Shown: piece after piece, positions 1-64,000 of the stretch
Layout of the letters: every line of letters starts with the position of its first letter
How positions within the stretch are numbered: position 1 is the stretch's first letter
Sequence record: PQ799574.1
Reading direction: 5' to 3' (one strand)
Source of the DNA: Escherichia phage vB_EcoM_Maryam
Length of the DNA: 64,000 bases
Program-made: the position numbers and the translations under genes
Notes under the pieces: generated by a model
Seen by the model: the letters and a program-made list of their open reading frames with translations, nothing else
Told to the model about the DNA's origin: nothing
The model's database searches: none

Positions 1-260
1 GGAGCTTTCCACAAATACAACTGAGTATTAGAATCAGTTGGAAGTTCTTCCCATGAAGCAGCAGTTTTAAATTCATCGCCTAAACGATATTTCAACGCGT
101 CAGTTCCAAAACCAAATACAGATTCATATGTTCCGTATAAGCGATTTTCTTCTACTAAAACCCCAGGAGTTTCTTCGTAACTAGTTATATTTATAGATAC
201 TAACGTTTCACCTGTTTCTAATTGAGCGGTAAAGGTGACGTCGATAGAAGAACCTTCCAT
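1..260 (-). CDS. hypothetical protein, 3-prime part outside window (gene 5.1-like position downstream of gene 5)
   Basis: ATG at 260 on minus strand preceded by aggag RBS; ORF stays open to window edge. Confidence 0.45.
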   Translation of the reverse strand, partial: MEGSSIDVTFTAQLETGETLVSINITSYEETPGVLVEENRLYGTYESVFGFGTDALKYRLGDEFKTAASWEELPTDSNTQLYLWKA

Positions 261-294
261 GGATTCTCCTAAATCAGCGCTCATTGGAAGTATA

Positions 295-2022
295 TTAGCC
301 AATGTCAATCCTCGATCCATCAATTGTGTATTGACCAGATGAAATAGAACTCATAGATGCCATTTTTTCTGTCCAATCACCACCAACGTCCCAATCAACT
401 GTCCCAGCAACTTTCCAAGAAAGATTTCCATTTACTGTATTAGTCTGATTTCCTTCAACTAAAGTGGTAGCATCTCCTTTAACTGTAATGTCAGCATTAC
501 CTTCAACTACAATAGTAACATTACCTTTAACTAGAATAGTTCCATTACCTTCAACAGTTTTCGTTTCGTCGCCACGTACAAATATTGTATTGCTTCCATC
601 TATCTGGTGAAGACGATTATCCATGTTGTAATAAATTTCTGAACCACCGACGTTAGTCTTTTTATCACCGGCTACCAAAAAATTACCATCAGCATTTGTT
701 ATATCATACAAATTATCGACAGTTTTTCTTGTTCTTCTTCCTGACGGTGATACTTCTTCATAAGTTCCAGTTGGATGAACTAATCTGTATCGTTCTTGCC
801 CAGGGGTATCATCAAATTCCTGAATATGTCCGCTTTCAGTTTCCATTGTATGTACATAAGGATATTCACCTTTATATGAAGAAACTGGTTCTTTGAATAA
901 AATTCTCGAGTCATTTGGAATAGGAGGGTCAGCAGGGTCAGAAGATTTAGCTACAGTAGCAGCCATTGCTGATAGAGACCTAGCTGGGGTTTTCACTTCA
1001 ACACCGTATGATTCCAAATTCCCCGTAAGAATAATCATGGTAACACGGGATGCACGGCCTTTTGTTTGTTGATACCACAATGAATCACGACCGGCTTTAT
1101 ATGCTTTTTCCCAATCTCCGGCTAACATAGCAGTTAACATTGTGTTAAATTTAGCTACACCGCCAACACCCATTTGAAATGCCATATTTTCTAACGCCAT
1201 TTGACGAGAACGGTTGACAGCTTGCCAGACTGGTCCTACTTTAGAATGTGATTTAATGTCCCGTTGCATATCAGCCAAATCACGCTCAAATAAAGTCGTC
1301 GCCTCTTCCATTGTAATAGAACCTGGATTTCCTGTAATTTCACGACCAACTTGTTTTGATAAAACTTTATTAATTTGAGCCATATCACGAACTGGCTGTT
1401 TCATGATAAGATGACCAATACCAATTGTCGGATATCCTTCAGTATCCCAATAAACTTTTAGTCTTAATCCTTCATCACGGCGAAGCATTTCAGCCATTGA
1501 CATATTTGGATTATCATCAGTTGGAATCTCTGATAGTGGTCTATCATCGGGATTTATTGCGGTGTCTAAGTTACTATCTTGGATAACGTTAGAAGACGAA
1601 TCATATCCTACTTCTCCGCCTTGGTTTAGTACGTTAGTATCATTCCCTAAACGTCTAGGATACTGCCCAGTTGGGTCAGAAAATCCTTCAAGTCTATTCG
1701 GTTTTTCGCGAACTATTCCACCATACGTGCCAAGGACAATTCCGTTAGTTTTCCATTTGTCCAAAAAATGACCATAAACTCTAGTTCCTTCTACCGGTCC
1801 AGTAACAGAACCTCCAATTCCTGACATTGCTGCAGAAGTTATAGGTTGAATAACTGACATCCATGGTAATTTTTCAGTTGGAATACCCATTACATCACCT
1901 TGTGCTCTTTGAGGTGGATGCAGACCAACCACACGAACACGAACACGACCTAATTTTAATGGGTCCATTCTATCTTCAACAACACCAACAAACCAATTAA
2001 GGTTATTACTTATCATTTCCAT
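295..2022 (-). CDS. 5: baseplate central hub / tail-associated lysozyme gp5
   Basis: 575 aa; internal lysozyme motif DEGLRLKVYWDTEGYPTIGIGHL (same fold as gene e product); C-terminal VEGN/VKGN beta-helix repeats. Confidence 0.95.
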   Translation of the reverse strand: MEMISNNLNWFVGVVEDRMDPLKLGRVRVRVVGLHPPQRAQGDVMGIPTEKLPWMSVIQPITSAAMSGIGGSVTGPVEGTRVYGHFLDKWKTNGIVLGTYGGIVREKPNRLEGFSDPTGQYPRRLGNDTNVLNQGGEVGYDSSSNVIQDSNLDTAINPDDRPLSEIPTDDNPNMSMAEMLRRDEGLRLKVYWDTEGYPTIGIGHLIMKQPVRDMAQINKVLSKQVGREITGNPGSITMEEATTLFERDLADMQRDIKSHSKVGPVWQAVNRSRQMALENMAFQMGVGGVAKFNTMLTAMLAGDWEKAYKAGRDSLWYQQTKGRASRVTMIILTGNLESYGVEVKTPARSLSAMAATVAKSSDPADPPIPNDSRILFKEPVSSYKGEYPYVHTMETESGHIQEFDDTPGQERYRLVHPTGTYEEVSPSGRRTRKTVDNLYDITNADGNFLVAGDKKTNVGGSEIYYNMDNRLHQIDGSNTIFVRGDETKTVEGNGTILVKGNVTIVVEGNADITVKGDATTLVEGNQTNTVNGNLSWKVAGTVDWDVGGDWTEKMASMSSISSGQYTIDGSRIDIG

Positions 2023-2596
2023 AAGATTTCTCCATTATACGTATAAGGTCGTTCATAAATGAATTGATGTCTGATTTTGCTATTATTTTTATTTGACGAA
2101 GTTTTTCATTTTCAAGAACAGCAGCTTCATACGTATCGACCGCAGCAAGTGCTCCTTCATATTGAGGATATTTTCTAGCTTTATCACCTTTGTCATACCA
2201 AACATATGGATTATCATCGTATGATATTAAATTATAAAATTTTTCACCGTTCTCATTTACATGATATACTATTTGGTCTCCACCTACATTTTTGTATTTT
2301 TGTATAGATGCTTGATAAGCAGCTTCTTGTGAAGTAATCCATCCATAATACGGGTCATAATTATCATTACACATCAATAAAACCCAATACAACTGCGGAT
2401 TTCCATATATAGTATTTGCTAATTCTTCCGGGCGTGGTGAACCTTTAATATAATAAGTACGTAAGCGGTATCCCGCAAGAGCGCGTTTAAAATAGTCTTT
2501 ATAGTTTCTAAAAATATCTGTCATAGGAATAGTCGGCGCGTTTTTATTCACCGTTTTGGCCGCATATTCAATCGGATCAAAAAATGTAAAGAGCAT
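2006..2596 (-). CDS. 53: baseplate wedge protein gp53
   Basis: 196 aa; overlaps gene 5 start; T-even synteny 53-5. Confidence 0.8.
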   Translation of the reverse strand: MLFTFFDPIEYAAKTVNKNAPTIPMTDIFRNYKDYFKRALAGYRLRTYYIKGSPRPEELANTIYGNPQLYWVLLMCNDNYDPYYGWITSQEAAYQASIQKYKNVGGDQIVYHVNENGEKFYNLISYDDNPYVWYDKGDKARKYPQYEGALAAVDTYEAAVLENEKLRQIKIIAKSDINSFMNDLIRIMEKSYGNDK

Positions 2597-2609
2597 GGGC
2601 CCTCCTGTT

Positions 2610-2617
2610 TATAAATA
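2610..2617 (+). promoter_or_regulatory. late promoter TATAAATA for gene 4
   Basis: exact TATAAATA about 27 nt upstream of gene 4 ATG. Confidence 0.65.
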
Positions 2618-2624
2618 TATTATC

Positions 2625-2632
2625 TATTTATA
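2625..2632 (-). promoter_or_regulatory. late promoter TATAAATA (minus strand) for gene 53-5
   Basis: TATAAATA on minus strand about 30 nt upstream of gene 53 ATG; divergent with gene 4 promoter. Confidence 0.6.
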
Positions 2633-2643
2633 AGGAGAATCCA

Positions 2644-3096
2644 ATGGCATATTCTGGAAAATGGGTTCCTAAAAATATATCAAAGTATAGAGGTGACCCT
2701 AAAAAAATTACGTATAGATCAAATTGGGAAAAATTCTTTTTTGAATGGTTAGATAAAAATCCAGAAATTATTGCATGGGGTAGTGAAACAGCAGTAATTC
2801 CTTATTTTTGTAATGCAGAAGGGAAAAAACGTAGATACTTCATGGATATTTGGATGAAAGATTCTTCTGGACAAGAATTTTTTATTGAAATAAAGCCTAA
2901 AAAAGAAACACAACCACCAGTTAAACCAGCACATCTAACGACTGCAGCGAAGAAAAGATTTATGAATGAAATTTATACATATTCTGTTAATACCGACAAA
3001 TGGAAAGCAGCGCAAGCTTTAGCTGAAAAGCGTGGAATAAAATTTAGAATTCTAACAGAAGATGGATTACGAGCTCTTGGCTTTAAGGGGGCATAA
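2644..3096 (+). CDS. 4: head completion protein gp4
   Basis: 150 aa; synteny 53 / 4-2-3. Confidence 0.8.
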
Positions 3097-3920
3097 TGGC
3101 TATTTTTCAAATAATTAATGAAAGCACACCCCAAGTTCCAAAGGTTAAGCAATCATTAAACGAAAAGAAATGGATTCAGATAGGTCTTGAATATAAAAAG
3201 GCCAAAGCAAAAGGAATGACAGGAAAGCAATTTGCTGAAGAAAGAGGAATCAAATACTCTACGTTTACTTCGGCATTGTCAAAATATGCTTCGGGAATTA
3301 AAACGGCTGAAAAGATTCAAAAGCTTGAATCAAAACCAATGAATAAGCTCAATAAGCAAGAAAGACAACTGCTTATGATAAATTCATTCAGACAAACATT
3401 GCGCGATAAAATTCGTAATGAAGGTGCAGCAATTAATAATAAAACCAGAAAATGGTTTGCTGAAACTATTAAGCAAGTAAAAGGACATAAAGTTGTTCGC
3501 CCGCAGCCGGGACGAATATATGCTTTTGCTTATGATGCTAAACACAAGGAAACTCTTCCTTACTGGGATAAATTTCCTTTGATAATTTACCTTGGTTTAG
3601 GTAAGCATAATTTAATGTACGGATTGAACTTGCACTATATTCCACCTAAAGCTCGTCAGCAATTTCTAGAAGAGCTTTTAAAGCAATATTCAAATACACC
3701 TACTATTACTAATAAAACGAAATTAAAAATTGATTGGAGTCAAGTGAAAGGATTTAGGGGTGCAGACCAAATGATTAAGGCATATATACCTGGTAATATT
3801 ATGGGTAGCCTTGTTGAAATCGCCCCGAAAGACTGGGCGAACGTTGTGCTGATGCCACTTCAGCAGTTCGTTTCAAAAGGAAAACGTTTCTCTGCAAACA
3901 AAGTCTGGTCAAATATCTAA
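3096..3920 (+). CDS. 2: DNA end protector protein gp2
   Basis: 274 aa; start overlaps gene 4 stop; synteny. Confidence 0.8.
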
Positions 3921-4026
3921 TTCTATTATCTTCCATTCTTTTCTGTTGTTTGTTCTAAATGGAATTGAATGGAAGGGACTTAGACCCATTATACCACCAA
4001 CAGTTATAAAGCATTATGAGGAATAT

Positions 4027-4557
4027 ATGTCGCAAGCTCTGCAACAAATTTTTAACCAAGCAAATACAACTAACTTTGTAGTATCAATACCACATAGTAA
4101 TACTACATCTGCTTTTACTTTAAATGCTCAGTCAGTTCCTATTCCAGGAATTAGAATACCTGTTACTGATACCGTGACTGGGCCGTTTGGACTGGGCCGA
4201 GCACAACGTCCAGGTGTTACATTTGAGTATGATCCACTCATTGTGAGATTTATAGTTGATGAAGAACTTAAGTCGTGGATAGGAATGTATGAATGGATGT
4301 TAGGAACTAGCAACTATCTTACAGGTGAAAATACTGCCCAAAAAACAGGTCCTGAGTACATTACGCTTTACATCTTAGATAATAGCAAAACTGAAATCGT
4401 GATGTCAATAAATTTTTATAAGCCGTGGGTTTCTGACCTATCTGAAGTAGAATTTAGCTACACAGAAGATTCAGACCCGGCTTTAGTATGTACTGCAACG
4501 ATTCCTTACACCTATTTTCAAGTAGAAAAAGATGGAAAAATTATAGCAGAAGTTTAA
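4027..4557 (+). CDS. 3: tail completion / sheath stabiliser gp3
   Basis: 176 aa from ATG 4027 (ORF open from 3946); synteny 2-3-1. Confidence 0.7.
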   Translation: MSQALQQIFNQANTTNFVVSIPHSNTTSAFTLNAQSVPIPGIRIPVTDTVTGPFGLGRAQRPGVTFEYDPLIVRFIVDEELKSWIGMYEWMLGTSNYLTGENTAQKTGPEYITLYILDNSKTEIVMSINFYKPWVSDLSEVEFSYTEDSDPALVCTATIPYTYFQVEKDGKIIAEV

Positions 4558-4606
4558 TGCTTCAGTTTTGTGTGTTATAATCTTAATTAAATTTGAGGAG
4601 AAACAC

Positions 4607-5331
4607 ATGAAACTAATCTTTTTAAGCGGTGTAAAGCGTAGTGGAAAAGATACTACTGCTGATTTTATCATGAGCAATTATTCTGCAGTTAAATACCAAC
4701 TTGCTGGTCCTATTAAGGATGCATTGGCTTATGCATGGGGAGTATTTGCAGCAAACACTGACTATCCTTGCTTAACTCGTAAAGAGTTTGAAGGAATTGA
4801 CTATGATCGTGAGACTAATTTAAATCTGACTAAATTAGAAGTAATCACAATTATGGAACAAGCATTTTGCTATCTTAACGGTAAAAGCCCAATTAAGGGT
4901 GTGTTTGTTTTTGATGACGAAGGACAAGAATCAGTTAATTCCGTAGCATTTAACAAGATTATTGACGTTATAAATAATATTGAAGATCAATGGTCAGTCC
5001 GTCGTCTGATGCAAGCCCTAGGTACGGATTTGATTGTTAATAACTTCGACCGCATGTATTGGGTAAAATTATTTGCTTTAGATTATCTTGATAAATTTAA
5101 CTCAGGTTATGAATATTATATCGTTCCTGATACTCGTCAAGATCATGAAATGGATGCGGCTAGGGCGATGGGTGCTACAGTAATTCATGTAGTTCGTCCT
5201 GGTCAAAAATCCAATGATACACATATTACAGAAGCTGGATTGCCAATTCGTGATGGCGATTTAGTAATTACAAACGATGGTTCTCTTGAAGAACTTTTTT
5301 CTAAAATTAAAAATACACTAAAGGTACTATA

Positions 5332-5332
<1 letters not shown>
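4607..5332 (+). CDS. 1: deoxynucleoside monophosphate kinase gp1
   Basis: 241 aa from ATG 4607; P-loop FLSGVKRSGKDT. Confidence 0.85.
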
Positions 5333-6029
<697 letters not shown>

Positions 6030-6041
6030 TTTCACAAAGTT

Positions 6042-6074
6042 GTTTACATGGGGTTTTAGTAGTGATACTATTAC
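6042..6074 (+). promoter_or_regulatory. T4-type early promoter (-35 GTTTAC, -10 region AGTGATACTATTAC)
   Basis: GTTTAC plus extended -10 at the usual spacing; A/T-rich upstream; first copy of a direct repeat. Confidence 0.6.
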
Positions 6075-6107
6075 CCTATCAAAACAAATGTGAAATTGGA
6101 GAACAAA

Positions 6108-6341
6108 ATGAAAACGTATCAAGAATTTATTGCTGAAACTGCTGATGTAAAAGTTGAGTTTATTTACACTGGCAAGAAAGATAAAATGGGTGAAATGCCT
6201 CATGGAGTTCTTCGTGATGCATTAGATGATTTCGGTCAACTCGGTGGTGAAGAGTTTGGCGATTACTTTGTTATCTATGGCCCGGCAAAAGTCATTGAGA
6301 AATGGGCTGATAAATATAAATCAATTTTTCGTAAAAAATAA
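6108..6341 (+). CDS. internal protein (ipI position) with capsid-targeting N-terminus
   Basis: N-terminus MKTYQEFIAE equals the T-even internal-protein capsid targeting sequence; body differs from T4 IPI; alternative start 6090. Confidence 0.65.
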   Translation: MKTYQEFIAETADVKVEFIYTGKKDKMGEMPHGVLRDALDDFGQLGGEEFGDYFVIYGPAKVIEKWADKYKSIFRKK

Positions 6342-6374
6342 GTTTACTTTTAGATAGGGTAGTGATACTATTAC
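6342..6374 (+). promoter_or_regulatory. T4-type early promoter, second copy of the 6042 repeat
   Basis: GTTTAC and identical 22-mer agtgatactattaccctatcaa as at 6061-6082. Confidence 0.6.
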
Positions 6375-6399
6375 CCTATCAACTACCGAGGAGAATAAA

Positions 6400-6585
6400 A
6401 TGAAACGTTGTGAATTAATTCGAAATGTTGCTATTGCAATTTCTGCTTCCGCTTTTAGTTTTTCAATGTTTGTTGGATTTATATGCGGATTATTGACTAC
6501 AGCAGAAAATGTTTTTTCACTTGTAGTAGCATTTTTAATTGGTTTAATTGCTATCGTTATGGATAAAATTTCTAAAGGTGAATAG
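6400..6585 (+). CDS. small membrane protein
   Basis: 61 aa, hydrophobic helices. Confidence 0.5.
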   Translation: MKRCELIRNVAIAISASAFSFSMFVGFICGLLTTAENVFSLVVAFLIGLIAIVMDKISKGE

Positions 6586-6586
6586 A

Positions 6587-6967
6587 ATGTATAAAGTGTA
6601 CGCGGATTATCAGGCTAATCCATCTGAAAAGCCAGATTGCCAAATTGGATGGGCTCATGATACCCTGCTTGAAGCAGTAGATGCTGCTCAAAAATTAGGA
6701 TATAGTTATGTAGATATTGTTCAACCTGGTGGAACAGTTATTACTCTTGAAGAGTTCAATAACATTAAACCAAACTTTTTACTTTTTGCAGGTGATAATT
6801 ATTATCCTCGTGGTGGATATGCTGATTTAATCGCGAAAGCCGCTACTGAAGATGAACTTCGTGATATTATCAAAGAAAATGAAAACAAACCGATGTATGG
6901 TTCTAATCGCTTTGATTGGTGGCAAATTGTAAATGCCCATACTCATACTATTGTTGATGAAGGTTGA
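6587..6967 (+). CDS. hypothetical protein
   Basis: 126 aa from ATG 6587 with aaggtga RBS (ORF open from 6548). Confidence 0.5.
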   Translation: MYKVYADYQANPSEKPDCQIGWAHDTLLEAVDAAQKLGYSYVDIVQPGGTVITLEEFNNIKPNFLLFAGDNYYPRGGYADLIAKAATEDELRDIIKENENKPMYGSNRFDWWQIVNAHTHTIVDEG

Positions 6968-6969
6968 TA

Positions 6970-7257
6970 ATGATTCTTTATGCTAAAGTATCATCCATTG
7001 AAAATGGATATAAATATGATCAAGAAGCAGCTAAAGCCTTGATTGATGATTATGGCATTTTAACATGTTTTGAAGTTGAAAAGGTTTATGTTGACCGTTC
7101 ATCTTCTCAAGTTAAATTAGTGAAGGAAGACCGTAAATTTAATACAGTAAATTTTGATTTCTTTATTGAAACAGAAAAAGGTCCTCTTGGATATGATATT
7201 TTCAAGAATCCTTTGGGTCTTGAATGCATCGTAAATATGTATTATCATAAATGGTAA
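6970..7257 (+). CDS. hypothetical protein
   Basis: 95 aa from ATG 6970 (track start 6964 is TTG). Confidence 0.5.
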   Translation: MILYAKVSSIENGYKYDQEAAKALIDDYGILTCFEVEKVYVDRSSSQVKLVKEDRKFNTVNFDFFIETEKGPLGYDIFKNPLGLECIVNMYYHKW

Positions 7258-7354
7258 ATATGCTTTAAGAATTATTTGTTATTATTAACTCATACCGCAC
7301 TGATTAATACCCTCTATCATCAAGGGCTCTTGCTAAAGAGCCTTTGTTAATAAT

Positions 7355-7427
7355 TGGGAATTAGCCAAGTTGGTAAGGCACTGGATTTTGATTCCAGGAT
7401 GCAAAGGTTCAAGTCCTTTATTCCCAG
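7355..7427 (+). tRNA. tRNA-Gln (anticodon UUG)
   Basis: cloverleaf folded by hand: 7-bp acceptor tgggaat/attccca, anticodon loop ttTTGat, T-loop ttcaagt. Confidence 0.85.
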
Positions 7428-7428
7428 C

Positions 7429-7512
7429 GCGAGAATGGTCAAATTGGTAAAGGCACAGCACTTAAAATGCTGCGGAATGATTTCCTTGTGGGTTCGAGTC
7501 CCACTTCTCGCA
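7429..7512 (+). tRNA. tRNA-Leu (anticodon UAA)
   Basis: acceptor gcgagaa/ttctcgc, anticodon loop ctTAAaa, long variable arm, encoded CCA. Confidence 0.85.
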
Positions 7513-7520
7513 CCAAATTT

Positions 7521-7594
<74 letters not shown>

Positions 7595-7604
7595 ATTTAA
7601 TTTA

Positions 7605-7678
7605 CTCCGTGTAGCTCAGTTTGGTAGAGCGCCTGATTTGGGATCAGGAGGTCCAAGGTTCAAATCCTTGTATGGAGA
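7605..7678 (+). tRNA. tRNA-Pro (anticodon UGG)
   Basis: D-arm agctcagtttggtagagc, anticodon loop ttTGGga, T-loop ttcaaat. Confidence 0.8.
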
Positions 7679-7680
7679 CT

Positions 7681-7767
7681 GGAGGTGTGGCAGAGTGGTT
7701 GAATGCACCGGTCTTGAAAACCGGCAGTCGCTCCGGCGACTCATAGGTTCAAATCCTATCGCCTCCG
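7681..7767 (+). tRNA. tRNA-Ser (anticodon UGA)
   Basis: acceptor ggaggtg/cgcctcc, anticodon loop ctTGAaa, long variable arm, T-loop ttcaaat. Confidence 0.8.
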
Positions 7768-7774
7768 TAATTTC

Positions 7775-7847
7775 GCTGATTTAGCTCAGTAGGTAGAGCA
7801 CCTCACTTGTAATGAGGACGTCGGCGGTTCGATTCCGTCAATCAGCA
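7775..7847 (+). tRNA. tRNA-Thr (anticodon UGU)
   Basis: acceptor gctgatt/aatcagc, anticodon loop ctTGTaa, T-loop ttcgatt, CCA follows. Confidence 0.85.
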
Positions 7848-7851
7848 CCAA

Positions 7852-7925
7852 GGCCCTGTAGCTCAATGGTTAGCAGCAGTCCCCTCATAAGGGAAAGGTT
7901 ACCAGTTCAAATCTGGTCTGGGTCA
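7852..7925 (+). tRNA. tRNA with anticodon CAU (Ile-2 by position in T-even cluster, or Met)
   Basis: anticodon loop ctCATaa, T-arm accag-ttcaaat-ctggt, CCA follows; D-stem and top anticodon-stem pair imperfect. Confidence 0.6.
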
Positions 7926-7937
7926 CCAAATTAATTA

Positions 7938-8021
7938 GGGGAGTTATCCCGTAGAGGTAGCGGTGTGGACTGTAAATCCATTGTCATTGCGACTCGGGTG
8001 GTTCGACTCCATCACTCCCCA
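7938..8021 (+). tRNA. tRNA-Tyr-like (anticodon GUA, long variable arm); possibly pseudo-tRNA
   Basis: acceptor ggggagt/actcccc perfect, anticodon loop ctGTAaa, variable arm resembles bacterial tRNA-Tyr, T-loop ttcgact, CCA follows; D-arm pairs poorly. Confidence 0.5.
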
Positions 8022-8070
8022 CCAATTTATGACTCGTCGTGAGACGCTCAGTTCTTTATTAGGGACTGAT

Positions 8071-8736
8071 ATGCATTTTTATCTTTATAAAATAACAAAT
8101 AAAATTAATAATAAAATTTATATTGGTGTGCATTCTACCGAAAATTTAGATGATGGATATATGGGTTCTGGTAAATTATTAAAAAGAGCCCAAGACAAGT
8201 ATGGTATAGAAAATTTTTCTAAAGAAATATTAGAGTATTTTGATGATAAAGAATCTATGCTTGAAGCCGAGAAAAATATTGTCACAGAAGAGTTTTTAAA
8301 TAGACCAGATGTGTATAATTTAAAACTTGGCGGTGAAGGTGGATGGGACCATATAAATATTCCTGGGATGCTAAACCAGAAGAAAGATGCTAGCTTAAAA
8401 GGAGCTAAATCGTTTAAATCGCGTTTTGAAAATGATATTTTACTTCAAGAAAAATATCGTAAAATTGGTTCAAATGTATTTAAACGTTTGTGGTCAACTC
8501 CTGAATACAAGGAAAAATTTTTAAATAATAGCAGATTTTTAAATAAGCATCATACTCCTGAAACTATTAATAAAATGAAAGAAATTCATGTTAAAAATAA
8601 TCATCAGAAAGGAGAAAAGAATTCCCAATTTGGTATGATGTGGATTCATTCATTAGATGAAAAAGTTTCTAAACGTATTAAGAAAACTGACCCAATTCCA
8701 GAAGGATGGTTTAAAGGTCGAAAAATGAAATTTTAA
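8071..8736 (+). CDS. segB: GIY-YIG homing endonuclease (SegB-like)
   Basis: 221 aa from ATG 8071; YLYKITN...KIYIG motif; embedded in tRNA cluster like T4 segB; upstream ORF extension to 7963 overlaps a tRNA. Confidence 0.75.
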   Translation: MHFYLYKITNKINNKIYIGVHSTENLDDGYMGSGKLLKRAQDKYGIENFSKEILEYFDDKESMLEAEKNIVTEEFLNRPDVYNLKLGGEGGWDHINIPGMLNQKKDASLKGAKSFKSRFENDILLQEKYRKIGSNVFKRLWSTPEYKEKFLNNSRFLNKHHTPETINKMKEIHVKNNHQKGEKNSQFGMMWIHSLDEKVSKRIKKTDPIPEGWFKGRKMKF

Positions 8737-8739
8737 TTA

Positions 8740-8812
8740 CGGGGCATAGCTCAGAAGGAAGAGCAAGGACCTTCTAAGTCCTGGGTCGTAGGTTCGATCC
8801 CTACTGCCTCGA
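8740..8812 (+). tRNA. tRNA-Arg (anticodon UCU)
   Basis: acceptor cggggca/tgcctcg, anticodon stem aggac/gtcct with loop ctTCTaa, T-loop ttcgatc, CCA follows. Confidence 0.85.
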
Positions 8813-8833
8813 CCAATTATAAGTGAGGAAAAT

Positions 8834-9184
8834 ATGAAAGGTAATGTTTATTTAGTAGTTCATGATTTAACATTCTATTTTAATCATAATGATACTGTTA
8901 TTTCTGAACGTGTAATTAATTTGCTTTATCAGCATGCAGATTATGTTTATGTCGAAAACGAATTTGGTCATTGGCAATTTCTCAAAAATCGTTCATTTGG
9001 TTTAGATGGTTACGAATATTTTGAACGTAAAGACCTTTTAGATAAAATTCCGTTATCTACACAATATCAAAATCATAAGTCTTTACATAAATGTCGACTA
9101 ATTCGAAATGCTGAATCTGCTTATGAAGCAATTGATTTATGGCGTAAACGCCGTGAACAGATTGATGCTTTAAAAGAATATTAA
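8834..9184 (+). CDS. hypothetical protein
   Basis: 116 aa; ggaaaat RBS. Confidence 0.5.
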   Translation: MKGNVYLVVHDLTFYFNHNDTVISERVINLLYQHADYVYVENEFGHWQFLKNRSFGLDGYEYFERKDLLDKIPLSTQYQNHKSLHKCRLIRNAESAYEAIDLWRKRREQIDALKEY

Positions 9185-9493
9185 GAAGCCGGGTCGCTAC
9201 CGGTAAGTCGTCGGACTGATGTTCCCTGAGTAAGGAATTGCGTTAATAATCCTTGCGTTTATTGATGCCCTCTTACATCACAGCAGAAACGGCGCACCGA
9301 ATTATCGATTCGAGGAAATATCTTTGCCGTAAGCCGAGTAGCGTTTTTGACGGAACGTTCGGATATGGTCGAGATATGGCCTTTTAAAAATATTGAGTAG
9401 CGTCAACTGCTTGATAACCGGGTTCGAATCCCGGCGTTTCGTACAAACACTTGCCTTAGCAGGTGGAACCCCGACAAGGTTGCCGCAAGGCTT
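9185..9493 (+). ncRNA. candidate structured stable RNA region (T4 species 1/2 RNA-like, tRNA-like T-arm)
   Basis: about 300 bp with no ORF, locally GC-rich; GGGTTCGAATCCCGG T-arm-like motif at 9418-9432; sits just past tRNA-Arg where T4 encodes small stable RNAs. Confidence 0.4.
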
Positions 9494-9522
9494 AGCCCCG
9501 ACCGAAAGGTTGGGGCTTTTTG
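9494..9522 (+). terminator. rho-independent terminator (hairpin + T run)
   Basis: agcccc...ggggct stem followed by ttttt; first copy of a repeated module. Confidence 0.6.
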
Positions 9523-9523
9523 G

Positions 9524-9531
9524 TATAAATA
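9524..9531 (+). promoter_or_regulatory. late promoter TATAAATA
   Basis: exact TATAAATA about 40 nt upstream of the 9572 internal-protein-like gene. Confidence 0.6.
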
Positions 9532-9571
9532 TAGTAGTATATTAAATCCACGAATTAAAACAGGAAATAAG

Positions 9572-10045
9572 ATGAAATCATATACTCAATTTTTAAATGA
9601 AGCGGTGTTAAATGAAGCATCTAGCACCGAAATTCAAGCTGTCGCAAAAGCAGCCATTGCAGCGGGTAAATATTCTTACAAAGATGCTTCTGATGAATCG
9701 CGATTCCAGTTTGCACGCGACATGAAAGCGGAAGGATTTACGGGAAATGCAGTTAGTATGGCCTGGAAAAGTTTAGTTGCTACTGGCGCTGCTTTTGCAA
9801 AGGCTTCGGGTAAACCTGCTCCTAAAGCAGATCCTAAAGTCGCACAAGAGAAAAATATTGTTAAAGGAATTATCTCCAAATATGAAGCTATCCTTAAAGA
9901 GCTTTTAGTAATCAAAACTGAAGGCCAAAAACTAGCTCGTGCTTATAGTTTCAAAGATAACCCACATGCTCACTCTCTTGAGTATGTTGAAGACATCCAA
10001 AAAATTATTAAAGACCGCATTTGGTCTGCTAAACAAATCAAATAA
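9572..10045 (+). CDS. internal-protein-like head protein (CTS-like N-terminus MKSYTQFLNEA)
   Basis: 157 aa; N-terminus resembles capsid targeting sequence; own late promoter; basic/Ala-rich. Confidence 0.55.
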   Translation: MKSYTQFLNEAVLNEASSTEIQAVAKAAIAAGKYSYKDASDESRFQFARDMKAEGFTGNAVSMAWKSLVATGAAFAKASGKPAPKADPKVAQEKNIVKGIISKYEAILKELLVIKTEGQKLARAYSFKDNPHAHSLEYVEDIQKIIKDRIWSAKQIK

Positions 10046-10052
10046 CATTCTT

Positions 10053-10082
10053 AGCCCTAGCCGAAAGGTTGGGGCTTTTTGG
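10053..10082 (+). terminator. rho-independent terminator, second copy of the 9494 module
   Basis: shares ccgaaaggttggggctttttggtat with 9500-9525. Confidence 0.6.
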
Positions 10083-10213
10083 TATCTAGGCCTTTCCAGG
10101 CCTCTCTAGGCATCATTTAGTTTCTACCCTTTATAATATATTATCCTATCCTTTGATTTCCCCTCCCTGCCCTAGAATTCCCCAAAACTTTTTAAAAATT
10201 TTTTCACAAAACT

Positions 10214-10245
10214 GTTTACATCCCTGTTCTTCTATGGTACTATAC
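10214..10245 (+). promoter_or_regulatory. T4-type early promoter (GTTTAC ... TGGTACTATAC)
   Basis: -35 GTTTAC, 15-nt spacer, extended -10; A/T-rich upstream ttttcacaaaa. Confidence 0.7.
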
Positions 10246-10286
10246 AACTATCAACTACTGATACAGAAAACAACTTGGAGAATGAA

Positions 10287-10550
10287 ATGGATAATTACGG
10301 TGAACTGTTCAACTTTTTTATGAAATGTGTTTCAGAAGATTTTGGTCGTACAGTGAATGATATTAAAGTTATCGGTCCTGACCATCCGATGTTTGAAACT
10401 TACGCAGTAATGGGTAATGAAGATGGTCAGTGGTATACTGTAAAGGTTGTGATTAATATGTTCACAGCAGAAGGTTATGTTAAACTGTCTTCTAAAGTTT
10501 ACCATGATAACGATGAAATCGCAGAAGAATATTTCAATAATATGAAATAA
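10287..10550 (+). CDS. hypothetical protein
   Basis: 87 aa from ATG 10287 (track start 10275 is TTG); ggag RBS. Confidence 0.5.
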   Translation: MDNYGELFNFFMKCVSEDFGRTVNDIKVIGPDHPMFETYAVMGNEDGQWYTVKVVINMFTAEGYVKLSSKVYHDNDEIAEEYFNNMK

Positions 10551-10581
10551 GTTTACACAGGCTCATGATTGAGATATTATG
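10551..10581 (+). promoter_or_regulatory. early promoter-like (GTTTAC ... GATATTATG)
   Basis: sigma70-like hexamers at correct spacing. Confidence 0.5.
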
Positions 10582-10606
10582 AGTCTATAACTTTGAGGAG
10601 AACATT

Positions 10607-10942
10607 ATGAAACGTAACTTTAGTAAAGCTTTTTGTAATAGAAATTATTATCCTGAAGAGCTTTTTGAATCTAAGGAATTTAAAGAGTTTAACGAACGCT
10701 CTCAAAACATGCCTGTACAATGGGTGTTAGATTATGCCAAACGTATCTTTGAAGGCGTGCGGGATATTTGTCCTGATGATGAAGCTCCTTATTTTAAAAA
10801 GGCTTGGGAACTCGCCAACCAAGCATATATCAATGCTTTAGAATCTTCTAAAGGTACTGACGATGATTTTATTTTATTAGCTATCAATGATGCCGTTATC
10901 GAGGCCATCAACGTCTTTATCGACGAGCTAGACGAAGAATAA
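10607..10942 (+). CDS. hypothetical protein
   Basis: 111 aa; gaggag RBS. Confidence 0.5.
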   Translation: MKRNFSKAFCNRNYYPEELFESKEFKEFNERSQNMPVQWVLDYAKRIFEGVRDICPDDEAPYFKKAWELANQAYINALESSKGTDDDFILLAINDAVIEAINVFIDELDEE

Positions 10943-10943
10943 G

Positions 10944-10972
10944 TTTACAATCTATTAAAACGTGATATTATC
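10944..10972 (+). promoter_or_regulatory. early promoter-like (GTTTAC ... GTGATATTATC)
   Basis: sigma70-like hexamers at correct spacing. Confidence 0.5.
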
Positions 10973-10998
10973 TAATTGTATCAACCTAAGGAAATACT

Positions 10999-11592
10999 AT
11001 GAACACACTGAAGAAAATTGTTGAGTTTATTCGCACTAAACTTGGTTCTGCTATGGCTAAAAATTTATCTGTTGAAGAACAGTATACTGCTGCGGCAGCA
11101 AAACTACTTGATAAGATTAAAGATCTAAAAACTGCTTCTGTTAAATCTATTAATGAAGAAAAACGTATTCGTGAACTTATTGTCGAAAAGAATCGACAGG
11201 CCGAATCAAAAGAGCGTGAAATTCGCAAGCTTCTTTCCGAAGGTCAAGATGTAACAATGCATGCTAAACTTGGTTTACTATATCGTCGAACAGCTGAGCA
11301 GTTGACTACTAAAGCTGATGGTTATGCTGAAATGCGAATTGAAATCGCCAAGAAAGTAGTTGAGTTAGATGATGCTCGCCAAGAACTTGCAGTTAAATTG
11401 GAATATATCCGTGAAACTCGCGCCGCGAATGCCCTTGGAATTAGTACTGCTGATGATGTAGTTGAAATTGCAGCACTGACTAAGGTTGATATTGAAGATA
11501 CTCTTGCTCGAGTTGAAACCTTTAATGGTAATATTTCTGGGGTTGAAACTACCTCTGCCGATGTTCAGGAATATATTAATTCTCTGAAATAA
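10999..11592 (+). CDS. hypothetical coiled-coil protein
   Basis: 197 aa, heptad-rich. Confidence 0.5.
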
Positions 11593-11597
11593 TGATA

Positions 11598-11613
11598 AGG
11601 GGCTTCGGCCCCT
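11598..11613 (+). terminator. stable UUCG-tetraloop hairpin (aggggc-ttcg-gcccct), weak T tract
   Basis: perfect 6-bp GC stem with UUCG loop after the 10999 gene. Confidence 0.45.
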
Positions 11614-11633
11614 ATTACTTGGAGTAAATAGGA

Positions 11634-12248
11634 ATGAAAATGCAAATGCAAAGTGATTTCAATTCAATGTTTGAAGAGTTTCAAAGACAGGTTGATGTTC
11701 CAGACCAATTATTAAATGCTCTTAAACGTATGGCAGAAGGACGTAATTATTATTGGGGTTCTTCATATGAAACTGATGAAAGTCTTTCTGGAAGATTTTC
11801 TAGAGGTAAAAAGTCTTTAATACGTCCTGGAATACTTATTAACAGTATTGAATCAATTCATTTATTAACATGCGATTTTGATGTTGAATTTACTGATTTT
11901 GTTTCTCCTGAATGGACGGTCTGTTATTTAAACGACGATTATGATTATCTTGGCGTTTATAGTTTAAGTGATGCATGGTTTAAACGTAATTTACAAAAGT
12001 CAAATTTATTCTATATTGATACTACTGTAAAATTTCAGGGCAAGAAATATTTCTTTACTCTTATAGTTGATTCTGAAACGAAGCATGAAAATAAACGTAT
12101 TCTTAGTAAAAAGAATATCTTAACTATAGTTGATGATCTTTTTGATAAATTCGTAGAAAATCCCAATTTTGAAAGCGATTTATTATTAGAAAAATTTGTT
12201 AAGGAATGTAGAGAATATGTCAAAGCCATCACTATACCTTCCAAGTAA
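11634..12248 (+). CDS. hypothetical protein
   Basis: 204 aa; C-terminal FVKECREY motif shared with next three ORFs. Confidence 0.5.
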   Translation: MKMQMQSDFNSMFEEFQRQVDVPDQLLNALKRMAEGRNYYWGSSYETDESLSGRFSRGKKSLIRPGILINSIESIHLLTCDFDVEFTDFVSPEWTVCYLNDDYDYLGVYSLSDAWFKRNLQKSNLFYIDTTVKFQGKKYFFTLIVDSETKHENKRILSKKNILTIVDDLFDKFVENPNFESDLLLEKFVKECREYVKAITIPSK

Positions 12249-12609
12249 ACCTTTGAAGTATGAACTAAAGCGTCAGATAATTTCTACTGATGTGTTAATA
12301 GGTCCTGTGGTAGCTGTATCATTTGTGATTCTGCTGATTGCTGGAATGGTTATAGACGTTATGACTGATATTGAATCTGGTGTAATATTTGCGTCAACAC
12401 TAATTCTTCCAATGATAGTTCCATTTTTATTAGTACCCGTAAATTGGATAGGATACTGGTATCAAGGAAGACATTATCGTAAACGTGTACGCGATTGGAA
12501 AGCTCAGTGTAAAAAGATTAAAAAGGAACACCAGCTTAAACTAGATATGTATGAATTTAATGAAATTATGAAATTTGTTAAGGAATCACGATGCAAAAGC
12601 CAAAATTAA
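12217..12609 (+). CDS. membrane protein (paralogous array member)
   Basis: 130 aa from ATG 12217; TM helices; C-terminal FVKESRC. Confidence 0.45.
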   Translation: MSKPSLYLPSKPLKYELKRQIISTDVLIGPVVAVSFVILLIAGMVIDVMTDIESGVIFASTLILPMIVPFLLVPVNWIGYWYQGRHYRKRVRDWKAQCKKIKKEHQLKLDMYEFNEIMKFVKESRCKSQN

Positions 12610-12953
12610 ATAAAGTCAAATATTCGTTTCCTGAGTCACTATTAATTCTTGCTGTATCAGTATTTGCAGCTCTTGCGGGTAGTCTTATTGGATTGTTAAT
12701 TGACTGTTTTATTTTAAACATTGACGGCACAGTAATTATAACAGAGGTTTGGAGTGAACTTCGTTATACTATAGCGATTTCATTATTTTCATTCTTTGGT
12801 ACCATGTTATATTTTCATTATGATAATTTTAAAATAAATTGGCAAAGAAAAAAGGATTACAAAATACAATTAAAGGAATATAATAGCTACATGTCTTATA
12901 TTGAAAAAGAATCAATGGAAGAGTTTGTGAGTGATTGTAGGAAAATTAAATGA
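12591..12953 (+). CDS. membrane protein (paralogous array member)
   Basis: 120 aa; two TM helices; C-terminal FVSDCRKIK. Confidence 0.5.
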   Translation: MQKPKLNKVKYSFPESLLILAVSVFAALAGSLIGLLIDCFILNIDGTVIITEVWSELRYTIAISLFSFFGTMLYFHYDNFKINWQRKKDYKIQLKEYNSYMSYIEKESMEEFVSDCRKIK

Positions 12954-13434
12954 TTTTAAAAACTCGCTGGTATGATTTAGATGATGGGGATGATGGCATT
13001 TCAGTTGATAGAGTTGACTGGAATGGTTGTTCCGAAGATATGAAAAATTTGTTGATTAGGGAGTTTAGAATGGGATATCAAGCAGCTAAGCCATCTATTA
13101 TAACAGATGATAAATTCGTGTGTATTCATAATGGTCGCGCTAAGTTAACGAACGCTGATTGGTTCACAGATAAAATTATGATTCTGTGGTATATTATTAG
13201 TCTTCCTGTGACATCATTCGTATTTTACTTTTTTATAAAAAATCCAATGGACAGAATAGGAGATTGGATTCTTTTAACCATACTTGTTAATATTTTTACA
13301 GCAGCAATATTATCAGGAATATGGTGCGTGTTCATTGAAATGCCATGGCGTTTACGCAGACAGCAAAAGATTTTTGATGAAAAGAAATACGCTCAAAATT
13401 TAAATAACTTTATCACTGAATGCAGGAAATTAAA

Positions 13435-13438
<4 letters not shown>
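12950..13438 (+). CDS. membrane protein (paralogous array member)
   Basis: 162 aa; TM helices; C-terminal FITECRKLK. Confidence 0.5.
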
Positions 13439-14407
<969 letters not shown>

Positions 14408-14411
14408 AGTT

Positions 14412-14443
14412 ATTTACTTTCTCCTAGAATTGTGATAGTATAT
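14412..14443 (+). promoter_or_regulatory. early promoter-like (ATTTAC ... TGTGATAGTATAT)
   Basis: imperfect -35, extended -10. Confidence 0.4.
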
Positions 14444-14501
14444 TCACAGTTACTTGAAGAGATAAATTATTAATTAAAATATTTACATTTAAAGGATACA
14501 C

Positions 14502-14975
14502 ATGAAAACATATCAAGAATTTATTACTGAAGCAGCTATTAATTCTCAAATTATTGCTGAATCTTTTACTGATCTTTTGAAATTTAAAAAAGGACAGAAA
14601 ATCACTGCTGTACTGGATGATGGTACAGAAGTTGAGATGGATGTACAAGGATATAATTATGCAGTAGATGGAAAACTGTATAATAAATCTCATGCTAAAT
14701 TTGATTCATTTGACGACTTTGTTAATACAGTTGAAGATGAAAAAACTCGTAGATCCATTGCAACTGGTGATGCTAAGGTTCTTATGGCACATGGTCATGA
14801 ACGCATTCGCGCTAAACAGAATAAAATGGGTGAAGATAATTTCGCATTAGTTGGTTATCAATCTGGTAAACAAACTTATGGCTATCAACGTACTGCTACC
14901 ATGTATAATAAAAATGGTAAAATTGCCTTTGTGAATAGTAAAGGTTCTATTCAGTACGTTAAATCGTTCAAATAA
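14502..14975 (+). CDS. internal protein (ipII/ipIII position) with capsid targeting sequence MKTYQEFITEA
   Basis: 157 aa; canonical CTS N-terminus; sits next to gene e. Confidence 0.6.
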   Translation: MKTYQEFITEAAINSQIIAESFTDLLKFKKGQKITAVLDDGTEVEMDVQGYNYAVDGKLYNKSHAKFDSFDDFVNTVEDEKTRRSIATGDAKVLMAHGHERIRAKQNKMGEDNFALVGYQSGKQTYGYQRTATMYNKNGKIAFVNSKGSIQYVKSFK

Positions 14976-15115
14976 TATGGGAACAACCTGGACCTCATGA
15001 TTCTATGAGGGATTCCCGCCAACCTGTAATAAGGTCGAGCCTAAGTGCGGTAATGGGTAAATACAGAAATGGACAATTCATGCGCCATGGAATGGCCCAA
15101 ACTTAGAGAGAAGAA

Positions 15116-15655
15116 ATGAGAACATTTTTAACTGGTCCTTATCTATCCCTGATGAATGCTTTTACACACCATTCTGATGCTAGAGTAGAAGAAATTTGTA
15201 AAAACGAATATATCCCGCCATTTGAAGAATTACTTAAACAGTACTGCACACTTCGTATAGATGGTGGACGTCAATCCGGTAAATCAATTGCTGTGACTAA
15301 CTTTGCTGCTAATTGGCTGTATGATGGCGGAACAGTTATTGTTCTTTCTAATACTTCAGCTTACGCTAAAATTTCTGCAAATAACATTAAAAAGGAATTT
15401 TCGCGTTATTCTAATGATGATATACGTTTTCGTTTATTTACTGATTCTGTGCGCAGTTTTATTGGTAATAAAGGAAGTAAGTTCAGAGGTTTATCGCTTT
15501 CGCGAATTTTGTATATAATTGATGAGCCTGTCAAATCTCCTGATATGGATAAGATTTATAGCGTCCATATTGACACTGTACACTACTGCTGTAATAGTAA
15601 ATGTTGCATTGGTGGTATTACTCGTCCGCAGTTTTTCGTAATCGGAATGCAATGA
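15116..15655 (+). CDS. small P-loop NTPase-like protein
   Basis: 179 aa; Walker A DGGRQSGKS and Walker B-like ILYIIDEP. Confidence 0.5.
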   Translation: MRTFLTGPYLSLMNAFTHHSDARVEEICKNEYIPPFEELLKQYCTLRIDGGRQSGKSIAVTNFAANWLYDGGTVIVLSNTSAYAKISANNIKKEFSRYSNDDIRFRLFTDSVRSFIGNKGSKFRGLSLSRILYIIDEPVKSPDMDKIYSVHIDTVHYCCNSKCCIGGITRPQFFVIGMQ

Positions 15656-15981
15656 TGACAGACACACAGCTTTTCGAATATCTCTATTTTTCGCCAAAAA
15701 CTATTAAAAATAAATTGGTAAATCATTTTGAAATTTTGGCAAATAACAACATTTTAAGCGAATTTTATCCCAAGCAATACAAATTACAAAAAGGTGTATT
15801 CAAAGGATGCAGAGTTTTGTGCACTGCTCCTAATTCACGGCTAATGAATAAAATTCCGTATTTTACCATGGAATTTATTGATGGACCTTTTAAAGGATTA
15901 ATTACCCAAAGTTTAATGGCATATGATTCTGAGCCATTTTTAATTAAAGAACAATCTTGGATAAATTTATTTTCTAATTGA
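15655..15981 (+). CDS. hypothetical protein
   Basis: 108 aa from ATG 15655. Confidence 0.45.
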
Positions 15982-15988
15982 GGTTTAT

Positions 15989-16351
15989 ATGAAAGCATAT
16001 CAAATTCTTGAAGGCACACATAAAGGTACTATTTATTTTGAAGATGGTATTCAAGCACGAATTATTGTCTCTAAAACCTTTAAAGAGGACTCTTTTGTAG
16101 ACCCAGAAATTTTCTATGGTTTGCATGCCCGTGAAATTGAAATTGAGCCACAACCTACAGTTAAAATTGAAGGTGGTCAACACCTGAACGTTAACGTTCT
16201 GCGTCGTGAAACTCTGGAAGATGCAGTTAAGCATCCGGAAAAATATCCGCAACTGACCATCCGTGTATCCGGTTATGCAGTTCGCTTTAACTCTCTGACT
16301 CCGGAACAGCAGCGCGACGTTATCGCTCGTACCTTTACCGAGAGTTTGTAA
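15989..16351 (+). CDS. autonomous glycyl radical cofactor (GrcA/YfiD-like)
   Basis: 120 aa; C-terminal glycyl radical motif RVSGYAVRF. Confidence 0.8.
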
Positions 16352-16572
16352 TGGCAAAGATAATTATTGAAGGTTCTGAAGATGTGCTAAATGCTTTCGC
16401 CGAGTGGTTTAGTAATTCAGGCGAACAGCAATTTAACGAAGCGTGGAATATGGGTGATATTGATGGAATTTATCCTACGACAGAAATTTCTGTTCAGGGA
16501 TATGGCATTCATGAACCTATTCGTTTAGTTGAATATGATTTATGTACTGGTGAGGAAGTCAAATATGATTGA
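16351..16572 (+). CDS. hypothetical protein
   Basis: 73 aa, acidic; translationally coupled. Confidence 0.45.
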   Translation: MAKIIIEGSEDVLNAFAEWFSNSGEQQFNEAWNMGDIDGIYPTTEISVQGYGIHEPIRLVEYDLCTGEEVKYD

Positions 16573-16831
16573 AGACATTAAAGGTTATAAGCCGCATACT
16601 GAAGAGAAAATCGGTAAAGTAAATGCTATCAAAGATGCTGAAGTTCGTTTAGGACTTATCTTTGACGCTTTATACGATGAATTCTGGGAAGCACTAGATA
16701 ATTGCGAAGACTATGAATTCGCGAAGAATTATGCTGAAAGCCTCGATCAGTTAACTATTGCTAAAACGAAACTCAAAGAAGCCAGTATGTGGGCTTGTCG
16801 TGCAGTGTTCCAACCAGAGGAAAAATACTAA
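16565..16831 (+). CDS. hypothetical protein
   Basis: 88 aa from ATG 16565. Confidence 0.45.
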
Positions 16832-17109
16832 TGGCTCAATTAAGTGCAGGGTTTGGTTATGAGTATTATACTGCACCTCGTCGTGTATCTGCTGCTCCTA
16901 AGAAAATTCAAAGTCTTGATGACTTCCAGGAAGTAGTCCGTAAAGCTTTCCAGGACTATGCACGTTATCTTAAAGAAGATTCGCAGGACTGTCTCGAAGA
17001 AGATGAAATTGCTTACTATGAGCAGCGTCTTGAACAGCTTAAAAACTTACATGAGGTTCGTGCAGAAGTTTCAAAGTCTATGAATAAATTGATTAGATTT
17101 AAAGAATAA
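16831..17109 (+). CDS. hypothetical protein
   Basis: 92 aa from ATG 16831. Confidence 0.45.
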
Positions 17110-17111
17110 CT

Positions 17112-17141
17112 GTTTACTTTTCCTCTTGACTGTGGTATAAT
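17112..17141 (+). promoter_or_regulatory. T4-type early promoter (GTTTAC ... TGTGGTATAAT) for regB
   Basis: near-consensus -35 and extended -10. Confidence 0.7.
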
Positions 17142-17168
17142 TTTTCTATCAGTTAAGAGGAGAACAAC

Positions 17169-17630
17169 ATGACTATCAATACAGAAGTTTTTATCCGTCG
17201 AAATAAGCTTCGTCGTCATTTTGAGTCGGAGTTTCGTCAAATTAACAATGAGATTCGTGAGGCATCAAAAGCAGCAGGAGTCTCATCGTTTCATCTAAAA
17301 TATTCTCAACATCTTCTTGATCGTGCAATTCAACGGGAGATTGATGAGACATATGTTTTTAAATTATTCCATAAAATAAAAGACCATGTTTTAGAAGTTA
17401 ATGAATTCCTGAGTATGCCTCCGCGTCCTGACATTGACGAGGATTTTATTGATGGGGTTGAATATCGTCCTGGACGTTTAGAAATCACAGATGGAAATCT
17501 TTGGCTTGGATTTACGGTTTGTAAGCCTAATGAGAAGTTCAAAAACCCGTCACTTCAATGCAGGATGGCAATTATCAACAGTCGTCGTTTACCAGGAAAG
17601 GCTTCTAAAGCAGTAATTAAAACTCAATGA
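17169..17630 (+). CDS. regB: endoribonuclease RegB
   Basis: 153 aa; matches recalled T4 RegB N-terminus and size. Confidence 0.8.
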   Translation: MTINTEVFIRRNKLRRHFESEFRQINNEIREASKAAGVSSFHLKYSQHLLDRAIQREIDETYVFKLFHKIKDHVLEVNEFLSMPPRPDIDEDFIDGVEYRPGRLEITDGNLWLGFTVCKPNEKFKNPSLQCRMAIINSRRLPGKASKAVIKTQ

Positions 17631-17637
17631 GGTAAGC

Positions 17638-18183
17638 ATGAGAAAAGCACTACTCGCTGGTCTATTGGCCATTTCTATGATGGCACATAGCTCCGAGCAT
17701 ACTTTCAGTAATGTCCAACTCGATAACATGCGTTACGCGTATCAATTCGGGGAACAATTTTCTAAGGATGGAAAATATAAAACACACAAAAATATCCACA
17801 AGAGCGGATTAGGTCATATAATGGCTGCCATTTTATGGCAAGAAAGCTCTGGCGGAGTTAATTTAAAATCTAAACCAAAGCATCACGCCTACGGAATGTT
17901 CCAAAATTATTTGCCTACTATGCGAGCAAGAGTTAAGGAACTTGGTTATAATATGACCGATGCTGAAATAAAAAGAATGTTGAATAAACGGTCCAATTCA
18001 GCTTCCTGGGCGTACATTGAACTTTCTTATTGGTTAAATATACATAAGGGCGATATAAGAAAAGCAGTATCCTCTTATAATTCGGGATGGAATGTTAAAG
18101 CAGGTTCTAAATATGCTTCTGAAGTCCTAGAAAAGGCTAATTACCTTAAAAATAATAAACTTTTGGAAATAGTAAATGACTAA
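17638..18183 (+). CDS. secreted lytic transglycosylase-like protein
   Basis: signal peptide MRKALLAGLLAISMMAHS; SLT-like motif WQESSGG...YGMFQ. Confidence 0.6.
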   Translation: MRKALLAGLLAISMMAHSSEHTFSNVQLDNMRYAYQFGEQFSKDGKYKTHKNIHKSGLGHIMAAILWQESSGGVNLKSKPKHHAYGMFQNYLPTMRARVKELGYNMTDAEIKRMLNKRSNSASWAYIELSYWLNIHKGDIRKAVSSYNSGWNVKAGSKYASEVLEKANYLKNNKLLEIVND

Positions 18184-18517
18184 AATTTTGGTTTTATGTA
18201 TAGGATTAATTTCATTTTCTGCGTTAGCAGATACATCATATACTGAAATTAGAGAGTATGTAAACCGTACTGCAGCGGATTATTGCGGGAAAAATAAAGC
18301 ATGCCAAGCTGAATTTGCGCAGAAATTAATATATGCATATAAAGACGGAGAAAGAGATAAATCAAGCAGATACAAAAATGATACATTGTTAAAACGATAT
18401 GCTAAAAAGTGGAATACCTTAGAATGTTCAGTTGCGGAGGAGAAAGATAAAGCCGCTTGTCATTCAATGGTTGACCGTTTGGTAGATTCTTATAATCGAG
18501 GATTGAGTACTAGATGA
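18176..18517 (+). CDS. secreted Cys-containing protein
   Basis: 113 aa; signal peptide MTKILVLCIGLISFSALA. Confidence 0.5.
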   Translation: MTKILVLCIGLISFSALADTSYTEIREYVNRTAADYCGKNKACQAEFAQKLIYAYKDGERDKSSRYKNDTLLKRYAKKWNTLECSVAEEKDKAACHSMVDRLVDSYNRGLSTR

Positions 18518-18993
18518 TTGTAAAATATATCAAGGGCGATATTGTCGCCCTATTTCTTCAAGGTAATATTATTGCGCACGGGTGCAATTGTTTTCATACT
18601 ATGGGTTCAGGTGTAGCGGGTCAATTAGCCAGAGCCTATCCCAAAATTTTAGAAATAGATAAAACCACTACTGAGTACGGTTCTCGTGATAAATTAGGCG
18701 ATATGTCTATTGTTTTTAAACATAAACCTAATGGTTTTGGTATATGCTATAACCTGTATACGCAATACGAACCAGGTCCTAATCTTGATTATGGTGCTTT
18801 AGTAAACTGCATGATAGAATTAAATCTACAGGCAGAAACCCTTTTGTTTAAACCAGTAATTTACATTCCACGCATAGGTTGTGGTATTGCTGGCGGCGAT
18901 TGGGATAAGGTTTCTAAATTAATCGACATGTTTACTCCTGATATTGATTTAATAGTGGTGGATTATGAAAGTACATTACCCACATCCGTTTGA
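18514..18993 (+). CDS. macro domain protein (ADP-ribose binding/processing)
   Basis: 159 aa; GDIV...GNIIAHGCNC...GSGVAGQL resembles macro-domain signature. Confidence 0.55.
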   Translation: MIVKYIKGDIVALFLQGNIIAHGCNCFHTMGSGVAGQLARAYPKILEIDKTTTEYGSRDKLGDMSIVFKHKPNGFGICYNLYTQYEPGPNLDYGALVNCMIELNLQAETLLFKPVIYIPRIGCGIAGGDWDKVSKLIDMFTPDIDLIVVDYESTLPTSV

Positions 18994-19177
18994 TCCTAAA
19001 AACAAAGTGGAAATTATTCGTCAATGGGAACGCATTTGCCGTACTAAATGTCCAATTAATAGTCCACATGATGTAGATAAAGACTACATTGGAACATTCG
19101 TTGAATATACCTTTATTGATAAGAAAGGTCGTAAACAACATGTAGAAGAATATTGCTTAAAGGTTACATGGTTATGA
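18965..19177 (+). CDS. hypothetical protein
   Basis: 70 aa. Confidence 0.45.
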   Translation: MKVHYPHPFDPKNKVEIIRQWERICRTKCPINSPHDVDKDYIGTFVEYTFIDKKGRKQHVEEYCLKVTWL

Positions 19178-19380
19178 GCCAAACTAGTATTCTTAAAAAT
19201 GCCCACTGTGAAAAGTGTAAGTGGCCGGTTGTTTTTGCTTTATGCAACGATGAAATGGCTTGTGATTTCGATTATTGGTGCTATTGTTCTAATAAAGGAT
19301 GCATCAATCATAAAGGTGAAGGATTTTATTCAGGATTTTATCCTTATCCTGATTTCGTTAAAGAAGGTAAACCGAAATGA
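19174..19380 (+). CDS. Cys-rich putative zinc-binding protein
   Basis: 68 aa; CEKC...CNDEMAC...CYCSNKGC. Confidence 0.45.
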   Translation: MSQTSILKNAHCEKCKWPVVFALCNDEMACDFDYWCYCSNKGCINHKGEGFYSGFYPYPDFVKEGKPK

Positions 19381-19546
19381 ATAGTTTTGAGTTACAATAT
19401 GAAGTGTTACGTGAACTTGATAATTTAATTGAACTCGCTGTTAATAAAGGTTTTGCCATTGGAATTGGTCAAAAAGATACTGATCATTTAACTGTGGAAA
19501 TATTTAAGCAAAAGCGAATTATTTTAAAACTTCTGGAAATTAATAT

Positions 19547-19732
19547 ATGAGCCTAAGCAAAGAACAAAAAGACAAACTCTTTTCTCTTATCCACGAAGTT
19601 ATGGATAAAAATAGTGAATTGGAAAAAGTTTGTAATGAATGCGGTCCTTTTAGTGCAAACGAGTACGAAGAACTTTCTAAAGAATTCGATAATAAAGAAC
19701 AAGAACTCATTAATTATATAAATTCCTTATGA
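19547..19732 (+). CDS. small acidic protein (paralog family)
   Basis: 61 aa; N-terminal xxEQK pattern shared by neighbours. Confidence 0.45.
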   Translation: MSLSKEQKDKLFSLIHEVMDKNSELEKVCNECGPFSANEYEELSKEFDNKEQELINYINSL

Positions 19733-19917
19733 TTACTCGCGAACAAAAGAACGAAATATTATTTTTAGTTAGTGAAATTGTTAGTTTAGAAAAGGATTTG
19801 TCTTTTGAAATATCTTCTGAATATGGAGATGCCGAAACATATTACGAATTAGTAAAATCTATCGATAAAGCTGAAAATGATTTAGAAACATATTTAGAAA
19901 ATTTAACTAAGGACTAA
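19729..19917 (+). CDS. small acidic protein (paralog family)
   Basis: 62 aa; MITREQKNEILFLV. Confidence 0.45.
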   Translation: MITREQKNEILFLVSEIVSLEKDLSFEISSEYGDAETYYELVKSIDKAENDLETYLENLTKD

Positions 19918-19918
19918 G

Positions 19919-20500
19919 ATGGCGAGTTTAATTTTTACTTATGCAGCAATGAATGCTGGAAAATCTGCTTCTCTTTTGACTGCTGCACATAATTATAAAG
20001 AACGCGGAATGGGCGTATTAGTTCTTAAGCCTGCTATTGATACTCGCGATTCTGTCTGTGAAGTCGTTTCTCGCATTGGAATTAAACAGGAAGCGAATAT
20101 TATCACAGATGATATGGATATTTTCGAGTTCTATAAATGGGCTGAAGCACAAAAAGATATTCATTGCGTATTTGTAGATGAAGCCCAATTTTTAAAAACT
20201 GAACAGGTGCATCAATTAAGTCGAATTGTTGATACATATAATGTTCCTGTTATGGCTTATGGATTAAGGACTGATTTCGCTGGAAAATTATTTGAAGGTT
20301 CTAAAGAACTTTTGGCGATTGCAGATAAACTTATTGAACTAAAGGCAGTTTGTCACTGTGGTAAAAAAGCGATTATGACAGCTCGATTAATGGAAGATGG
20401 AACACCAGTTAAAGAAGGTAATCAAATCTGTATTGGTGATGAAATTTATGTTTCTTTGTGTAGAAAACATTGGAATGAATTAACTAAAAAGCTCGGTTAG
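19919..20500 (+). CDS. tk: thymidine kinase
   Basis: 193 aa; P-loop AAMNAGKSASLL; C-terminal Cys zinc site. Confidence 0.95.
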   Translation: MASLIFTYAAMNAGKSASLLTAAHNYKERGMGVLVLKPAIDTRDSVCEVVSRIGIKQEANIITDDMDIFEFYKWAEAQKDIHCVFVDEAQFLKTEQVHQLSRIVDTYNVPVMAYGLRTDFAGKLFEGSKELLAIADKLIELKAVCHCGKKAIMTARLMEDGTPVKEGNQICIGDEIYVSLCRKHWNELTKKLG

Positions 20501-20509
20501 TGCAAAAGT

Positions 20510-20517
20510 TATAAATA
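20510..20517 (+). promoter_or_regulatory. late promoter-like TATAAATA
   Basis: exact TATAAATA about 25 nt upstream of the 20543 ORF. Confidence 0.45.
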
Positions 20518-20542
20518 GGTTTATCTAACTAAAGGGGTATAT

Positions 20543-20755
20543 ATGCTACAATTAACTGAAAAGCAACTTCGCAATCTTACTGTTCTTCAATTAGATGAAA
20601 TTCGTAGGGAAGTTGGAAATATCATTTCAGCTTTGCGTCGAGAAGTATCACTCAACCAATCTCCGGCAGACTATACTAGATTGCGAAATTTTGAAAAATA
20701 CCTTGATAAAGTTAAGGCCGTGCATCGGCATAAAGTAAATACAGGACAAAAATGA
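20543..20755 (+). CDS. hypothetical protein
   Basis: 70 aa. Confidence 0.45.
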
Positions 20756-20767
20756 TAGGAGGCCTTT

Positions 20768-21061
20768 ATGGCCTTAAAAGCAACGGCACTTTTTGCCATG
20801 CTAGGATTGTCATTTGTTTTATCTCCATCGATTGAAGCGAATGTCGATCCTCATTTTGATAAATTTATGGAATCTGGTATTAGGCACGTTTATATGCTTT
20901 TTGAAAATAAAAGCGTAGAATCGTCTGAACAATTCTATAGTTTTATGAGAACGACCTATAAAAATGACCCGTGCTCTTCTGATTTTGAATGTATAGAGCG
21001 AGGCGCGGAGATGGCACAATCATACGCTAGAATTATGAACATTAAATTGGAGACTGAATGA
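20768..21061 (+). CDS. secreted protein
   Basis: 97 aa; signal peptide MALKATALFAMLGLSFVLSPSIEA. Confidence 0.5.
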   Translation: MALKATALFAMLGLSFVLSPSIEANVDPHFDKFMESGIRHVYMLFENKSVESSEQFYSFMRTTYKNDPCSSDFECIERGAEMAQSYARIMNIKLETE

Positions 21062-21444
21062 AATTCAGCGACTTTTCACAAAGTGGAAAACCTTCAAAGG
21101 CAGATGAATACTTAGGTTTATTAATGGCTGCACAAGCTTATTTTCATTCTGCACATTTTGAAACTAAAAGTTATGCTAGACACAAAGCATACGATTTTAT
21201 TTTCTCCGAGTTGCCAGATTTGATTGATAAATTTGGTGAGCAATATTTGGGGTATTCTGGTAGAAAATACACACCTTCAATTCCAGATGCCAGTAAACTT
21301 CCTACCGACACAATTAAAATGATTGATCGCATACTAGACCAATCTAACAGCATTTATAAAGAAATGCCTCCAGCCATCCAAAGCACGATAGATGATATTA
21401 CTGGAATGTTTTACCAGAGTAAGTATCTTCTTTCCCTCGAATAA
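21058..21444 (+). CDS. hypothetical protein
   Basis: 128 aa. Confidence 0.5.
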
Positions 21445-21448
21445 CATT

Positions 21449-21472
21449 AGTCTCCTTCGGGAGACTTTTTTC
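21449..21472 (+). terminator. rho-independent terminator (agtctcc-ttcg-ggagact + T run)
   Basis: 7-bp stem, UUCG loop, tttttt. Confidence 0.7.
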
Positions 21473-21481
21473 ATTTTACCG

Positions 21482-21513
21482 GTTTACTTTCCGTTTGAGC
21501 TGTGGTACTATAC
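21482..21513 (+). promoter_or_regulatory. T4-type early promoter (GTTTAC ... TGTGGTACTATAC)
   Basis: member of repeated promoter cassette family. Confidence 0.7.
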
Positions 21514-21539
21514 AACTATCGGATAAAGAGGAGAACATC

Positions 21540-21728
21540 ATGAAAATTGAAGCACTCAATCAAGAAGGAAATATCTACGTCATCATTAATGGTGATTTTT
21601 TCGTCAACATGGATGAAGTTACTAGTGAAGAACTTGTTGAAGTTTTGAAGAAACGTTATAATATGTGTGATGAAGCTGCAACGCATATGGCGTGTGCAAT
21701 ATTCTCTCTGTCATATGTGGTGGAATAA
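21540..21728 (+). CDS. hypothetical protein
   Basis: 62 aa from ATG 21540. Confidence 0.45.
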
Positions 21729-21931
21729 TGATTAGTATAGAGCAAGCAGATAAAATCAAGGAATTAGTGGCTTCAATTCGTAAAGCAGATGAAGAGCTGA
21801 TTGACTTTGCTTGGTATTCATCGGGTATTTCGAATAAAGGCATTAAAGACTTTGAAACTAAAGTTGATAATGCTTTAGAAGCGTTAGATATGTTTCTTGA
21901 TGAAATTATCGATCATAATACGAGAGTTTAA
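21728..21931 (+). CDS. small acidic protein (paralog family)
   Basis: 67 aa; [13 protein letters not shown]. Confidence 0.45.
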   Translation: MISIEQADKIKELVASIRKADEELIDFAWYSSGISNKGIKDFETKVDNALEALDMFLDEIIDHNTRV

Positions 21932-21933
21932 TT

Positions 21934-22128
21934 ATGCTAACACGCGAACAGTTTGAAAAAATCATTAAATTAGCACGTGATATTGAAATAGATTCATATC
22001 AATTAGCAGTTGAGCATTGTGAAGGATATTCATACGACGGTATAGAAGCAGCTAAAAAGGATTTGGATAAATCTAAAGCTAAGTTAGTTCAATATCTTGA
22101 AATGATTAGGTGGAATAATGAAAACTGA
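21934..22128 (+). CDS. small acidic protein (paralog family)
   Basis: 64 aa; MLTREQFEKIIKL. Confidence 0.45.
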   Translation: MLTREQFEKIIKLARDIEIDSYQLAVEHCEGYSYDGIEAAKKDLDKSKAKLVQYLEMIRWNNEN

Positions 22129-22291
22129 AAAGCAGATGTTTTTAATGAAGCTAATTGAAGAATATGCTAATGCAGTTTCTGACTATGAGTATTCTGCTCG
22201 GGAAAGAGGTACAGCTTTCGCAAAGGAAGAAATGAAAATCATGGTTGATGCTCACACAAAGCTTCAGAATTTTATTGAAAACAACATTTAA
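22118..22291 (+). CDS. small acidic protein (paralog family)
   Basis: 57 aa; MKTEKQMFLMKLIEE; below the ORF-track size cutoff. Confidence 0.4.
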   Translation: MKTEKQMFLMKLIEEYANAVSDYEYSARERGTAFAKEEMKIMVDAHTKLQNFIENNI

Positions 22292-22293
22292 CG

Positions 22294-22327
22294 GTTTACA
22301 AGTTGGCAAGGTTATGGTATAGTAATC
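22294..22327 (+). promoter_or_regulatory. T4-type early promoter (GTTTAC ... TATGGTATAGTAAT)
   Basis: hexamers and spacing. Confidence 0.6.
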
Positions 22328-22455
22328 TTGTCAACTGTCAAGGAGAAGAGAATGAAAGTTTTGTTTGTTATATATGTGATGATTCAATATAATTACCCAA
22401 TGTTTACTTATAATCTGGTGAACAACATTATTGATATGATTCAGAGGAGTATGTA

Positions 22456-22641
22456 ATGACAAGTGAGCAGGCTTTTAAATTAAGAGAATTAATTGAGACG
22501 TATAGTAAAGCTGTTCATACATCAACAATTATTGATGAATCAGCTTTCTCCGGACATGCCAGCAAGATTAAATACAAAACTCTTATGGAAGAAGCTAAAG
22601 TAAATCTTGATTCTTATATTGAAACTTTAATTGGTAAATAA
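22456..22641 (+). CDS. small acidic protein (paralog family)
   Basis: 61 aa; MTSEQAFKLRELIE. Confidence 0.45.
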   Translation: MTSEQAFKLRELIETYSKAVHTSTIIDESAFSGHASKIKYKTLMEEAKVNLDSYIETLIGK

Positions 22642-22642
22642 T

Positions 22643-23185
22643 ATGAAAGCTGTAATTGAAACAACTGATTTGTTCGGTGACCTGGTTATCGAAAAACGTG
22701 ATAATGTATACGTTCTGACGCAGGAAGACGATAGTATTACTATTCTTCCTATGGAATTGCCTGCGATTTTATCTTATGCTCCCTCAGGAGTTACCTGTGT
22801 AACTAATATTACAGACGACCTCCAAGTTCGTTTTTATCGTGGCACTCACGGCGGTAATATTGAAACTGAACTTGCGTGTCTTTCTATCAACAATTGGGCA
22901 ACATTCGTTGCCAAGGTGAAAGAATTCTTGGAATCTGAAACAGTCGAAACACCCGAAAAGGCTAAACTTCAATGGGCTAAAGATCGCGGTGCTAGCATTA
23001 TTAATCCAGTAGCTGCAAATTATACTACGACTTTGGATGTCAAGACTTCTTATGAAGATGGCGATGTCGTACTTGTTCGCCAAATTGATGATTCTCGAGC
23101 ACATATTGTCACATTTACCAAAGACGAAGCTATTGCGCTAAAGACTTATCTTGATTCTGTTATTCCAACTATGATTTCAAAGTGA
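22643..23185 (+). CDS. hypothetical protein (paralog of next ORF)
   Basis: 180 aa from ATG 22643; C-terminal EAIALKTYLDSVIPTM. Confidence 0.5.
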   Translation: MKAVIETTDLFGDLVIEKRDNVYVLTQEDDSITILPMELPAILSYAPSGVTCVTNITDDLQVRFYRGTHGGNIETELACLSINNWATFVAKVKEFLESETVETPEKAKLQWAKDRGASIINPVAANYTTTLDVKTSYEDGDVVLVRQIDDSRAHIVTFTKDEAIALKTYLDSVIPTMISK

Positions 23186-23191
23186 GGAAAT

Positions 23192-23713
23192 ATGTTTATT
23201 TCAAGTGGAAGCGGTTTAATTCGTGTTGAATTTAAAAATGACATCTTCCTTATTCAAGGAGATGATATTATTAAAATGAGTTATGACGAAATCAAGAAAA
23301 TTTGTCATACTCTTGAAAGCCGTGGAAAAGTAAATGCTGTTATTGACATTGGTGATTTATGGGTAACGCTTTATGAAGTATCCGAAGGATTTAACATTGA
23401 AGATGAAAATAACATCTTAGCTATTGATAAAAGAACTGATTTGCTTGATGTATTAAAAGCCTATGAACAATCAAACGGTGGAAGAAAAGCTGTATTGATT
23501 TATCAAAAACCGCATTCATGTGGAACTGCTTCAATCATTTCAAATATTGAAGGCGAAGTTGATACTTATATGTGTGTTTTAAAAGCTGGTGGTGACCGTC
23601 ATCCAGATTTTGTTTCTATTCGCCAAAACGGTGAAGAAATTTCACTATCAAAATCAGAAGCTGAAGCTATGATTAAGTATTTAACAACTGTTACGCCTTC
23701 AATGAAAGGATAG
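23192..23713 (+). CDS. hypothetical protein (paralog of previous ORF)
   Basis: 173 aa; C-terminal EAEAMIKYLTTVTPSM. Confidence 0.5.
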   Translation: MFISSGSGLIRVEFKNDIFLIQGDDIIKMSYDEIKKICHTLESRGKVNAVIDIGDLWVTLYEVSEGFNIEDENNILAIDKRTDLLDVLKAYEQSNGGRKAVLIYQKPHSCGTASIISNIEGEVDTYMCVLKAGGDRHPDFVSIRQNGEEISLSKSEAEAMIKYLTTVTPSMKG

Positions 23714-23715
23714 TT

Positions 23716-24177
23716 ATGATTATTAATGAAAACTCTTGGCACTATAAATTATTCAAATTGTTTAACGACGAATGGCAACGACCTAAGACGCTATGTGCAT
23801 ACTTTTGGTCTATTGTTATCCCTACATTTTTCGTTTCTATTTTTGGGTGTGCTATACTCGTAGGGCTGACAATTATTTGTGCAGAAAGCCTACAACGATG
23901 GCTTATTTTCGGTAGTTTATGGACTTTGCTTCCATCAGCATTTATACTTGCGCTTTTGGTTGTTTTACTTATTATTGGTTCATTTGTTATTCCTGTACAT
24001 TTGCGTGAAAAATATAAAGATTATAAATGGAAAAAGGATTATGCTTTACACGTAGAAAACATTGATAGGAAAAATAAAGGTTTACCTCCTATTCAACCCA
24101 AGAAATCGATTATCGTTGAATTTTTAAAAGCTCGTAAAGCTAAAGTATGTCCTGTTATTGAATATAAGGCTGAATGA
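23716..24177 (+). CDS. membrane protein
   Basis: 153 aa; 2-3 TM helices. Confidence 0.5.
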   Translation: MIINENSWHYKLFKLFNDEWQRPKTLCAYFWSIVIPTFFVSIFGCAILVGLTIICAESLQRWLIFGSLWTLLPSAFILALLVVLLIIGSFVIPVHLREKYKDYKWKKDYALHVENIDRKNKGLPPIQPKKSIIVEFLKARKAKVCPVIEYKAE

Positions 24178-25187
24178 TGAAAACAGTAATGAAAAGCTAT
24201 TTTGGTAGTCATCTTTATGGAACTTCTACTCCAGAATCTGATGTAGATTTTAAAGAAATCTTTGTTCCTCCTGCTCGCGATATTCTTATCGGAAATGTTA
24301 AAGAGCATATGAGTAAAAATACTAACAATACATCATCTAAAAACACTAAAGATGATATTGACCATGAACTATACAGTCTTAAATATTTCTTTAAATTAGC
24401 AGCAGATGGTGAAACCGTAGCATTGGATATGCTTCACACTCCACCTGAGCTAGTAGTTAAATCAGATTTGCCTGATGTGTGGAAGTTTATTCAAGACAAC
24501 CGTTCTCGTTTTTATACGACTAACATGAAATCCTATTTAGGATATGTCCGCAAGCAAGCTTCTAAATACGGTGTCAAGGGTTCTCGTTTGGCTGCATTAC
24601 GTGATGTATTGAAAGTAGTTAATCAAATTCCTGATCAACGGAATGTCTACCGAGAAGATGGAACACAAGGACAACGTCGCACTAAAATTGAAGATATTAA
24701 GCATCGTCTTCCAGAAAACGAATTCTGTGAATGGGTGTTCCATAATCATGAGAAAACAGGCCCACAGACGTTTTACACAGTGTTGGGTCGTAAATATCAG
24801 ACAACGCTTTCTCTTATTGAGCTTAAGCAGTCACTGAACAAATTAGATGCTGAATATGGTGAACGCGCTCGAAAGGCCGAAGCCAATGAAGGCATTGACT
24901 GGAAAGCTCTGAGCCATGCTTGTCGTGGTGGACTTCAACTATTGGAAATTTACAAAACTGGTGACTTGGTTTATCCACTTCAAGACGCTCCATTTATTCT
25001 CGACGTGAAGTTGGGTAAACATCCATTTAAAACGGTTCAAGAGTTTTTGGAAGATGTGGTCGATCAAGTAGAAGCAGCATCTACTGAAGCTTCTAAGAAT
25101 GGTATGCCTAAAACAGTAGATATGAGCTTTTGGAATAATTTCCTCGAACAGGTTTATCTTGAAAACCACCGAAGTTATTATAAATGA
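24174..25187 (+). CDS. nucleotidyltransferase-fold protein (Pol beta superfamily motif)
   Basis: 337 aa; N-terminal GSHLYGTSTPESDVD fits the G[SG]-x(9-13)-DxD minimal nucleotidyltransferase motif. Confidence 0.55.
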   Translation: MMKTVMKSYFGSHLYGTSTPESDVDFKEIFVPPARDILIGNVKEHMSKNTNNTSSKNTKDDIDHELYSLKYFFKLAADGETVALDMLHTPPELVVKSDLPDVWKFIQDNRSRFYTTNMKSYLGYVRKQASKYGVKGSRLAALRDVLKVVNQIPDQRNVYREDGTQGQRRTKIEDIKHRLPENEFCEWVFHNHEKTGPQTFYTVLGRKYQTTLSLIELKQSLNKLDAEYGERARKAEANEGIDWKALSHACRGGLQLLEIYKTGDLVYPLQDAPFILDVKLGKHPFKTVQEFLEDVVDQVEAASTEASKNGMPKTVDMSFWNNFLEQVYLENHRSYYK

Positions 25188-25189
25188 TA

Positions 25190-25216
25190 GGGAGCCTTCG
25201 GGCTCCCTTTTTTTAT
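25190..25216 (+). terminator. rho-independent terminator (gggagcc-ttcg-ggctccc + T7)
   Basis: perfect 7-bp stem, UUCG loop, ttttttt. Confidence 0.75.
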
Positions 25217-25238
25217 TTCAAAAATTTTTCACAAAACG

Positions 25239-25270
25239 GTTTACAAGCATAAAGCTTTATGGTACTATAC
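25239..25270 (+). promoter_or_regulatory. T4-type early promoter (GTTTAC ... TATGGTACTATAC)
   Basis: member of repeated promoter cassette family. Confidence 0.7.
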
Positions 25271-25302
25271 AACTATCAACTGATACTGATTTGGAGAATA
25301 AA

Positions 25303-26271
25303 ATGAAAACTGTAACTATCAATAAGGGTATCTACTTCGGTAAAGAAATCTCTGGAACTTTTGAGCTCTTAGGCGAATGGTTCCCAGATAATGCTCCGGT
25401 AGATGCGCAAGGAGATGGTAAAGTTTTTGTTGAAATTGACGGTAAACGTCGCGGTGTTTGGGTTTACAAATCAGACATTTCATATGATGGTGTAAAAGTT
25501 GAAGAAGTTAAAGAATCGTATGAAGATATGAAAACCCGCATTAATAAAAGATTTAATGTTATGGGAATGATGACGAATGGTATTATTAACGGAAACATTC
25601 GTTCATTAATTATCTCTGGTGCGGCAGGTATTGGTAAAACGTATTCTTTAGATAAAGCTTTAAATAAAGCAAATGATATTGGATACATTGAATATAAAAG
25701 CATTAACGGTAAAATCTCCGGTATCGGTCTTTATGAACAGCTTTGGAATAATCGTGAAGAGAATTCTGTCCTTTTGATTGATGATGTGGATGTTTTCTCT
25801 GATATGGACATTCTTAATCTTCTGAAAGCTGCTCTGGACACTGGAGAGACCCGTAAAGTCTGCTGGAGCACCGCATCTTCTTACTTAGAAGAAAAAGGCA
25901 TTGAGCGTGAGTTTGAATTTAAAGGAACGATTGTTTTTATCACAAACGTTGACATTGACCGCGAATTAGACCGTGGTACTAAACTTGCTCCACATTTACA
26001 AGCATTAGTGTCCCGCTCAGTTTATTTGGATTTGGGTGTTCACACTAATGAAGAAATTATGGTCAGGGTTGAAGATGTTATTCTTTCAACTGACATGATG
26101 CAAAAACGCGGTCTTTCTGATGAAGAAACTTATAAAGCATTATCATGGATGAAAGTCAATGTTAACCGTTTACGCAATGTTTCACTGCGTACTGCACTTT
26201 ATCTTGCTGACTTTATTATGACCGACAAAAACGGTTGGGAAGAAATCGCTGAGGTTACTCTTCTGAAATAA
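25303..26271 (+). CDS. AAA+ family ATPase
   Basis: 322 aa from ATG 25303; Walker A GAAGIGKT, Walker B VLLIDDVD. Confidence 0.6.
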   Translation: MKTVTINKGIYFGKEISGTFELLGEWFPDNAPVDAQGDGKVFVEIDGKRRGVWVYKSDISYDGVKVEEVKESYEDMKTRINKRFNVMGMMTNGIINGNIRSLIISGAAGIGKTYSLDKALNKANDIGYIEYKSINGKISGIGLYEQLWNNREENSVLLIDDVDVFSDMDILNLLKAALDTGETRKVCWSTASSYLEEKGIEREFEFKGTIVFITNVDIDRELDRGTKLAPHLQALVSRSVYLDLGVHTNEEIMVRVEDVILSTDMMQKRGLSDEETYKALSWMKVNVNRLRNVSLRTALYLADFIMTDKNGWEEIAEVTLLK

Positions 26272-26369
26272 TTCATAAGAGGCCTTCTAAGATAAAAAGG
26301 CAGTTCAGAAATAGATTATATGGACTGCCATCAAAAAGATGACTAGAATTAAACTGGTAAATGGAGGTA

Positions 26370-26675
26370 ATGATGTTATACTCAAAGGCTCGTGAAATTT
26401 ACGAAACTAAAATTAAAGAAGCTGTATTTCAATTCGCAACGACAATGCGATGGACAAATGACTGGGAGTATTCAAAAAATCATAAGAAGCCCATGGTGAC
26501 AAGAAAGGCTCATATGTTAGTGTTAATAGACCGTGAGCAGATTAAAGCCCGAGAAGCCCTCCATAATCATAAAAAGGCTGCCTTTGAATGGTTTATGGAT
26601 AACACTGCTCCTGAGACTAAGAAAGCGGTTAGCGCATGGTTTAGTGGAAAAAATTGTGAAAGAAGTTTCTTTTAG
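26370..26675 (+). CDS. hypothetical protein
   Basis: about 101 aa; ggagg RBS before ATG 26370 (alternatives 26361, 26373). Confidence 0.45.
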   Translation: MMLYSKAREIYETKIKEAVFQFATTMRWTNDWEYSKNHKKPMVTRKAHMLVLIDREQIKAREALHNHKKAAFEWFMDNTAPETKKAVSAWFSGKNCERSFF

Positions 26676-26677
26676 TG

Positions 26678-26709
26678 GTTTACAAGACTGTTCCTCTGTG
26701 GTACTATAC
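26678..26709 (+). promoter_or_regulatory. T4-type early promoter (GTTTAC ... TGTGGTACTATAC)
   Basis: inside the 3-prime end of the preceding ORF; member of repeated cassette family. Confidence 0.65.
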
Positions 26710-26735
26710 AACTATCAACTACGGAGGAACAGAAA

Positions 26736-27263
26736 ATGAACGCTAAAGATATTTTCAACTTGGTAAATTACAACGATGGTAAATTTAAATCTGAAGCACA
26801 AAGCAAGTTCTTTAATGACATCTCAATCGGAGGTGAAATCACAGTTGATGGAGGACAAATTTACAAATCCCGTTGGAATTGGATCGTTATTATTGATGAG
26901 ATTGGTATTGTAGAAATTTATAAGAATACGAATAAAAATCGTACATTACACTGGTCTCGTGATACTAACGAACAGTACAAAAAGGATAAAGCATCTAAAT
27001 TATCTCGCGTAACTCAAGAAGATATTGAGTTCATCAAGAAAGATATTTTGATGTATGATAACTTAATTGCTGAAGAGCAAGCTGTTATTGATAAATTTGA
27101 CGAGATTAAAGCTTCTCGTGAAATTCCTGATTTTATGAAAGAATCAGTAAATGAACGATACACTCTCATTTCAGAGCGTATTGAAACTTACAAAAAGCAA
27201 AGAGCTGAACGCCAAAATACTCTTCGGAAGTTTGAAGAACGGTTAAAGACGGTACTCGCATAA
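26736..27263 (+). CDS. hypothetical protein
   Basis: 175 aa; ggagg RBS. Confidence 0.5.
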   Translation: MNAKDIFNLVNYNDGKFKSEAQSKFFNDISIGGEITVDGGQIYKSRWNWIVIIDEIGIVEIYKNTNKNRTLHWSRDTNEQYKKDKASKLSRVTQEDIEFIKKDILMYDNLIAEEQAVIDKFDEIKASREIPDFMKESVNERYTLISERIETYKKQRAERQNTLRKFEERLKTVLA

Positions 27264-27318
27264 CCGCTTTATACCAAGGATGGTATAATGGTTCTAAGCC
27301 CTTTTAATTGAGATTATT

Positions 27319-27723
27319 ATGAAACAGTTGATAATTAAAAGATTGAATTTATTGATATGTTGTTTATGTGTAGTAGTTGCATATGGTTATTACGCAATTA
27401 ATGATTATATGCATTATAAAGATTATGATGTTACTGTAGTTAATACCCTTACAGGAACTCAAGGGAAGGGGTCTAGTTTATCGTTTATTGCTGTATATGA
27501 ACTAAATGACGGTTATAGATTTAGCGAATATATTTCACCGGAGATGTATTCTTCAATAGAAAAAGGTGATAATATTACTGTAAGTTTACGTCCTTTCGAC
27601 GTAAAACAGACACTGTTTGATAATATTGTTTGGTTCTTTGGAATGGTATTAGTTCAATCTGTATGCGGTGCTTATATAGTCTTTTCCATCATATTCTGTG
27701 TATTTAGTAAAATTGAAAATTGA
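27319..27723 (+). CDS. membrane protein
   Basis: 134 aa; N- and C-terminal TM helices. Confidence 0.5.
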   Translation: MKQLIIKRLNLLICCLCVVVAYGYYAINDYMHYKDYDVTVVNTLTGTQGKGSSLSFIAVYELNDGYRFSEYISPEMYSSIEKGDNITVSLRPFDVKQTLFDNIVWFFGMVLVQSVCGAYIVFSIIFCVFSKIEN

Positions 27724-28622
27724 GTGAGAAAAATATGTCAGTAGTAATTAATAATGTCAATGCAGTAATTAAATCTTTAGTTAATAAAAAATTAAATGAA
27801 TGGACTGTACTTCGTCGTGGAGAGCCAGATAAATTTTTTCATAGATTTAACCCAACTTTGGATTTGAATGTTATTGACAGAGATGTTCATGCTGAAATTT
27901 TAGATAAATTTAAAGTTGATATTGGGTTTGGATTAGATAAACATTTACAACGAACAAACGGGTCTGGAATGGGTTTATCTAATCGCATCATGAAAGCCCT
28001 TAATAAAATTGGAGCGTTGTCTCGTATTAATGCGAGTGAAATCCTTCGCAATTATAATAAAGGATATGACCTTTATGGTCGACTAATGCCGAAATTATCA
28101 TTCGATCAAATGATTGCGGATTTGTGGGAAAATCAACGACGATTATTAGCATTAGGCGCTCGATTAGCTAAAGGTTTAGATAAACAAATGATTTTTAAAA
28201 CTAATAATACAGAAGACCTTAAATGCTTTAAATTTAGCACTCGTGGAGATGATTATTACGTCAGAGCTCACTCTACAGATTATGTCAATATGGGGCATCA
28301 TCTCTGTTTAGCTTTTGAAGTTTTAAAGGAAGCTGGAACATTAGAATATGTGTCTGGTGCTAAATGCCCGATTGGTTCAAATTGTATTTTAATTTATCGC
28401 CCGGATGAATCCAGTTTAACTAAATTTCCTACAAAACCTGTACCAGTTCGTAGTAACGAAAAACATTCTGAACAAATTGATTATTTTAATAAGCAAATTG
28501 AAGAGCTGAATATTTCTATTCAACAATATGACGATGAAATTTTCAGACTATCTGGATTGAGTAGTAAAGCTAAATCTGAGCGTGAAAAATTAATTAAAAT
28601 TGTTGATTTACTTAAATCTTAA
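27720..28622 (+). CDS. hypothetical protein with C-terminal coiled coil
   Basis: 300 aa. Confidence 0.5.
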   Translation: MSEKNMSVVINNVNAVIKSLVNKKLNEWTVLRRGEPDKFFHRFNPTLDLNVIDRDVHAEILDKFKVDIGFGLDKHLQRTNGSGMGLSNRIMKALNKIGALSRINASEILRNYNKGYDLYGRLMPKLSFDQMIADLWENQRRLLALGARLAKGLDKQMIFKTNNTEDLKCFKFSTRGDDYYVRAHSTDYVNMGHHLCLAFEVLKEAGTLEYVSGAKCPIGSNCILIYRPDESSLTKFPTKPVPVRSNEKHSEQIDYFNKQIEELNISIQQYDDEIFRLSGLSSKAKSEREKLIKIVDLLKS

Positions 28623-28630
28623 GGAACACC

Positions 28631-29650
28631 ATGAAAACTCGTTCTCAAATTGAAGATATGGTTCGTAATGCCAGCTATACTCGTGATGTTATGACATTTT
28701 TGTGCCAAAATAATTTAGACCCTGATAAAGTTAATCGTGATATTCACTTTAAATATATGAATAGCAGTGAATGGTTACGTCATTTTAGTAAAGCGGGGTA
28801 TATTACACAAATGACTGCTCGTGAGCAGCTCACCGATTTCTGTAAAACTATTGATTATAAAAATCCTCTGTTTGTTCAAGGTGTTGGTCAGAGTAAGGTC
28901 GATTTATCATCTGGATTTTTCAATCCAAATCATTATCGTATTGAATGGAGATTTATTGCTCTATTCCGTAAACAATTAAAGCAAATTTTGTCGACGGCTA
29001 GTCGATTAAAAGGTTCTGACATTAACTTAAAGAACCTGAAATTTGATGGTTATACTCTTCAGATGGAAGTAAGACCATTAAAAGAAAATAATAGAACTGC
29101 ACGAATTAGCTTTAAACCTAATACAAAAAATTCTCTTTCAATTTGCGAATGCCTTAAATCGCAGTTGACAGAAGCATTTAAGTATATGGATGTTGTTGCC
29201 GCTGTTCATTCTAAGATTTTACCTCGTTTTGAGCGAAATTGGGAACATACAACAACATATGAACTTGATATGATCGTTTCATTTAAATACGATTTTTTGA
29301 GAAAGGATGAAGTCCCGCAAGAGAAAAAGCAAGAAGTGCAAGATAACTTAAATTTATCTAATTACTCATCAAACGATCCTAAATTTTGGATGTATAGTTC
29401 AGGCAATAAAGATGCATGGAAATTCAATAAAGTGAATTTTCTTCCTATTGAAAATCCGAGTCTTAAACCTGTTGAAAAATGGCACGCGGATGCGATTGAG
29501 AAGTCTATCAAGGCAGTAGATGATGAACTCGTTAAAGCGACCAATGAAGTGCTAGAAGCTGAAAAGATGCTAGAAAAAGCTCAAGAAAAAGTCAAAAATC
29601 TCACGAAGCAACGTTCTAAACTGAACAATGCACTAAATGCACTGAACTAG
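28631..29650 (+). CDS. hypothetical protein with C-terminal coiled coil (paralog family)
   Basis: 339 aa; MKTR N-terminus. Confidence 0.5.
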   Translation: MKTRSQIEDMVRNASYTRDVMTFLCQNNLDPDKVNRDIHFKYMNSSEWLRHFSKAGYITQMTAREQLTDFCKTIDYKNPLFVQGVGQSKVDLSSGFFNPNHYRIEWRFIALFRKQLKQILSTASRLKGSDINLKNLKFDGYTLQMEVRPLKENNRTARISFKPNTKNSLSICECLKSQLTEAFKYMDVVAAVHSKILPRFERNWEHTTTYELDMIVSFKYDFLRKDEVPQEKKQEVQDNLNLSNYSSNDPKFWMYSSGNKDAWKFNKVNFLPIENPSLKPVEKWHADAIEKSIKAVDDELVKATNEVLEAEKMLEKAQEKVKNLTKQRSKLNNALNALN

Positions 29651-29679
29651 TTTACTTTGCCACAAGGATGTGGTATAAT
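29650..29679 (+). promoter_or_regulatory. T4-type early promoter (GTTTAC ... TGTGGTATAAT)
   Basis: consensus hexamers. Confidence 0.7.
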
Positions 29680-29707
29680 GTTCTTACTTTCTACTGAGGA
29701 GATTATT

Positions 29708-30706
29708 ATGACTCGTAACGAATATATCAAATCATTCAATAGCGTTATTGATGATAAAGTTAAACCTATGTCTAGTAAGAATAGTGTGATTTCTATTATC
29801 AATCAATGGCTCAATAATACTGATGCAAGTATTGTTTCTTCCGGCAAATTTATTCATGAAGTTCGTGAAATTTCTAGCCGTGTAGATAAAGATGACATTA
29901 AGAAAACCTTTAAAGGGTCTCGTCTTCTTTCATACTTAGTCAACAGAGATATTCTTAGTAAATTTGGGAAAGAAATTAAACGAACTAAAGATGTAGTAGG
30001 ATATAATTGGTTCGGTGATGTTAATTCTTATCATCTTAATAAAGAAGCCCCTGAGAATATTTTTACTCGTCGTTGGATTAGTAATTTCAGACTTTTCAAA
30101 GGACAAATTCTAAAATCAGCTTCTAAATTATGTTATGGCGATTATCGTCAAATTCATCCTTTGGCTTCTGATATGATTATCGTAAAAGAATATGAGCTTG
30201 ATGAAAATAAAGTAGCTATTTTTGTGAATTATGGATTTTTTACACCAAACGCTAACCAAAAGAATATTAATAAATTTTTCTCAATTGCTAGCACTATAAC
30301 TTATCAATTAAAGGCGGTTTTGGGCTGTATGGAAACAGTAGAAAATATTCATACATATCCTTTTAAGAATATATGCGGTTGGGAAGGATATAAAATTGTA
30401 GTTAGTCTTCGTGAAGTGAAATGTACTTATTCACCTACTAGTAAAGAAATTTACCAACAAAAATGTGATGAAATTGTGAATACTCCTAAAGAAGAAACTA
30501 CCCTTGAGGAACTAATGGAATGTCTTGATGATTCACCTGAACCGGTAGAAATTCGTCCAGAAGTTATTGCATTAGAAAAAGCTTATAAAGAAGTTCTAGA
30601 AATTTCTAATAAAGCGCAGAAAGAATATGAGCAGGCTAAAAGGATTTGGGAAGAATCTGTCAATCGCTTGGATCGTCTTGAACAAGCTTTACAGTTAATT
30701 AAGTAA
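29708..30706 (+). CDS. hypothetical protein with C-terminal coiled coil (paralog family)
   Basis: 332 aa from ATG 29708 (ORF open from 29657). Confidence 0.5.
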   Translation: MTRNEYIKSFNSVIDDKVKPMSSKNSVISIINQWLNNTDASIVSSGKFIHEVREISSRVDKDDIKKTFKGSRLLSYLVNRDILSKFGKEIKRTKDVVGYNWFGDVNSYHLNKEAPENIFTRRWISNFRLFKGQILKSASKLCYGDYRQIHPLASDMIIVKEYELDENKVAIFVNYGFFTPNANQKNINKFFSIASTITYQLKAVLGCMETVENIHTYPFKNICGWEGYKIVVSLREVKCTYSPTSKEIYQQKCDEIVNTPKEETTLEELMECLDDSPEPVEIRPEVIALEKAYKEVLEISNKAQKEYEQAKRIWEESVNRLDRLEQALQLIK

Positions 30707-30760
30707 AATTTAAAGCCAAGGATGGCTCGGAGTATAAATCATTAACCAAGTGAGAAGAAC

Positions 30761-31687
30761 ATGAAAACTCGTAAACATTATATTGATTATTTTGACAGTC
30801 TTATTACTAAACATCGTGATTATCAGATAGGACACAGAGCAGTAATCAATAATATTCTTCGTGATTTTTTAGACTATATTGGATGGGAAAACCATATTTG
30901 TAAAGATACACAAAATGCGTATTCACATTCTCTTGGTTCTTTGCTCGAGTGGTTCAAACGTTCCCGATTACTATCTTCTGTGATAGCTGTTAATAATGTT
31001 AAAAAATTTATGTATCCAAGCTACATTGAGACTAATGTATCAAATGCTAGTGTTGTTACATTTAATATTATTAACGATGTGAAAAGAACTTATTTAGAAG
31101 AATGGTTTTCTAAAGATAGTAAAGAAAAATTTGCTAGTGAATTTTCACACGAATTCAATAATAACGTGAATATGCTTTTTAAGCATTCTCGTAGACTGTT
31201 TTGTCATGGTGATAACCGTACTATTAATGTGAATGTAAAAGACTGGGTTACGGCTAAATTCATTCCATCGTCCCAGAATGGACAATTTGAATTGTCAATT
31301 ATCGTTTGCGCTCCGCATGAGATATATAAAAATCTTCCGTATATGAAACCACGCGAAGCTAATAAACACAATGAAACTATTAGTTCTTTGGCTTATAATT
31401 TGCGCGTGTTATTATCTGATATGGATGTAGTCAAATCCTTTGATGATAATACGAATTATGGTCTTTCACTGTTTGAAACTAAATTTGTTATTAAATTAAA
31501 GGACCCTAGTGAATTTAAACCTACACCAAAATCTAATCATGGAAATGATACTATGAAAGAAGAACGCGAATATCTCAATGCTCGTTTGATTGAAGTTGAA
31601 AAACAAATTGAAGAGCATACTAAAGTTCTTAAGGCTTTAACCGCCAAAGCAAATGGTTTACGTGATGCTATTGAGGTACTGAAATGA
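30761..31687 (+). CDS. hypothetical protein with C-terminal coiled coil (paralog family)
   Basis: 308 aa; MKTR N-terminus; RSRLLS motif shared with the 29708 ORF. Confidence 0.5.
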   Translation: MKTRKHYIDYFDSLITKHRDYQIGHRAVINNILRDFLDYIGWENHICKDTQNAYSHSLGSLLEWFKRSRLLSSVIAVNNVKKFMYPSYIETNVSNASVVTFNIINDVKRTYLEEWFSKDSKEKFASEFSHEFNNNVNMLFKHSRRLFCHGDNRTINVNVKDWVTAKFIPSSQNGQFELSIIVCAPHEIYKNLPYMKPREANKHNETISSLAYNLRVLLSDMDVVKSFDDNTNYGLSLFETKFVIKLKDPSEFKPTPKSNHGNDTMKEEREYLNARLIEVEKQIEEHTKVLKALTAKANGLRDAIEVLK

Positions 31688-32073
31688 AAAAGCGTTTATT
31701 AGAAGATATTGCAGCTTCAAGTAATTCTAGTCTAATTAAAATTATTATGGCTGGTGAGGAAGATGATATGGAAATGCGTGGAAAGATTCACGGCTGCGAC
31801 GATTTAGATTTTAAACCTCCAGCATGGGATGCTATTATGGCTATGGTTGAACGACGTGAAAGAGCTTCTAAAAACGTTCCTAATTGCCCTGAATGCGGTA
31901 CTGAACAAGTTCAATTGATTAACTGGCGTAAACCAGAGCTTGAATATAAATGCCGTCAATGTAAACATAAATTCAGTAAGCATGCTCCGGAAATGGTTAA
32001 ATTGCCTGACTCTACTGAGTTCTTTAAAGAACTTGTGAGTGTTCAACCAATGCCTAATAATATTTTGGATTAA
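31684..32073 (+). CDS. zinc-ribbon protein
   Basis: 129 aa; CPECG...CRQC. Confidence 0.5.
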
Positions 32074-32075
32074 AA

Positions 32076-32318
32076 ATGACCAAGCGTAAAGAATATATGG
32101 AGGCTGCTGAAAAGGCAGTCCGTGAATTAGCAATAGCTTATTATAATGAACATGGTAAATTTCCTGATAGATACAGCGTGCTTAAATCTGCTTTAACTCG
32201 TTCATATAAAAATATGCTATCAGAAGTAAGTGATATTATATACAAACATAAAGAACAAACGGGCCAAAGTCTTGATTACGACGAGACTTTTAAACAAGTA
32301 CTAGGAATTAAGGAATAA
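32076..32318 (+). CDS. hypothetical protein
   Basis: 80 aa. Confidence 0.45.
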
Positions 32319-32319
32319 T

Positions 32320-32583
32320 ATGTTTAAAGTATATGGTTATGATAGCAACATTCATAAATGTGTGTATTGCGATAATGCAAAACGTCTTTTGACCGTGAAG
32401 AAACAGCCGTTTGAATTTATCAACATTATGCCGGAAAAAGGTGTTTTTGATGATGAGAAAATCGCTGAGCTTCTGACTAAACTAGGTCGTGATACTCAAA
32501 TCGGCTTGACAATGCCTCAGGTATTTGCTCCTGATGGAAGTCATATTGGTGGATTTGACCAACTGCGAGAATATTTTAAATGA
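32320..32583 (+). CDS. nrdC: glutaredoxin/thioredoxin NrdC
   Basis: 87 aa; CVYC redox motif; matches recalled T4 NrdC. Confidence 0.9.
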   Translation: MFKVYGYDSNIHKCVYCDNAKRLLTVKKQPFEFINIMPEKGVFDDEKIAELLTKLGRDTQIGLTMPQVFAPDGSHIGGFDQLREYFK

Positions 32584-32795
32584 TGCTCGAAGGAACTGAC
32601 TATATTCATGATTACCGCGGAAGCGCGGTATATGTAGGTGATGAAGTTGCAGTTTATTATGGGTATGGAACTTTGATGACAGCCAAGGTTATTCAAATTA
32701 AAAATAATCGTGCTAAACTTGAAGTTTATTATTCTAATGGTGAAAAGTCTATTTCTAAGTGGAAATACGGTGATTGCATGGTCAAACTGGGGTAA
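32580..32795 (+). CDS. hypothetical protein
   Basis: 71 aa. Confidence 0.45.
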   Translation: MMLEGTDYIHDYRGSAVYVGDEVAVYYGYGTLMTAKVIQIKNNRAKLEVYYSNGEKSISKWKYGDCMVKLG

Positions 32796-32797
32796 AT

Positions 32798-32968
32798 ATG
32801 ATTTACGATATTAATGTAGCAAGAGCTCCGTCAATGGTTACTATTCCTGCTGAAGAACTAGATCGTCTTCATAAAATTGAAGAACTTCTTTGGGAAATTG
32901 AATGTGACCTGCCATCAGGACTAGAATCCTGGATTGATTATGAAGAACTTAATAAGCTTCGGGGTTAA
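32798..32968 (+). CDS. hypothetical protein
   Basis: 56 aa from ATG 32798. Confidence 0.4.
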   Translation: MIYDINVARAPSMVTIPAEELDRLHKIEELLWEIECDLPSGLESWIDYEELNKLRG

Positions 32969-33090
32969 ACCTTGGTGGGCGGCTAGATGGGAAACTGTAG
33001 AGCCAGAGCCGGAAGAACCGGTTTACACTGATGAAGAAACAGTATATAATGAACCAACGATAAATGACTTAATTGATATGGAGATGGGAC

Positions 33091-33576
33091 ATGATTACAG
33101 TAGATAAGTGGTTTAGAATTAATCGTGCTGATACAGGGCTGTGTAATTACTGGCCGGAACTTAGTGCAGGTACTGTCTTTAAAGTTCGTGAACTTGCAAA
33201 AGAATGTGAAGATGATATAGAGCCTGATACTGGAATTATTGAAATTGAACTTTCCGACGGAAAGATTATTAATATCTATGATAAGCCAATTACGTATTGG
33301 TGCTTATGGAATACTGAATCAGTAGAAAATGGTGAAATCGAGGAAGTTGTAGAGCGAACTAATCAAGTTGTTCAGAAGCCTAAAGCTGATTTTCAAGGTG
33401 AACGTATTTCATACGCATTAGCTAAATTAGCTGCGCAAGAAAATAACGATGGCTATGAAGGTAACCTGATGCAAGCTGCGGCAGAATATATTGAATGGCT
33501 TGAAACCCAAATTTCTTTTTCTGACCAAAAGATTCGGCAATATAAGCGATTGAATCAAATGTTTTACAATACTTGA
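33091..33576 (+). CDS. hypothetical protein (pin position between nrdC and gene 49)
   Basis: 161 aa from ATG 33091 (track start 33073 is TTG); assignment by position and size only. Confidence 0.4.
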   Translation: MITVDKWFRINRADTGLCNYWPELSAGTVFKVRELAKECEDDIEPDTGIIEIELSDGKIINIYDKPITYWCLWNTESVENGEIEEVVERTNQVVQKPKADFQGERISYALAKLAAQENNDGYEGNLMQAAAEYIEWLETQISFSDQKIRQYKRLNQMFYNT

Positions 33577-33618
33577 AAATAATAAATACCCTTATCTATT
33601 TAAGGTAAGGGTTTTATT

Positions 33619-34092
33619 ATGTTATTGACTGGCAAATTATATAAAGAAGAAAAACAGAAATTTTATGATGCACAAAATGGTAAATGCTTAATTTGCCAAC
33701 GAGAACTAAATCCTGACGTTCAAGCTAATCACCTCGACCATGACCATGAATTAAATGGACCAAAAGCAGGAAAGGTGCGTGGATTGCTTTGTAATCTCTG
33801 CAATGCCGCAGAAGGTCAAATGAAGCATAAATTTAATCGTTCTGGCTTAAAGGGACAAGGTGTTGATTATCTTGAATGGTTAGAAAATTTACTTACTTAT
33901 TTAAAATCCGATTACACCCAAAATAATATTCACCCTAACTTCGTTGGAGATAAATCAAAGGAATTTTCTCGTTTAGGAAAAGAGGAAATGATGGCTGAGA
34001 TGCTTCAAAGAGGATTTGAATATAATGAATCTGACACTAAAACACAATTAATAGCTTCATTTAAGAAGCAGCTTAGAAAGAGTTTAAAATGA
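33619..34092 (+). CDS. 49: endonuclease VII (Holliday junction resolvase) gp49
   Basis: 157 aa; Cys zinc site CLICQ...CNLCN; HNH-like LDHDHEL. Confidence 0.85.
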   Translation: MLLTGKLYKEEKQKFYDAQNGKCLICQRELNPDVQANHLDHDHELNGPKAGKVRGLLCNLCNAAEGQMKHKFNRSGLKGQGVDYLEWLENLLTYLKSDYTQNNIHPNFVGDKSKEFSRLGKEEMMAEMLQRGFEYNESDTKTQLIASFKKQLRKSLK

Positions 34093-35906
34093 CAATTGAA
34101 AAAGAAATTGAAGGATTGATTCATAAAACTAATAAAGACCTTTTAAACGAGAATGCTAATAAAGATTCTCGTGTTTTTCCAACTCAACGGGACCTTATGG
34201 CTGGTATTGTGTCTAAACACATTGCCAAAAATATGGTCCCGTCTTTTATTATGAAAGCGCATGAAAGCGGAATTATTCATTTCCATGATATTGATTATTC
34301 CCCTGCTCTTCCATTTACTAATTGTTGTTTAGTAGATTTAAAAGGAATGCTTGAAAACGGATTTAAGCTAGGTAATGCGCAGATTGAAACTCCTAAATCA
34401 ATTGGCGTTGCTACTGCAATTATGGCACAAATTACTGCGCAAGTTGCTTCCCATCAATATGGCGGAACGACTTTTGCGAATGTAGATAAAGTACTTTCTC
34501 CTTATGTTAAACGCACCTATGCAAAACATATTGAGGATGCAGAAAAATGGCAAATCGCTGATGCGTTGAATTATGCCCAGTCTAAAACAGAAAAAGACGT
34601 ATACGATGCATTCCAAGCTTATGAATATGAAGTAAATACTCTTTTTAGTTCAAACGGACAAACTCCTTTTGTAACAATTACATTTGGTACGGGAACTGAC
34701 TGGACTGAACGAATGATTCAGAAAGCAATTCTGAAAAATCGTATTAAAGGTCTCGGTCGTGATGGGATAACTCCTATTTTCCCTAAGCTTGTTATGTTCG
34801 TCGAAGAAGGTGTTAATCTTTATAAAGACGATCCGAACTATGATATTAAACAGCTTGCTCTAGAGTGCGCAAGCAAAAGAATGTATCCTGACATCATTTC
34901 GGCTAAGAACAATAAAGCTATTACTGGTTCATCTGTTCCTGTTTCTCCAATGGGTTGCCGTAGTTTCTTGAGCGTATGGAAAGATTCGACTGGTAATGAA
35001 ATTCTTGATGGACGTAATAATCTTGGTGTTGTAACACTGAATCTTCCTCGTATCGCATTAGATTCTTATATTGGAACACAGTTCAATGAACAGAAATTTA
35101 TCGAATTGTTCAATGAGCGAATGGATTTGTGTTTTGAAGCTTTGATGTGTAGAATTAGTTCCTTAAAAGGAGTTAAAGCAACTGTTGCTCCTATTCTTTA
35201 CCAAGAAGGTGCATTCGGGGTTCGTCTTAAACCTGATGACGACATAATTGAGTTATTTAAAAACGGTAGAAGTTCAGTGTCTTTAGGATACATTGGTATT
35301 CACGAATTGAATATTCTTGTCGGTCGTGATATTGGACAAGAAATTTTAACTAAAATGAATGCTCATCTTAAACAGTGGACTGAAAGAACCGGATTTGCTT
35401 TTAGTTTATATTCGACTCCTGCTGAAAACCTTTGTTATCGCTTCTGTAAACTCGATACAGAAAAATATGGAAGCGTAAAAGATGTTACAGATAAAGGCTG
35501 GTACACTAACAGTTTCCATGTTTCAGTAGAAGAAAATATTACTCCGTTTGAAAAGATTTCTCGTGAAGCGCCATATCATTTCATTGCGACAGGTGGTCAC
35601 ATTTCTTATGTTGAACTTCCTGATATGAAAAATAACTTAAAGGGTCTTGAGGCCGTATGGGATTATGCTGCACAACATTTAGATTATTTTGGTGTTAACA
35701 TGCCGGTAGATAAATGTTTTACGTGTGGAAGTACCCATGAAATGACTCCTACTGAAAACGGATTTGTTTGTTCTATCTGTGGAGAAACTGATCCTAAAAA
35801 GATGAACACAATAAGAAGAACATGTGGTTATTTGGGAAATCCGAACGAACGCGGATTTAATCTCGGTAAAAATAAAGAAATCATGCATAGGGTTAAACAC
35901 CAATGA
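34089..35906 (+). CDS. nrdD: anaerobic ribonucleoside-triphosphate reductase NrdD
   Basis: 605 aa; C-terminal Zn ribbon and glycyl radical motif RRTCGYLG; continuous ORF with no intron. Confidence 0.95.
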   Translation: MTIEKEIEGLIHKTNKDLLNENANKDSRVFPTQRDLMAGIVSKHIAKNMVPSFIMKAHESGIIHFHDIDYSPALPFTNCCLVDLKGMLENGFKLGNAQIETPKSIGVATAIMAQITAQVASHQYGGTTFANVDKVLSPYVKRTYAKHIEDAEKWQIADALNYAQSKTEKDVYDAFQAYEYEVNTLFSSNGQTPFVTITFGTGTDWTERMIQKAILKNRIKGLGRDGITPIFPKLVMFVEEGVNLYKDDPNYDIKQLALECASKRMYPDIISAKNNKAITGSSVPVSPMGCRSFLSVWKDSTGNEILDGRNNLGVVTLNLPRIALDSYIGTQFNEQKFIELFNERMDLCFEALMCRISSLKGVKATVAPILYQEGAFGVRLKPDDDIIELFKNGRSSVSLGYIGIHELNILVGRDIGQEILTKMNAHLKQWTERTGFAFSLYSTPAENLCYRFCKLDTEKYGSVKDVTDKGWYTNSFHVSVEENITPFEKISREAPYHFIATGGHISYVELPDMKNNLKGLEAVWDYAAQHLDYFGVNMPVDKCFTCGSTHEMTPTENGFVCSICGETDPKKMNTIRRTCGYLGNPNERGFNLGKNKEIMHRVKHQ

Positions 35907-36373
35907 ATTACGATAGATTTTATCCATGTGATTTTGTGAATGGCCCTGGATGCAGGGTCGTTCTTTTCGTTACAGGTTGTTTGCATAAATGCGAAGGGTG
36001 TTATAATAAATCAACATGGAATGCTAGAAATGGTATTCCATTCACTGGTGAAACACTAGAACAATTGATTGAATGTTTGAATAATGATTATATAGAAGGA
36101 TTGACTATAACCGGAGGTGACCCTCTCTATCCTGATAATCGAGATGTTATTCATTGCATTGTTCAAACAGTAAAAAATCTTTATCCCAATAAAAGCATTT
36201 GGTTGTGGACAGGATATAAATTTGAAGATATTAAACAACTAGAAATGCTTAAATATGTTGATGTTATTATTGATGGGAAGTATGAGAAAAATCTTCCGAC
36301 TAAAAAGCTATGGCGAGGATCAGATAATCAGCGGCTTTGGTCAAATACCGATGGGGTGTGGAAACATGATTAA
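35903..36373 (+). CDS. nrdG: anaerobic RNR activating enzyme NrdG (radical SAM)
   Basis: 156 aa; Cys cluster GCLHKCEGCYN. Confidence 0.9.
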   Translation: MNYDRFYPCDFVNGPGCRVVLFVTGCLHKCEGCYNKSTWNARNGIPFTGETLEQLIECLNNDYIEGLTITGGDPLYPDNRDVIHCIVQTVKNLYPNKSIWLWTGYKFEDIKQLEMLKYVDVIIDGKYEKNLPTKKLWRGSDNQRLWSNTDGVWKHD

Positions 36374-36488
36374 ATTGAATTATATTATGGATACTATAAA
36401 TGATATGATTTTTCATTTTGGTCCAGAATTTTATTCGCAATATAGTTTAGTGCTTATCAATGCTTGGTTAATCAATTAAGGGTAAAAT

Positions 36489-36704
36489 ATGTATAAATTT
36501 CGTAAAGGTTTAGCTGATTTTCTTACAACTGTAACATTCTTTCTGTTTATGGCAGTTGGAGCTATTTTTCTTATTCCTTTTATTGTTGTATTTTTCGTTA
36601 TTAGTTTAATTTCTCCAGAAAAGGGCTTATCTTCTAGTGAGTTCAATGAGCGTCTGGATAAAATTACTAACAAGCTGAATGCTGTTCTTGATAAAAAGGC
36701 TTAA
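36489..36704 (+). CDS. small membrane protein
   Basis: 71 aa, two TM helices. Confidence 0.5.
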   Translation: MYKFRKGLADFLTTVTFFLFMAVGAIFLIPFIVVFFVISLISPEKGLSSSEFNERLDKITNKLNAVLDKKA

Positions 36705-36706
36705 TT

Positions 36707-37018
36707 ATGATTAGTTTTGAGCGGTATGTAGTAGAGAGTTGGAATGGTTTTGATATGTTCGGTAATGACTATTATTTCTATGAATGTAGTCTGAACCCAA
36801 GCTTCTGGGCTGGACGTGAACAAGACCTCGAAGAAATCAACGCTCGTGCCGATTTGTTAGGTGAACTGCCTACTACTTATTTCACCTTTGATGAATCCGG
36901 CTTCGTTATCCAGGTTTATTTCCCTGAAGAAAATTCTGGTGATGATTCTGTTAATCCTCCTTATTGGGCTTACCAAGGAATTATTTCTCGTGGAACAAAA
37001 CTCGAACTTAAAGAATAA
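36707..37018 (+). CDS. hypothetical protein
   Basis: 103 aa. Confidence 0.5.
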   Translation: MISFERYVVESWNGFDMFGNDYYFYECSLNPSFWAGREQDLEEINARADLLGELPTTYFTFDESGFVIQVYFPEENSGDDSVNPPYWAYQGIISRGTKLELKE

Positions 37019-37019
37019 G

Positions 37020-37313
37020 ATTGAAGTCTATGGAATTCCAGATGAAGTAGGTCGTTGTCCTGGATGTCAATCAGTTACAAAACTTCTAAAGGAGCTCAAT
37101 GCTCCTTTTACTTTCTATAAAGTTCTTACAAATAACGGTAAGATTGAGTATGATCGTCCACTGATTGTATCTCTTGCTAAACGCGCTGGATTCACATCTC
37201 TTAACATTCGTTATCCAGTCATTTTCATTAATGATTCTAGACAAAAGAACATTAAACACTTCAAAGAAACTCTCATTTCACTTGGATATGATAGAGATAT
37301 CATAGAAGATTAA
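37020..37313 (+). CDS. nrdH: glutaredoxin-like protein NrdH (start codon uncertain, no in-frame ATG)
   Basis: CPGC redox motif in KIEVYGIPDEVGRCPGCQ; ORF open from 36861 with no ATG near the domain start. Confidence 0.55.
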   Translation: MEVYGIPDEVGRCPGCQSVTKLLKELNAPFTFYKVLTNNGKIEYDRPLIVSLAKRAGFTSLNIRYPVIFINDSRQKNIKHFKETLISLGYDRDIIED

Positions 37314-37315
37314 GA

Positions 37316-37340
37316 CGGGCCCTTTGGGCCTTTCTTTCTC
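37316..37340 (+). terminator. rho-independent terminator (ggccc-ttt-gggcc + T-rich)
   Basis: GC hairpin followed by tttctttctc. Confidence 0.55.
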
Positions 37341-37411
37341 ACATTCTGTATATTACCATTCTAAGCTATCGTTCCCTTCTTATCATTCCCTAAAATAATT
37401 TTCACAAAGTT

Positions 37412-37442
37412 GTTTACAACGAGCTCAAACTGTGGTATTATT
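37412..37442 (+). promoter_or_regulatory. T4-type early promoter (GTTTAC ... TGTGGTATTATT)
   Basis: upstream ttcacaaagttgtttaca identical to the promoter at 6031-6048. Confidence 0.7.
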
Positions 37443-37640
37443 AACACATGAATTGCCTTTGAGGAATTGATATGGTTGATAAAGAGATTAAAATTGACCA
37501 GTATTATCGTGTTAACGGACATATCGTTATTGTTACAGCAGTCGATGATCTAGATGTTCATTATACTGTGATTAAATGGAACAAACGTATGATTTGTGAT
37601 CGTGCTGTATTTAGTTCAGTTGCTAAGGAAATTAAACTCC

Positions 37641-37934
37641 ATGGGTAAAACGTATCGTCGTAAAGACTTAAAAGTGCGTGATTATGACTATTTCGGAAAG
37701 CGTAAAGCTCCTGATGGGGTAAGTCATAAAGATATGGTTGAAAACATTTTTCGCTCAGATAAATGGCGTAGAATGAAAGGCATTGATTCAGAAGTTAAAG
37801 ATGAGCTAAATCGCCAATTACGCGGTGAAGTAAGAAAGTTGAAAAAATCAGTTTACATTGATGATGATTTTGATTATAATACTTCTCAACGAGTTGCTAA
37901 ACGTAAATCAAACGAGTGTTATCGTTACAGCTGA
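37641..37934 (+). CDS. hypothetical basic protein
   Basis: 97 aa from ATG 37641. Confidence 0.45.
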   Translation: MGKTYRRKDLKVRDYDYFGKRKAPDGVSHKDMVENIFRSDKWRRMKGIDSEVKDELNRQLRGEVRKLKKSVYIDDDFDYNTSQRVAKRKSNECYRYS

Positions 37935-38073
37935 GGAAAATATGAATATCAAACGAATGCTTTTTAAGCAGGGGTTATACACTTTAAATGTTACTCCAAA
38001 AGGTGATACAACTAAGTGGTCAGTAAATGACTGGATTAAATTTATTGATGAAAATGGTAATTGGGAAATTTAA

Positions 38074-38274
38074 ATGAATCCTGAATCTAAATTATCGCAG
38101 CGAATTGCCGAAGCTCGTCGTCAGTTCTTTGAAAATATGATAGCACAAGGTATTGATGACGAAGTTTTTCTAAACTGGTTTTGGAATCACAAATATTCAA
38201 GTTGCTCAGGAGCAATATTAATATCAGCCGCAATGATGTATGAAGGCTGGAAGGGTGCCAAACGGTTTAGCTAA
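38074..38274 (+). CDS. hypothetical protein
   Basis: 66 aa. Confidence 0.45.
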   Translation: MNPESKLSQRIAEARRQFFENMIAQGIDDEVFLNWFWNHKYSSCSGAILISAAMMYEGWKGAKRFS

Positions 38275-38292
38275 GGGCTTCGGCCCTTTTTG
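38273..38292 (+). terminator. rho-independent terminator (agggc-ttcg-gccct + T5)
   Basis: UUCG hairpin then ttttt. Confidence 0.7.
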
Positions 38293-38326
38293 GATAATAA
38301 AATTTTAATGCAATTGAGGATAATGT

Positions 38327-38653
38327 ATGACTATTCAAATTAAAAACGCCATCAATTCTTACGCATATGATAAAGTAGTTTCTTTGTTAGAAAAAGGCGA
38401 TATTGTAACTCCTCAAATTTTGGATAAATGGGAAAAAGAGCTTCATCAAATGATGAAACAGAATGATCAGAAGATTGGACGCAATACTGTCCGTGAATTG
38501 TTGGTTCAATATATCTTGTCAGAATTTGATGTTAAAGCTTTTGGTGTAGAATCTAAAGCTTATCAAAAGCATGAAATTTCCGATAAAACTATTCGTCGCA
38601 TGAAAAATCAACGCAAGAAAAAATTTGCAGACCTGAAAATTACTAAGGTATAA
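38327..38653 (+). CDS. hypothetical protein
   Basis: 108 aa. Confidence 0.5.
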   Translation: MTIQIKNAINSYAYDKVVSLLEKGDIVTPQILDKWEKELHQMMKQNDQKIGRNTVRELLVQYILSEFDVKAFGVESKAYQKHEISDKTIRRMKNQRKKKFADLKITKV

Positions 38654-38655
38654 TT

Positions 38656-38871
38656 ATGAACGAAGCTCTTATTAACGATTTGCGTCTTGCCGGATATGAA
38701 GTAAATACAAACGGCAATGGTTTAACTCAAATTGAAGGAAATGGATTCATCCTTGAGTATGAATTTAGCCAATGGTGGTTATATGCCAATTACGGCGAAT
38801 TGATTGAATATGTTGACCAATTTGATTCACTAGATGCAGCTCTTGGAGCGGCTAAGTTGATGAATGTATGA
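38656..38871 (+). CDS. hypothetical protein
   Basis: 71 aa. Confidence 0.45.
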   Translation: MNEALINDLRLAGYEVNTNGNGLTQIEGNGFILEYEFSQWWLYANYGELIEYVDQFDSLDAALGAAKLMNV

Positions 38872-39137
38872 AATTTATTAATATTTCTATTACTATTGAA
38901 AATTATGGCATTTTCTATGTTGACCAATACATGAAAATTTCATTTTTCCCAAATAAGACTGGTGTTGGATATTGGGAAAGCCATGTTTCTGAATTAAATG
39001 AAAGTGAATATGTTAGTACACATGAAAAGTTTTTAGACTTTTTATATCATGCTGATCTAACTAGTCATTATATAGATATTCATGAATTTAAAAAGATGAT
39101 GGAGAAAGTATTCCAAGCATACTGTTTACTTAGATAA
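38868..39137 (+). CDS. hypothetical protein
   Basis: 89 aa. Confidence 0.45.
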   Translation: MKFINISITIENYGIFYVDQYMKISFFPNKTGVGYWESHVSELNESEYVSTHEKFLDFLYHADLTSHYIDIHEFKKMMEKVFQAYCLLR

Positions 39138-39215
39138 CTGATATCCTCTATGCTTTAAGATAGATCTTCAAATATTATGATATAATAGATCTATGAATTG
39201 AGCTAAGAGGTGAAA

Positions 39216-39773
39216 ATGTCAGAAACTAAGCCTAAATATAATTACGTAAACAATAAAGAGCTTTTACAAGCTATTATTGATTGGAAAACAGAATTAGCAA
39301 ATAATAAAGACCCAAATAAAGTAGTTCGTCAGAATGATACTATCGGATTAGCCATTATGCTTATTGCAGAAGGCTTATCTAAGCGTTTCAACTTTTCAGG
39401 ATACACCCAGTCTTGGAAACAAGAAATGATTGCAGATGGTATAGAAGCTTCTATTAAGGGGCTTCACAATTTTGATGAAACGAAATATAAAAACCCACAT
39501 GCATATATAACTCAAGCTTGTTTTAATGCATTCGTCCAGCGTATTAAAAAAGAACGTAAGGAAGTTGCAAAGAAATATAGTTACTTCGTTCACAATGTCT
39601 ATGACAGTCGTGACGACGATATGGTTGCGTTAGTAGATGAAACTTTTATTCAAGACATCTACGATAAAATGACGCATTACGAAGAATCAACCTATAGAAC
39701 ACCGGGGGCTGAAAAGAAAAGTGTTGTAGACGATTCTCCTAGTTTGGATTTTTTATATGAGGCTAACGATTAA
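39216..39773 (+). CDS. 55: late-transcription sigma factor gp55
   Basis: 185 aa from ATG 39216; matches recalled T4 gp55 N-terminus [23 protein letters not shown]. Confidence 0.9.
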
Positions 39774-39975
39774 CCTCTCCGGATTCTTGGAAGAAATACC
39801 TGAAGTTGAAGCTATTCCCTATTTACTTAAAATGTATCTCAGGGAAGTTTTAGCTCTTGACATTGATATTGATCCAGAAAATCCGTATGATACCGCTTTT
39901 AAATCTAATGGTGTAGAATTAAATTACAGGTATCATTTAACAGATGATGATTTTTATTTTATATTAGAGAAATAA
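39757..39975 (+). CDS. hypothetical protein
   Basis: 72 aa. Confidence 0.4.
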
Positions 39976-39976
39976 T

Positions 39977-40294
39977 ATGACTGATAAACCCGAAATTAAT
40001 GATGAAGTGGAAAAGCTTATTTCTTCTATTGAAGAAAAGAACCGTCTTGAAGCAGAAAGAAAAGCAAATAAGTTATTGTCTAAAAACAAACGCGAACTGA
40101 ATCGTCTTTATAAGCATGCTCAGATTGCGGCTGAAAATAATAATTTTGCTCAATACGAATATGCTATCAAGAAAAGTCGGGATATTCTAAAACAGCCATA
40201 TAACGATGAACTCATCAGTATTCTTTGGAAGACTACTAGATCGCAAATTGAGGATATGATTGATGCTTACACACGTAAAATTCAAGCGTCTTAA
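39977..40294 (+). CDS. hypothetical protein
   Basis: 105 aa. Confidence 0.45.
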   Translation: MTDKPEINDEVEKLISSIEEKNRLEAERKANKLLSKNKRELNRLYKHAQIAAENNNFAQYEYAIKKSRDILKQPYNDELISILWKTTRSQIEDMIDAYTRKIQAS

Positions 40295-40466
40295 AATTAA
40301 TGCAGGATTTACTGAATCTTTGAATGGTCATCTTTGTGTGAAAATTTCTGAAAAAGAATACCATGATAGTTCAATTAAAGAAGTTAATCCTCCTATTGTA
40401 AGAGCAGACCCTAATATGAAAGTGTGGGTTGATTCTTATCAAGTCAAAAAATGGTGGCAGTTATGA
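40260..40466 (+). CDS. hypothetical protein
   Basis: 68 aa. Confidence 0.4.
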   Translation: MMLTHVKFKRLKINAGFTESLNGHLCVKISEKEYHDSSIKEVNPPIVRADPNMKVWVDSYQVKKWWQL

Positions 40467-40642
40467 AAGATGAACATCCAGACTTCTGAAATAGATTATA
40501 ATAAAATTCGTTCCTCTAAAGAGGAAATGATGAGACTCTTTAAAGCGTCTCATGATAAAGCTAAAGCAGAAGGAACTATAAAATATAAGCGCATAAAATT
40601 TAAAAGTTCTAACGAGCCTCTGTATGGCGTATTATGTGGATA

Positions 40643-40658
40643 GGAGCTTCGGCTCCTA
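40643..40658 (+). terminator. UUCG-tetraloop hairpin (aggagc-ttcg-gctcct)
   Basis: perfect 6-bp stem. Confidence 0.45.
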
Positions 40659-40660
40659 TA

Positions 40661-40690
40661 TTGCTTTATAAATTTTTGGTAAAATAAACC
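40661..40690 (+). promoter_or_regulatory. putative MotA-dependent middle promoter for a-gt (MotA box TTGCTTTA)
   Basis: TTGCTTTA at 40661-40668 with an A/T -10-like element about 12 nt downstream. Confidence 0.4.
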
Positions 40691-40709
40691 AAAACAAAGA
40701 GGATATTAA

Positions 40710-41912
40710 ATGAAAGTATGTATTTTTATGGCTCGAGGTCTTGAAGGTTGTGGTGTAACAAAATTCTCACTCGAGCAACGTGATTGGTTTATTAAAAATG
40801 GTCATGAAGTAACTTTGGTTTATGCTAAAGATAAATCATTTACTCGTAATTGCGCGCATGATTATAAATCATTTTCAATTCCGGTTTTATTGGCAAAAGA
40901 ATATGATAAAACACTTAAGCTGGTAAATGATTGTGATATTCTAATTATCAATTCAGTTCCTGCTACTTCGGTTGAAGAAGACACTATTAATAACTATAAA
41001 AAAATTATTGATAACATTAAACCTTCTGTTCGTGTTGTAGTTTATCAACATGACCATTCTTCTCTTTCTTTGCGCCGAAATTTGGGATTAGAAGAAACTG
41101 TTCGTCGAGCTGATGTTATTTTTAGCCATTCTGATAATGGTGATTTTAATAAAGTTCTGATGAAAGAATGGTATCCTGAAACAGTTTCTCTGTTTGATGA
41201 TATTGAAGAAGCACCGACAGTATATAACTTTCAGCCTCCTATGGATATTGCGAAGGTTCGGTCAACCTACTGGAAAGATGTTTCTGAAATTAACATGAAT
41301 ATCAACCGTTGGATTGGTCGTACGACTACATGGAAAGGTTTTTATCAGATGTTTGATTTTCATGAAAAACATCTTAAACCTGCAGGACTAAGTACTATTA
41401 TGGAAGGTCTGGAACGTTCTCCAGCGTTCATTCCTATTAAAGAAAAAGGAATTCCATACGAGTATTATCGTCTTCATCAAGTAGACCAAATTAAAATTGC
41501 TCCTAATTTGCCAACGCAAATTCTTGACCGTTATGTAAATAGCGAAATGCTTGAACGTATGAGTAAATCCGGTTTTGGTTATCAGTTGAGTAAGTTGGAT
41601 AAAAAATATCTACAACGTTCTTTAGAATATACTCATCTCGAGCTTGGTGCATGTGGAACAATTCCGGTATTTTGGAAATCTACTGGCGAAAATTTAAAAT
41701 TCCGTGTTGATAATACTCCGCTAATTTCGCATGATAGCGGTATCGTTTGGTTTGATGAAAATGATATGGAATCAACGTTTGAACGTATTAAAGAACTGTC
41801 ATCTGACCGAGCTCTTTATGACCGTGAGCGAGAAAAAGCGTATGAATTTTTGTATCAGCATCAAGATTCAAGCTTCTGCTTTAAAGAACAGTTTGACATT
41901 ATTACAAAATAA
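40710..41912 (+). CDS. a-gt: DNA alpha-glucosyltransferase
   Basis: 400 aa; position between gene 55 and gene 47. Confidence 0.8.
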   Translation: MKVCIFMARGLEGCGVTKFSLEQRDWFIKNGHEVTLVYAKDKSFTRNCAHDYKSFSIPVLLAKEYDKTLKLVNDCDILIINSVPATSVEEDTINNYKKIIDNIKPSVRVVVYQHDHSSLSLRRNLGLEETVRRADVIFSHSDNGDFNKVLMKEWYPETVSLFDDIEEAPTVYNFQPPMDIAKVRSTYWKDVSEINMNINRWIGRTTTWKGFYQMFDFHEKHLKPAGLSTIMEGLERSPAFIPIKEKGIPYEYYRLHQVDQIKIAPNLPTQILDRYVNSEMLERMSKSGFGYQLSKLDKKYLQRSLEYTHLELGACGTIPVFWKSTGENLKFRVDNTPLISHDSGIVWFDENDMESTFERIKELSSDRALYDREREKAYEFLYQHQDSSFCFKEQFDIITK

Positions 41913-41913
41913 A

Positions 41914-41932
41914 GGGCTTCGGCCCTTTAGCT
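41914..41932 (+). terminator. UUCG-tetraloop hairpin (agggc-ttcg-gccct)
   Basis: hairpin just after a-gt stop; weak T tract. Confidence 0.5.
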
Positions 41933-42088
41933 TTATACGGAGTTTGATATAATGATATTTCTTGGATATGTGATACTTTTTCTTGCATTTTATCTATTCA
42001 CTAGAGCATGTTGGATTGGGTTCTTTAGCACTCCAGATGGATTTATTTCAATAATTTTATTTTGCATTTCAATGACGGTTCTTGATAT

Positions 42089-43108
42089 ATGAAAATTTTA
42101 AATTTAGGTGATTGGCATTTAGGCGTTAAAGCTGATGATGAGTGGGTTCAATCCATTCAGTTGGATGGAATTAAACAAGCAATAGAATATTCTAAGAAAA
42201 ATGGAATTACTACCTGGATTCAATACGGCGATATTTTTGATGTGCGAAAAGCGATCACGCATAAAACTATGGAGTTTGCTCGTGAAATAGTTCAAATGCT
42301 TGATGATGCTGGTATTACCCTACATACTATTGTAGGAAACCATGATATGCACTTTAAAAATACTTTAACTCCAAATGCCTCTACTGAGCTTTTGGCTAAA
42401 TATCCTAATGTTAAAGTATATGATAAGCCTACTACAGTAGATTTTGACGGATGTTTAATTGATTTAATTCCTTGGATGTGTGAAGAAAATACTGGTGAAA
42501 TTCTTGAACACATCAAAACTTCATCTGCTTCTTTTTGTGTTGGTCACTGGGAACTGAATGGATTTTATTTTTATAAAGGAATGAAATCTCATGGTCTTGA
42601 ACCTGATTTCCTTAAGACTTATAAAGAAGTGTGGTCTGGTCACTTCCATACTATTTCTGAGGCTGCAAACGTCAGATATATTGGGACACCATGGACACTA
42701 ACTGCAGGTGACGAGAATGACCCTCGTGGGTTCTGGATGTTTGATACAGAAACAGAACGAATGGAATTTATTCCAAACAATACTACCTGGCATCGTAGAA
42801 TTCATTATCCATTTAAAGGAAAAATTGACTATAAAGATTTTACAAATCTATCAGTACGTGTTATAGTAACTGAAGTAGACAAAAATCTAACGAAGTTCGA
42901 ATCTGAACTAGAAAAAGTTGTGCATTCATTACGAGTTGTGTCAAAGATTGATAACTCTGTCGAGTCAGATGACAGTGAAGAAGTTGAAGTTCAATCTCTT
43001 CAGACGTTGATGGAAGAATACATTAATGCAATTCCAGACATCACTGATTCTGATCGCGAAGCACTTATTCAATATGCAAATCAGTTATATGTAGAGGCAA
43101 CACAATGA
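42089..43108 (+). CDS. 47: recombination endonuclease subunit gp47 (Mre11-like)
   Basis: 339 aa; phosphoesterase motifs GDWHLG, GDIFD, GNHD. Confidence 0.9.
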   Translation: MKILNLGDWHLGVKADDEWVQSIQLDGIKQAIEYSKKNGITTWIQYGDIFDVRKAITHKTMEFAREIVQMLDDAGITLHTIVGNHDMHFKNTLTPNASTELLAKYPNVKVYDKPTTVDFDGCLIDLIPWMCEENTGEILEHIKTSSASFCVGHWELNGFYFYKGMKSHGLEPDFLKTYKEVWSGHFHTISEAANVRYIGTPWTLTAGDENDPRGFWMFDTETERMEFIPNNTTWHRRIHYPFKGKIDYKDFTNLSVRVIVTEVDKNLTKFESELEKVVHSLRVVSKIDNSVESDDSEEVEVQSLQTLMEEYINAIPDITDSDREALIQYANQLYVEATQ

Positions 43109-43368
43109 CTTTTGATGAATTTAAAAATGTTATGATGAGTCAGCATTTTGAATGCGAAGTAAAAGATGATATTGGTCATAAAGAAATTATTGAATATTGG
43201 TTTGAACCGCTAGAGGTTGAAGATAATTGTATTAAAAAGGTTACGGTCTGCACTGACTGGGCTGTATCTTTTAACTTCAACATTTTAGATAATGACACAC
43301 CTAAATCATTACGAGATATGGCTGTATCTTGTATTAAGGATGCATATTGTGAAGTTTTCGACATTTGA
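43105..43368 (+). CDS. hypothetical protein
   Basis: 87 aa. Confidence 0.5.
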   Translation: MTFDEFKNVMMSQHFECEVKDDIGHKEIIEYWFEPLEVEDNCIKKVTVCTDWAVSFNFNILDNDTPKSLRDMAVSCIKDAYCEVFDI

Positions 43369-43555
43369 CATTAATGATGAATTCATAGCAAATATTGATT
43401 ATACCGAAGAAGATTCTAGATATGTTGGAATAATTTATATTACATCAAAAACAGCACAAGGTGTTGTTTGCATGGCTGAATTTGATGAATACTTTTTAGA
43501 TTATGATGATATGATAGAATGGTCTAAAAGATACATTAAAAGGAATCTTTTGTGA
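43340..43555 (+). CDS. hypothetical protein
   Basis: 71 aa from ATG 43340. Confidence 0.45.
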   Translation: MHIVKFSTFDINDEFIANIDYTEEDSRYVGIIYITSKTAQGVVCMAEFDEYFLDYDDMIEWSKRYIKRNLL

Positions 43556-45234
43556 AGAATTTTAAACTAAACCGAGTTAGGTATCAAAATATAATGTCAG
43601 TAGGTGGAAATCCTATTGACATTCAATTAGATAAGGTTCAAAAAACTCTTATTACTGGACGAAATGGCGGTGGTAAGTCTACTATGCTAGAAGCCATCAC
43701 ATTTGGGCTTTTTGGTAAGCCATTTCGTGATGTAAAGAAAGGTCAATTAATAAACAGCACAAATAAGAAAGAACTTTTAGTTGAACTGTGGATGGAATAT
43801 GATGAGAAAAAGTACTATATCAAAAGAGGACAAAAACCAAACGTTTTCGAAATCACCGTTAACGGTACACGTCTTAATGAATCTGCCAGCAGTAAAGATT
43901 TCCAAGCAGAATTTGAACAGCTTATCGGAATGTCATATGCCAGTTTCAAGCAGATTGTTGTCCTTGGTACAGCAGGGTATACCCCTTTCATGGGTTTGTC
44001 GACCCCTGCACGAAGAAAGCTTGTGGAAGACCTGCTTGAGGTAGGAACATTAGCTGAAATGGATAAGCTTAATAAAGCACTAATACGTGAATTAAATTCG
44101 CAGAACCAAGTGCTTGATGTTAAAAAAGATAGTATTATCCAACAAATTAAAATATATAATGATAACGTTGAACGCCAGAAAAAATTGTCTGGTGACAACC
44201 TTACTCGTCTGCAGAATATGTATGATGATTTGGCAAAAGAAGCTAGAACGCTAAAATCGGAAATAGAAGAAGCTAATGAAAGATTAGTTAATATTGTTTT
44301 AGATGAAGACCCGACTGATGCATTTAATAAAATCGGTCAAGAAGCATTTTTAATTAAATCAAAAATTGACTCGTATAATAAAGTCATTAATATGTATCAT
44401 GAAGGTGGATTATGTCCAACCTGTTTGTCACAATTAAGTTCCGGTGATAAAGTTGTTTCTAAAATTAAAGATAAAGTTTCTGAATGTACGCATTCATTTG
44501 AACAGCTTTCAACACACCGTGATAATTTAAAAGTTCTTGTTGATGAATACCGAGATAATATTAAAACCCAGCAGTCGTTGGCAAATGATATTCGCAATAA
44601 AAAGCAATCTCTAATCACGACGGTAGATAAAGCTAAAAAAGTTAAAGCGGCTATAGAAAAAGCATCTTCTGAGTTTATTGACCATGCTGATGAAATAGCA
44701 CTGCTTCAAGAAGAACTTGATAAAATTGTTAAGACAAAAACTAATTTAGTAATGGAAAAATACCACCGAGGAATTTTGACTGATATGCTCAAAGATTCTG
44801 GTATTAAAGGTGCTATTATTAAAAAGTACATTCCATTATTTAATAAGCAGATTAACCATTATCTTAAAATAATGGAAGCGGATTATGTGTTTACATTAGA
44901 TGAAGAATTTAATGAGACAATTAAATCCCGTGGTCGTGAAGATTTTAGTTATGCTTCATTTAGTGAAGGTGAAAAGGCACGAATTGATATTGCTCTTTTA
45001 TTTACTTGGCGTGATATTGCTTCTATCGTATCTGGTGTTAGTATTAGTACATTAATTCTTGATGAAGTGTTTGATGGGTCATTTGATGCCGAAGGTATTA
45101 AAGGTGTAGCTAATATTATAAATTCAATGAAAAACACTAATGTTTTTATAATTTCGCATAAAGACCATGACCCGCAAGAATATGGTCAGCATCTTCAAAT
45201 GAAGAAAGTTGGTCGATTTACTATAATGGTTTAA
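43552..45234 (+). CDS. 46: recombination endonuclease subunit gp46 (Rad50/SbcC-like ATPase)
   Basis: 560 aa; Walker A GRNGGGKST, central coiled coil with CPTC zinc hook, C-terminal signature; GTG start. Confidence 0.9.
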   Translation: MKNFKLNRVRYQNIMSVGGNPIDIQLDKVQKTLITGRNGGGKSTMLEAITFGLFGKPFRDVKKGQLINSTNKKELLVELWMEYDEKKYYIKRGQKPNVFEITVNGTRLNESASSKDFQAEFEQLIGMSYASFKQIVVLGTAGYTPFMGLSTPARRKLVEDLLEVGTLAEMDKLNKALIRELNSQNQVLDVKKDSIIQQIKIYNDNVERQKKLSGDNLTRLQNMYDDLAKEARTLKSEIEEANERLVNIVLDEDPTDAFNKIGQEAFLIKSKIDSYNKVINMYHEGGLCPTCLSQLSSGDKVVSKIKDKVSECTHSFEQLSTHRDNLKVLVDEYRDNIKTQQSLANDIRNKKQSLITTVDKAKKVKAAIEKASSEFIDHADEIALLQEELDKIVKTKTNLVMEKYHRGILTDMLKDSGIKGAIIKKYIPLFNKQINHYLKIMEADYVFTLDEEFNETIKSRGREDFSYASFSEGEKARIDIALLFTWRDIASIVSGVSISTLILDEVFDGSFDAEGIKGVANIINSMKNTNVFIISHKDHDPQEYGQHLQMKKVGRFTIMV

Positions 45235-45289
45235 TTTATAAGAGATTATGCTTTAATTTATTAGAGTATAATCTCTATGGAGGAAAAAC

Positions 45290-45478
45290 ATGGAATATTC
45301 AACTGGACAGCATCTATTAACTATTCCTGAAATAAAACGATATATTCTGAGAAATAATTTTTCTAATGAAGAGCATATAGTTACTGAATCTATGCTTAGG
45401 AATGCATTTAAAGCAGAATATACAAAAATAATGTCCAATAGAAATGAAGCTTGGACTGTTACTGATTATTATGACTAA
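45290..45478 (+). CDS. hypothetical protein
   Basis: 62 aa. Confidence 0.45.
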   Translation: MEYSTGQHLLTIPEIKRYILRNNFSNEEHIVTESMLRNAFKAEYTKIMSNRNEAWTVTDYYD

Positions 45479-45487
45479 AGGTGTATT

Positions 45488-45877
45488 ATGACTAAAATTA
45501 CTGTGAATTATACTGTTGATGTAAAAGATATTCAGCCAAAACACGTGCGTTCTGAATCAAATCCACAAAACCAAAATAAAATTCGTCGCGCATGGGTTTT
45601 GTCTCTTTCTGATAACGCAATGGAAGTTATTCAGAATAAAATTAAATCTGCACCTGCTCGTCATGCGTATTATGAAGCTATCGATCGTGAAGTAAGTAAT
45701 AAATGGATTGAACTAATGCGCAAACATACTACAGAATCCCTAAACGCCGGTGCTAAATTTATTATGACTTCATGTGGTGAACGCCTTGAAGATGATTATT
45801 GTGGTAATGCAGATGAACGTCTAATTGTTGCTGCTCAAATTGTTGCGGAAACAATTGCGGCTGATTTTAATCGTTAA
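45488..45877 (+). CDS. rpbA: RNA polymerase-binding protein RpbA
   Basis: 129 aa; position between gene 46 and gene 45. Confidence 0.7.
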
Positions 45878-45878
45878 T

Positions 45879-45905
45879 TGCTTTATTAAATTAGTTATAA
45901 AATTA
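45879..45905 (+). promoter_or_regulatory. putative middle promoter for gene 45 (MotA box TGCTTTA)
   Basis: TGCTTTA at 45879-45885 followed by an A/T -10-like element; spacing slightly short. Confidence 0.35.
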
Positions 45906-45932
45906 AATCTCATTTGAATTGAAGGAAATTAC

Positions 45933-45992
45933 ATGAAACTGTCTAAAGATACTACTGCTCTGCTTAAAAATTTCGCTACTATTAACTCGTAA
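45933..45992 (+). pseudogene. 45: truncated sliding clamp gene 45: first 19 codons then stop
   Basis: MKLSKDTTALLKNFATINS matches recalled gp45 N-terminus; expected GIMLKSG continuation is replaced by TAA; rest of the 228-codon gene absent. Confidence 0.8.
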
Positions 45993-46062
45993 TTAAAATC
46001 GCAGCAGTTTTTTCATTCAGAACATCGTTAGAAGCTTTGATGATGTAAGTTACTTTAGACAT
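45982..46062 (-). pseudogene. motA: truncated motA: first about 25 codons on minus strand, then unrelated codons and stop
   Basis: minus-strand MSKVTYIIKASNDVLNEKTAAILIT matches recalled MotA N-terminus; similarity ends at 45988, abutting the gene 45 fragment. Confidence 0.75.
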
Positions 46063-46159
46063 TTTGTTTCTCCGTAGTTGATAAGACTATAATACCATAA
46101 GTTAAAGCAGAAGTAAACTTTATTTTGAGCTCTTTTTCAAGAGCTCTGGTAAAAATTAC

Positions 46160-46375
46160 TTAGATTGATAGGTCTTTAATCTTAGCTATTAAAACAGCTT
46201 TTCCTTCACGAAGTTTTTCCAGTTTACGACCATTAGAGCCGCGAACTACTAAGGAATTTATCTCCACTTCCAACCAATTTAGTTTTTCAACTAGTTCTTT
46301 ACGTTTAGCATTCATGCCGGGTTTAACTTTACCGAAACGGGTGGTAGCGTTTTGAGTATTTTTCATCTTATTCAT
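46160..46375 (-). CDS. hypothetical basic protein
   Basis: 71 aa; ggag RBS. Confidence 0.5.
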   Translation of the reverse strand: MNKMKNTQNATTRFGKVKPGMNAKRKELVEKLNWLEVEINSLVVRGSNGRKLEKLREGKAVLIAKIKDLSI

Positions 46376-46414
46376 TTTAATCTCCAGTTATTTTTCTGTA
46401 TCAGTGTTGATAGG

Positions 46415-46447
46415 GTAATAGTACCATGGAATGCTTTGGTTGTAAAC
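46415..46447 (-). promoter_or_regulatory. T4-type early promoter, minus strand (GTTTAC ... TGGTACTATTAC)
   Basis: reverse complement shows GTTTAC, 15-nt spacer, extended -10; shares ctattaccctatcaac with the promoters at 6061 and 6361. Confidence 0.65.
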
Positions 46448-46469
46448 CGTTTTGTGAAAAAAATTTTAA

Positions 46470-46497
46470 ATAAAAAAGGGAGAGCCGAGGCTCTCCC
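46470..46497 (-). terminator. rho-independent terminator, minus strand (gggagagcc hairpin + T run on minus)
   Basis: 9-bp GC stem; A run precedes on plus strand, so T run follows on minus. Confidence 0.65.
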
Positions 46498-46502
46498 TAA
46501 AA

Positions 46503-46652
46503 TTACTGCATGACTGTGATAACTGTCATGATAACACGTTGAATTCCGAACGCAAGAAGACCTCCTGCTACGGCTGGAACAACGCCTAAACCAGCCAGTA
46601 AAATGCTACCAGATACTAATGCAGCGCTTGTAATACCAATGAATGGACTCAT
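46503..46652 (-). CDS. small hydrophobic membrane peptide
   Basis: 49 aa MSPFIGITSAALVSGSILLAGLGVV...; ATGA overlap with gene 52 stop. Confidence 0.4.
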   Translation of the reverse strand: MSPFIGITSAALVSGSILLAGLGVVPAVAGGLLAFGIQRVIMTVITVMQ

Positions 46653-47977
46653 TTGATTTCCTCTAAATCTTTGGTGTATTCGGTAACTACATCAGTAGTT
46701 TTCCAATATTCGTTTTCTTCTTTTTTAGCTTTAGCTTCTTCAGCAAGTTTCTTTGCTTCATCGGAAGTCATATGAAAAATATTCATTCCAACTAGTTTAT
46801 CAACATAAGAAGAATACATATCGATTTTCGAAAGTTCTTCGGTCAGTTCTTTACGAGTTTTACCCTGTACAACAATTTCACCTGAAATTACTTTCTTAAT
46901 GAAATGTGCCTTGGCAAAGGCTAAACGAAAAGCTGATTCAGTTTCTTTAATTTTGTTATCAATTCGTTTTTGGACATAAGTTTTACGAACTTCAACGAAG
47001 TCTTTAATTAAATCAACTACGTTATCGTAAACTTGTAGTTTTCCTTTCTCATTAATAACCGTAATATTCTGAGAACGACGCTCAATCAACCCAAAGTCTT
47101 TCATAATTTTTGCATGGCGTTCTTCTTCATTATCGCTCAAAGAATATTCTTTACGGAATTTAACTTTGAATCCAAAACCGTGCTCACCGCAAGCATCATC
47201 CCATGTAATGAAGCCTTTATCTTCAAGTGGGTCTAAGATTTTACTCACATAAGTTTCACGATCATACTTATATGGAATCTCAGTGATATGCATTTGAGTT
47301 CGTGAAGTAAACTTATATGTTCCGCGAATTTCATATTGACCATCAATCTCAACGACTTCACCACGAAATTCTGGGAATTCTACCTTCGGTTTAGTTACTT
47401 TCTTTCCTTGAAGAGCTTGCAGTACAGCTTTCTTGACAGAAGAAACACTATGAGGAAGAATGTAAGTTGCATAACCAGTTGCAATACCGGAAACGCCATT
47501 AAGAAGAACAGTAGGAATAATAGGTAAATAGAAAGCAGGCGGAATGTGTTCTTTATCTTGATGTACCGGAGCATATTCAGTATCTTTATATACGTTATAG
47601 AAATTTTTACTTACACGAGCAAAAATATAACGACTTGCTGCTGCTTTTTGGACGGTACGAGAACCAAAGTTTCCTTGACCATCTAACAGAGGAAAATTAT
47701 TATTCCAAGTGTTAGCCATCAAAGCACCTGCGTCTTGTGCAGAGTTTTCGCCATGGTGATATCCAAGGTCCGCTACACCACCTGCAATAGAAGCAAGTTT
47801 GTGAAACTTATCTTTATTTCCTCGTGCCAAATCAAGAGCTCGAGCAATAACAAATCGTTGAACTGGCTTAAATCCATCAATCATATTTGGAATGGCACGA
47901 TTTTCAACCGTGTACATAGCATAAGCCAATGCTTCATTATCAATGATACTTTTTAAATCGCGATTATTCAGTTGCAT
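46649..47977 (-). CDS. 52: DNA topoisomerase II medium subunit gp52 (GyrA-like)
   Basis: 442 aa; conserved GyrA-like N-terminal region (PNMIDGFKPVQRFVIARAL). Confidence 0.9.
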   Translation of the reverse strand: MQLNNRDLKSIIDNEALAYAMYTVENRAIPNMIDGFKPVQRFVIARALDLARGNKDKFHKLASIAGGVADLGYHHGENSAQDAGALMANTWNNNFPLLDGQGNFGSRTVQKAAASRYIFARVSKNFYNVYKDTEYAPVHQDKEHIPPAFYLPIIPTVLLNGVSGIATGYATYILPHSVSSVKKAVLQALQGKKVTKPKVEFPEFRGEVVEIDGQYEIRGTYKFTSRTQMHITEIPYKYDRETYVSKILDPLEDKGFITWDDACGEHGFGFKVKFRKEYSLSDNEEERHAKIMKDFGLIERRSQNITVINEKGKLQVYDNVVDLIKDFVEVRKTYVQKRIDNKIKETESAFRLAFAKAHFIKKVISGEIVVQGKTRKELTEELSKIDMYSSYVDKLVGMNIFHMTSDEAKKLAEEAKAKKEENEYWKTTDVVTEYTKDLEEIK

Positions 47978-47981
47978 AAAT

Positions 47982-48122
47982 TTACCATACTAGTGAATGT
48001 AGTGCCATAATAACATCAGAAATGAAAAGCACGACTTGAATTAATCCGAACATTACTCCATAATATAGTGCTACTAATAAAGTAGCAAGGGCTAATGAAT
48101 AGCCCAAGATTTTCTTAATCAT
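47982..48122 (-). CDS. small membrane peptide
   Basis: 46 aa hydrophobic ORF MIKKILGYSLALATLLVALYYG... Confidence 0.4.
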   Translation of the reverse strand: MIKKILGYSLALATLLVALYYGVMFGLIQVVLFISDVIMALHSLVW

Positions 48123-48273
48123 TAGTAGATAACAACACAAATGTTAAATATGCACACATACCTTGGGCTAAAGCTTGCGAAAACACGCTGCTGGCATCAA
48201 TACAGATAGTTAAAACACATGCTACTATCCAACAAATAAATGAAATAACTCCTAATAATTTTGCAATATTCAT
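48115..48273 (-). CDS. small membrane peptide (ac position)
   Basis: 52 aa MNIAKLLGVISFICWIVACVLTIC...; overlaps the next small ORF. Confidence 0.4.
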   Translation of the reverse strand: MNIAKLLGVISFICWIVACVLTICIDASSVFSQALAQGMCAYLTFVLLSTND

Positions 48274-48360
48274 ATTTTCCTCACTGGCGTCCGAAGACGC
48301 CTTTAGTTTTAAGATTATTACGATAGAACTGCATCACATGTTCGTTATGGAAATTACTCA

Positions 48361-48819
48361 TTAATATGCCTGCAAAACAAATTTAAAGTTATCAGCCAAC
48401 ATACGGTTCATTTCTTCAAGTGTTTGATACTCAGAATGATGATTACGAGTAAACGCCAAAGCTAACTGACCTTTACCAAATCCTGTCGTCAGAGGTTTCA
48501 TCTTAGAAGCAGGCAGATAAAATACTGTGTATGGAACATTGTTATTTGCAATAGTACGTGCAAGCTGAGACCGACGTTGACGAATATGACTTAGAACTGC
48601 ACTGAATCCTTGCTTAGAACGCTGATTACCTACATAAAATCGTGCAGACACACATGGATTACTAAATGGACGACCATCTAATTTACTTACTAAAAAGTAA
48701 AATCCAGGTTTAGATAAAATGTCTTTATGCGGAGTTCCCAAAAACCATTCACCGCCCTTGATTGTGCCAATAACAGTAGCGCCTGCATTATTCAGATCAG
48801 TAACAGTCATGTATTTCAT
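48361..48819 (-). CDS. hypothetical protein (ndd position, possible nucleoid disruption protein)
   Basis: 152 aa from ATG 48819; assignment by position and size only. Confidence 0.4.
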
Positions 48820-48879
48820 ATTAATTTCCTCTAAATTATTTTCTACTCCAAGGCCGCATGAATACACGCGGCCATTAAA

Positions 48880-49095
48880 TTAATCGTCGCAGTCGACGCT
48901 CAATTCCCAAAACTCTTCTACGGTATAAGTTTCAATATCATTTTCAATACAGAAACGTTCATTACTATTGTTTGCTAAAGTAGCGTTAACTGTCATTTTC
49001 TCGCTGGTACTCTTAAGAGGTGAAATACGAATTAACTGATCACCGTTATCTAAACAAAAAATTTCACCAACTTTTACATCTTTAAAACTTTTCAT
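48880..49095 (-). CDS. hypothetical protein
   Basis: 71 aa. Confidence 0.45.
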   Translation of the reverse strand: MKSFKDVKVGEIFCLDNGDQLIRISPLKSTSEKMTVNATLANNSNERFCIENDIETYTVEEFWELSVDCDD

Positions 49096-49210
49096 AATTC
49101 ACCTCAAGGAGTATAAAATCCGAATGCAGTTGTTGACCATCCCATCCAGTATGGGAAATTTGCACCAATGTAAAACATAAGAATATAAAACCAACCGCTC
49201 AGCAAATTCA

Positions 49211-49429
49211 TCATTTTACACCGTTCCAAATTGTTTCAACCACGGATTTTAAGCCATTTTGATGAATGTCCATTCCAACTACCGCCATCAAATAGATTCC
49301 AACTACAACTGAACCTAAGGCAAAAATCAGCATGAAAATGAATAAAGCCGGAAAAATATTATCGAAAAACCATTCAATAAATGTAAAAGCACTGCGTTTA
49401 CGCTTCATATTTTCCTCACATAAATCCAA
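49211..49429 (-). CDS. small membrane protein
   Basis: 72 aa; TM helix. Confidence 0.45.
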   Translation of the reverse strand: MDLCEENMKRKRSAFTFIEWFFDNIFPALFIFMLIFALGSVVVGIYLMAVVGMDIHQNGLKSVVETIWNGVK

Positions 49430-49529
49430 AGTAAACGTTTAATACATCAATCATTAAAACGATTGGGAATATACTCAAAACAACTAAAATTATAATTATA
49501 TTCCATATAGCTTTAATAATCTTTTTCAT
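49416..49529 (-). CDS. small membrane peptide
   Basis: 37 aa from ATG 49529 with ggagg RBS; longer ORF-track version runs through a promoter. Confidence 0.35.
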   Translation of the reverse strand: MKKIIKAIWNIIIILVVLSIFPIVLMIDVLNVYFGFM

Positions 49530-49554
49530 TTTGTGTTCCTCCGTGGTTGATAGG

Positions 49555-49587
49555 GTAATAATACCACAGAGGAACAGTCTTGTAAAC
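49555..49587 (-). promoter_or_regulatory. T4-type early promoter, minus strand (GTTTAC ... TGTGGTATTATTAC)
   Basis: reverse complement gttgtttacaagactgttcctctgtggtattattaccctatcaacc. Confidence 0.65.
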
Positions 49588-49834
49588 AACTTTTTTAAAA
49601 ATATTCGTAATAAATGTGAATACCAATCACTACTGCCGAAACTTGCGCAACCCACCACGCACAAGCAATAAGTACAGAATTAAAAATTTTCATAATAACC
49701 TCATCACAAAAGTAAATGTTAAACAAATTACTGGAATACTAATTAACCAAACAAAACACCACCACAATGAACTCATAGTTCAATCTCAGCGATTTTCATT
49801 TTATTCTCCAAATCTGTATCAGTAGTTGATAGTT

Positions 49835-49866
49835 GTATAGTACCACGGTCCTTGTGGTATGTAAAC
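49835..49866 (-). promoter_or_regulatory. T4-type early promoter, minus strand (GTTTAC ... TGGTACTATAC)
   Basis: member of repeated promoter cassette family. Confidence 0.65.
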
Positions 49867-49881
49867 CATTTTGTGAAATTT

Positions 49882-50439
49882 TTAAATGGAAAGATACCAT
49901 CCATTGTAGTTGCTTTTTCTTACAACCTTACGAAGGTCTTCTCTATCACCGATGAACTTCGGAGTGTACTGGATGACACCTGGATGAATTTCTTTAGTGT
50001 TGAATATAATTATACAGTCCGCGACCTGGTGATTTAGAATGGGCCCTAGATTTATTCCAGAACCATATGGATACTCTCCGCTGCATCCTGTTGTTACAGA
50101 AATCCAACGTGAGTCAGTTTGATGTGTCTTAACTTCTACACGGAGCCCGCAATATTTTGGATGTGCTAAAACATCCCATGCATATGTGTACGGATCATTG
50201 ACATCTTCTTGGCCTTTATTGACATATCCGCTTAGCCAATCTGCTACAAAAAACTCTGCGTACACAGCGATACGGCATCTTTCGATAACTTCTGTCTTAT
50301 CCTGATTTGGGTTTTGTTTTAAAGAGTATCTTGCAGTATCAGCAATTTTGACCTTCATTTCACCAGTCAAGTCACTGTTCGATAGGGTAAATGTCGGAAT
50401 CTGAAATAGTCTCTGTAGCCCCGGATTCGTTTTCTGCAT
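49882..50439 (-). CDS. denB: endonuclease IV DenB (by position and size)
   Basis: 185 aa, between the ndd-region ORFs and rIIB. Confidence 0.6.
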   Translation of the reverse strand: MQKTNPGLQRLFQIPTFTLSNSDLTGEMKVKIADTARYSLKQNPNQDKTEVIERCRIAVYAEFFVADWLSGYVNKGQEDVNDPYTYAWDVLAHPKYCGLRVEVKTHQTDSRWISVTTGCSGEYPYGSGINLGPILNHQVADCIIIFNTKEIHPGVIQYTPKFIGDREDLRKVVRKSNYNGWYLSI

Positions 50440-50493
50440 TTAAACTTTCCTTTATGTCGGAATCACTGATATTCATATAATAAATCATAAAAC

Positions 50494-50512
50494 AAAAGGG
50501 CCGAAGCCCTTA
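50494..50512 (-). terminator. hairpin terminator (gggc-cgaa-gccc) with A/T runs on both sides
   Basis: GC stem with CGAA loop between convergently ending ORFs. Confidence 0.5.
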
Positions 50513-50514
50513 TT

Positions 50515-50709
50515 TTATTTGAATTGTGCAATTCTTTTCTCTAGACATTCAGCATAAGATTTCATTGAGATGAACTGTGAAAGCAGCAGTTCTTGCTCAA
50601 CTGCACTAACCGTTAGAAACTTTGTGCTTTCTAAAAATTTGCTCAGTGCATTAATTTTGAGCATTAATTGATCGTATTCTTCTTTTACTCGTGCTTGATA
50701 ACCTAACAT
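50515..50709 (-). CDS. hypothetical protein
   Basis: 64 aa. Confidence 0.45.
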   Translation of the reverse strand: MLGYQARVKEEYDQLMLKINALSKFLESTKFLTVSAVEQELLLSQFISMKSYAECLEKRIAQFK

Positions 50710-50737
50710 AATTTTCCTTAGTTAAGGGCCGAAGCCC

Positions 50738-51676
50738 TTATTTAAATTGTTCAGTAACGTCTTCAACTACTTCATATTGGCAGGTACGCATTTTAGCATC
50801 ATTGTAATCAATCGGAATTGATACTACATCACGTGGATGTACTTTAACTTTTACAACTCGGCTGGTTGAACTGCCAAAGTGACGAATATAAGATTTAGAA
50901 CACACATGCAGACCACGAGAACAAGTTTGTGTATCATCGTCATTCACACGAGTACGCGGCATTTTAACTACTTTACCAGGACTGTTATCAAAGGTATTTG
51001 AGTGACAGTCAAAGTAATTGCTGCGAACTACTTTCCAAGCATAGAAGTAACCATCTTCTGTAATTTCAATATCGTTTGCTACCAAGAAATCAAAAAGTCG
51101 AGATACCGCTTTCTGGCTTGGGTTTTCCAGCAGATTTTCCAAGAACGGAAAATAAAATTCAAAGTTTTCGCCTTTTTCCATCGAATCAAGAATACGATCA
51201 ACCAAACCAGACCGCAATTCAATATTTTGATAGAATAAGCTTCCACCTTCAATTCGAACATCGCCGGAAATATATTTTTCAACAGCACGACGAACATTAA
51301 TTTTTTGTGCCGCTTCTTCCAGCTTATCTGCTACAAGCAGATTAAGAATTTCCTGGAAGTTTGAATGAGTATTAGGAGTTGCGTTATAAGTTACACCGTC
51401 AACAGTAATTGAAATGAATTTTTTAGATGCATTCCAAATAATGTCAGATTTAGCAACTGGAGCAATAACTGCATCGCTATTAACTTTAACTGTAATATCA
51501 CCGCTAATAGTAACTTTAGAGCGTTTAGCTTCTTCAGCATTTTTCAAAACACGACGGATTGTGTCAACCGATACATCCTTCCAATAAGCTAATTCCTGCT
51601 GAGTGTAATTACCACTTGAATACAGTTTAACAATTTCAGCTTGTTCGTTTTTGGTCAGGCATTTAATATTGTACAT
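50738..51676 (-). CDS. rIIB: rIIB membrane-associated protein
   Basis: 312 aa; directly downstream of rIIA. Confidence 0.85.
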   Translation of the reverse strand: MYNIKCLTKNEQAEIVKLYSSGNYTQQELAYWKDVSVDTIRRVLKNAEEAKRSKVTISGDITVKVNSDAVIAPVAKSDIIWNASKKFISITVDGVTYNATPNTHSNFQEILNLLVADKLEEAAQKINVRRAVEKYISGDVRIEGGSLFYQNIELRSGLVDRILDSMEKGENFEFYFPFLENLLENPSQKAVSRLFDFLVANDIEITEDGYFYAWKVVRSNYFDCHSNTFDNSPGKVVKMPRTRVNDDDTQTCSRGLHVCSKSYIRHFGSSTSRVVKVKVHPRDVVSIPIDYNDAKMRTCQYEVVEDVTEQFK

Positions 51677-51687
51677 AATTTTCCTTA

Positions 51688-53865
51688 TTAGGCCGCAAGG
51701 GCCTTCATAGTTTTAGCGATTTGGGAAACTTCATCATCACTTAAAGAGTTGCGATATCCGATGAAGTCGGAAACAATACGGAATTTCTTGGTAAACTCAG
51801 CAACCATTTTATCACTGTTTTTTGAAGCATTATTTGATAATACATCAAAAAGATTAGTTACTGTCCAGATGTCATGACCGATGGTATCTTTTCCACCATT
51901 AAAATATACACCGCGCAATGAACTAACTATATTAGCGAGTCGTGTATATTCTTCAGAAACTTCATCTGTACTGAAGTACTTCATCATAAAATCTAGTTCA
52001 GGATACTTGATAATTTTATCAATATATCGTTGAGCTGAACTTGAATAACCTACATACTTATCATAATCTACATCATCAAAAGCATCTACATATAAATCAC
52101 GCAAAGCTTCAAAAATACATTGGCACTGACCGAGTTCTTTTACCTTTTTCTGTAAAAGCGGACGAATAACATAAAATTCATTAATGCCAATAAGATTAGC
52201 CATACGAATCAAAATATTCATAGATGGATGACAAAGAGATGTAGTACCATCCATAGAGAAAATATCAGAACGATGCATATACGCTACATAACCAGTAATT
52301 TCATCTGCTTCTGATGTGAGCGTAAATAATTCCTCTTTTTCCCATCGCCCATCTTTAATTTCAAACTTAAATGCTGTAGCAGCTTTAGGACGAGGAGCTT
52401 TACTTTTAACTACCTTTGGAATATAGCTTTTAACTAAAGCTTCAATTTCTGACAAATAATGAATGTTAACTTCATCACTTTCAAACATCGCCATAATATC
52501 AGGAAGTAAATCAATCTGCGATTCTACTTCCGGATTAATAAACAGAAGACGCTCATTGTGATGAATATTCAAAGTGTTATTAAATTCACTATCATCTAAC
52601 GCGTGTGCTAATCCACGGACAATATTAACACGATTTTTAATATTATCAATAACGATATTAATTTTTGTTGCATTAATACCAAACAGACGATAACTTGATG
52701 CAACGGCTGAAGTTTCATGACTTTGCTTAATGCGCTTCAGTCGAGGGTCAAGATTTACTTCATACACAACTCCTGCATTACATAACTTACTATCAGGTTC
52801 AAACATGCTTTGCATCTTCTTATATGACAGATTTTTAGTCGTAAATTTGACTGAATTACTAATCATATAATCTCGAGCAGAATACCCCATCTTCATCAAT
52901 TCACGATATGTATGACGGGGAGATGTGGATTCTTTAAATCGTTTTACATCTTCATTAAATGCTTTCTCACTGAGTTCTTTAACTCGTTCAATGATATTTT
53001 TACGAGTGCGATCATCTAGTGAAAGAGCCTCGCGAGATGGAGCAATATCAAGTGAACCCATTGGAAACTTAATGTAATTCACTTCATTGCGAATGCTTAG
53101 CCAGTTACGGTCTCTAATAACACCATCGATAGGATAAACAATACCGCCATAGATAGCATATAATCCACCACGATCAGGCCAGTATCTTTCTGGATTTACA
53201 CCATAATAATCATCAAAATCCGGAAAATAATCAATTTCACGGTCAAGACCATTAATGATAGCCAAATCTTTGAACGGTCGCATGATATAAGAAACTTCAT
53301 AAGCAAAGTTTCTAAAGTCTTTTTCTTCAACTGGAACTACGATTTCAATACCAGTTTTATCATCTGGACCCATTTCTTTTACGAATGTAGGTTTAATCTG
53401 TGGACCATCACCATCCATGTAAGCTACATAACCACGAATTTCACCTTTATGATACGAAGTAATACTAAACGTATCAGTATAACTAAACGGAGATTTAGAA
53501 CCTAAACCAAATCCGCCAATAAAGTCATTAGATTCAGCTTTAGATGAACTGAAGTATGAATTATACAACCCAGGAGAATTATCATCACCTTGAATATCAA
53601 AATCACTCATACCCGGACCAAAATCTCGACAAACAAATCGCGGGTCTAAACGTCCAGGAACTTGTATGATAAATTTCTCTGGATTTCCATTAAGTGCATG
53701 AGCATCAATCATGTTAGTAATCAATTCACGGACTACTGCGCGAATCTTGTTTGTATACAAATCAGACGACAGAATTTTAAATACTTTAGGAGATGCTGTG
53801 ATGCTAAATGCTTTCGATTTAGAACCATTACCAAGAATTGTTTCTTTTTCAGTGGTGATAATCAT
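51688..53865 (-). CDS. rIIA: rIIA protein
   Basis: 725 aa; GHKL-ATPase-like N-terminal region. Confidence 0.9.
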
Positions 53866-53875
53866 AATTTCCTCA

Positions 53876-54079
53876 TTAATTCATATTACGCTTAATAACT
53901 TCAGCAACTTCTAGTAGTTCATCTTTAGTTGCGGTGTCGGATTGAATTTTATCTCTAATATCTTTAAAGCGGTTTTTAAATTCTTCAGCTTCTCCCATAT
54001 CGAAAAAGCGTTGAATGATTCTATATTCTCGATGAACTGCTTTATCAAAAAGTTCTAAATTTACTTTATATGATTTCAT
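53876..54079 (-). CDS. hypothetical protein (rIIA.1 position)
   Basis: 67 aa; gagga RBS. Confidence 0.45.
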
Positions 54080-54100
54080 TTCAATATCCTCATTTGCCCA

Positions 54101-54134
54101 ATTAATTATACCACATCCTTGTGGTAAAGTAAAC
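54101..54134 (-). promoter_or_regulatory. T4-type early promoter, minus strand (GTTTAC ... TGTGGTATAATTAAT)
   Basis: reverse complement cagtagtttactttaccacaaggatgtggtataattaat; would drive rIIA.1-rIIA. Confidence 0.65.
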
Positions 54135-55954
54135 TACTGGCTCATCCATTCTTTACGAAGGTCAGCATTATCTCCCATGAGCATTTCAAAAAGCTCTTTC
54201 CAGTTCTCAGGAAGTTTAACAACATCATATACTGGGTTTTGAATCATCTCACGATATTCAGATTTTTCCAAAGAGCCAAGTCCCTTAATATAACGGATGC
54301 TATGTTTAGGTAGAGCATCTTTGGCACTCTCATATTCAGCGACTGTATAAAACCATTCTTGTTTTTTACCGACCTGAGCGATGATTACAGGAGTTTTGAC
54401 AAAGCGAATTCGTCCTTGCTCAAACAATTCTGGCCAATTACTAAAAAATCCAAGCAGAGAAGGATAAATGCTTCCTAGACCATCATGGTCAGCATCAGTC
54501 ATAATAGCAATATTATGATAATTCAAGTTTTCAGCTTTTTCACCGAGAACTAATCCAGTGATTGCGCAAATATCAAATAGTTCTTTGTTTTTAAGCATAT
54601 CAGCATATGACATACCCCAACTATTAAGAACTTTACCACGCAATGGATAACCACCATGAAGTTCTTTATCACGAACATCAATAAGATATCCGATAGCCGA
54701 ATCACCCTCAGTCAAGAAAAGAGTCGTGTCAGCATCTTTACCACAAAGATTCGCTTTAATATGTTTATGAACCTTAGCTTTAGAAGCCTTTTTAGCTGCT
54801 TTTGTTTCTGCTGCTTTTTCTGCTGCCAATTTACGAGCCAAAGCAGCTTCAATAATCGGCATTAGAATTGCTTCATTATTTAGAATAGCACGTGAAATCT
54901 TTTTAGCATCAAGCTGAATATGACTACGGATTTCACCAAATGGAGAAGTCAAACGCTCTTTAGTTTGAGAATCAAATCGCATGTTTTTCATATCACGAAC
55001 AAACATAACGATAGTCAAACATTCTTTAACACGTGCTTTAGTTACATCAATTTTGAATTTACGTTTGATTTGTGGAATAAGGTCTTCACAAATATCATCC
55101 ATAACACAGTCAATGTGATGGCCACCATTCTTAGTGTGAATGTTATTCACATAAGTTAATTGACGAAATCCATCCGGTGAACGACCAACCGCAATAGAAC
55201 AATTTTCTTGTTCTTGAACAATAGCATGTTCATCATACTGTCGTGCATATTTCTTAAAATTGCCCTGAACCTTTTTACCATTAAAGGTAAATTGAATATC
55301 AGGATAAACAACAGCAAGTGTCTGGAGACGATCTAGTGTAATATCAAGATAAACTTGGGACAGCTCATTAGTTTCAAATGACATAAAATCAGGAATGAAA
55401 GTAACACGTGTTCCTTTCCATTTTCCAGGAATATCTTCCCATGATTTATTTTCCATGCCATTTGAACAACGAACTACAATATTATTTTGACCATCACCCG
55501 TTTCACCAACAAACATCACAGAAAAAATGTTTGTCAAACTAGAACCAACACCATTCATACCGCCGGTGACACGTTCTTTATCATCACCAAAGTTACCACC
55601 CGCTTTTGGAATAGTCCAAGCAGCAACTGGACCAGGAATTTCTTCACCGGTAGGTGTTTTAACCATCGCTTGTGGAATACCACGACCGTTATCTTCAACT
55701 GTTACTTGATTGTTTTTAATAGTAACATTAATTTTATTTGCGAATTTAAACTTAGTACGAATACCTTCATCGACTGAGTTATCGATAATTTCATCAATAA
55801 GCTTAACAAGACCAGGTACATACTGAACACTTTCCCATTTACCAAACAGAAAGCGCTCATGCATTTCATTAGCAGAAGAGCCAATGTACATGCCACTACG
55901 CTTTTTGATATGTTCAATATCGCTCAGAATTTTAATTTCATTCTTAATCATCAC
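54134..55954 (-). CDS. 39: DNA topoisomerase II large subunit gp39 (GyrB-like), unsplit
   Basis: 606 aa continuous ORF; GHKL ATPase motifs incl. VEDNGRGIP; Toprim region; no gene 60 split. Confidence 0.9.
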   Translation of the reverse strand: MMIKNEIKILSDIEHIKKRSGMYIGSSANEMHERFLFGKWESVQYVPGLVKLIDEIIDNSVDEGIRTKFKFANKINVTIKNNQVTVEDNGRGIPQAMVKTPTGEEIPGPVAAWTIPKAGGNFGDDKERVTGGMNGVGSSLTNIFSVMFVGETGDGQNNIVVRCSNGMENKSWEDIPGKWKGTRVTFIPDFMSFETNELSQVYLDITLDRLQTLAVVYPDIQFTFNGKKVQGNFKKYARQYDEHAIVQEQENCSIAVGRSPDGFRQLTYVNNIHTKNGGHHIDCVMDDICEDLIPQIKRKFKIDVTKARVKECLTIVMFVRDMKNMRFDSQTKERLTSPFGEIRSHIQLDAKKISRAILNNEAILMPIIEAALARKLAAEKAAETKAAKKASKAKVHKHIKANLCGKDADTTLFLTEGDSAIGYLIDVRDKELHGGYPLRGKVLNSWGMSYADMLKNKELFDICAITGLVLGEKAENLNYHNIAIMTDADHDGLGSIYPSLLGFFSNWPELFEQGRIRFVKTPVIIAQVGKKQEWFYTVAEYESAKDALPKHSIRYIKGLGSLEKSEYREMIQNPVYDVVKLPENWKELFEMLMGDNADLRKEWMSQ

Positions 55955-56020
55955 TTATCCTCGTTTGGTTTCGGGAATATTATACTCCGGTAATCATAAA
56001 GCTAAAGGCCCGAAGGCCTT

Positions 56021-56290
56021 TTATTTAAAACGAATAGTTGAATCCTTAAAGAACAGCCCAGAACATACTGTTCCTTCTACTTTCTGCCCGGTAGGTCCAA
56101 TAGCACGAAATCCAGTATGTTGGAAATCATTTTCAGAGCAACCGAACCAGTTATATCCAGTGATTTCAATATTCGTAAAACCACTTGATGATAAAATTTT
56201 AGTTGCATTATCAGCATCAGTACATCCTACTAAAGATACTGCTAATACTAATGCTGCAATAGAACGATTAATATATTTCATAATTTTCAC
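56021..56290 (-). CDS. lipoprotein
   Basis: 89 aa; signal peptide with lipobox LVGC. Confidence 0.5.
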   Translation of the reverse strand: MKIMKYINRSIAALVLAVSLVGCTDADNATKILSSSGFTNIEITGYNWFGCSENDFQHTGFRAIGPTGQKVEGTVCSGLFFKDSTIRFK

Positions 56291-56658
56291 TTAAATTTAA
56301 TGGCTTGAAGAAGACTAATAACTCTCAAGCGACTTCTTTCATCTTTAACTGTAAAGGAAAGAGGGTCACCAGATTTCATAGTGATAGTGCATCCAAAATC
56401 AAAATTTTCGGGAACTTCTTTGAAGAAGTCAAATTCTTCATCATAAATTAGAACATTACTCTGACAACTATGAAGAATTTTTCCATCATTTCCAGATGCT
56501 GTACTAATCATTGTAACATTATGACCTTTCATATCTTCAACGATAAATTCACTAGTCAATATTACAGCATTAATAGAACTATTCCTATTACTAGCAGAAA
56601 GTAGAAATTTCTGTTCTTCACCTTCACGAATGCAATATTTCTTACCAATTTTAAACAT
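56287..56658 (-). CDS. hypothetical protein
   Basis: 123 aa. Confidence 0.5.
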   Translation of the reverse strand: MFKIGKKYCIREGEEQKFLLSASNRNSSINAVILTSEFIVEDMKGHNVTMISTASGNDGKILHSCQSNVLIYDEEFDFFKEVPENFDFGCTITMKSGDPLSFTVKDERSRLRVISLLQAIKFK

Positions 56659-56660
56659 AA

Positions 56661-56837
56661 TTACCCTTTAAGTAAATCGTAAAATCCACCATTCACATGC
56701 TTAGGAGCAGAAGGCCGACGAGTAGACAAACGATGACATTTAGGGCAAACATCATTTTCTCGTTCAGAAATCTTTTTAATTTTTTCATATTCATGCCCGC
56801 AGTCTTCAGATTGGCATTTATAATCATACATTGGCAT
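56661..56837 (-). CDS. zinc-ribbon protein (CxxC...CPxC)
   Basis: 58 aa MPMYDYKCQSEDCGHEYE...CPKC; below the ORF-track cutoff. Confidence 0.45.
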   Translation of the reverse strand: MPMYDYKCQSEDCGHEYEKIKKISERENDVCPKCHRLSTRRPSAPKHVNGGFYDLLKG

Positions 56838-56839
56838 AA

Positions 56840-57265
56840 TTATTCCTTAAAGTGTGCTTTCAGCATTTGATACAAGGACCATGCCTGTTCATTATTTTCA
56901 ATAGTAACTTTCATGACAGGAAATTCTGTGAAATCTTCTATTTGTTCTTGCTCTTTCTCTTCCTGCTCTTGCTCTTCAGCTGCCTGATATGGATTTTCCA
57001 CTTCATCAAAGAACTCGGCTTCGTTAGTAGAGAGCCAGATAAAGTTTTCGTCAAGGATATCACCATGTGTTGCATATCCAATTGTGCCAGTAAATGACAT
57101 AATTTTAGTAGGACGACCAAGATGGTCAACATCTAAAATTTTAAAAGGATGCATACCTAAACGTCGTGCATAAATTCCGTTATCAGTATGGTCTTTAATA
57201 AAAGCTTCTTGAGCTTGTTTATTTTTAAATTGATACCATTTATTAACTTCAAATTTAATAGCCAT
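56840..57265 (-). CDS. hypothetical acidic protein
   Basis: 141 aa. Confidence 0.5.
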
Positions 57266-57480
57266 TAATAAATTTCCTTCCAGTAAGTTGTGCCATCTTC
57301 AGTAATTTCACGAAATACACCGTAAATTGGTTGTTTATCACCAACCTTTTCATACACATAAACCGAAGTCAAGTGAGTAAACTTAACGGTATGTTCCTTT
57401 TGAACCACTACCAAATCTGGATCAAATAATACATCTTCAAATTCGTCATTAGTGCAATTCTGAACAATTTTACGTTTCAT
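57265..57480 (-). CDS. hypothetical protein
   Basis: 71 aa. Confidence 0.45.
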
Positions 57481-57493
57481 TACAATTTCCTCA

Positions 57494-57763
57494 TTAATTA
57501 AACATTGGAGCGATACGTTTCAGAAGAGTAGCAGCACCTTTAGCGAATTTTACATCATGAAAAACAGTTTCTTCTTCTGTAACAACTCGAACTTTAATAT
57601 TTTCACAATCCCAATTTTTACGAACAATCTTCAAAAGCTGCAGTAAATCTTTACATTCAGCAATATCGATAACACATCCACGAGAATCTTCCATTATCGC
57701 ACGATAACCGTAAGCCATACCATAATCGTTGAAAGATTGCTCGATGATAATTAAGTTTTCCAT
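57494..57763 (-). CDS. hypothetical protein
   Basis: 89 aa from ATG 57763; leader nearly identical to that of the 10287 gene. Confidence 0.45.
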   Translation of the reverse strand: MENLIIIEQSFNDYGMAYGYRAIMEDSRGCVIDIAECKDLLQLLKIVRKNWDCENIKVRVVTEEETVFHDVKFAKGAATLLKRIAPMFN

Positions 57764-57860
57764 TTTATTCTCCAAGTTGTTTTCTGTATCAGTAGTTGAT
57801 ATTGATATAGTACCATAATCAACTACTGATGTATATAGTTTTATGAAAAAATTTTAAACT

Positions 57861-58352
57861 TTATGCATAGCGAGCTTTGCTGTAGTGTTTAATCCAACTT
57901 TCAGGAATGACTTTGTATGTTCCTAAAAATACCGCGTTGTATAACTTAACGCCATCTTCTACCCATTGATCAGTAATGTATGCACACATAGCGCGAGTAC
58001 GGTTAACAACACCTTCCTCACCTTCAGTAAATTCAAACTCATAAGGAGCAACGAACTTGATAGCTTGACCGAGTTTCCACTTAAAGTCTACACCTACATG
58101 CGAAGTATCAATCGTTTCAATTCCTTTAGCGGGAACAGCTTTCAAAAACGCAGGCTCAAGAAATTTCCATCGAACATAACCAAACTGAGGTTTAGACATT
58201 CCATCTTTAGGAATGATACGCACTTTTACTTCAGAATCTTCATCTTTAACACCATGTTTAAGCTGAATGCTTACGACTTCAACCAATTTTCCTGCTGCTT
58301 TAGAACGGGATTTATCAGATACACGAGCAATTTCACCGATATTAATATTCAT
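57861..58352 (-). CDS. hypothetical protein (paralog of next ORF)
   Basis: 163 aa; C-terminal ITDQWVEDGVKLYNAVFLGTY motif. Confidence 0.5.
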   Translation of the reverse strand: MNINIGEIARVSDKSRSKAAGKLVEVVSIQLKHGVKDEDSEVKVRIIPKDGMSKPQFGYVRWKFLEPAFLKAVPAKGIETIDTSHVGVDFKWKLGQAIKFVAPYEFEFTEGEEGVVNRTRAMCAYITDQWVEDGVKLYNAVFLGTYKVIPESWIKHYSKARYA

Positions 58353-58425
58353 AATTATCTCTCACTTGTTAAAAAGATTTTATACTCCGCAGGACCATTA
58401 TACTCTGGTCCCAAGAGTTTGTAAA

Positions 58426-58926
58426 CTAGCTTACACGAACATTAATCACTGCGCTGCGAGGAACTACGGAGTACTCTCCAGCATGAACTACGTTCAGAAG
58501 TTCAACACCATCTTCAATCCACTGATCAGTTACCCAACCGCCAATCGGATTCGCGAATGGACGACGAATATAAACTGCCTTACACAACAAATCAGTCGGG
58601 TCTTCAATTTTTTCAACTGGTGTTACATACATAGAAACTAAATCCATATCAATATGGGATTTTTCTTGTTCTTCTTTTTCAATTTCTGTCAATAAATTGA
58701 AATCTTCTTCATAGATGATGAATGATGATACCCTTCCATAATAGTTTCTAATTTCCATGTACACTGTACCAATGAGAATTCCGCTATTAACACTAATAAC
58801 AGTAAAAGGATATCCGCCAGTTGTACCAAGAAGTTCCCAAAACTTGCTATCAGTCGTATTCGACATTGTCTGGAAATCAATTTCAGATGGTTTTTTCATT
58901 TGATACGTAGTATTAATTTTAATCAT
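58426..58926 (-). CDS. hypothetical protein (paralog of previous ORF)
   Basis: 166 aa; C-terminal VTDQWIEDGVELLNVVHAGEY. Confidence 0.5.
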   Translation of the reverse strand: MIKINTTYQMKKPSEIDFQTMSNTTDSKFWELLGTTGGYPFTVISVNSGILIGTVYMEIRNYYGRVSSFIIYEEDFNLLTEIEKEEQEKSHIDMDLVSMYVTPVEKIEDPTDLLCKAVYIRRPFANPIGGWVTDQWIEDGVELLNVVHAGEYSVVPRSAVINVRVS

Positions 58927-58935
58927 AATTTTCCT

Positions 58936-59448
58936 TTAATCTAAGGTAATAAAGCCTTTTAATTCGGCATGCGATTTGCGAAACATTACTTGATGCCCAC
59001 CAATGATAACTTGATCATCTGGCACTTCATAAATCGCAATGTACATTCCACGATCTTTTAAGTCTTCACGCTCTTCTCGAGTAAACCATCTCATTATATC
59101 ATATTCACTAGCGAAAGCAAAATGATATAATGCAATAAACCACAATGGAATATAATTTTCAATTCGTGAATAATCTTTATTCCATTTAGTTTTAATAGCA
59201 TCATTAGCATTTTCAACTAATAACTTATCATCGTGTGGAATAGGAATACTTTCATGACTTTCATAATCATTGCTATGATGATGAAATGATGATGAATTAA
59301 TACCGCAAAATTTTAGCCAAGTTCGAGTTTTCATAGAATCAAATCCACGATAAGGAGTTGATTGAACACATAACTCTTGCCTAATTTTCATTATACCACT
59401 ATCATCATTTAATGCGCTAAACGATGATTCAACACGATAAATTTTCAT
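58936..59448 (-). CDS. hypothetical protein
   Basis: 170 aa from ATG 59448 with gagga RBS; longer ORF-track version overlaps the promoter. Confidence 0.5.
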   Translation of the reverse strand: MKIYRVESSFSALNDDSGIMKIRQELCVQSTPYRGFDSMKTRTWLKFCGINSSSFHHHSNDYESHESIPIPHDDKLLVENANDAIKTKWNKDYSRIENYIPLWFIALYHFAFASEYDIMRWFTREEREDLKDRGMYIAIYEVPDDQVIIGGHQVMFRKSHAELKGFITLD

Positions 59449-59472
59449 TTTATTATCCTCAGTAGCTATGGT

Positions 59473-59505
59473 GTTATAATACCACAACTAACCGAGGAAG
59501 TAAAC
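59473..59505 (-). promoter_or_regulatory. T4-type early promoter, minus strand (GTTTAC ... TGTGGTATTATAAC)
   Basis: reverse complement gttgtttacttcctcggttagttgtggtattataac. Confidence 0.65.
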
Positions 59506-59511
59506 AACTTT

Positions 59512-60195
59512 TTATCGTTTTGTTGGAAGAGATAGAGGATCGCACTCTTCCTCTGATGGAGCGTCTTCAAGACCCATCGCATAGCGCAAAGCATACTTCA
59601 TCATCAGGATGTCTTTCGCACAGTCATGAATAGAATCATGCGCAACGAATCCATCTAAAGTTCCCTTTGGAAGAGGACATGTGGTCATATCACGAACAAG
59701 CAGAAGTGCTTCAATTCTGGTACGAATATCACGCTGATTCCAGAATTTACATGGTTCTAACTTAAATGTGTCAAGCTCATTCTCAGATACACCATTAAGG
59801 CGTTGAATATCACGAATGAGATCGACTAAAATTGGAAAATCAAACGACATTCCACGGCACCAGCCTTGAGATTTCCAAGGATCGATATTATGTGCATTGA
59901 TGTAATCATTAAATTTCGCAATACCGTCGATAGTGCTTACATCTTCATCGGACGGTGCAATATTTTTTCGAGCTTCAGGAGACTGATTTTTCCACCATTC
60001 GATAGTGCTTTTAGTAAAAAGACGGTGTCCTTTTTGGCTTTTTAAATCAAATTTGATTTTAATGCCGCGTGAAACTAATTCATCAAATGTTTCAACTACT
60101 TCTGGGTTAGGGTCAAAAGCAATTACAGCTAAATCAATAACAGCTGCTTTTTCACCACTTCCCATTGTTTCAAAATCTATAATAAAATCAAACAT
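59512..60195 (-). CDS. dexA: exonuclease A DexA (DEDD family 3-5 exonuclease)
   Basis: 227 aa; FDFIIDFETMG exo I motif. Confidence 0.85.
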   Translation of the reverse strand: MFDFIIDFETMGSGEKAAVIDLAVIAFDPNPEVVETFDELVSRGIKIKFDLKSQKGHRLFTKSTIEWWKNQSPEARKNIAPSDEDVSTIDGIAKFNDYINAHNIDPWKSQGWCRGMSFDFPILVDLIRDIQRLNGVSENELDTFKLEPCKFWNQRDIRTRIEALLLVRDMTTCPLPKGTLDGFVAHDSIHDCAKDILMMKYALRYAMGLEDAPSEEECDPLSLPTKR

Positions 60196-60452
60196 TAAAT
60201 TTTCCTTGCTAAATCGCGAATTTGACCTACAGTATAATCTTGGATATAAACTTTATTAATAGGCTCATCAATAAATTTTGACATAGATTCAATATCTTTT
60301 TGTATCTCTTCAAGACTGTATACTATCTTTAAAGCTTTTTCGCGAATAGTAATATTTTCAGGACCCTGATTTTCTTCAATGACAGCTTTAACATTTGTCA
60401 TAAGAGATTTAAATTGGTACCAACTTAATTCAATCATTAATAATCGCCTCAT
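60195..60452 (-). CDS. small protein (tandem paralog)
   Basis: 85 aa; LEEIQKDIESM. Confidence 0.45.
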   Translation of the reverse strand: MRRLLMIELSWYQFKSLMTNVKAVIEENQGPENITIREKALKIVYSLEEIQKDIESMSKFIDEPINKVYIQDYTVGQIRDLARKI

Positions 60453-60690
60453 AAAGATAGCTAATTTCGCCTAAAACATAATCATTAATTGTAACAGTTT
60501 TCACTTCACCGCAAAAGAATTCTAACGCAATTAAATCTCGTTCAATTTCTTCTAATTGAAGCATCAACTTATTAGATTCAATTTTTACAGTTTCACGATT
60601 TTTACCATGAGCAATTTCATAAATTTCGCTAATTTTATCCTGAAGAAGATAAAACTGATCTTTAGTTATTTCCACGAATAGCTTCCTCAA
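60430..60690 (-). CDS. small protein (tandem paralog)
   Basis: 86 aa; LEEIERDLIAL. Confidence 0.45.
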   Translation of the reverse strand: MRKLFVEITKDQFYLLQDKISEIYEIAHGKNRETVKIESNKLMLQLEEIERDLIALEFFCGEVKTVTINDYVLGEISYLYEAIIND

Positions 60691-60922
60691 ATTTAATTAG
60701 TAATTTACAGACACTTTCATCTAGTGTAATTACCGTATCTGTATTACTGTGATATGATTGTTTTTCAATTCGTTTAATTGCTAATATAGTATCACTTATA
60801 AGATAAAGCTTATGAAGGAGCTCAGCTCCTGTTACCATAACATTAAGATTATCTTGCTTATTAGTATGCTTCCTTATACCATCTATTAGACGATTTAAAT
60901 ATTTTGAATTGATGTTAATCAT
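60662..60922 (-). CDS. small protein
   Basis: 86 aa. Confidence 0.45.
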   Translation of the reverse strand: MININSKYLNRLIDGIRKHTNKQDNLNVMVTGAELLHKLYLISDTILAIKRIEKQSYHSNTDTVITLDESVCKLLIKFEEAIRGNN

Positions 60923-60928
60923 ATATCC

Positions 60929-62248
60929 TCACACATAAAATACGTCATAACGACCACGGGTAACACCAACATAAAGAAGTTGTTGAGCCAATTCAGCATC
61001 TGCATAATGAATACAAGGCGTATAAATGAAAGCACGGTCTACAGACATACCCTGAGCTTTATGGAATGTTGATGCAGGAAGTGCTTTCACTTTACTGAAC
61101 TGCGATTTAGCATCCCAAAAATCACTCCATGGAGCTTTTCCGCCTTTGTTCCAATTTTTATAAGTTTCTGCCGTTTTACCTAAAAATAGGTTAAACTTAT
61201 ACAATTCTTCATCAGATGAAATTATTTTAATCTTTTCACGATAATATTCATCATCGCCATAAGTTTCTACTGTTAAATCCCAATGACGAATTAAGTATTC
61301 CCCAGAAACACCACGAGCTTTAACAAACGTTGATGTATACTCTGCTTCTATAATACGAACTAATTGTCCGTTATTAAAAATAATTTCTGACACAGGCTTT
61401 CCATCAATTTTATATGTTTTAATTAATGGTTCCTGCATTACAATAATTTCACCGACAATAAAATCTTTATCAGTTTCAAAAATCTTTTTACGAATGATGT
61501 TATTTAACTTGTCAACAGATTTATTCGTAAATGCCATTACGCGATTTTCAAACAAATCATCTAGTGATTTTACGATTGAAAAATAATTTACCATAAAATC
61601 GCGTAAAGCGGTATCACCAGTAAATCCACGTACTCCATGCCCGTCAACAACTTTATCATAAATCCACTTACCGTTGCGAACATCAGTAGCTACATCAATA
61701 ATAGGAGCATTACTGCGTTTAACTTCAGTGAGTTCACACTGATAAAAATCTTTGTGTGTAAAGAATGGACTGATATAAGCAGTATTTTCTCCTGGGTCAA
61801 CAGGTCTAATTTGCTTATTATCGCCTATTCCAATTATAGTACACCACGGCGGAATAGTTGAAAGCAGAATTTTAAACAGCTTTCTATCATACATTGACAC
61901 TTCGTCACAGATTAATACTCTGCATTTAGCTAAATCTGGTACTTCCTTCTGCTCAAAGAGGACATTTTCTTCATATGTTACCGGGTTAATTTTAAGAATG
62001 CTGTGAATAGTACTCGCTTCTTTCCCTGATAGTTTTGAAAGAATCTTTTTAGCTGCATGAGTAGGAGCTGCTAAAATAATACCAGTTTCACCCGTAGATA
62101 TTAGGGCTTCAATGATGAATTTTGTAAGAGTAGTCTTACCAGTACCAGCAGGTCCATTAATAGTTACATGATGTTTCTTTTCTTTAATAGCCTTCATAAC
62201 AATGTTAAAGGCATTTTTCTGGCCTTCTGTCAAATCATCAAATGTCAT
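60929..62248 (-). CDS. dda: DNA helicase Dda (SF1B)
   Basis: 439 aa; Walker A GPAGTGKT, Walker B LICDEVSM. Confidence 0.9.
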   Translation of the reverse strand: MTFDDLTEGQKNAFNIVMKAIKEKKHHVTINGPAGTGKTTLTKFIIEALISTGETGIILAAPTHAAKKILSKLSGKEASTIHSILKINPVTYEENVLFEQKEVPDLAKCRVLICDEVSMYDRKLFKILLSTIPPWCTIIGIGDNKQIRPVDPGENTAYISPFFTHKDFYQCELTEVKRSNAPIIDVATDVRNGKWIYDKVVDGHGVRGFTGDTALRDFMVNYFSIVKSLDDLFENRVMAFTNKSVDKLNNIIRKKIFETDKDFIVGEIIVMQEPLIKTYKIDGKPVSEIIFNNGQLVRIIEAEYTSTFVKARGVSGEYLIRHWDLTVETYGDDEYYREKIKIISSDEELYKFNLFLGKTAETYKNWNKGGKAPWSDFWDAKSQFSKVKALPASTFHKAQGMSVDRAFIYTPCIHYADAELAQQLLYVGVTRGRYDVFYV

Positions 62249-62556
62249 CGGAAAGTCCCTGCAATTGGAATACTAACAATACGCCCAGTATCTAGAATTC
62301 GTTGATATAATCTTTGTGTATCTACATCAGGCTTAACATGTTTAACTTCTATTTTATTAAACCAAAATTTACGTGGGGTCTCAACTAATCTTGGAATTCC
62401 CTTACCTAAAGCTAGTTTATATTGGTCTTTGAGAGTAGTAAAAACTCTATCAGCAATCTCTCTTTCAAAAAACACAGCAGGACGATGTTCATCAAGTGGA
62501 ACTGGCGCCGTAAATCCGTCTTTGTCTCGGTAAACTATCGCATATACATAAACCAT
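62245..62556 (-). CDS. hypothetical protein (dda.1 position)
   Basis: 103 aa. Confidence 0.5.
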   Translation of the reverse strand: MVYVYAIVYRDKDGFTAPVPLDEHRPAVFFEREIADRVFTTLKDQYKLALGKGIPRLVETPRKFWFNKIEVKHVKPDVDTQRLYQRILDTGRIVSIPIAGTFR

Positions 62557-62557
62557 A

Positions 62558-63313
62558 TTATCCTCGGATAAGTTTAAAAATTGAACAATTTAGCGGGTAT
62601 CCTCTTTTCAGTTTAAGTTTATCAATAAAAGACAAGTTTTGATACCGCTCTACACCTTGAATAATTTTATCACACATATCATATTGCATTTCTGCTTCTG
62701 ACAACTTTTTCACAATTTTCCAATCCGAGCCTTTAAGAAGAACGTTCAGTTTAACAACTTCAGCGCCTTCTGCTATGCGAGAACCATCAATACGAGCTTT
62801 AAGTGCTATAATCTTTAGCTTAATGTCAGAGGTCTGTTTTGATTTAGAAAGCTGAGAAATGTGTTCAATTCGATTTTCACGTTTTTTCTGTATAGCTTTA
62901 ATTTGATTATAAGTCTTTTTGATTTTAGCCCATTTCTTTTCATCTAAATTTAGTTTATGAACTTTTTTCGCAGATGAACGACCAATTCGCAAAGCAAATA
63001 AATCCCGTTTTTCAATCAACTCTTCTAAAGTATAATCAGAACGAAATGTATTATACTTTTTCTTTACTGCAATAACATTCCCTTTAATGTATCCAATGTT
63101 ATTATCAAAACGTTCTAATGATAATTTCTCTCCTTCAATACGATTATCAAAAGGTTCTCCCGAGTAAGCACAAACTTTTTGATCTAAAATGTTCTTAATG
63201 TAATTGAAGTCTAAGTTAAAATCTTTAGAACGTCTTTTTGCAGATGCCTGAGTATGCTCTAAACGACGTTTAATTTTACGAATTTGATTATTAGACATAT
63301 TATGCAGTTTCAT
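62558..63313 (-). CDS. srd: Srd-like protein (by position and size)
   Basis: 251 aa basic protein downstream of the mod-like gene, upstream of dda. Confidence 0.55.
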   Translation of the reverse strand: MKLHNMSNNQIRKIKRRLEHTQASAKRRSKDFNLDFNYIKNILDQKVCAYSGEPFDNRIEGEKLSLERFDNNIGYIKGNVIAVKKKYNTFRSDYTLEELIEKRDLFALRIGRSSAKKVHKLNLDEKKWAKIKKTYNQIKAIQKKRENRIEHISQLSKSKQTSDIKLKIIALKARIDGSRIAEGAEVVKLNVLLKGSDWKIVKKLSEAEMQYDMCDKIIQGVERYQNLSFIDKLKLKRGYPLNCSIFKLIRG

Positions 63314-63344
63314 ATTTTTCTCACATCTTACGGACGATTGACTA

Positions 63345-63378
63345 CTATACTATAACATTTTTACCTTGGCTTGTAAAC
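63345..63378 (-). promoter_or_regulatory. T4-type early promoter, minus strand, for srd
   Basis: reverse complement ttgtttacaagccaaggtaaaaatgttatagtatag. Confidence 0.6.
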
Positions 63379-63434
63379 AATTTTATGAAAAATGCTTTAA
63401 AAATTTCATGGTATAATGAATCTAAGTCCTTCCA

Positions 63435-63992
63435 TTATAGATTAAATCCTTCAAAATCAAGAGTATAGATAGTGTATGTTGAGTACTTTTTGTACTCATA
63501 TCTATCTGCAATTCTAAATACACTTCCAGCTGGTATCATTACTTCTTGTTCATCTGAAACTAATTCCATATTACGATAACGATGACTATCCGGAAACTTA
63601 AAGTTTGGATTGTATTCTTTACAGCGTAGAGCTTTTATAGCATACTCCTGGAAATTGAATACCATAGGAGCTTTGAATTCAAAAATAACTTGTGTGTTAT
63701 ACTCTAAACCAGAAGCAAAATGTAGAGCTATATTTTTATCATATGAAGCTGATACGACTTTATCAAATGTAATAATATCAATTCCTTGATTTAATACTTG
63801 TTTAGTCTCAGCTGGAACACCTCTCCAAAGAGGTTTATCGTTTGGAACCAAACGAGATTTGATTATTTCATTTAACCAAGAATGATCGTCTGGTTTATTA
63901 GTAATACAATGAATTAAAAGTTCAATTTCAGATAAATTAAACCCTTCAGAAAGTAATTCTTCACGAATAGAAGCACGCACCGATGCATCCAT
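63435..63992 (-). CDS. modA: ADP-ribosyltransferase ModA-like
   Basis: 185 aa; ART-like R (LWRGVP) and S-x-S elements; position upstream of srd; start lies near window edge. Confidence 0.5.
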   Translation of the reverse strand: MDASVRASIREELLSEGFNLSEIELLIHCITNKPDDHSWLNEIIKSRLVPNDKPLWRGVPAETKQVLNQGIDIITFDKVVSASYDKNIALHFASGLEYNTQVIFEFKAPMVFNFQEYAIKALRCKEYNPNFKFPDSHRYRNMELVSDEQEVMIPAGSVFRIADRYEYKKYSTYTIYTLDFEGFNL

Positions 63993-64000
63993 TGATTTTA

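Follow-up and report, generated by a model that had tools for sequence, protein, structure and literature searches.

The DNA analyzed here, referred to below as the window, is a 64,000-nt stretch of the genome of Escherichia phage vB_EcoM_Maryam (PQ799574.1), a Tequatrovirus. Its + strand carries, in order, gp3, gp1, 57A, 57B, a 77-aa open reading frame (ORF), trna.4, trna.3, trna.2, and a tRNA cluster (7355-8815), which is also the gene order of T4. The stretch from 57B to trna.4 is 100% identical to that of phage vB_EcoT_BCU-2 and 98 to 99% identical to those of KIT03 (99.3%), RB18, teqhal, and others. Both 57B and trna.4 are conserved, and they form the left and the right anchor, respectively, of a variable locus. 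The features considered in this work are listed below, where PeSL denotes a promoter/stem-loop type of element.

5571-6029, + strand: gene 57B, Acb1 anti-CBASS nuclease family (Pfam PF23474, 2.7e-60; T4 57B position)
6030-6107, + strand: upstream PeSL-type element, with −35 GTTTACA (6042-6048), extended −10 TGATACTAT (hexamer 6066-6071), hairpin (6030-6095), and Shine-Dalgarno sequence GGAG (6098-6101)
6059-6082, + strand: left copy of the exact 24-nt core GTAGTGATACTATTACCCTATCAA, putative crossover zone
6108-6341, + strand: ip6 (ipVI) internal head protein gene, 77 aa (phrog_8111 "internal virion protein," 3.9e-51, residues 1-77)
6243-6317, + strand: allele-defining block of ip6, codons 46-70 (predicted strands 46-49 and 54-59, predicted helix 60-69)
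6339-6399, + strand: downstream PeSL-type element, with −35 GTTTACT (6342-6348), −10 TACTAT (6366-6371), hairpin (6353-6380), and Shine-Dalgarno sequence GAGGAG (6388-6393)
6359-6382, + strand: right copy of the exact 24-nt core GTAGTGATACTATTACCCTATCAA
6400-6585, + strand: trna.4, small predicted membrane protein (phrog_1692, 6e-35; T4 trna.4 position)
7963-8736, in the tRNA cluster: GIY-YIG homing endonuclease gene, SegB-like (phrog_314, 2.4e-51; T4 segB position)
14502-14975: second leader-bearing ORF, 157 aa, beginning with MKTYQEFITEA (phrog_3155 "internal virion protein"; T4 ipIII position)

The 57B gene directly upstream of the ip cassette encodes a full-length Acb1 anti-CBASS protein, and thus the variable Ip locus adjoins a second counter-defense gene. 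On the other side, the homing endonuclease gene is located 1.6 kb downstream of ip6, and its true start is probably further downstream than listed since the ORF overlaps tRNA-Tyr (7938-8024). Homing-driven co-conversion could aid the spread of neighboring ip alleles. Far from this locus, gene 45 (sliding clamp), with its start at about 45934, is broken off after about 18 codons near 45990, and the region 46000-64000 holds, on the opposite strand, the genes of topoisomerase gp52, rIIB, rIIA, and gp39, with genes 43, 42, and b-gt missing. The break in gene 45 (45934-45990) looks like a misjoin or a rearrangement in the source assembly.

The ip6 gene and its product

The product of the 77-aa ORF begins with MKTYQEFIAE. 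When it was aligned with T4 IPI by BLASTP, the alignment was limited to the first 16 residues; the two proteins belong to different PHROG families (8111 versus 4363), and no Pfam match was found for the window protein, while T4 IPI matches PF11634 at 7.3e-54. A first-pass annotation, made from the sequence of the window, had described this gene as encoding the capsid-targeting sequence on a body unlike that of T4 IPI, and the description holds. The counter-scenario considered in that annotation, near-identity to IPI together with a lack of cassette polymorphism, differs from our findings on both counts. Sequence comparison thus supports the view that a gene at the ipI position encodes a protein with a putative capsid-targeting leader that is not IPI. 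Its sequence identifies the gene between the repeats as the already named ip6 (ipVI) of T4-like phages rather than a new gene, and GenBank records use the name Ip6 in JK1, VR26, and VR7 and ipVI in PST. Together with ip5, it was reportedly named by Repoila et al. in 1994, in line with the record annotations. The gene also lies directly upstream of trna.4 in JK1, PST, KAW1E185, SholemSchwarzbard, and Bas37.

The leader of Ip6 comprises codons 1-10 (6108-6137) and is identical to residues 1-10 of T4 IPIII. The first-pass annotation had set this sequence beside IPI: it stands as a targeting leader, but MKTYQEFIAE is the leader of IPII and IPIII, and that of T4 IPI is different. T4 IPI starts with MKTFKEFTST, and its leader, which we take to be 19 residues long, is presumably removed to yield IPI*; PF11634 covers residues 20-95 of the protein. 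It has been reported that MKTYQEFIAE is also the IPII leader, that the 10-residue leader of IPIII suffices for head packaging, with residues 4 and 7 mattering for targeting, and that the gp21 protease cuts after L/I-x-E (PMC9026906). This protease motif is present in Ip6 as I8-A9-E10, with cleavage predicted after I-A-E. The predicted mature protein has 67 aa, a mass of 7.7 kDa, and a pI of 6.5, with 12 acidic versus 12 basic residues. In the window, the 157-aa ORF with the second leader (14502-14975) is positioned just after the lysozyme gene e (13913-14407), and its product shows no relationship to T4 IPII or IPIII outside the leader; it is not followed by any ipII- or denV-like ORF.

An AlphaFold model of the protein (pLDDT 83) shows a small alpha/beta domain, for which only generic structural neighbors were obtained, and sequence searches against Pfam, PADLOC, and PDB returned no match that would assign a function by homology. 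Since an exhaustive profile search over 1.8 billion representatives gave only 6 proteins, the Ip6 family is confined to T4-like phages. Other T4-like phages encode, at this same locus, homologues of the mature part with 68-70 and 78 aa, which share a C-terminal GP-x-x-I-[ED]-x-W motif.

Probable anti-restriction function and the two ip6 alleles

A function has been reported for an orthologue of Ip6. In the HIDEN-SEQ preprint (10.1101/2025.11.20.689424), bas37_0260 at the ipI locus of phage Bas37 is dispensable in restriction-free hosts, and its deletion renders Bas37 specifically sensitive to McrBC; the result comes from this single preprint and concerns the type IV restriction by E. coli K-12 McrBC. 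According to the annotation table of the preprint and the GenBank record, bas37_0260 is 234 nt long and lies between ip5 and the trna.4 homologue. Furthermore, each of the T4 proteins Ip1, Ip2, and Ip3 inhibits a single GmrSD-type (type IV) enzyme, and the authors of that study proposed that the other proteins of the two Ip loci act likewise (PMC12373910). The suggestion of the first-pass annotation that the window protein is a candidate anti-defense effector therefore gains from the anti-restriction activity reported for Bas37_0260, but the target indicated for the family is McrBC, not GmrSD.

In the resampling table of the same preprint, which was read for the ip locus of Bas37 (MZ501089; locus 664-1453), insertions in bas37_0260 are depleted in K-12 (log2 +5.04), and the values for ip5 (bas37_0261; −2.09) and 57B/Acb1 (bas37_0262; −1.56) are of the opposite sign. 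These values hint that ip5 and 57B/Acb1 of Bas37 matter in the clinical isolate used for the comparison in the preprint. A link between ip6 and the type of DNA glucosylation was also considered. The T2/T6-type beta-alpha-glucosyltransferase is annotated in KIT03, PST, and Bas37, and in KAW1E185 an 843-nt gene that lacks an annotation but has the same position was assigned to it by size; the enzyme is also encoded by RB5 and ime09, which lack ip6. The comparison was uninformative, as the gene occurs in both ip6-bearing and ip6-less phages, and the b-gt/gene 42 region is absent from the window.

The window protein and Bas37_0260 have the same length and align without gaps, with 64 of 77 residues identical (83%). 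Twelve of the 13 differences fall within codons 46-70, that is, 12 out of 25 residues in this block, and the thirteenth is D41N. Synonymous divergence follows the same division, with a dS of about 2.4 in codons 46-70 versus 0.08 in codons 1-45, and dN/dS in the block is 0.14. Positive selection was rejected as the cause: dN/dS is 0.04 to 0.35 everywhere, and the saturated dS of the block shows that it is old and not evolving fast. Judged by these rates, the window ip6 is, relative to that of Bas37, a mosaic of two old alleles and not a product of recent positive selection. The window allele (A) is the rarer one, found in 22 records, compared with 182 for the Bas37 allele (B). Which of the two alleles is present does not depend on the cassette upstream.

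Since 12 of 25 residues differ from the tested Bas37 allele, the target of the window allele may differ from McrBC. This leads to the strongest competitor of a shared target, namely, that Ip6 is an injected anti-restriction protein existing in Tequatrovirus as two ancient alleles side by side, in which codons 46-70 set the type IV enzyme that is blocked and would retarget the minority allele to an enzyme other than, or a range broader than, K-12 McrBC, for example, a GmrSD variant. We regard this as a tentative proposal. In its favor are the concentration of the differences in a single block, where dS is about 2.4 beside flanks at 0.08, dN/dS values well below 1 (0.04 to 0.18) for both alleles, the persistence of both alleles (22 and 182 records), the conservation of the A-type block in the more distant VR26-type phages, and the strict specificity of Ip1, Ip2, and Ip3 for one enzyme each (PMC12373910). 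Against it, the two alleles share 83% identity, their length, and the same predicted fold elements, and the relatives with allele A come from isolations on E. coli K-12 hosts. Such hosts normally carry McrBC. If retargeting were true, Ip6 would offer a compact model of the retargeting of an injected inhibitor through an intragenic module swap.

Promoter/stem-loop repeats and cassette polymorphism

The gene is bracketed by a direct repeat that the repeat finder placed at 6042-6082 and 6342-6382 (41 nt, 80% identical, 300 nt from start to start), and the exact core common to both copies is the 24-nt sequence GTAGTGATACTATTACCCTATCAA at 6059-6082 and 6359-6382. The first-pass annotation had pointed to a GTTTAC start and an identical 22-mer in both repeats. 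Both were confirmed: the 22-mer sits inside the exact core and occurs in the window as two exact copies and two with 3 mismatches, against 0 expected (100 shuffles). Of the spans proposed there (6031-6082 and 6342-6382), 6042-6082 and 6342-6382 stand, and the segment 6031-6041 (TTCACAAAGTT) proved to be single copy.

Both repeats match the sigma-70-like early promoter consensus TTTACW-N17-TAYWAT, which is that of the PST/T4 PeSL promoters (Comeau et al. 2014, PMC4122927). The promoter scan identified TTTACA-17-TACTAT with TG at 6043-6071 in the upstream copy, and pattern matching found GTTTACT-N17-TACTAT at 6342-6371 in the downstream one. The upstream hairpin (6030-6095) folds as RNA at −26 kcal/mol (z = −5.3 versus shuffles), and the downstream hairpin (6353-6380), with a 12-pair stem, folds at −17.4 kcal/mol (z = −3.3 versus shuffles). 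At the end of each element, a Shine-Dalgarno sequence precedes the ATG by 6-7 nt. Among relatives, the stems covary such that pairing is kept in GATAGGG/CCCTATC, GATGAGG/CCTCATC, and GATGGAGA/TCTCCATC. The −10 box is inside the hairpin, and therefore the whole stem would form only in transcripts reading through from upstream. Since no U-tract follows the hairpins and the terminator scan gave no intrinsic-terminator match, an attenuator role is taken here from the PeSL literature (PMC2839356). Taken together, these features support the assignment of the flanking repeats to the PeSL-type elements published in 2010 and 2014, and the downstream element (6339-6399) is predicted to drive trna.4.

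The flanking repeats belong to a family of about 20 early promoters scattered over the window, and three other promoter pairs are identical at 23 of 24 positions in the same core. Because so many such promoters are present and other pairs are equally similar, the similarity of the repeats by itself reflects the long T4 early-promoter consensus, and sequence conservation of the repeats does not alone demonstrate a role in recombination. Other early promoters were located at 10214, 25239, and 26678 (+ strand) and at 46447, 49587, and 49866 (− strand). These six share the extended consensus TTTCACAAA..GTTTACA..GTGGTACTATACAACTATCAAC and are mutually identical at up to 23 of 24 positions in the −10/+1 core; those at 46447 and 49587 have the TATTACCCTATCAAC tail in common with the ip6 elements.

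The content of the locus between 57B and trna.4 was compared for fourteen Tequatrovirus genomes and this window, with the phages given beside each arrangement below.

No ip gene: slur02
ip6 alone: this window, JK1
ipI alone: T4
ip5 alone: ime09, wV7
ip5 and ip6: PST, SholemSchwarzbard, Bas37
ipI and ip6: KAW1E185
ip5 and ipI: RB5
ip5 and ip7: T2
A 90-aa ip gene and ip7: FL12

The presence or absence of cassettes bounded by the repeats, as anticipated in the first-pass annotation, was thus seen in relatives, and the boundaries lie exactly at the PeSLs. In the phage collection, ip6 is present in 229 of 753 locus-matching records (about 30%), and most of them carry another ip gene upstream. Architectures were counted from a spread sample and with allele-specific 83-nt queries; junction-spanning BLAST queries were unreliable for this purpose, as the search joins pieces across an intervening gene. 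In 36 loci of other T4-like phages, leader-bearing proteins fall into at least 16 unrelated families, with 0 to at least 3 leader-bearing genes recognized per locus.

Thirty-two intergenic junctions were then aligned. In all of them (32/32), the 5′ half of the element goes with the gene upstream and the 3′ half with the gene downstream, the switch between parents occurs in the shared GTGATACTATTA core, and every junction consists of one PeSL. The part upstream of the −10 region exists in three main types (L1a, L1b, and L2) that track the upstream gene, and the element between 57B and ip5 of wV7 is a further variant of this half. The downstream half is R1 before ipI, ip5, and ip7, R2 before ip6, and R3 before trna.4. 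By this typing, the upstream element of the window is L1b+R2 and its downstream element is L2+R3, and the element between ipI and trna.4 in T4 is L1b+R3, joining the 5′ half of the ip6-upstream element to the 3′ half of the ip6-downstream element; the L1b+R3 element is likewise present in ime09, wV7, RB5, and slur02. When 6061-6360, one 300-bp unit, was removed from the window in silico, the remainder aligned with the empty site of slur02 over 727 nt without gaps and with 15 substitutions. The proposal of the first-pass annotation that the repeats provide a route for cassette exchange of the promoter-stem-loop type is supported by the switches in the core and by this empty site.

The three final codons and the stop of 57B (window region 6018-6041) recur unchanged in ip5 (GATTTAAAATAA, D-L-K-stop; SholemSchwarzbard region 2270-2300), and thus, in phages with two cassettes, the upstream repeat (L1) reaches about 12 nt into both coding regions. 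An attempt to tell insertion from deletion by the hairpin stability of native versus chimeric PeSLs was abandoned, since L1b+R3 still folds at −12 to −16 kcal/mol; such chimeras still fold because R2 and R3 share CCCTATC, and the only clearly weakened chimeric element was L1b+R1 of T2. Of 94 junctions at this locus in other T4-like genera, 24 lack a PeSL, being tight or overlapping (ATGA), and thus PeSLs are not the sole route to ip diversity. There, the stop codon of 57B is overlapped by the first ip gene (ATGA), which suggests translational coupling of the two in these genera.

It could be argued that the repeats are no more than a pair of working early promoters whose similarity is maintained by selection for promoter strength and that gene content varies by other routes, for example, co-conversion driven by the SegB-like homing endonuclease or illegitimate recombination. 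The promoter pairs that match at 23 of 24 core positions without flanking a known cassette fit this explanation, as do the homing endonuclease gene at 7963-8736 and the variation of ip genes in other genera with no PeSL between them. We nevertheless find it improbable, because all 32 junctions switch parentage exactly in the shared core, the empty site of slur02 equals the window minus exactly one repeat unit, and mini-circles joined within the PeSL have been found experimentally in RB49 and phi1 (PMC2839356).

Proposed cassette model and comparison with known systems

We consider it highly probable that the region is the ip6 cassette of the hyperplastic 57B-trna.4 (ipI) locus of Tequatrovirus, which is shuffled at PeSLs and whose product would be injected to block a type IV restriction enzyme. 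Each gene of the locus would be preceded by a PeSL, in which a sigma-70-type early promoter is overlapped by a hairpin and followed by a Shine-Dalgarno sequence. Homologous recombination in the 24-bp core around the −10 box could then delete, insert, or swap one promoter-plus-gene unit and leave the neighbors undisturbed, and the many gene combinations in relatives are ascribed to such recombination inside the shared core. As judged from T4 IPIII, Ip6 would be built into the prohead core by means of its 10-residue leader, cleaved by gp21 behind Glu10, and delivered to the host along with the phage DNA. There, it most likely acts by binding a modification-dependent (type IV) restriction enzyme and inhibiting it before this enzyme cuts the entering hydroxymethylcytosine DNA. 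In the case of the common allele, the enzyme is reported to be McrBC, from the work on the Bas37 orthologue, and the window allele may well have the same target. That Ip6 just fills the head, as a structural or DNA-condensing protein devoid of any anti-defense role, is very hard to credit: the ip6 orthologue is non-essential in Bas37, but it is conditionally required there on an McrBC+ host, mature Ip6 is near neutral (pI 6.5, 12 acidic versus 12 basic residues) and therefore not a polycation, and ip6 is absent from about 70% of related genomes.

The name of the gene, the PeSL shuffling model (2010 and 2014), and the anti-restriction function of the orthologue (2025) are already on record. Our additions are modest and consist of the half-element mosaic rule, the exact match of the empty site to the removal of one unit, the inclusion of shorter relatives from other genera in the Ip6 family, and the two-allele mosaic. 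The locus is a clear example of T4-like phages shuffling injected anti-restriction proteins at short shared promoter cores, and the Ip set carried by a phage is useful information for phage therapy and for host-range prediction.

Among known systems, the closest are Ip6/ipVI of Yersinia phage PST (NC_027404), JK1, VR7, and VR26, which represent the same 77-aa gene (83 to 100% protein identity) at the same position directly upstream of trna.4, with nothing essential differing. Bas37_0260 of phage KarlGJung (MZ501089) is an orthologue with the same locus, length, and flanking PeSLs and an identical leader; it differs in 12 of the 25 residues of codons 46-70 and is preceded by ip5, whereas ip6 of the window is preceded directly by 57B. 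T4 IPI/IPI* (PF11634) appears analogous to Ip6 in its genomic slot, its type of N-terminal packaging leader, and a head-packed and injected lifestyle, which for Ip6 is presumed, but the reported target of IPI is the GmrSD type IV enzyme and that of the Ip6 orthologue is McrBC. T4 IPII and IPIII, which inhibit two other GmrSD variants (PMC12373910), are encoded at another locus adjoining gene e, and their mature parts are unrelated to Ip6 despite the identity between the IPIII and Ip6 leaders. Finally, the ip6-flanking elements resemble the PeSL cassettes of RB49/phi1 and PST/T4 in combining an intergenic early promoter, a hairpin, and a Shine-Dalgarno sequence, in flanking variable small ORFs of a hyperplastic region, and in having breakpoints inside the element. 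Mini-circles and promoter and terminator activities have been demonstrated only for the RB49 and phi1 elements (PMC2839356), and the hairpin of the ip6-flanking elements overlaps the −10 box and lacks a U-tract.

Follow-up and report, generated by a model that had tools for sequence, protein, structure and literature searches.

Both the T-even tRNA-Tyr gene and its association with SegB are known from earlier work, through the EMBL entries and the RB3 and T2L work of 2008 and through the biology of phage T6 in 2026. Brok-Volchanskaya et al. (NAR 2008, PMC2330249) reported tRNA-Tyr genes in T2L, RB1 and RB3 (EMBL entries AJ880101, AJ884577 and AJ884578, respectively). In that study, the T2L tRNA-Tyr gene was mapped as a minor SegB cleavage site and the preferred cut site was located in tRNA-Asn.

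In T6, tRNA-Tyr has been detected by Northern blot and tRF-seq, and Septu PtuAB cleaves the variable loop of both the host and the T6 tRNA-Tyr (Chihara et al., Nat Commun 2026, PMC13096335). Overexpression of tRNA-Tyr restores T6 plating under Septu, deletion of the tRNA-rich region sensitizes T6, and T4, which has segB without tRNA-Tyr, does not escape. The T6 escape mutants carry tandem 718-bp copies containing tRNA-Tyr and a segB gene shortened at its C-terminal end by 28 aa, an amplification that depends on the nuclease activity of SegB (PMC13096335). Since Septu cleaves the T6 tRNA-Tyr too, and the stability of this tRNA seems to be lower than that of its host counterpart (PMC13096335), the benefit is one of dosage and not of resistance.

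A related function has been described for the T5 family, where tRNA-Tyr rescues from retron-Eco7 only with its anticodon and stems in place (Azam et al., Nat Commun 2024, PMC11555353). This requirement points to a role in translation. T5 makes use of a strong promoter and not of gene amplification (PMC11555353).

The locus considered here lies in a 64-kb stretch of phage DNA, referred to as the window, in which a tRNA-Tyr gene is found directly upstream of segB. The features of the locus are collected in Table 1.

Table 1. Features of the tRNA-Tyr and segB locus in coordinates of the window
Feature	Position	Strand	Evidence or remark
Seven tRNA genes: Gln, Leu, Gly, Pro, Ser, Thr, CAU (Ile/Met)	7355..7928	+	Order as in T4
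ATTAG within AATTAATTAGGGGA, at the tRNA-Tyr 5' edge	7934..7938	+	Candidate left partner
tRNA-Tyr(GUA) gene, class II, CCA encoded	7938..8024	+	ARAGORN, Rfam tRNA, RB3 identity, covariation
D hairpin, shifted register: stem CCGU (7949-7952) with GCGG (7960-7963)	7949..7963	+	Conserved pairing
tRNA-Tyr anticodon stem	7965-7969 with 7977-7981	+	5 bp
tRNA-Tyr anticodon GTA	7972-7974	+	
tRNA-Tyr variable arm GTC-ATTGC-GAC	7983-7993	+	Long
tRNA-Tyr T arm GGTGG-TTCGACT-CCATC	7997-8013	+	5-bp stem, TTCGA-type loop
GGTTCGACTCC in the T arm, matching the SegB recognition core GGTTCRANTCC	8000..8010	+	Pattern match
tRNA-Tyr discriminator A	8021	+	
Encoded CCA	8022-8024	+	
tRNA-Tyr/segB spacer, 46 nt	8025..8070	+	
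segB, GIY-YIG homing endonuclease, 221 aa	8071..8736	+	Pfam and SegB identity
ATTAG in the 3' part of segB	8652..8656	+	Candidate right partner
tRNA-Arg(UCU)	8740..8815	+	ARAGORN, Rfam; directly 3' of segB

Identification of the tRNA-Tyr gene

Nine tRNAs were found by ARAGORN within the 64-kb window, all of them in the interval 7355-8815, and an Rfam search of the window recovered the same nine. Two of the checks that had been proposed for this region, a tRNA predictor and the tRNA covariance model, return the gene. ARAGORN called a tRNA-Tyr with anticodon GTA at exactly 7938-8024, and the Rfam tRNA model (RF00005) scored it at 30.2 bits, a marginal pass against the gathering score of 29. The same model gives 54-73 bits for the remaining eight tRNAs of the window. 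The tRNA-Sec model is a slightly better fit to the tRNA-Tyr (34.4 bits) and remains under its own threshold of 47.

The acceptor stem pairs GGGGAGT (7938-7944) with ACTCCCC (8014-8020) in seven of seven Watson-Crick pairs, and the seven-nucleotide anticodon loop CTGTAAA (7970-7976) presents U33, GUA and A37. These elements, together with the long variable arm and the encoded CCA, are present as the initial annotation had described them. The acceptor, anticodon, T and variable arms have the architecture of a class II tRNA. Bacterial TyrRS recognizes an identity set composed of G1-C72, A73, G34/U35 and a long variable arm, and all of these elements are found in the sequence. A single-sequence minimum free energy fold is not a cloverleaf (z = -0.91), although such folds are usually uninformative for tRNAs. 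A promoter scan produced eight matches where 8.6 were expected, which is not above chance.

The gene was also placed correctly between the seven-tRNA block and a SegB-like endonuclease, as is evident from the ARAGORN order and from the 97% identity of the endonuclease to the SegB proteins of T4, T6 and GRNsp7, which have the same start and the same length of 221 aa. The stretch marked in the initial annotation runs to 8071, where the A of the ATG of segB lies; 8025-8070 is spacer.

Conservation and covariation

The window belongs to a T4-like phage of Tequatrovirus. Over 7300-8850 it matches Escherichia phage vB_EcoT_BCU-2 (PV290051) with 100% identity and many T-even genomes with 95-97%. The 87-nt tRNA-Tyr agrees at every position (100%) with the tRNA-Tyr annotated in RB3 (AJ884578). 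Compared to T6, 85 of the 87 nucleotides are identical and both changes preserve pairing: at 7978 in the anticodon stem, a G-C pair in the window is G.U in T6, while at 8012 in the T stem, a G.U pair in the window is G-C in T6. RB3 and T6 thus combine near-identity with the position after the CAU tRNA that is expected of a T-even orthologue.

A blastn search matched 1,368 of 50,697 phage records, 410 of them at 95% identity or higher. Among the matches listed, most are annotated as tRNA-Tyr and they belong to Tequatrovirus, Karamvirus, Vequintavirus, Felixounavirus, T5-like phages and others. An alignment of 18 distinct homologues was made; 11 came from annotated records, and the others were obtained by a pattern scan of IMG/VR. 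Over these 18 sequences the cloverleaf is 96.8% paired, with double-sided (compensatory) changes in 17 of its 24 pairs. None of 500 shuffles reached any of the pairing measures and no slid control came close. Taken separately, the acceptor, anticodon, T and variable-arm helices are each 93-100% paired with compensatory changes, and the invariant columns of the T loop and anticodon loop are retained in the window tRNA-Tyr. Such a pattern is characteristic of an RNA under structural selection and not of a pseudogene. From this evidence, the gene is considered to be a functional phage tRNA-Tyr(GUA) gene and an orthologue of the tRNA-Tyr genes of RB3, RB1, T2L and T6, with a probability of roughly 0.88.

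Proposed function

By analogy with T4 and T6, the tRNA-Tyr would be transcribed with the tRNA cluster and excised by host tRNA-processing enzymes. From this biology and from the identity elements, it would presumably be charged by host TyrRS, and the charged tRNA would read UAC and UAU. One likely role is to increase the tyrosine-decoding capacity available to a tyrosine-rich proteome. Tyrosine makes up 4.27% of the residues in the 51 long ORFs of the window, and the Tyr content of E. coli is lower, a composition compatible with a possible supply role. A second likely role is to enlarge the tRNA-Tyr pool when Septu PtuAB or retron-Eco7 cleaves the tRNA-Tyr variable loop. The two roles are mutually compatible and both are likely.

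An alternative is that the tRNA-Tyr acts as an uncharged decoy that absorbs a tRNA-Tyr nuclease and does not serve as a decoder. Septu also cleaves the T6 tRNA-Tyr, at C48, and overexpression partly protects the host tRNA-Tyr, for which the authors themselves write "decoy or supplement" (PMC13096335). A non-canonical connector between the acceptor and D stems, described below, could also impair charging. Against this, the TyrRS identity elements are complete, an anticodon change in the T5-family tRNA-Tyr abolished rescue (PMC11555353), and the purifying selection seen across families on the anticodon loop and acceptor end fits decoding. A decoy that is never charged is therefore regarded as improbable, and a tRNA that decodes tyrosine codons is preferred.

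SegB and the candidate amplification unit

The endonuclease has a Pfam GIY-YIG score of 26.8 bits (cutoff 22.6) and retains the catalytic residues Y17 and G19 (KIYIGV). With the tRNA-Tyr gene directly upstream of an intact segB, the window has the arrangement of the T6-type module. A copy of ATTAG at 7934 is separated by exactly 718 nt from another at 8652, and the 30-nt contexts of both copies are identical in T6 (L014, 1965 and 2683). Recombination at the pair would remove approximately 28 aa from the C-terminus of SegB, matching the T6 escape mutants. The T6 report describes a 718-bp repeat unit of tRNA-Tyr and segB together with microhomology (PMC13096335), and the ATTAG pair may represent the microhomology partners of this 718-bp unit. 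The unit is present in single copy, with no existing tandem amplification within the window.

From these components, it may be proposed that SegB cuts in and around the tRNA genes and that the ATTAG pair would permit tandem copies of tRNA-Tyr and segB, raising the dosage of tRNA-Tyr. At the level of sequence, the window has every component of the SegB-amplifiable anti-Septu module of T6. These components of a SegB-driven "genomic accordion" are those that let T6 escape Septu. Expression of the tRNA, rescue and SegB-dependent amplification would be expected in the window phage by analogy to T6.

It may be asked if the gene serves chiefly as DNA that SegB recognizes or that recombines during homing and amplification, with an RNA that is dispensable. 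The SegB core motif in the T arm would favor such a role, as would the minor SegB site mapped to the tRNA-Tyr of T2L (PMC2330249) and the candidate amplification microhomology that borders the gene on its 5' side. The covariation of the RNA, however, is also maintained where there is no adjacent segB, namely in RB3, Vequintavirus, T5-like phages and E. coli plasmids, and tRNA-Tyr supplied alone in trans rescues T6 (PMC13096335). A purely DNA-level role is very improbable as a result; a functional tRNA agrees better with the evidence.

The D hairpin

A canonical D arm, with a 2-nt connector followed by a stem of 3-4 bp, is not found in the window tRNA-Tyr. The initial annotation had remarked on poor pairing of the D arm, and this holds for the canonical register used in the ARAGORN fold, which consists of U.G, C-G, CxC and C-G. 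Over the 18 homologues only 54% of the cells in this register are paired, and the third position is an invariant CxC at which no pair ever forms. When the stem is shifted by 2 nt in the 3' direction, it is paired in 18 of 18 homologues, five of which (from IMG/VR) were chosen after their connector pattern had been noticed. The canonical register was therefore rejected as the conserved structure in favor of the shifted stem. Pair 2 of the shifted stem changes from CG to GC in two IMG/VR sequences and from CG to UA in BF23, while in pair 4 two sequences have C-G instead of U.G.

The 11 blastn-derived homologues (phage or E. coli plasmid records) and the IMG/VR sequence L057 were not chosen for their connector pattern, and all of them pair in the shifted register, with BF23 adding its compensatory change. 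L057 is nearly identical to the plasmid copy of the tRNA-Tyr. The shifted D loop has seven nucleotides (AGAGGUA) and carries the equivalents of A14, G18-G19 and A21. As a consequence of the shift, the connector between the acceptor and D stems has four nucleotides (UAUC, 7945-7948) where two are usual, and it has five in Karamvirus AS6 and phage WPEC1. The non-canonical 4-nt connector may have an effect on folding or charging. The lineage with the shifted D hairpin spans Tequatrovirus, Karamvirus, Vequintavirus, Felixounavirus, T5-like phages, an Enterococcus phage and E. coli plasmids.

Rfam tRNA scores are low throughout the phage tRNA-Tyr family (27.7-41.6 bits), and ARAGORN misses three of the 18 homologues (AS6, WPEC1 and Enterococcus phage 113). 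The tRNA-Sec model has a long D stem. The low Rfam scores, the better fit to the tRNA-Sec model and the ARAGORN misses arise because the D arm is shifted family-wide; thus, the shifted D arm accounts for the tendency of tRNA finders to under-score or miss phage tRNA-Tyr genes. Since low scores extend to the functional T5-family tRNA-Tyr, they are a trait of the family and not a sign of decay.

This bears on the suggestion in the initial annotation that the gene may be a decaying pseudo-tRNA, which would here be a remnant beside the segB insertion with no working product. The low Rfam score and the CxC mismatch in the D stem of the ARAGORN fold would favor decay, and Shigella phage CM8 does carry a copy that is chimeric or truncated, in which the gene is broken after GGTTCGACTCC. 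The signs expected of a pseudogene (broken stems, lost loop nucleotides and relaxed constraint) are nevertheless absent from the window. All stems are intact and covary, the D stem is perfect in its shifted register, RB3 has the identical gene, the two differences in T6 are pair-preserving, and the T6 tRNA-Tyr is expressed and active (PMC13096335). Decay can be considered highly improbable, slightly more so than a role confined to DNA, and the gene is again best read as a functional tRNA-Tyr.

A literature search for an unusual D arm in phage tRNA-Tyr found no description in the papers covered; the D-stem is named only in a figure legend of Azam et al. 2024 (PMC11555353). The family-wide shifted D hairpin is the sole modestly new point of this analysis and it leaves the identity of the gene unchanged. 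It is a tentative idea, with the odds well against it, that the shifted hairpin with its connector of 4-5 nt departs from the canonical tRNA core for adaptive reasons. If this were true, the shifted D hairpin might alter recognition by host tRNA-targeting nucleases or modification enzymes while charging is kept.

The segB start and the spacer

The upstream extension of the endonuclease ORF noted in the initial annotation does exist, in that a 257-aa ORF is open from a GTG at 7963 to 8736. The overlap is mechanical, arising because there is no in-frame stop inside the tRNA, and homologues start at 8071. The PV290051 record, which is the best match in GenBank and annotates no tRNAs, begins the segB CDS at the ATG at 8029, 14 codons too early, and the extra 14 aa have no counterpart in the SegB proteins of T4, T6 or GRNsp7. 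A SegB with an N-terminal extension, from GTG 7963 or from ATG 8029, would suit the open frame and the GenBank CDS start, but it has almost no chance of being correct when SegB in T4, T6 and GRNsp7 begins at the ATG equivalent to 8071, RB3, which lacks segB, conserves the sequence 5' of 8025 as a tRNA, and a Shine-Dalgarno-like AGGGA precedes 8071 with nothing comparable before 8029.

The AGGGA (8061-8065) lies just before the segB ATG and is covered by a 9-bp hairpin (8048-8069). The spacer folds at -14.1 kcal/mol (z = -2.56) and the hairpin was detected by a terminator scan as well. In T6, a G to A change at 8062 turns a U.G pair of the hairpin into U-A. The spacer was considered as a remnant of tRNA-Asn and this was rejected, as similarity to the RB3 tRNA-Asn was found by blastn-short only at 7743-7760, 7857-7869 and 9421-9431, which fall inside other tRNAs and rnaC. 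It was also rejected as a homologue of the Ile-segB spacer of T4, as there was no blastn-short match in the region and the alignment is unrelated.

Origin of the gene

A blastn search of 5,426 complete E. coli genomes (E<=1e-3) found no chromosomal match to the tRNA-Tyr. All 273 E. coli matches are on plasmids of 72-120 kb with approximately 90-94% identity, and recent capture of the host tyrT or tyrU was rejected because the matches are plasmid-borne only. On the one plasmid that was examined, a cluster of Asn, Tyr, Thr and Ser tRNAs adjoins a DNA ligase gene. The chromosomal tyrT, tyrV and tyrU genes of E. coli share the anticodon, the class II architecture and A73 with the phage tRNA-Tyr. 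The host tRNA-Tyr differs from the phage gene in that its connector has the canonical 2 nt and its D stem is 3 bp long.

T4 had been described in the initial annotation as having eight tRNAs and no tRNA-Tyr, in agreement with the AF158101 listing, and the gene had been put forward as a possible functional acquisition. This is probably the wrong direction. Since RB3 and T2L carry both tRNA-Tyr and tRNA-Asn without segB, and since SegB prefers the tRNA-Asn site, it is the absence from T4 that looks like a loss, probably during segB homing. The simplest interpretation is that segB homing replaced tRNA-Asn in the lineage of T6 and the window, and replaced both tRNA-Tyr and tRNA-Asn in T4.

Comparison with known systems

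In RB3, the gene order is Met, Tyr, Asn and Arg without segB, and the tRNA-Tyr directly follows the CAU (Ile/Met) tRNA as it does in the window. Both RB3 and T2L have tRNA-Asn after tRNA-Tyr, whereas the window has the 46-nt spacer and segB in its place.

T4 shares the seven upstream tRNAs with the window, followed by segB, tRNA-Arg, rnaD and rnaC, with approximately 97% identity; its order in AF158101 is Ile, segB, Arg, rnaD and rnaC. Unlike the window, T4 lacks tRNA-Tyr as well as tRNA-Asn, and its Ile-segB spacer and the first five codons of SegB are unrelated to those of the window. The absence of rnaC and rnaD had been suspected from an ORF after tRNA-Arg, but this was rejected when both were found at 9184-9443.

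The T5-family tRNA-Tyr genes (T5, BF23 and SP15) are more distant, with approximately 82-85% identity to the window. They have the same shifted D hairpin, and their variable arm GUCAUUGCGAC is that of the window. Their genomic context is different and contains no segB.

The closest arrangement is that of T6, where the order Thr, Met, Tyr, segB and Arg is the same as in the window. The window keeps tRNA-Pro and tRNA-Ser, both of which are missing from T6, and it differs from T6 in its tRNA-Arg allele and in an extra 116-aa ORF after tRNA-Arg. The variable arm in T6 is identical to that of the window, with the position of Septu cleavage included. Judging from these sequences, the phage should behave like T6, and not like T4, on hosts with defenses that cleave tRNA-Tyr.

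The D hairpin of the phage tRNA-Tyr family

Across the phage tRNA-Tyr family, the D hairpin is displaced by 2 nt in the 3' direction, leaving an acceptor-D connector of 4–5 nt (7945–7963 in the window). The displacement is present in fifteen homologues fetched from phage, plasmid or IMG/VR records (L005–L013, L016, L054, L067, L077, L080 and L105). In the shifted register, in which CCGU (7949–7952) pairs with GCGG (7960–7963), pairing of the D stem is 100% among the homologues and compensatory changes are present. The third pair of the canonical register, as placed by ARAGORN, is formed in none of the homologues. Rfam scores for the family are 28–42 bits, and ARAGORN made no tRNA-Tyr call in Karamvirus AS6, WPEC1 and Enterococcus phage 113.

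Relatives on plasmids and in other phages

Genes that are ~90–94% identical to the phage tRNA-Tyr were identified at 273 E. coli plasmid loci in 269 genomes; no E. coli chromosome carried such a phage-like gene. The context was examined in one plasmid, the 72-kb L016 (NZ_CP024264), where an Asn-Tyr-Thr-Ser tRNA cluster (2921–3471) adjoins a DNA ligase gene, an arrangement which suggests that L016 is a phage-plasmid. In the rV5-like Vequintavirus nimi (L005, 1505–1591), the tRNA-Tyr is ~95% identical to the T-even gene yet resides in a tRNA cluster unlike that of the T-even phages (Arg-Tyr-Ser...). Such a close match in a different context points to individual tRNA genes having been exchanged horizontally among phage families that are not related.

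A broken copy is found in Shigella phage CM8 (L015, MK962750, 1516–1596), where it is neither annotated nor called by ARAGORN. The copy is whole as far as GGTTCGACTCC; past the break, it continues into an unrelated 3' end, CATCGGTCACCCCA, directly 5' of tRNA-Arg. It looks like a chimeric pseudo-tRNA with its break at the SegB core motif, GGTTCRANTCC.

The segB gene and the downstream region

The public record that best matches 7300–8850, PV290051.1, annotates none of the nine tRNAs, labels SegB as a "hypothetical protein" and places its start at 8029. Its listing gives 46.9 kb for this "complete genome", a length that falls short of the 64-kb window and well below the ~165–170 kb of the genomes behind the other Tequatrovirus matches.

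Just 5' of the segB ATG at 8071, a 9-bp hairpin (8048–8069, z = -2.56) sequesters a Shine-Dalgarno-like AGGGA and could provide translational control of SegB, a toxic endonuclease. At position 8062, the T6 variant converts a U·G pair of this hairpin to U-A.

Features downstream of segB
Feature	Position	Remarks
tRNA-Arg(UCU)	8740–8815	Allele unlike T6 tRNA-Arg
116-aa ORF	8834–9184	Between tRNA-Arg and rnaD
rnaD homologue (T4 stable RNA, species 2)	9184–9298	97–98% identity to T4
rnaC homologue (T4 stable RNA, species 1)	9305–9443	97–98% identity to T4
Strong terminator-like hairpin	9494–9517	10 bp with 7 G-C pairs; 3' of rnaD/rnaC homologues

The tRNA-Arg alleles of T6 and the window differ at many positions while the adjoining segB genes are ~97% identical, suggesting from sequence comparison that the 3' end of segB is a recombination boundary. 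The 116-aa ORF has no match in Pfam. ORFs have been reported in the equivalent region of T2L. T4 has no counterpart of the ORF between tRNA-Arg and rnaD. The equivalent gene in Shigella phage CM8 is annotated as "trna.2 protein".

Follow-up and report, generated by a model that had tools for sequence, protein, structure and literature searches.

The ORF-free, structured stretch at positions 9185-9493 of the window (the whole 64,000-nt stretch of Escherichia phage vB_EcoM_Maryam DNA that was analysed, from record PQ799574.1) very probably consists of copies of the phage T4 RNAs rnaD and rnaC, followed by a 3′ trailer and the terminator of the tRNA operon, in the architecture described here. Judged by alignment, the two RNAs at 9181-9443 are a rediscovery, orthologues of the already known T4 RNAs so named, which were mapped in T4 decades ago. 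On the roughly 50-year-old question of rnaC and rnaD function, the comparison contributes a covariation-backed fold for rnaC, in which a tRNA-type minihelix is predicted to carry two further arms whose loops pair with each other. The elements of the locus are as follows.

8740-8815, + strand: tRNA-Arg(UCU), the last of the tRNA cluster (ARAGORN; Rfam tRNA, 63.9 bits; T4 annotation)
8834-9184, + strand: 116-aa ORF (phrog_3355) between tRNA-Arg and rnaD
9181-9298, + strand: rnaD homologue (T4 species 2 RNA), ends transferred from the T4 annotation by alignment
9305-9443, + strand: rnaC homologue (T4 species 1 RNA), placed by alignment to T4 rnaC
9444-9493, + strand: 3′ trailer with three small hairpins (9448-9465, 9467-9481 and 9482-9491)
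9494-9522, + strand: intrinsic terminator of the tRNA operon, found by a terminator scan

A GC-rich region without ORFs at the end of a tRNA operon

An earlier note on this DNA had claimed a GC-rich, ORF-free structured region, and its composition bears the claim out. The G+C content is 0.483 in 9200-9499 and 0.48 over 9185-9493 as a whole. The flanks are lower, at about 0.30-0.35, with 0.28-0.34 measured upstream (segB-like gene and ORF) and 0.33-0.41 downstream; the tRNA cluster, at 0.45-0.50, has the same level as 9200-9499. No ORF of at least 60 aa is present in 9185-9493. The only ones that overlap it are TTG-start ORFs of 44, 34 and 50 aa, and none of these is preserved as a frame, since T4, RB68 and the window differ by 1-nt indels within rnaD. 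Folding, which had been proposed as a check, yields an energy of −126.8 kcal/mol for 9181-9525 (z = −4.5), and this stability is equalled by 0 of 100 shuffles. The structured stretch is wider than 9185-9493, starting at 9181, over the ORF stop codon, and ending at 9522 with the terminator.

An Rfam scan of 7000-11000 at E ≤ 10 left 9181-9525 empty except for a 16-bit match to isrK on the wrong strand, and Rfam holds no family for rnaC or rnaD. The late-promoter motif TATAAATA, found on the + strand at 8352 and 9524, was discarded as a signal; it is not enriched in the 64-kb window.

On the upstream side, the TAA stop of the 116-aa ORF (9182-9184) overlaps the first bases of rnaD. This intervening ORF had been put forward as a departure from the arrangement in T4. 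The ORF is real and the arrangement is indeed unlike that of T4, but it is no peculiarity of this phage, being present as well in T2, RB68, RB69, HX01 and JN02 (and missing from T4, VR5 and ESCO47). Both ORFs that flank the region fall in PHROG families without a function, and searches for them gave no Pfam family and no significant sequence relative in the PDB. The region is preceded, at a distance of 0.6 kb, by a segB-like GIY-YIG gene.

Downstream of rnaC, the trailer folds with z = −3.5. Its first hairpin carries a compensatory change from G-C to A-U in JN02 and ESCO47, its third is absent from HX01 and JN02, and the trailer as such is retained after rnaD in phages that have no rnaC. The terminator hairpin (9494-9517) has a 10-bp stem, seven of whose pairs are G-C, and a GAAA loop; TTTTT comes after it, and T4 has the same element. 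Transcription of the T4 tRNA cluster yields a single primary transcript and stops downstream of the gene for species I RNA (PMC2330249).

Identity with the T4 RNAs

The proposal that a tRNA-like noncoding RNA occupies the place of T4 species 1 and 2 is borne out by a base-for-base alignment with rnaC and rnaD of T4 (NC_000866, features T4s001 and T4s002; rnaC 139 nt, rnaD 119 nt). For rnaD, 114 of 118 positions are identical and there is one indel; for rnaC, the alignment is ungapped with 136 of 139 identical, and pairing is preserved by all three substitutions. A covariance model built from rnaC and its relatives gives 167.7 bits for the window, which has a single copy, and 169.8 bits for T4. 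As in T4, rnaD adjoins rnaC on its 5′ side with a spacer of 6 nt.

The likeness to T4 extends to the order of the two RNAs, their strand, their site between tRNA-Arg on one side and the terminator with e.8 on the other, and their predicted fold, and the synteny that runs from the tRNA cluster through rnaD, rnaC and the terminator to e.8 is shared. Both RNAs are also annotated at the corresponding place in the RB68, Aplg8, T4T and RB3 records. The differences are that tRNA-Arg and rnaD are separated by 1 nt in T4, whereas here the 116-aa ORF lies in between; that the 3′ end of rnaD reads CACCA in T4 and CACCG here; and that an extra ORF cassette past the terminator is missing in T4. In T4, RNAC has been detected as a stable transcript by Northern blot (PMC9697503).

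Predicted fold of rnaC

We compared about 25 distinct sequences from phages, and both RNAalifold and pair counts give rnaC as a cloverleaf-like four-way junction in which an acceptor-like stem and a T arm are combined with a long arm and a 10-bp hairpin, with the following elements.

9306-9312, + strand: 5′ strand of the acceptor-like stem, CGAUUCG, paired with CGUUUCG at 9435-9441
9313-9382, + strand: long arm, 70 nt of interrupted helices in the position of the tRNA D arm
9347-9352, + strand: hexamer UUGACG at the apex of the long arm, matched by the hairpin 2 loop at 9401-9406
9391-9416, + strand: hairpin 2, with a 10-bp stem and the 6-nt loop CGUCAA (9401-9406)
9418-9434, + strand: T arm, with a 5-bp stem and the 7-nt loop UUCGAAU
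9435-9443, + strand: 3′ end, comprising the 3′ strand of the acceptor-like stem (9435-9441), U9442, unpaired and placed like a discriminator base, and A9443, where the annotation ends

As a single sequence, rnaC has a minimum free energy of −49.3 kcal/mol (z = −3.8). The consensus comprises 48 pairs that are 94.9% paired. Double changes occur in 21 of them, the opposite of the lack of conserved covariation that the earlier note had named as telling against a structured RNA; 0 of 500 shuffles reach this, and slid controls give 1-5 such pairs.

The acceptor-like stem is formed by 7 bp with two central U.U mismatches, which are conserved. Its third pair covaries between A-U and G-C (10 versus 12 sequences), and the mismatches are replaced by U-A and C-G in TG1-like phages, where the stem is entirely Watson-Crick. 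The annotated 5′ U of rnaC sits one base beyond this stem. The T-arm stem is 100% paired, with two covarying pairs (C-G/U-A and G-C/U-A), and the T loop is off consensus in the Entb_45-like clade, where it reads UGCAUGC. Helices 2-5 of the long arm are 97-100% paired and contain 10 covarying pairs; in the Klebsiella, Edwardsiella and Kosakonia clades most of the arm sequence has been replaced, and its length is constant within 1-3 nt. Eight of the 10 pairs in the stem of hairpin 2 covary.

On this comparative evidence, the acceptor-like stem and the canonical T arm are predicted to make up a tRNA-type minihelix. The rnaC model matches true tRNAs weakly and over their full length, at 14-20 bits, and therefore the acceptor/T-arm frame is taken to be common to both. 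Decoding by rnaC is precluded because the 70-nt long arm and the 10-bp hairpin stand in for the D and anticodon arms. A CCA is not encoded at the end of rnaC in most clades, the sequence being U-ACA-A here and U-UCA-A in TG1; only Marfa-like phages have U-CCA-A. The annotated 3′ end of T4 rnaC (..GUA) would carry no CCA.

Two other structural proposals were rejected. An alternative acceptor pairing of ACGGAAC (9350-9356) with GUUUCGU (9437-9443), the equivalent of which is used by ARAGORN in calling a 95-nt ‘tRNA-Met’ in SonariX, was dismissed because the TG1 and KLB31 sequences lend support to the terminal stem and none to this pairing. A K-turn or loop-E motif at the base of the long arm, sought by eye, lacked a convincing consensus.

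Given its resemblance to tRNA, rnaC might be viewed, together with rnaD, as a set of decayed pseudo-tRNAs left by reshuffling of the cluster, which are transcribed and processed by virtue of that resemblance and have no selection of their own. The tRNA cluster is visibly reshuffled among phages, rnaC keeps an acceptor stem and T arm, real tRNAs are matched weakly by the rnaC model, and the ARAGORN call lies inside the SonariX copy. We nevertheless regard this explanation as very improbable. The near-identity of rnaC with its T4 counterpart speaks against it, as do the 21 compensatory pairs that hold the fold across genera whose long arms have been replaced, the location of the strongest visible constraint in parts that are not tRNA-like (the long arm, hairpin 2 and the two loop hexamers discussed below), and a core of rnaD that is invariant in 24 distinct sequences. 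A tRNA may well have been the ancestor of rnaC, but the data are at odds with neutral decay.

The T-arm-like motif that had been pointed out in the region, GGGTTCGAATCCCGG, is located at 9420-9434; it is part of rnaC alone, and rnaD has no T arm. Allowing at most one mismatch, GGTTCGAATCC occurs six times in the 64-kb window, always on the + strand (shuffles give 0.63), with five copies in the tRNA cluster and one in rnaC, the latter being the sole perfect copy. The 27-bp site of SegB has a conserved 11-bp core that corresponds to the tRNA T-stem-loop motif (PMC2330249). With a segB-like gene nearby, the conservation could be that of a DNA-level element, either a target or immunity site of a SegB-type homing endonuclease or a recombination hotspot, and not that of an RNA. 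Of all the explanations considered we find this the hardest to credit. Compensatory changes are found on both sides of the helices, the T stem included, which shows that RNA pairing, not a particular DNA sequence, is under selection; moreover, such an element would account for no more than 11-27 of the 340 bp.

Pairing between two loops of rnaC

The apical hexamer of the long arm, UUGACG, and the loop of hairpin 2, CGUCAA, are exact reverse complements, and such a match is found in 26 of 26 distinct sequences. In all 26 the complementary hexamer lies 33-34 nt into the long arm, even where the sequence of the arm has been replaced. Across 22 distinct sequences, all six loop-loop pairs can form without exception (100%), versus 16-51% in slid controls. 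Compensatory support comes from two events only, which are independent double changes: A-U to G-C in the Marfa clade (loop CGCCAA with apex UUGGCG) and C-G to U-A in the TG1 clade (loop CAUCAA with apex UUGAUG).

These data argue that the two hexamers form a 6-bp kissing pairing within the rnaC family, as far as comparative analysis can establish it. The predicted contact would either lock rnaC in a closed shape or join molecules head to tail. It is a specific feature, open to designed disruption and restoration. A literature search revealed no earlier structural study of the loop-loop pairing, the primary papers of the 1970s-80s being outside its reach.

Predicted fold of rnaD

The consensus fold of rnaD comprises 23 pairs that are 97.5% paired, with double changes in five pairs, and has two hairpins.

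9188-9204, + strand: P1 hairpin, with the 5-bp stem RCCGG/CCGGY and the invariant 7-nt loop GUCGCUA
9227-9287, + strand: central hairpin arm, whose base covaries (alignment pairs 63-115, 64-114 and 65-113)

Alone, rnaD is no more stable in folding than its shuffles (z = −1.3). The closing pair of P1 covaries among A-U, G-C and G-U in the 24 distinct sequences. The main long-range stem does not vary, and covariation is therefore no test of it. The distal part of the central hairpin exists in at least four sequence versions (the types of T4 and the window, of RB68 and RB69, of T2 and of VR25), and the invariant core amounts to 70 nt. We conclude from the alignment that rnaD most plausibly adopts a fold unrelated to that of rnaC, with a 5′ hairpin, a long-range stem and an invariant core arranged round a swappable central hairpin. 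The split between invariant core and dispensable hairpin is clear.

Because the CACCA end of T4 rnaD resembles a discriminator base plus CCA, rnaD was also considered as a tRNA-like RNA. This was rejected because the end varies (CAAAG, CATTG and CACAG also occur), no T arm adjoins it, and the P1 loop does not have the T-loop consensus. An internal loop of rnaD was inspected by eye for a K-turn or loop-E motif and gave no convincing consensus. In the minimum free energy structure of the precursor, a strand of P1 pairs with a strand of the rnaC T stem; we judge this an artefact arising from the likeness of two CCGG-rich hairpins, given that local covariation is seen for each on its own.

Distribution of rnaC and rnaD among phages

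The 116-aa ORF and both RNAs are jointly covered to at least 80% in 412 of 764 matching phage records. In VR5 and ESCO47, rnaD is fused straight to the trailer and rnaC is absent. Conversely, rnaC occurs with no detectable rnaD in Entb_45, SonariX, TG1, KLB31, Ursula and COW86c, where its neighbours are tRNA genes or CDSs and where it lies mid-cluster in some cases: between tRNA-Trp and tRNA-Gly in SonariX and COW86c, and between a CDS and tRNA-Trp in TG1. A metagenome scan recovered 12 loci, every one from known clades. A relaxed pattern applied to IMG/VR gave 12 further loci; all were negative with the covariance model and are therefore chance matches, as is L011 of the first scan. Since each is found without the other in some phages, the two RNAs appear, by their genomic occurrence, to be independent cassettes in phage tRNA clusters, gained and lost independently across enterobacterial Tevenvirinae.

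These arrangements bear on the explanation that the RNAs are only cis-acting processing or stability modules of the tRNA operon, the stable species being by-products that have no role in trans. Structured 3′ blocks of this kind would serve as entry sites for RNase P or endonucleases and shield the upstream tRNAs and ORF mRNA from 3′ exonucleases. Consistent with this, the RNAs lie at the 3′ end of the operon, just ahead of the trailer hairpins and terminator; the T4 cluster gives one primary transcript that ends there (PMC2330249); rnaD begins at the ORF stop codon in this phage, as a 3′ UTR would; and a trailer hairpin covaries too. Against it, rnaC is not bound to the operon end in SonariX, COW86c and TG1, VR5 and ESCO47 keep the trailer without rnaC, and the covariation of the kissing loops, the tandem U.U mismatches, the fixed arm lengths and the 70-nt core of rnaD exceed what protective hairpins need. 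We consider a purely cis-acting role rather unlikely.

Processing and possible functions

By analogy with established knowledge of T4, both RNAs would be excised from the polycistronic transcript of the tRNA operon. The 5′ end of T4 rnaC is made by RNase P, as known from the literature of the 1970s-80s, and the same enzyme would be expected to act on the acceptor/T-arm minihelix of the present copy. The 3′ ends would arise by endonuclease cuts in the trailer and subsequent exonuclease trimming to the stems.

Reviews and recent papers term both RNAs ‘of unknown function’, a 2010 review lists no T4 trans-acting sRNA as functionally characterised, and our literature searches on species 1 RNA, p2Sp1 and rnaC retrieved no functional or structural study. 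We tentatively lean towards action in trans, with rnaC as a non-decoding tRNA mimic and rnaD working through its invariant single-stranded core, which might bind protein or RNA. In such a scheme, rnaC would tie up or draw away a protein, of the host or the phage, that recognizes the acceptor/T-arm face of tRNA, and would be a host-dependent accessory factor like the neighbouring phage tRNAs. It would be a poor decoy for anticodon nucleases because it lacks a 7-nt loop of the anticodon type. T4 deletions that remove the entire tRNA region grow on laboratory hosts.

The one SNP that is common to all three T4-like phage lines evolved on ECOR34 is located in rnaD (PMC12685909). This shared change suggests a host-dependent role, although standing variation in the starting stock could also explain it. 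From the coordinates given, we infer that the SNP lies in or near the variable hairpin of rnaD and not in its invariant core (PMC12685909).

Alternatively, one or both RNAs might be sRNAs that base-pair with host or phage mRNAs through conserved single-stranded stretches, for which the rnaD loop GUCGCUA, the rnaD junctions GACUGA and GAAA and the rnaC linker UUUAAAAA are candidates. An invariant core with unpaired segments next to a replaceable hairpin, as in rnaD, is the pattern of seed-bearing sRNAs, and both rnaC and rnaD accumulate late in T4 infection (PMC9697503); the SNP in rnaD is a candidate adaptive change. On the other side, blastn of rnaD and rnaC against 5,426 E. coli genomes, a search blind to seeds of 7-10 nt, gave no match at E ≤ 1, the 2010 review records no characterised precedent in T4, the conserved rnaC loops are taken up in pairing with one another, and the probable site of the SNP is outside the rnaD core. 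We rate this explanation as unlikely.

Returning to the tRNA-mimic scheme, its most specific form is a speculative one that we hold possible though doubtful. In this form rnaC would represent an undescribed structural type, a tRNA mimic in which two non-tRNA arms kiss through the covarying 6-bp pairing to give a closed, ring-like monomer or a self-assembling dimer or multimer of the phi29 pRNA kind. It would be this architecture that enables rnaC to act as a host-specific accessory factor, for example by capturing a host acceptor/T-arm binder, while rnaD would have an effector role of its own through an invariant core that binds protein or RNA. The predicted folds and the convergent rnaD SNP reported from adaptation to a semi-permissive E. 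coli define concrete mutants and host panels with which function can be addressed. The comparison also exposes an annotation problem, as most of more than 800 related phage records either omit rnaC and rnaD or carry spurious ‘hypothetical proteins’ or ‘tRNA-Met’ across them.

Comparison with known RNA classes

With canonical tRNA (RF00005), rnaC shares an acceptor-type stem of 7 bp that runs on into a T stem of 5 bp, the loop UUCGAAU of 7 nt, a single unpaired base where tRNA has its discriminator, a junction at which four helices meet, and a location in a tRNA operon. It differs from tRNA in having no D arm and no 7-nt anticodon loop, in a variable region of 1 nt, in the two conserved U.U mismatches of the acceptor stem and in its unencoded CCA. 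In 9181-9525 ARAGORN made no tRNA call and Rfam gave no tRNA match at E ≤ 10; for tmRNA, ARAGORN found none in the window and Rfam gave no match. No YrlA RNA (RF02553) was detected in 9181-9525 either, the sole weak match (25.8 bits; gathering threshold 69) falling on the tRNAs at 7541-7657.

Several RNAs are known that mimic tRNA without decoding and are processed by tRNA enzymes, namely the tRNA-like domain of tmRNA, YrlA, the TMER units of gammaherpesvirus 68 and mascRNA. What rnaC has in common with them is an acceptor/T-arm module set on a body unlike tRNA, a 5′ end that RNase P would be expected to generate, and the lack of a decoding function. YrlA carries its tRNA-like module internally, whereas in rnaC the acceptor stem is formed from the termini of the RNA.

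The second comparison concerns kissing complexes in which 6-7 nt are fully paired, such as HIV TAR/TAR*, ColE1 RNA I/RNA II and the intermolecular rings of phi29 pRNA; T4 DNA packaging is not known to require an RNA. As in these complexes, the loops of rnaC are wholly Watson-Crick complementary, over 6 nt, and they covary. The difference is that both rnaC loops reside in one 139-nt molecule.

Identity and arrangement of the region

The block at 9185-9493, which the earlier note had described as ORF-free, locally G+C-rich and structured with a tRNA-like T arm, has been known before: it holds the species 1 and 2 RNAs of T4, and its gene order is a common one. The T4 reference record places rnaD ('species 2 RNA', 119 nt) one base past tRNA-Arg and rnaC ('species 1 RNA', 139 nt) six bases beyond rnaD, and both features align with the window without rearrangement. 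The relevant features are as follows.

7355-8815: tRNA cluster of nine genes, upstream of the rnaD/rnaC region
8071-8736: segB-like GIY-YIG homing-endonuclease gene, splitting the cluster between tRNA-Tyr and tRNA-Arg
8834-9184, + strand: 116-aa ORF (phrog_3355), between tRNA-Arg and rnaD
9181-9298, + strand: rnaD homologue, 114/118 identical to T4 rnaD with one 1-nt indel
9305-9443, + strand: rnaC homologue, 136/139 identical to T4 rnaC
9494-9517, then a U tract: operon terminator, downstream of rnaC and, like the trailer of small hairpins, the same as in T4

All three substitutions in rnaC relative to T4 turn a G-C or U.G pair into another allowed pair. In RB68 both ncRNAs are annotated at the homologous place, with the same ORF preceding.

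The features that had drawn attention to the region are real, and the earlier note interpreted them correctly in the main. The T-arm motif GGGTTCGAATCCCGG is present at 9420-9434, and the 64-kb window has six copies of GGTTCGAATCC with at most one mismatch (0.63 in shuffles), all on the + strand, five in the tRNA cluster and one at rnaC. The G+C fraction of 0.483 in 9200-9499 equals that of the tRNA cluster, compared with 0.28-0.34 in adjoining genes, and the 345-nt stretch 9181-9525 folds at z = -4.5. Overlapping ORFs are merely TTG-start frames of 34-50 aa, excluded as conserved reading frames by 1-base indels among T4, RB68 and the window. Only the extent needed adjustment, as the true limits, 9181 to 9522, lie slightly beyond both proposed ends. 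An Rfam scan of the region returned no family for rnaC or rnaD and was silent because Rfam holds none. Probably for the same reason, many records draw 'hypothetical protein' CDSs over these RNAs (e.g. HX01 D299_gp042, NM4.3 XRA41194), and both the annotation of the Enterobacter phage SonariX and ARAGORN make its rnaC homologue (1554-1648) a 95-nt tRNA-Met(CAT); these labels are probably annotation errors.

The phage is T4-like (Tequatrovirus). Positions 8816-9570 match 764 phage records, with 100% identity to Escherichia phage vB_EcoT_BCU-2 and 96-98% to RB51, RB68, Ac3 and many others. The vB_EcoT_BCU-2 record (PV290051.1, 46,924 bp), in which the match has the same coordinates as in the window, seems to represent only part of a T4-like phage genome of about 168 kb, since the 64-kb window exceeds its length. 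Within the tRNA cluster, the gene called by ARAGORN as tRNA-Met(CAT) (7852-7928) occupies the place of the annotated tRNA-Ile in T4, and is probably not a methionine tRNA but a tRNA-Ile2 of the lysidine-dependent type.

The earlier note also held that the arrangement differs from that of T4. The intervening ORF is real, its stop codon overlapping the first rnaD bases, and it is absent in T4, VR5 and ESCO47, where rnaD directly follows tRNA-Arg. However, this is a common variant and not a novelty, because T2, RB68, RB69, HX01 and JN02 have the ORF in the same position, and two ORFs of unknown function were already noted in the T2L tRNA region (PMC2330249). The ORF and RNAs together are at least 80% covered in 412 of the 764 matching records. 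The ORF product has no Pfam family and no significant PDB sequence relative.

rnaC is a four-way junction with a loop-loop pairing

Pattern scans of IMG/VR and metagenomes, together with blastn against phage records, gave about 25 distinct rnaC sequences, from Tequatro-, Mosig-, Dhaka-, Kanagawa-, Teguna- and Moonvirus phages and from Klebsiella (Marfa-like), Edwardsiella, Kosakonia, Citrobacter and Erwinia phages. A four-way junction of 48 pairs (94.9% paired) emerges both from RNAalifold and from explicit counts of pairs. The covariation sought for the region is present, with 21 of these pairs changed on both sides, a number reached by none of 500 shuffles, whereas slid controls gave 1-5. 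The elements of this fold are as follows.

9306-9312 with 9435-9441: acceptor-like stem, third pair alternating A-U / G-C
9313-9382: long arm, 70 nt
between long arm and hairpin: 8-nt U/A linker
9391-9416: 10-bp hairpin with 6-nt loop, covariation in 8/10 pairs
between hairpin and T arm: single unpaired base
9418-9434: T arm, two covarying pairs
U9442: unpaired, at the discriminator position

Of 22 sequences, 20 keep two central U.U mismatches in the acceptor-like stem; TG1-like phages have U-A and C-G there instead. The window rnaC is recognised neither by ARAGORN nor by the Rfam tRNA model. With an rnaC covariance model, the window shows a single copy, VR5 and ESCO47 show none, and true tRNAs score as weak full-length matches. 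Immediately 3′ of the acceptor stem (9442-9446; alignment columns 145-149) every clade carries U-N-C-A-A, read as ACA in the window, UCA in TG1 and CCA in Marfa-like Klebsiella phages. Its CAA, which never varies, falls outside the annotated mature RNA; it may direct processing or be a CCA that has degenerated.

UUGACG at the apex of the long arm (9347-9352) perfectly complements CGUCAA in the hairpin loop (9401-9406). The hexamers are UUGAUG and CAUCAA in TG1-like phages and UUGGCG and CGCCAA in the Marfa-like Klebsiella clade, so that compensation has occurred twice independently, at different positions. Each of the 22 distinct aligned sequences forms all six pairs (slid controls, 16-51% paired). 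In 26/26 distinct sequences the long arm carries the exact reverse complement of the hairpin loop at an offset of 33-34 nt, a position that is fixed even in clades with otherwise different long-arm sequence. As both hexamers are loops of helices that themselves covary, a kissing interaction is the simplest reading of these patterns. The pairing may link several molecules or close a single one, the latter only with sharp bends at the internal loops of the arm. That rnaC and rnaD are base-pairing sRNAs seems unlikely.

A 9-nt direct repeat, GAGUAGCGU, recurs within rnaC in the long arm (9334-9342) and the 10-bp hairpin (9395-9403). The GUAGCG core of this repeat is matched by the complementary CGCUAC of the invariant rnaD P1 loop (9193-9200); this is not counted as evidence of an rnaC-rnaD interaction, several phages having one RNA without the other.

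rnaD has an invariant core and a variable arm

Among 24 distinct rnaD sequences, a 5′ block of about 45 nt and a 3′ block of about 25 nt are invariant, and the central hairpin between them exists in at least four unrelated versions. The consensus fold is 97.5% paired, with double changes in 5/23 pairs: the 5′ hairpin has an invariant GUCGCUA loop and a covarying closing pair, the base of the central arm has three covarying pairs, and the 7-bp long-range stem does not vary. The rnaD sequence alone folds no better than shuffles (z = -1.3). Its final two or three bases are variable, and the CCA-like end of the T4 RNA is therefore probably a coincidence. The P1 hairpin (9188-9204, CCGG-GUCGCUA-CCGG) resembles the rnaC T arm (9418-9434, CCGGG-UUCGAAU-CCCGG), and the full-length MFE structure pairs the two regions; the likeness could hint at a common tRNA-derived origin or reflect chance between two CCGG-rich hairpins.

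Independent distribution and the flanking repeats

rnaC and rnaD enter and leave tRNA clusters like tRNA genes, and are independent cassettes because each is found without the other. In VR5 and ESCO47, rnaD is joined straight to the trailer (...GGCGCACCGAA|CACUUGCC...), with rnaC cleanly absent. Conversely, rnaD was undetected in the rnaC-bearing phages Entb_45, SonariX, TG1, KLB31, Ursula and COW86c, where rnaC lies between tRNA genes or CDSs, sometimes mid-cluster.

SegB recognises a site whose core is the tRNA T-stem-loop motif (PMC2330249). In the window, GGTTCGAATCC occurs without mismatch only in rnaC (9421-9431); the rnaC DNA may therefore be a SegB cleavage site. That such a DNA-level site accounts for the conservation of the RNAs is most improbable.

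A 36-nt direct repeat (92% identical) that includes the operon terminator occurs at 9491-9526 and 10050-10085, flanking an ORF of 157 aa (9572-10045, phrog_2280, unknown function); a late-promoter-like TATAAATA (9524-9531) directly follows the first copy. Because T4 has a single terminator copy and lacks the ORF, the latter has the look of a cassette with terminators at both ends, acquired or lost through recombination between the repeats.

Possible function of the two RNAs

Both RNAs are cut from the operon transcript (PMC2330249), and T4 RNAC is detectable and accumulates late (PMC9697503); both are still termed 'of unknown function' (PMC12685909, PMC9697503). Beyond establishing the identity of this locus, the rnaC fold and a probable rnaD fold, the kissing pairing, the modularity and the terminator, the present analysis adds the rnaC cloverleaf with covarying kissing loops, a variable arm set apart from an invariant core in rnaD, and the separate occurrence of the two RNAs among phages. 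These additions are of modest interest in that they open a long-standing question to experiment.

The 5′ end of species 1 RNA is made by RNase P. An acceptor/T-arm minihelix would suffice as a minimal RNase P substrate, which would explain why this part of rnaC is kept. It is conceivable, if rather doubtful, that both RNAs are purely cis-acting processing or stability modules; the remainder of rnaC is also constrained, and this speaks for more than a part in processing. On laboratory strains, T4 phages with a deleted tRNA region are viable. That the RNAs are neutral pseudo-tRNAs is very unlikely. Usefulness of rnaC might be conditional on the host, and rnaD would act separately, via its invariant core. 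When a T4-like phage was evolved on ECOR34, the sole SNP common to all three lines was in rnaD (PMC12685909), a hint of host dependence, although the SNP could also be standing variation. Placed from the published coordinates, it lies at about position 73 of rnaD, in or near the variable arm.

We tentatively propose rnaC as a non-decoding mimic of tRNA, which may act in trans on a protein recognising the acceptor/T-arm face of tRNA. The D and anticodon arms of tRNA are missing from rnaC, whereas the acceptor/T-arm minihelix is common to both.

What the first reader, a model, noticed from the sequence alone, without database searches (positions are those of the whole stretch)
9494..10082. Second internal-protein-like gene with its own late promoter, bracketed by a duplicated terminator module
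Two copies of cttagccc..ccgaaaggttggggctttttggtat lie at 9491-9525 and 10050-10085, flanking a late promoter (TATAAATA at 9524) and a 157-aa ORF starting MKSYTQFLNEA, a divergent capsid-targeting-like N-terminus. This is a self-contained, repeat-bounded module that looks like a mobile gene cassette.
Basis: partly seen in the sequence, partly recalled or inferred. Interest (0 to 1): 0.55.

Follow-up and report, generated by a model that had tools for sequence, protein, structure and literature searches.

The report
Third internal-protein gene slot in T4-like phages
A T4-like phage carries, between two copies of the same transcription terminator, a late-expressed gene whose protein has the address label that sends proteins into the phage head, at a gene slot that T2, T4 and T6 leave empty, so it is a testable new candidate for an injected anti-defence protein.

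Summary
A 36-nt GC-rich hairpin plus U-tract terminator occurs twice (9491-9526 and 10050-10085; 33/36 identical; none expected by chance). The copies flank TATAAATA (9524-9531) and a 157-aa ORF (9572-10045). The window is a Tequatrovirus.

Copy 1 is the terminator of the tRNA/rnaD/rnaC operon. Copy 2 precedes the e.8 early promoter. T4, T2 and T6 have one copy and no ORF, an exact 559-bp difference.

ORF157 (phrog_2280, "unknown function") keeps all four residues shown experimentally to matter in the T4 capsid-targeting sequence: Y4 and F7 for targeting, L8 and E10 for gp21 cleavage. It is basic and under strong purifying selection. Its 98.7%-identical homologue was detected in purified fD1 virions, although that protein list is unspecific. 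It is syntenic in Mosigvirus and Jiaodavirus, so it is ancestral rather than itinerant.

The slot is combinatorial: about 78 records are empty, 275 have ORF157 only, 37 have a second leader-bearing ORF187 only, and 121 have both. ORF187 moved recently between genera, and one joint lies inside the hairpin.

Verdict: probably an unrecognised internal-protein locus, shuffled by recombination at terminators. This is a new member of a known kind, of moderate interest.

The parts
9184..9298 (+). rnaD-like stable RNA (species 2 RNA homologue). Upstream context: part of the tRNA operon that terminator copy 1 ends.
   Evidence: 113/116 identical to T4 rnaD; T4 annotation
9305..9443 (+). rnaC-like stable RNA (species 1 RNA homologue), the last gene of the tRNA operon
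   Evidence: 136/139 identical to T4 rnaC
9491..9526 (+). Terminator module T, copy 1 (hairpin 9494-9517, U-tract 9518-9522, then GGTAT). It is the intrinsic terminator of the tRNA/rnaD/rnaC operon and the left boundary of the cassette.
   Evidence: the same element is the single copy in T4 and is annotated 'pot. terminator' in the T4 record X03016
9524..9531 (+). T4-type late promoter core TATAAATA. It straddles the end of repeat copy 1 and lies 41-48 nt upstream of the ATG.
   Evidence: xATAAATA is conserved at the equivalent place in Tequatrovirus, Mosigvirus, Jiaodavirus and two metagenomic lineages
9562..9567 (+). Shine-Dalgarno AGGAAA
   Evidence: read directly
9572..10045 (+). ORF157 (157 aa, pI 9.5), a candidate internal head protein. 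The leader is aa 1-10 (MKSYTQFLNE), with a second LNE site at aa 13-15. An N-terminal helical domain spans about aa 18-75, a Lys/Pro/Ala linker aa 76-87, and a C-terminal helical hairpin aa 88-154.
   Evidence: fD1 g140 flagged PPAP
9572..9616 (+). Codons for the capsid-targeting-like leader and two predicted gp21 sites (LNE|A after aa 10 and after aa 15)
   Evidence: rules taken from PMC9026906
10050..10085 (+). Terminator module T, copy 2 (hairpin 10053-10076). It terminates ORF157 and forms the right boundary of the cassette. In other phages the ORF187 cassette is joined here.
10215..10243 (+). Early-type promoter of e.8 (GTTTAC...TACTAT). Conserved right flank of the slot.
   Evidence: identical arrangement in T4
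10288..10550 (+). e.8 homologue, the first gene after the slot

Best explanation
This is an insulated late-gene unit sitting in a cassette slot between the tRNA/rnaD/rnaC operon and the e.8 early operon of a T4-like phage.

Expression. Terminator copy 1 stops tRNA-operon transcription. A late (gp55-type) promoter that begins in the last bases of that terminator then drives ORF157. Terminator copy 2 stops the transcript before the e.8 early promoter.

Protein. ORF157 carries an N-terminal capsid-targeting-type leader. Most likely the leader takes the protein into the prohead core, and the gp21 protease removes it after Leu-Asn-Glu (after residue 10 and/or 15). The roughly 15.5-16 kDa basic mature protein would then stay with the DNA and be injected. 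By analogy with Ip1, Ip2, Ip3 and Bas37_0260, it would act against a host defence there.

Polymorphism. The two terminator copies also serve as 31-36-bp homology linkers. Recombination between them, within one genome or between co-infecting phages, deletes the gene (giving the T2/T4/T6 state), swaps it for a second leader-bearing gene (ORF187), or stacks the two in tandem.

What is shown: the repeat, both hairpins, the exact indel, the four configurations, a chimeric joint, the leader determinants, purifying selection, and detection of the protein in virion preparations.

What is inferred: promoter activity, packaging through the leader, cleavage, injection and the anti-defence role.
For: Anatomy. 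T4 has a single copy and differs from the window by one clean 559-bp gap.

Leader. ORF157 ranks third of 680 ORFs against MKTYQEFIAEA, behind only the two canonical IP genes of the window. Y4, F7, L8 and E10 match the residues mapped for targeting and processing, and gp21 cuts after L/I-X-E (PMC9026906). [LI]xE lies at positions 8-10 in ORF157, ORF187, both window IPs and the Mosigvirus homologue, and one residue earlier (7-9) in the Jiaodavirus homologue, whose leader is one residue shorter. Leader-only PHROG scans hit only internal head/virion protein families among annotated families. hhalign between the ORF157 family and ORF187 aligns only the leader. The aromatic-x-x-F-L motif persists in the distant members P0015, P0017, P0018, P0020 and P0021. 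The leader has low pLDDT in the AF2 model, as expected for a detachable peptide.

Gene reality. dN/dS is 0.05-0.08. The protein is basic and Lys-rich.

Virion. fD1 g140, 98.7% identical, is flagged as a strict PPAP, while its neighbours g138 and g139 are not.

Promoter. TATAAATA, AATAAATA, GATAAATA or CATAAATA lies 35-45 nt upstream in five lineages.

Cassette behaviour. The junction census gives empty 78, rnaC-T-ORF157 383, ORF157-T-e.8 275, ORF157-T-ORF187 121 and rnaC-T-ORF187 37. RB51 and RB14 differ only between the T-tract of T and GGGCTTTTTGGTAT. The G/A base after the T-tract is shuffled relative to what follows it. The middle terminator of PhAPEC2 combines the Mosigvirus 5' arm with the Tequatrovirus loop and 3' arm. 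ORF187 has dS 0.16 against 1.67 for ORF157 in the same genome pair.

Functional analogy. Ip1-3 inhibit distinct GmrSD enzymes (PMC12373910). Bas37_0260 inhibits McrBC.
Against: The fD1 particle proteome is unspecific. It lists 113-137 of 277 phage proteins, including DenV, lysozyme and NudE, together with 672 host proteins.

The window's leader differs from the canonical CTS at 5 of 10 positions, and its best hit to an annotated IP family is marginal (E 0.054).

TATAAATA is not enriched in the window, and no transcript data were examined.

ORF157 is strongly conserved and vertically inherited, unlike the proverbially hypervariable IPs.

The literature places IP genes in only two loci and states that they are absent elsewhere.

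No structural analogue gives a functional hint.

A homology of 31-36 bp is short for T4 recombination. The swap between ORF157 and ORF187 could also arise from crossovers in the longer conserved flanks rather than in T itself.
Confidence: 0.65

Rival explanations
1. ORF157 is a late cytoplasmic protein that is not packaged, for example an accessory factor linked to the adjacent tRNA/stable-RNA genes. Its N-terminus would then resemble the capsid-targeting sequence by chance or as a relic.
For: No family or fold assignment was obtained. The virion proteome that lists it also lists many non-structural proteins. The gene lies outside the two recognised IP loci. Its conservation pattern (omega about 0.05) would fit a housekeeping accessory.
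Against: The leader motif, with its aromatic at 4, Phe at 7 and Leu-x-Glu, is kept across homologues that are otherwise 25-40% identical. That is hard to explain for a relic. Leader-only scans hit IP families specifically. The second cargo of the same slot, ORF187, has an almost canonical leader, MKTYAEFLTEA. The promoter is of the late type, matching head assembly.
Confidence: 0.2
2. ORF157 is packaged, but it is a structural or DNA-condensing head component (a charge-neutralising basic protein similar in role to IPIII) rather than an inhibitor of a host defence.
For: The protein is basic and Lys-rich, with a Lys/Pro/Ala linker. It shows strong purifying selection and vertical inheritance across genera. 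Lysines of internal proteins contact packaged DNA (PMC3012670).
Against: About 115 of roughly 500 records lack the gene (the empty and ORF187-only states), and T2, T4 and T6 are among those with an empty slot. It is therefore dispensable for head structure. All four leader-bearing IPs with a known role are anti-restriction factors. Even IPIII turned out to be a GmrSD inhibitor.
Confidence: 0.12
3. The module is an autonomous mobile element, and the 36-nt direct repeat is a target-site duplication made on insertion.
For: The insert is bounded exactly by a direct repeat, and relatives have a single-copy 'empty site'. A GIY-YIG homing endonuclease gene lies about 1 kb upstream.
Against: The cassette encodes no transposase, integrase or endonuclease. 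The 'duplicated' sequence is a functional terminator that pre-exists at the site. The two copies differ by structure-preserving changes. ORF157 is at the same locus in three genera with saturated synonymous divergence. The window holds only two copies of T.
Confidence: 0.03

Closest known systems
[quoted passage not shown] 1994 as cited in PMC2839356; Silas et al. 2025, PMC12373910; Bas37_0260 in bioRxiv 10.1101/2025.11.20.689424)
   Same: The proteins are small and mostly basic, unrelated to one another apart from an N-terminal MK(T/S)(Y/F)xEF(I/L)xE leader with a gp21 L/I-X-E site. They are accessory genes with presence/absence and replacement polymorphism among close relatives, and each gene is flanked by repeated regulatory sequence.
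   Different: The locus is a third one (rnaC terminator to e.8), whereas the two described loci are 57B-trna.4 and e-denV. It is empty in T2, T4 and T6. The linkers are a GC-rich intrinsic terminator, and a late-promoter motif is the only promoter signal seen, whereas the IP loci use early-promoter/AT-rich stem-loop elements. ORF157 is conserved and vertically inherited across genera. Packaging, cleavage and injection have not been shown.
PeSL (promoter-early stem-loop) mobile regulatory cassettes of RB49/phi1 and other T4-like phages (Arbiol et al. 2010, PMC2839356; Comeau et al. 2014, PMC4122927)
   Same: Repeated composite promoter/terminator motifs flank a non-essential ORF. A relative has one motif and no ORF. 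The proposed mechanism is homologous recombination between the motifs, which gives transcriptionally insulated, exchangeable modules.
   Different: PeSLs combine a sigma70-like early promoter with a stem-loop and are scattered in dozens of copies through hyperplastic regions. Here the motif is a terminator with a late promoter abutting it, found at one locus only (2 copies in 64 kb). Mini-circles were not examined.
Morons of lambdoid phages (as discussed in PMC2839356)
   Same: A single gene carries its own promoter and terminator and is inserted between two operons without disturbing them.
   Different: Moron gain is thought not to depend on conserved flanking sequence. Here the flanking terminators carry the recombination joints.
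Terminator of the T4 tRNA gene cluster downstream of species 1 RNA (GenBank X03016 features)
   Same: Copy 1 is this very element (35 of 36 positions identical to the T4 copy), at the same position after rnaC.
   Different: In the window it is duplicated, and the duplicate terminates a protein-coding late gene.

Membership tests
T4-type internal (capsid-targeted) proteins | N-terminal capsid-targeting sequence; the targeting determinants are at residues 4 and 7 of the 10-residue leader (Y4 and F7 in IPIII) | tested here: met
   ORF157 has Y4 and F7. It ranks third of 680 ORFs in the window by similarity to MKTYQEFIAEA. The determinants are taken from PMC9026906. Homologues have Y or F at position 4 and an invariant F7.
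T4-type internal (capsid-targeted) proteins | gp21 processing site L/I-X-E at the end of the leader (residues 8 and 10) | tested here: met
   LNE|A is present at residues 8-10 and again at 13-15. The motif rule is from PMC9026906. This shows that the site is present in the sequence, not that it is cleaved.
T4-type internal (capsid-targeted) proteins | Physical presence in the virion | tested here: inconclusive
   fD1 g140 (98.7% identical) is flagged as a strict 'PPAP' in Table S3 of PMC8309999. That list covers 41-49% of all phage proteins and includes obvious non-structural ones.
T4-type internal (capsid-targeted) proteins | Leader removed by the prohead protease; mature protein injected with the DNA | not testable with these tools
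   This needs N-terminal or semi-tryptic mass spectrometry of purified heads, and injection assays.
T4-type internal (capsid-targeted) proteins | Encoded in one of the two described IP loci (57B-trna.4, e-denV) | tested here: not met
   The gene lies between rnaC and e.8. The literature states that IP genes are absent elsewhere. This is a descriptive rather than a mechanistic criterion.
T4-type internal (capsid-targeted) proteins | Sequence homology of the mature part to a named IP family | tested here: not met
   The only family hit is phrog_2280, 'unknown function'. There is no Pfam or NCBIfam hit. BLASTP against the window's IPs and T4 IPI aligns only the leader. Known IPs are likewise unrelated to each other.
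PeSL-type mobile regulatory cassettes | Repeated regulatory motif on both sides of an ORF, with a single motif at the empty site in a relative | tested here: met
PeSL-type mobile regulatory cassettes | The motif consists of a strong sigma70-like early promoter plus a stem-loop | tested here: not met
   The motif here is an intrinsic terminator, and the abutting promoter is of late type (TATAAATA). No sigma70-like hexamer pair lies within it.
PeSL-type mobile regulatory cassettes | Many dispersed copies in hyperplastic regions | tested here: not met
   There are only two copies in 64 kb, even allowing 3 mismatches.
PeSL-type mobile regulatory cassettes | Recombination joints fall within the motif | tested here: met
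   The middle terminator of PhAPEC2 is chimeric, and the G/A after the T-tract is shuffled. RB51/RB14 homology ends at the T-tract.
Intrinsic (Rho-independent) terminator | GC-rich hairpin immediately followed by a U-tract | tested here: met
   Each copy has 10 bp, a GAAA loop and U5, at -20.3 and -18.3 kcal/mol, with no shuffle folding as well. Termination activity was not assayed.
T4 late (gp55/gp33) promoter | TATAAATA at about -10, upstream of a late gene | tested here: inconclusive
   There is an exact match at 9524-9531, and an ATAAATA core is conserved in five lineages. The motif is not enriched in the window, and no 5'-end data were available.

The most novel reading that the evidence does not exclude
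T-even-type phages have a third, overlooked internal-protein locus. It is empty in the model phages T2, T4 and T6, which would explain why it was missed. Its resident gene ORF157 would encode a conserved, injected protein that disables a host defence other than those blocked by Ip1-3. The GC-rich terminators of the locus would work as portable recombination linkers that let leader-bearing cargo genes cross even between Tequatrovirus and Mosigvirus, genera regarded as poorly inter-recombining.
Probability: 0.3. Interest if true: 0.65.

Novelty: new member of a known kind. Interest (0 to 1): 0.5.

Why it matters
Every T4-type internal protein with a known function inhibits a type IV restriction system (Ip1, Ip2 and Ip3 against GmrSD variants; Bas37_0260 against McrBC). 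These proteins help to set host range on wild E. coli.

The literature treats them as confined to two loci. A third locus carrying two more leader-bearing genes would add ready-made candidates for anti-defence screens. ORF157 is in about 380-400 Tequatrovirus records and about 100 from Mosigvirus. ORF187 is in 165 records.

T4 naturally lacks both genes, which makes it a clean recipient for gain-of-function tests.

The locus also gives a compact natural example of how short terminator sequences can act as crossover points for adding, stacking, swapping or deleting insulated genes. It includes one visible chimeric joint from a cross-genus transfer.

Tried and rejected
- **Rfam.** A scan of 5-12 kb found only tRNAs. 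No family covers rnaC/rnaD or the terminator.
- **Protein families.** Pfam and NCBIfam gave nothing significant for ORF157. PADLOC was not run.
- **Structure.** The AF2 model has pLDDT 75.6. Foldseek against BFVD and PDB returned only self-family hits or E>1, so the fold gives no functional hint.
- **Remote homology.** An exhaustive HMMER profile search found only 13 proteins, all T4-like family members or fragments.
- **Paralogy of ORF157 and ORF187.** Both match phrog_2280, but hhalign and BLASTP align only the leader. I do not claim homology of the mature parts.
- **IMG/VR scan for the terminator.** It returned only 2 contigs, too few for a census, so I used the GenBank phage collection instead.
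- **First census attempts.** Long or 120-nt queries were confounded by variability in e.7 and by the tool joining split pieces. I replaced them with 196-nt junction queries at E<=1e-60.
- **Literature.** Repoila 1994 is not held. A search for the fHe-Yen9-01 proteome found no primary paper, and one search was wasted on over-general terms. The Petrov 2010 review does not mention IPs.
- **Rejected readings.** I rejected target-site duplication by a transposon-like element and chance similarity of two independent terminators, because the flanks CTTAG and GGTAT outside the hairpin are also shared.
Full report
**What the window is**

The 2-kb region around the finding is 100% identical to Escherichia phage vB_EcoT_BCU-2 and 95-97% identical to hundreds of Tequatrovirus (T4-like) genomes. 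On the + strand the gene order is as follows.
- 57B, then an internal-protein (IP) gene with the canonical leader MKTYQEFIAE at 6108-6341.
- trna.4, trna.3 and trna.2.
- Eight tRNAs, a GIY-YIG seg-type endonuclease, and tRNA-Arg.
- A 116-aa ORF.
- Homologues of the T4 stable RNAs: rnaD at 9184-9298 and rnaC at 9305-9443.
- The feature under study.
- The e.8 to e.1 genes, and lysozyme e at 13913.
- Another IP gene at 14502-14975.

**Checking the observation**

A 36-nt direct repeat lies at 9491-9526 and 10050-10085, with 33/36 positions identical. With up to three mismatches it occurs only twice in 64 kb, and none of 100 shuffles produced a match.

Each copy folds into a 10-bp GC-rich hairpin with a GAAA loop followed by U5 (-20.3 and -18.3 kcal/mol; no shuffle folds as well). 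The three differences lie in the 5' arm and preserve every pair through G-U wobble.

TATAAATA is at 9524-9531, and its first three bases are the last three of repeat copy 1. An AGGAAA ribosome-binding site follows at 9562-9567. The 157-codon ORF runs from 9572 to 10045.

TATAAATA alone is not above chance in this AT-rich DNA: 10 were found and 10.5 expected. The RB51 GenBank record already notes that this ORF is 'flanked by 34 bp imperfect direct repeat', so the repeat itself is not a new sighting.

**What the two copies are**

T4 has exactly one copy, directly after rnaC and directly before the e.8 early promoter. The old T4 entry X03016 labels it a potential terminator. Aligning the window with T4 gives a single clean 559-bp gap placed inside the repeat.

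Copy 1 is therefore the terminator of the tRNA/stable-RNA operon. Copy 2 terminates ORF157.

**Is ORF157 a real gene?**

Yes. It is found in 511 phage records, always annotated as 'hypothetical protein'. Its dN/dS is 0.05-0.08 within Tequatrovirus and against Mosigvirus. A 98.7%-identical homologue, fD1 g140, was detected by mass spectrometry. It belongs to phrog_2280, 'unknown function', and has no Pfam or NCBIfam match.

**Is it internal-protein-like?**

Several independent tests point that way.

1. *Rank among ORFs.* I scored the first 11 residues of all 680 ATG-initiated ORFs of the window against MKTYQEFIAEA. ORF157 ranks third with a score of 34. The next ORF scores 22, and the mean is -2.2 (sd 7.2). 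The top two are the canonical IP genes at 6108 and 14502.
2. *Experimentally defined residues.* Mutational work summarised in PMC9026906 places capsid targeting at residues 4 and 7 of the 10-residue leader and processing at residues 8 and 10. The gp21 protease cuts after L/I-X-E. ORF157 has Y4, F7, L8 and E10, and a second LNE|A at residues 13-15.
3. *Leader-only family scans.* Scans of 25-residue leaders from this family against 38,880 PHROGs hit their own family. Beyond that, the only annotated families hit are 'internal head protein' or 'internal virion protein', aligned N-terminus to N-terminus. The hits are marginal for the window's own variant (E 0.054) and clearer for a sister variant (E 0.0014).
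4. *Persistence of the leader.* It survives in homologues that are otherwise only about 25-40% identical: MKSYAEFLTE, MKFKEFLAE, MLKFNEFLAE, MINFSDFLNE and MKSFSSFLNE.
5. *Physical properties.* The protein is basic (pI 9.5) and Lys-rich. In the AF2 model (pLDDT 75.6) the leader has low confidence. It precedes a confident helical domain, a Lys/Pro/Ala linker and a helical hairpin.
6. *Virion detection.* fD1 g140 passes the strict threshold for particle-associated proteins, while its neighbours g138 and g139 (e.8) do not.

The last point is weak. That list holds 113-137 of 277 phage proteins, including DenV, lysozyme and NudE. Fold searches gave no functional analogue.

**The promoter**

The equivalent upstream region carries the following motifs, always 35-45 nt before the ATG and downstream of a terminator.

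| Lineage | Motif |
|---|---|
| Tequatrovirus (window, AR1, G29, pSs-1, RB51) | TATAAATA |
| Jiaodavirus (Klebsiella phage phiKp_22) | TATAAATA |
| Mosigvirus | AATAAATA |
| Metagenomic lineage L012 | GATAAATA |
| Metagenomic lineage L013 | CATAAATA |

An invariant ATAAATA core in otherwise poorly alignable spacers supports a late promoter. Promoter activity itself was not tested.

**Is it a mobile cassette?**

The answer has two parts.

*ORF157 is an old resident.* It occupies the same position, after the tRNA/rnaC terminator and before the e-side early genes, in Tequatrovirus, Mosigvirus and Jiaodavirus. Between the Mosigvirus PhAPEC2 and the Tequatrovirus pSs-1 its synonymous divergence is saturated (dS 1.67). 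That resembles the nearby gene e.6 (dS 1.28).

*The slot is a combinatorial cassette site.* A second gene, ORF187, starts with MKTYAEFLTEA, an almost canonical leader. It has its own xATAAATA motif and its own hairpin ending in the shared GGGCTTTTTGGTAT. It can follow ORF157 or replace it.

I queried the GenBank phage collection with 196-nt junction sequences and required contiguous matches at E<=1e-60. The results are below.

| Junction | Records |
|---|---|
| Empty (rnaC-T-e.8) | 78 |
| rnaC-T-ORF157 | 383 |
| ORF157-T-e.8 (ORF157 only) | 275 |
| ORF157-T-ORF187 (both) | 121 |
| rnaC-T-ORF187 (ORF187 only) | 37 |

T4, T2 and T6 are all empty. That plausibly explains why classical work never met these genes.

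**Evidence that the terminator is the crossover point**

RB51 (ORF157 only) and RB14 (ORF187 only) are 96-98% identical up to the T-tract of T and again from GGGCTTTTTGGTAT onwards. The interior between those points is replaced.

Across twelve loci, the same T is preceded by one of two left contexts: the rnaC trailer or the ORF157 3' end. It is followed by one of three continuations: GTATAAATA, GTATCTAGG or GTTTGAATCAC. The G/A base after the T-tract is shuffled relative to the continuation.

ORF187 is 95-99% identical at the protein level in 164 of 165 records, including the Mosigviruses RB69 and PhAPEC2. Its dS is 0.16 in the same genome pair where ORF157 has 1.67. This is a recent cross-genus transfer.

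In PhAPEC2 the terminator between the two genes has the Mosigvirus-specific 5' arm (GCCCCTTCC) joined to the Tequatrovirus loop and 3' arm (GAAAGGTTGGGGCTTTTTA). The joint therefore lies inside the hairpin.

A single unequal crossover between the T after ORF157 in one phage and the T before ORF187 in another would produce the 'both' state and the 'empty' state as reciprocal products. Intramolecular recombination between the two T copies would delete ORF157.

According to PMC2839356, T4 recombination needs only small (<50 bp) patches of homology. The same paper notes that T4 deletions often involve GGGC/GCCC inverted motifs, which T contains.

**Most likely mechanism**

The feature is a transcriptionally insulated late gene for a capsid-targeted protein. 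The protein would be loaded into the prohead core through its leader, trimmed by gp21 after LNE, and injected with the DNA.

All four leader-bearing proteins with a known role inhibit type IV restriction systems: Ip1, Ip2 and Ip3 against distinct GmrSD enzymes (PMC12373910) and Bas37_0260 against McrBC. An anti-defence role is therefore the best functional guess. It rests on analogy only.

Two features fit less well with the 'hypervariable IP' picture: the strong conservation of ORF157 and its vertical inheritance. They leave room for a more structural, DNA-associated role.

**Comparison with what is known**

The nearest kin are the T-even IP genes and their two polymorphic loci, and the PeSL cassette model of Arbiol and Comeau.

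[quoted passage not shown] This locus is a third one.

Its linkers also differ from both known cases. They are a GC-rich intrinsic terminator with an abutting late promoter, present at one site only. The IP loci use early-promoter/AT-rich stem-loop elements, and PeSLs are dispersed sigma70-type elements.

I therefore file ORF157 as a probable new member of the IP kind, not as a PeSL. Virion residence, cleavage and injection remain to be shown.

**Verdict**

The IP-like reading is supported by sequence logic and by one weak proteomic datum. The 'mobile cassette' reading is refined to 'resident gene in a terminator-delimited, recombination-shuffled slot'. Interest is moderate: the result is incremental in kind, but it is directly testable and relevant to phage host range.

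Noticed in passing
window 6030-6085 and 6343-6390, flanking the IP gene at 6108-6341: The canonical IP gene (77 aa, phrog_8111 'internal virion protein') is bracketed by two copies of an early-promoter-plus-stem-loop module (GTTTAC...TAGTGATACTATTACCCTATCAA). These are the PeSL-like linkers that the literature describes for the ipI locus. No TATAAATA lies upstream of this gene.
   Followed up: partly
L008 1592-2155 (RB14); L010 1596-2159 (pSs-1); L016 1601-2164 (PhAPEC2): A second leader-bearing gene, ORF187 (MKTYAEFLTEAAK..., pI 9.4), occupies the same slot in 165 records. It is about 97% identical between the Tequatrovirus and Mosigvirus genomes compared (dS 0.16, against 1.67 for the adjacent ORF157), which points to a recent cross-genus transfer. 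It is absent from the window.
   Followed up: yes
L005 1867-2429 (G29); RB69 ORF148c/149c; P0006, P0014, P0016: Both slot genes are repeatedly found broken. ORF187 is split by a frameshift in G29, G4500 and RB69. ORF157 is truncated in SfPhi01 (111 aa) and in several metagenomic variants. This fits dispensable, conditionally useful genes.
   Followed up: partly
window 8834-9184: A 116-aa ORF (phrog_3355, unknown function) sits between tRNA-Arg and rnaD. It is absent from T4 but present in AR1, RB51 (annotated there as similar to RB69ORF150c) and Mosigvirus. This is another indel inside the tRNA operon.
   Followed up: no
window 8071-8736 (the ORF is listed as starting at 7963): A GIY-YIG seg-type homing endonuclease gene (Pfam PF01541, E 6.6e-6) lies between tRNA-Tyr and tRNA-Arg. 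AR1 and G29 carry tRNA-Asn and tRNA-His at that place. Co-conversion tracts from seg homing could reach the cassette slot about 1 kb downstream.
   Followed up: partly
window 14502-14975: A third leader-bearing gene of the window (157 aa by coincidence; MKTYQEFITEA; phrog_3155 'internal virion protein'; Pfam DUF7412) lies in the e-denV IP locus. It has two [LI]xE sites (residues 8-10 and 18-20), like ORF157.
   Followed up: partly
window 13879-13886 and 13892-13899: Two TATAAATA motifs 13 nt apart lie just upstream of the lysozyme gene e. They are the only other intergenic pair of late-promoter motifs seen near the locus.
   Followed up: no
L011 593-1102 (metagenomic homologue P0017): In one distant lineage the ORF157-family gene has no terminator or promoter module. 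Its start overlaps the stop of an upstream small hydrophobic ORF (ATGA). The insulated-cassette architecture is therefore not universal in the family.
   Followed up: no
L015 (RB51, FJ839693) feature RB32ORF132c: The GenBank annotators had already recorded 'flanked by 34 bp imperfect direct repeat' for this ORF. The repeat was therefore noticed earlier, without interpretation.
   Followed up: yes
L005 1049-1142 (G29) and G9062/G4507 annotations: Some records annotate part of the rnaC homologue as 'tRNA-Lys' or 'tRNA-OTHER'. ARAGORN did not call a tRNA there in the window, and Rfam has no family for rnaC or rnaD.
   Followed up: no
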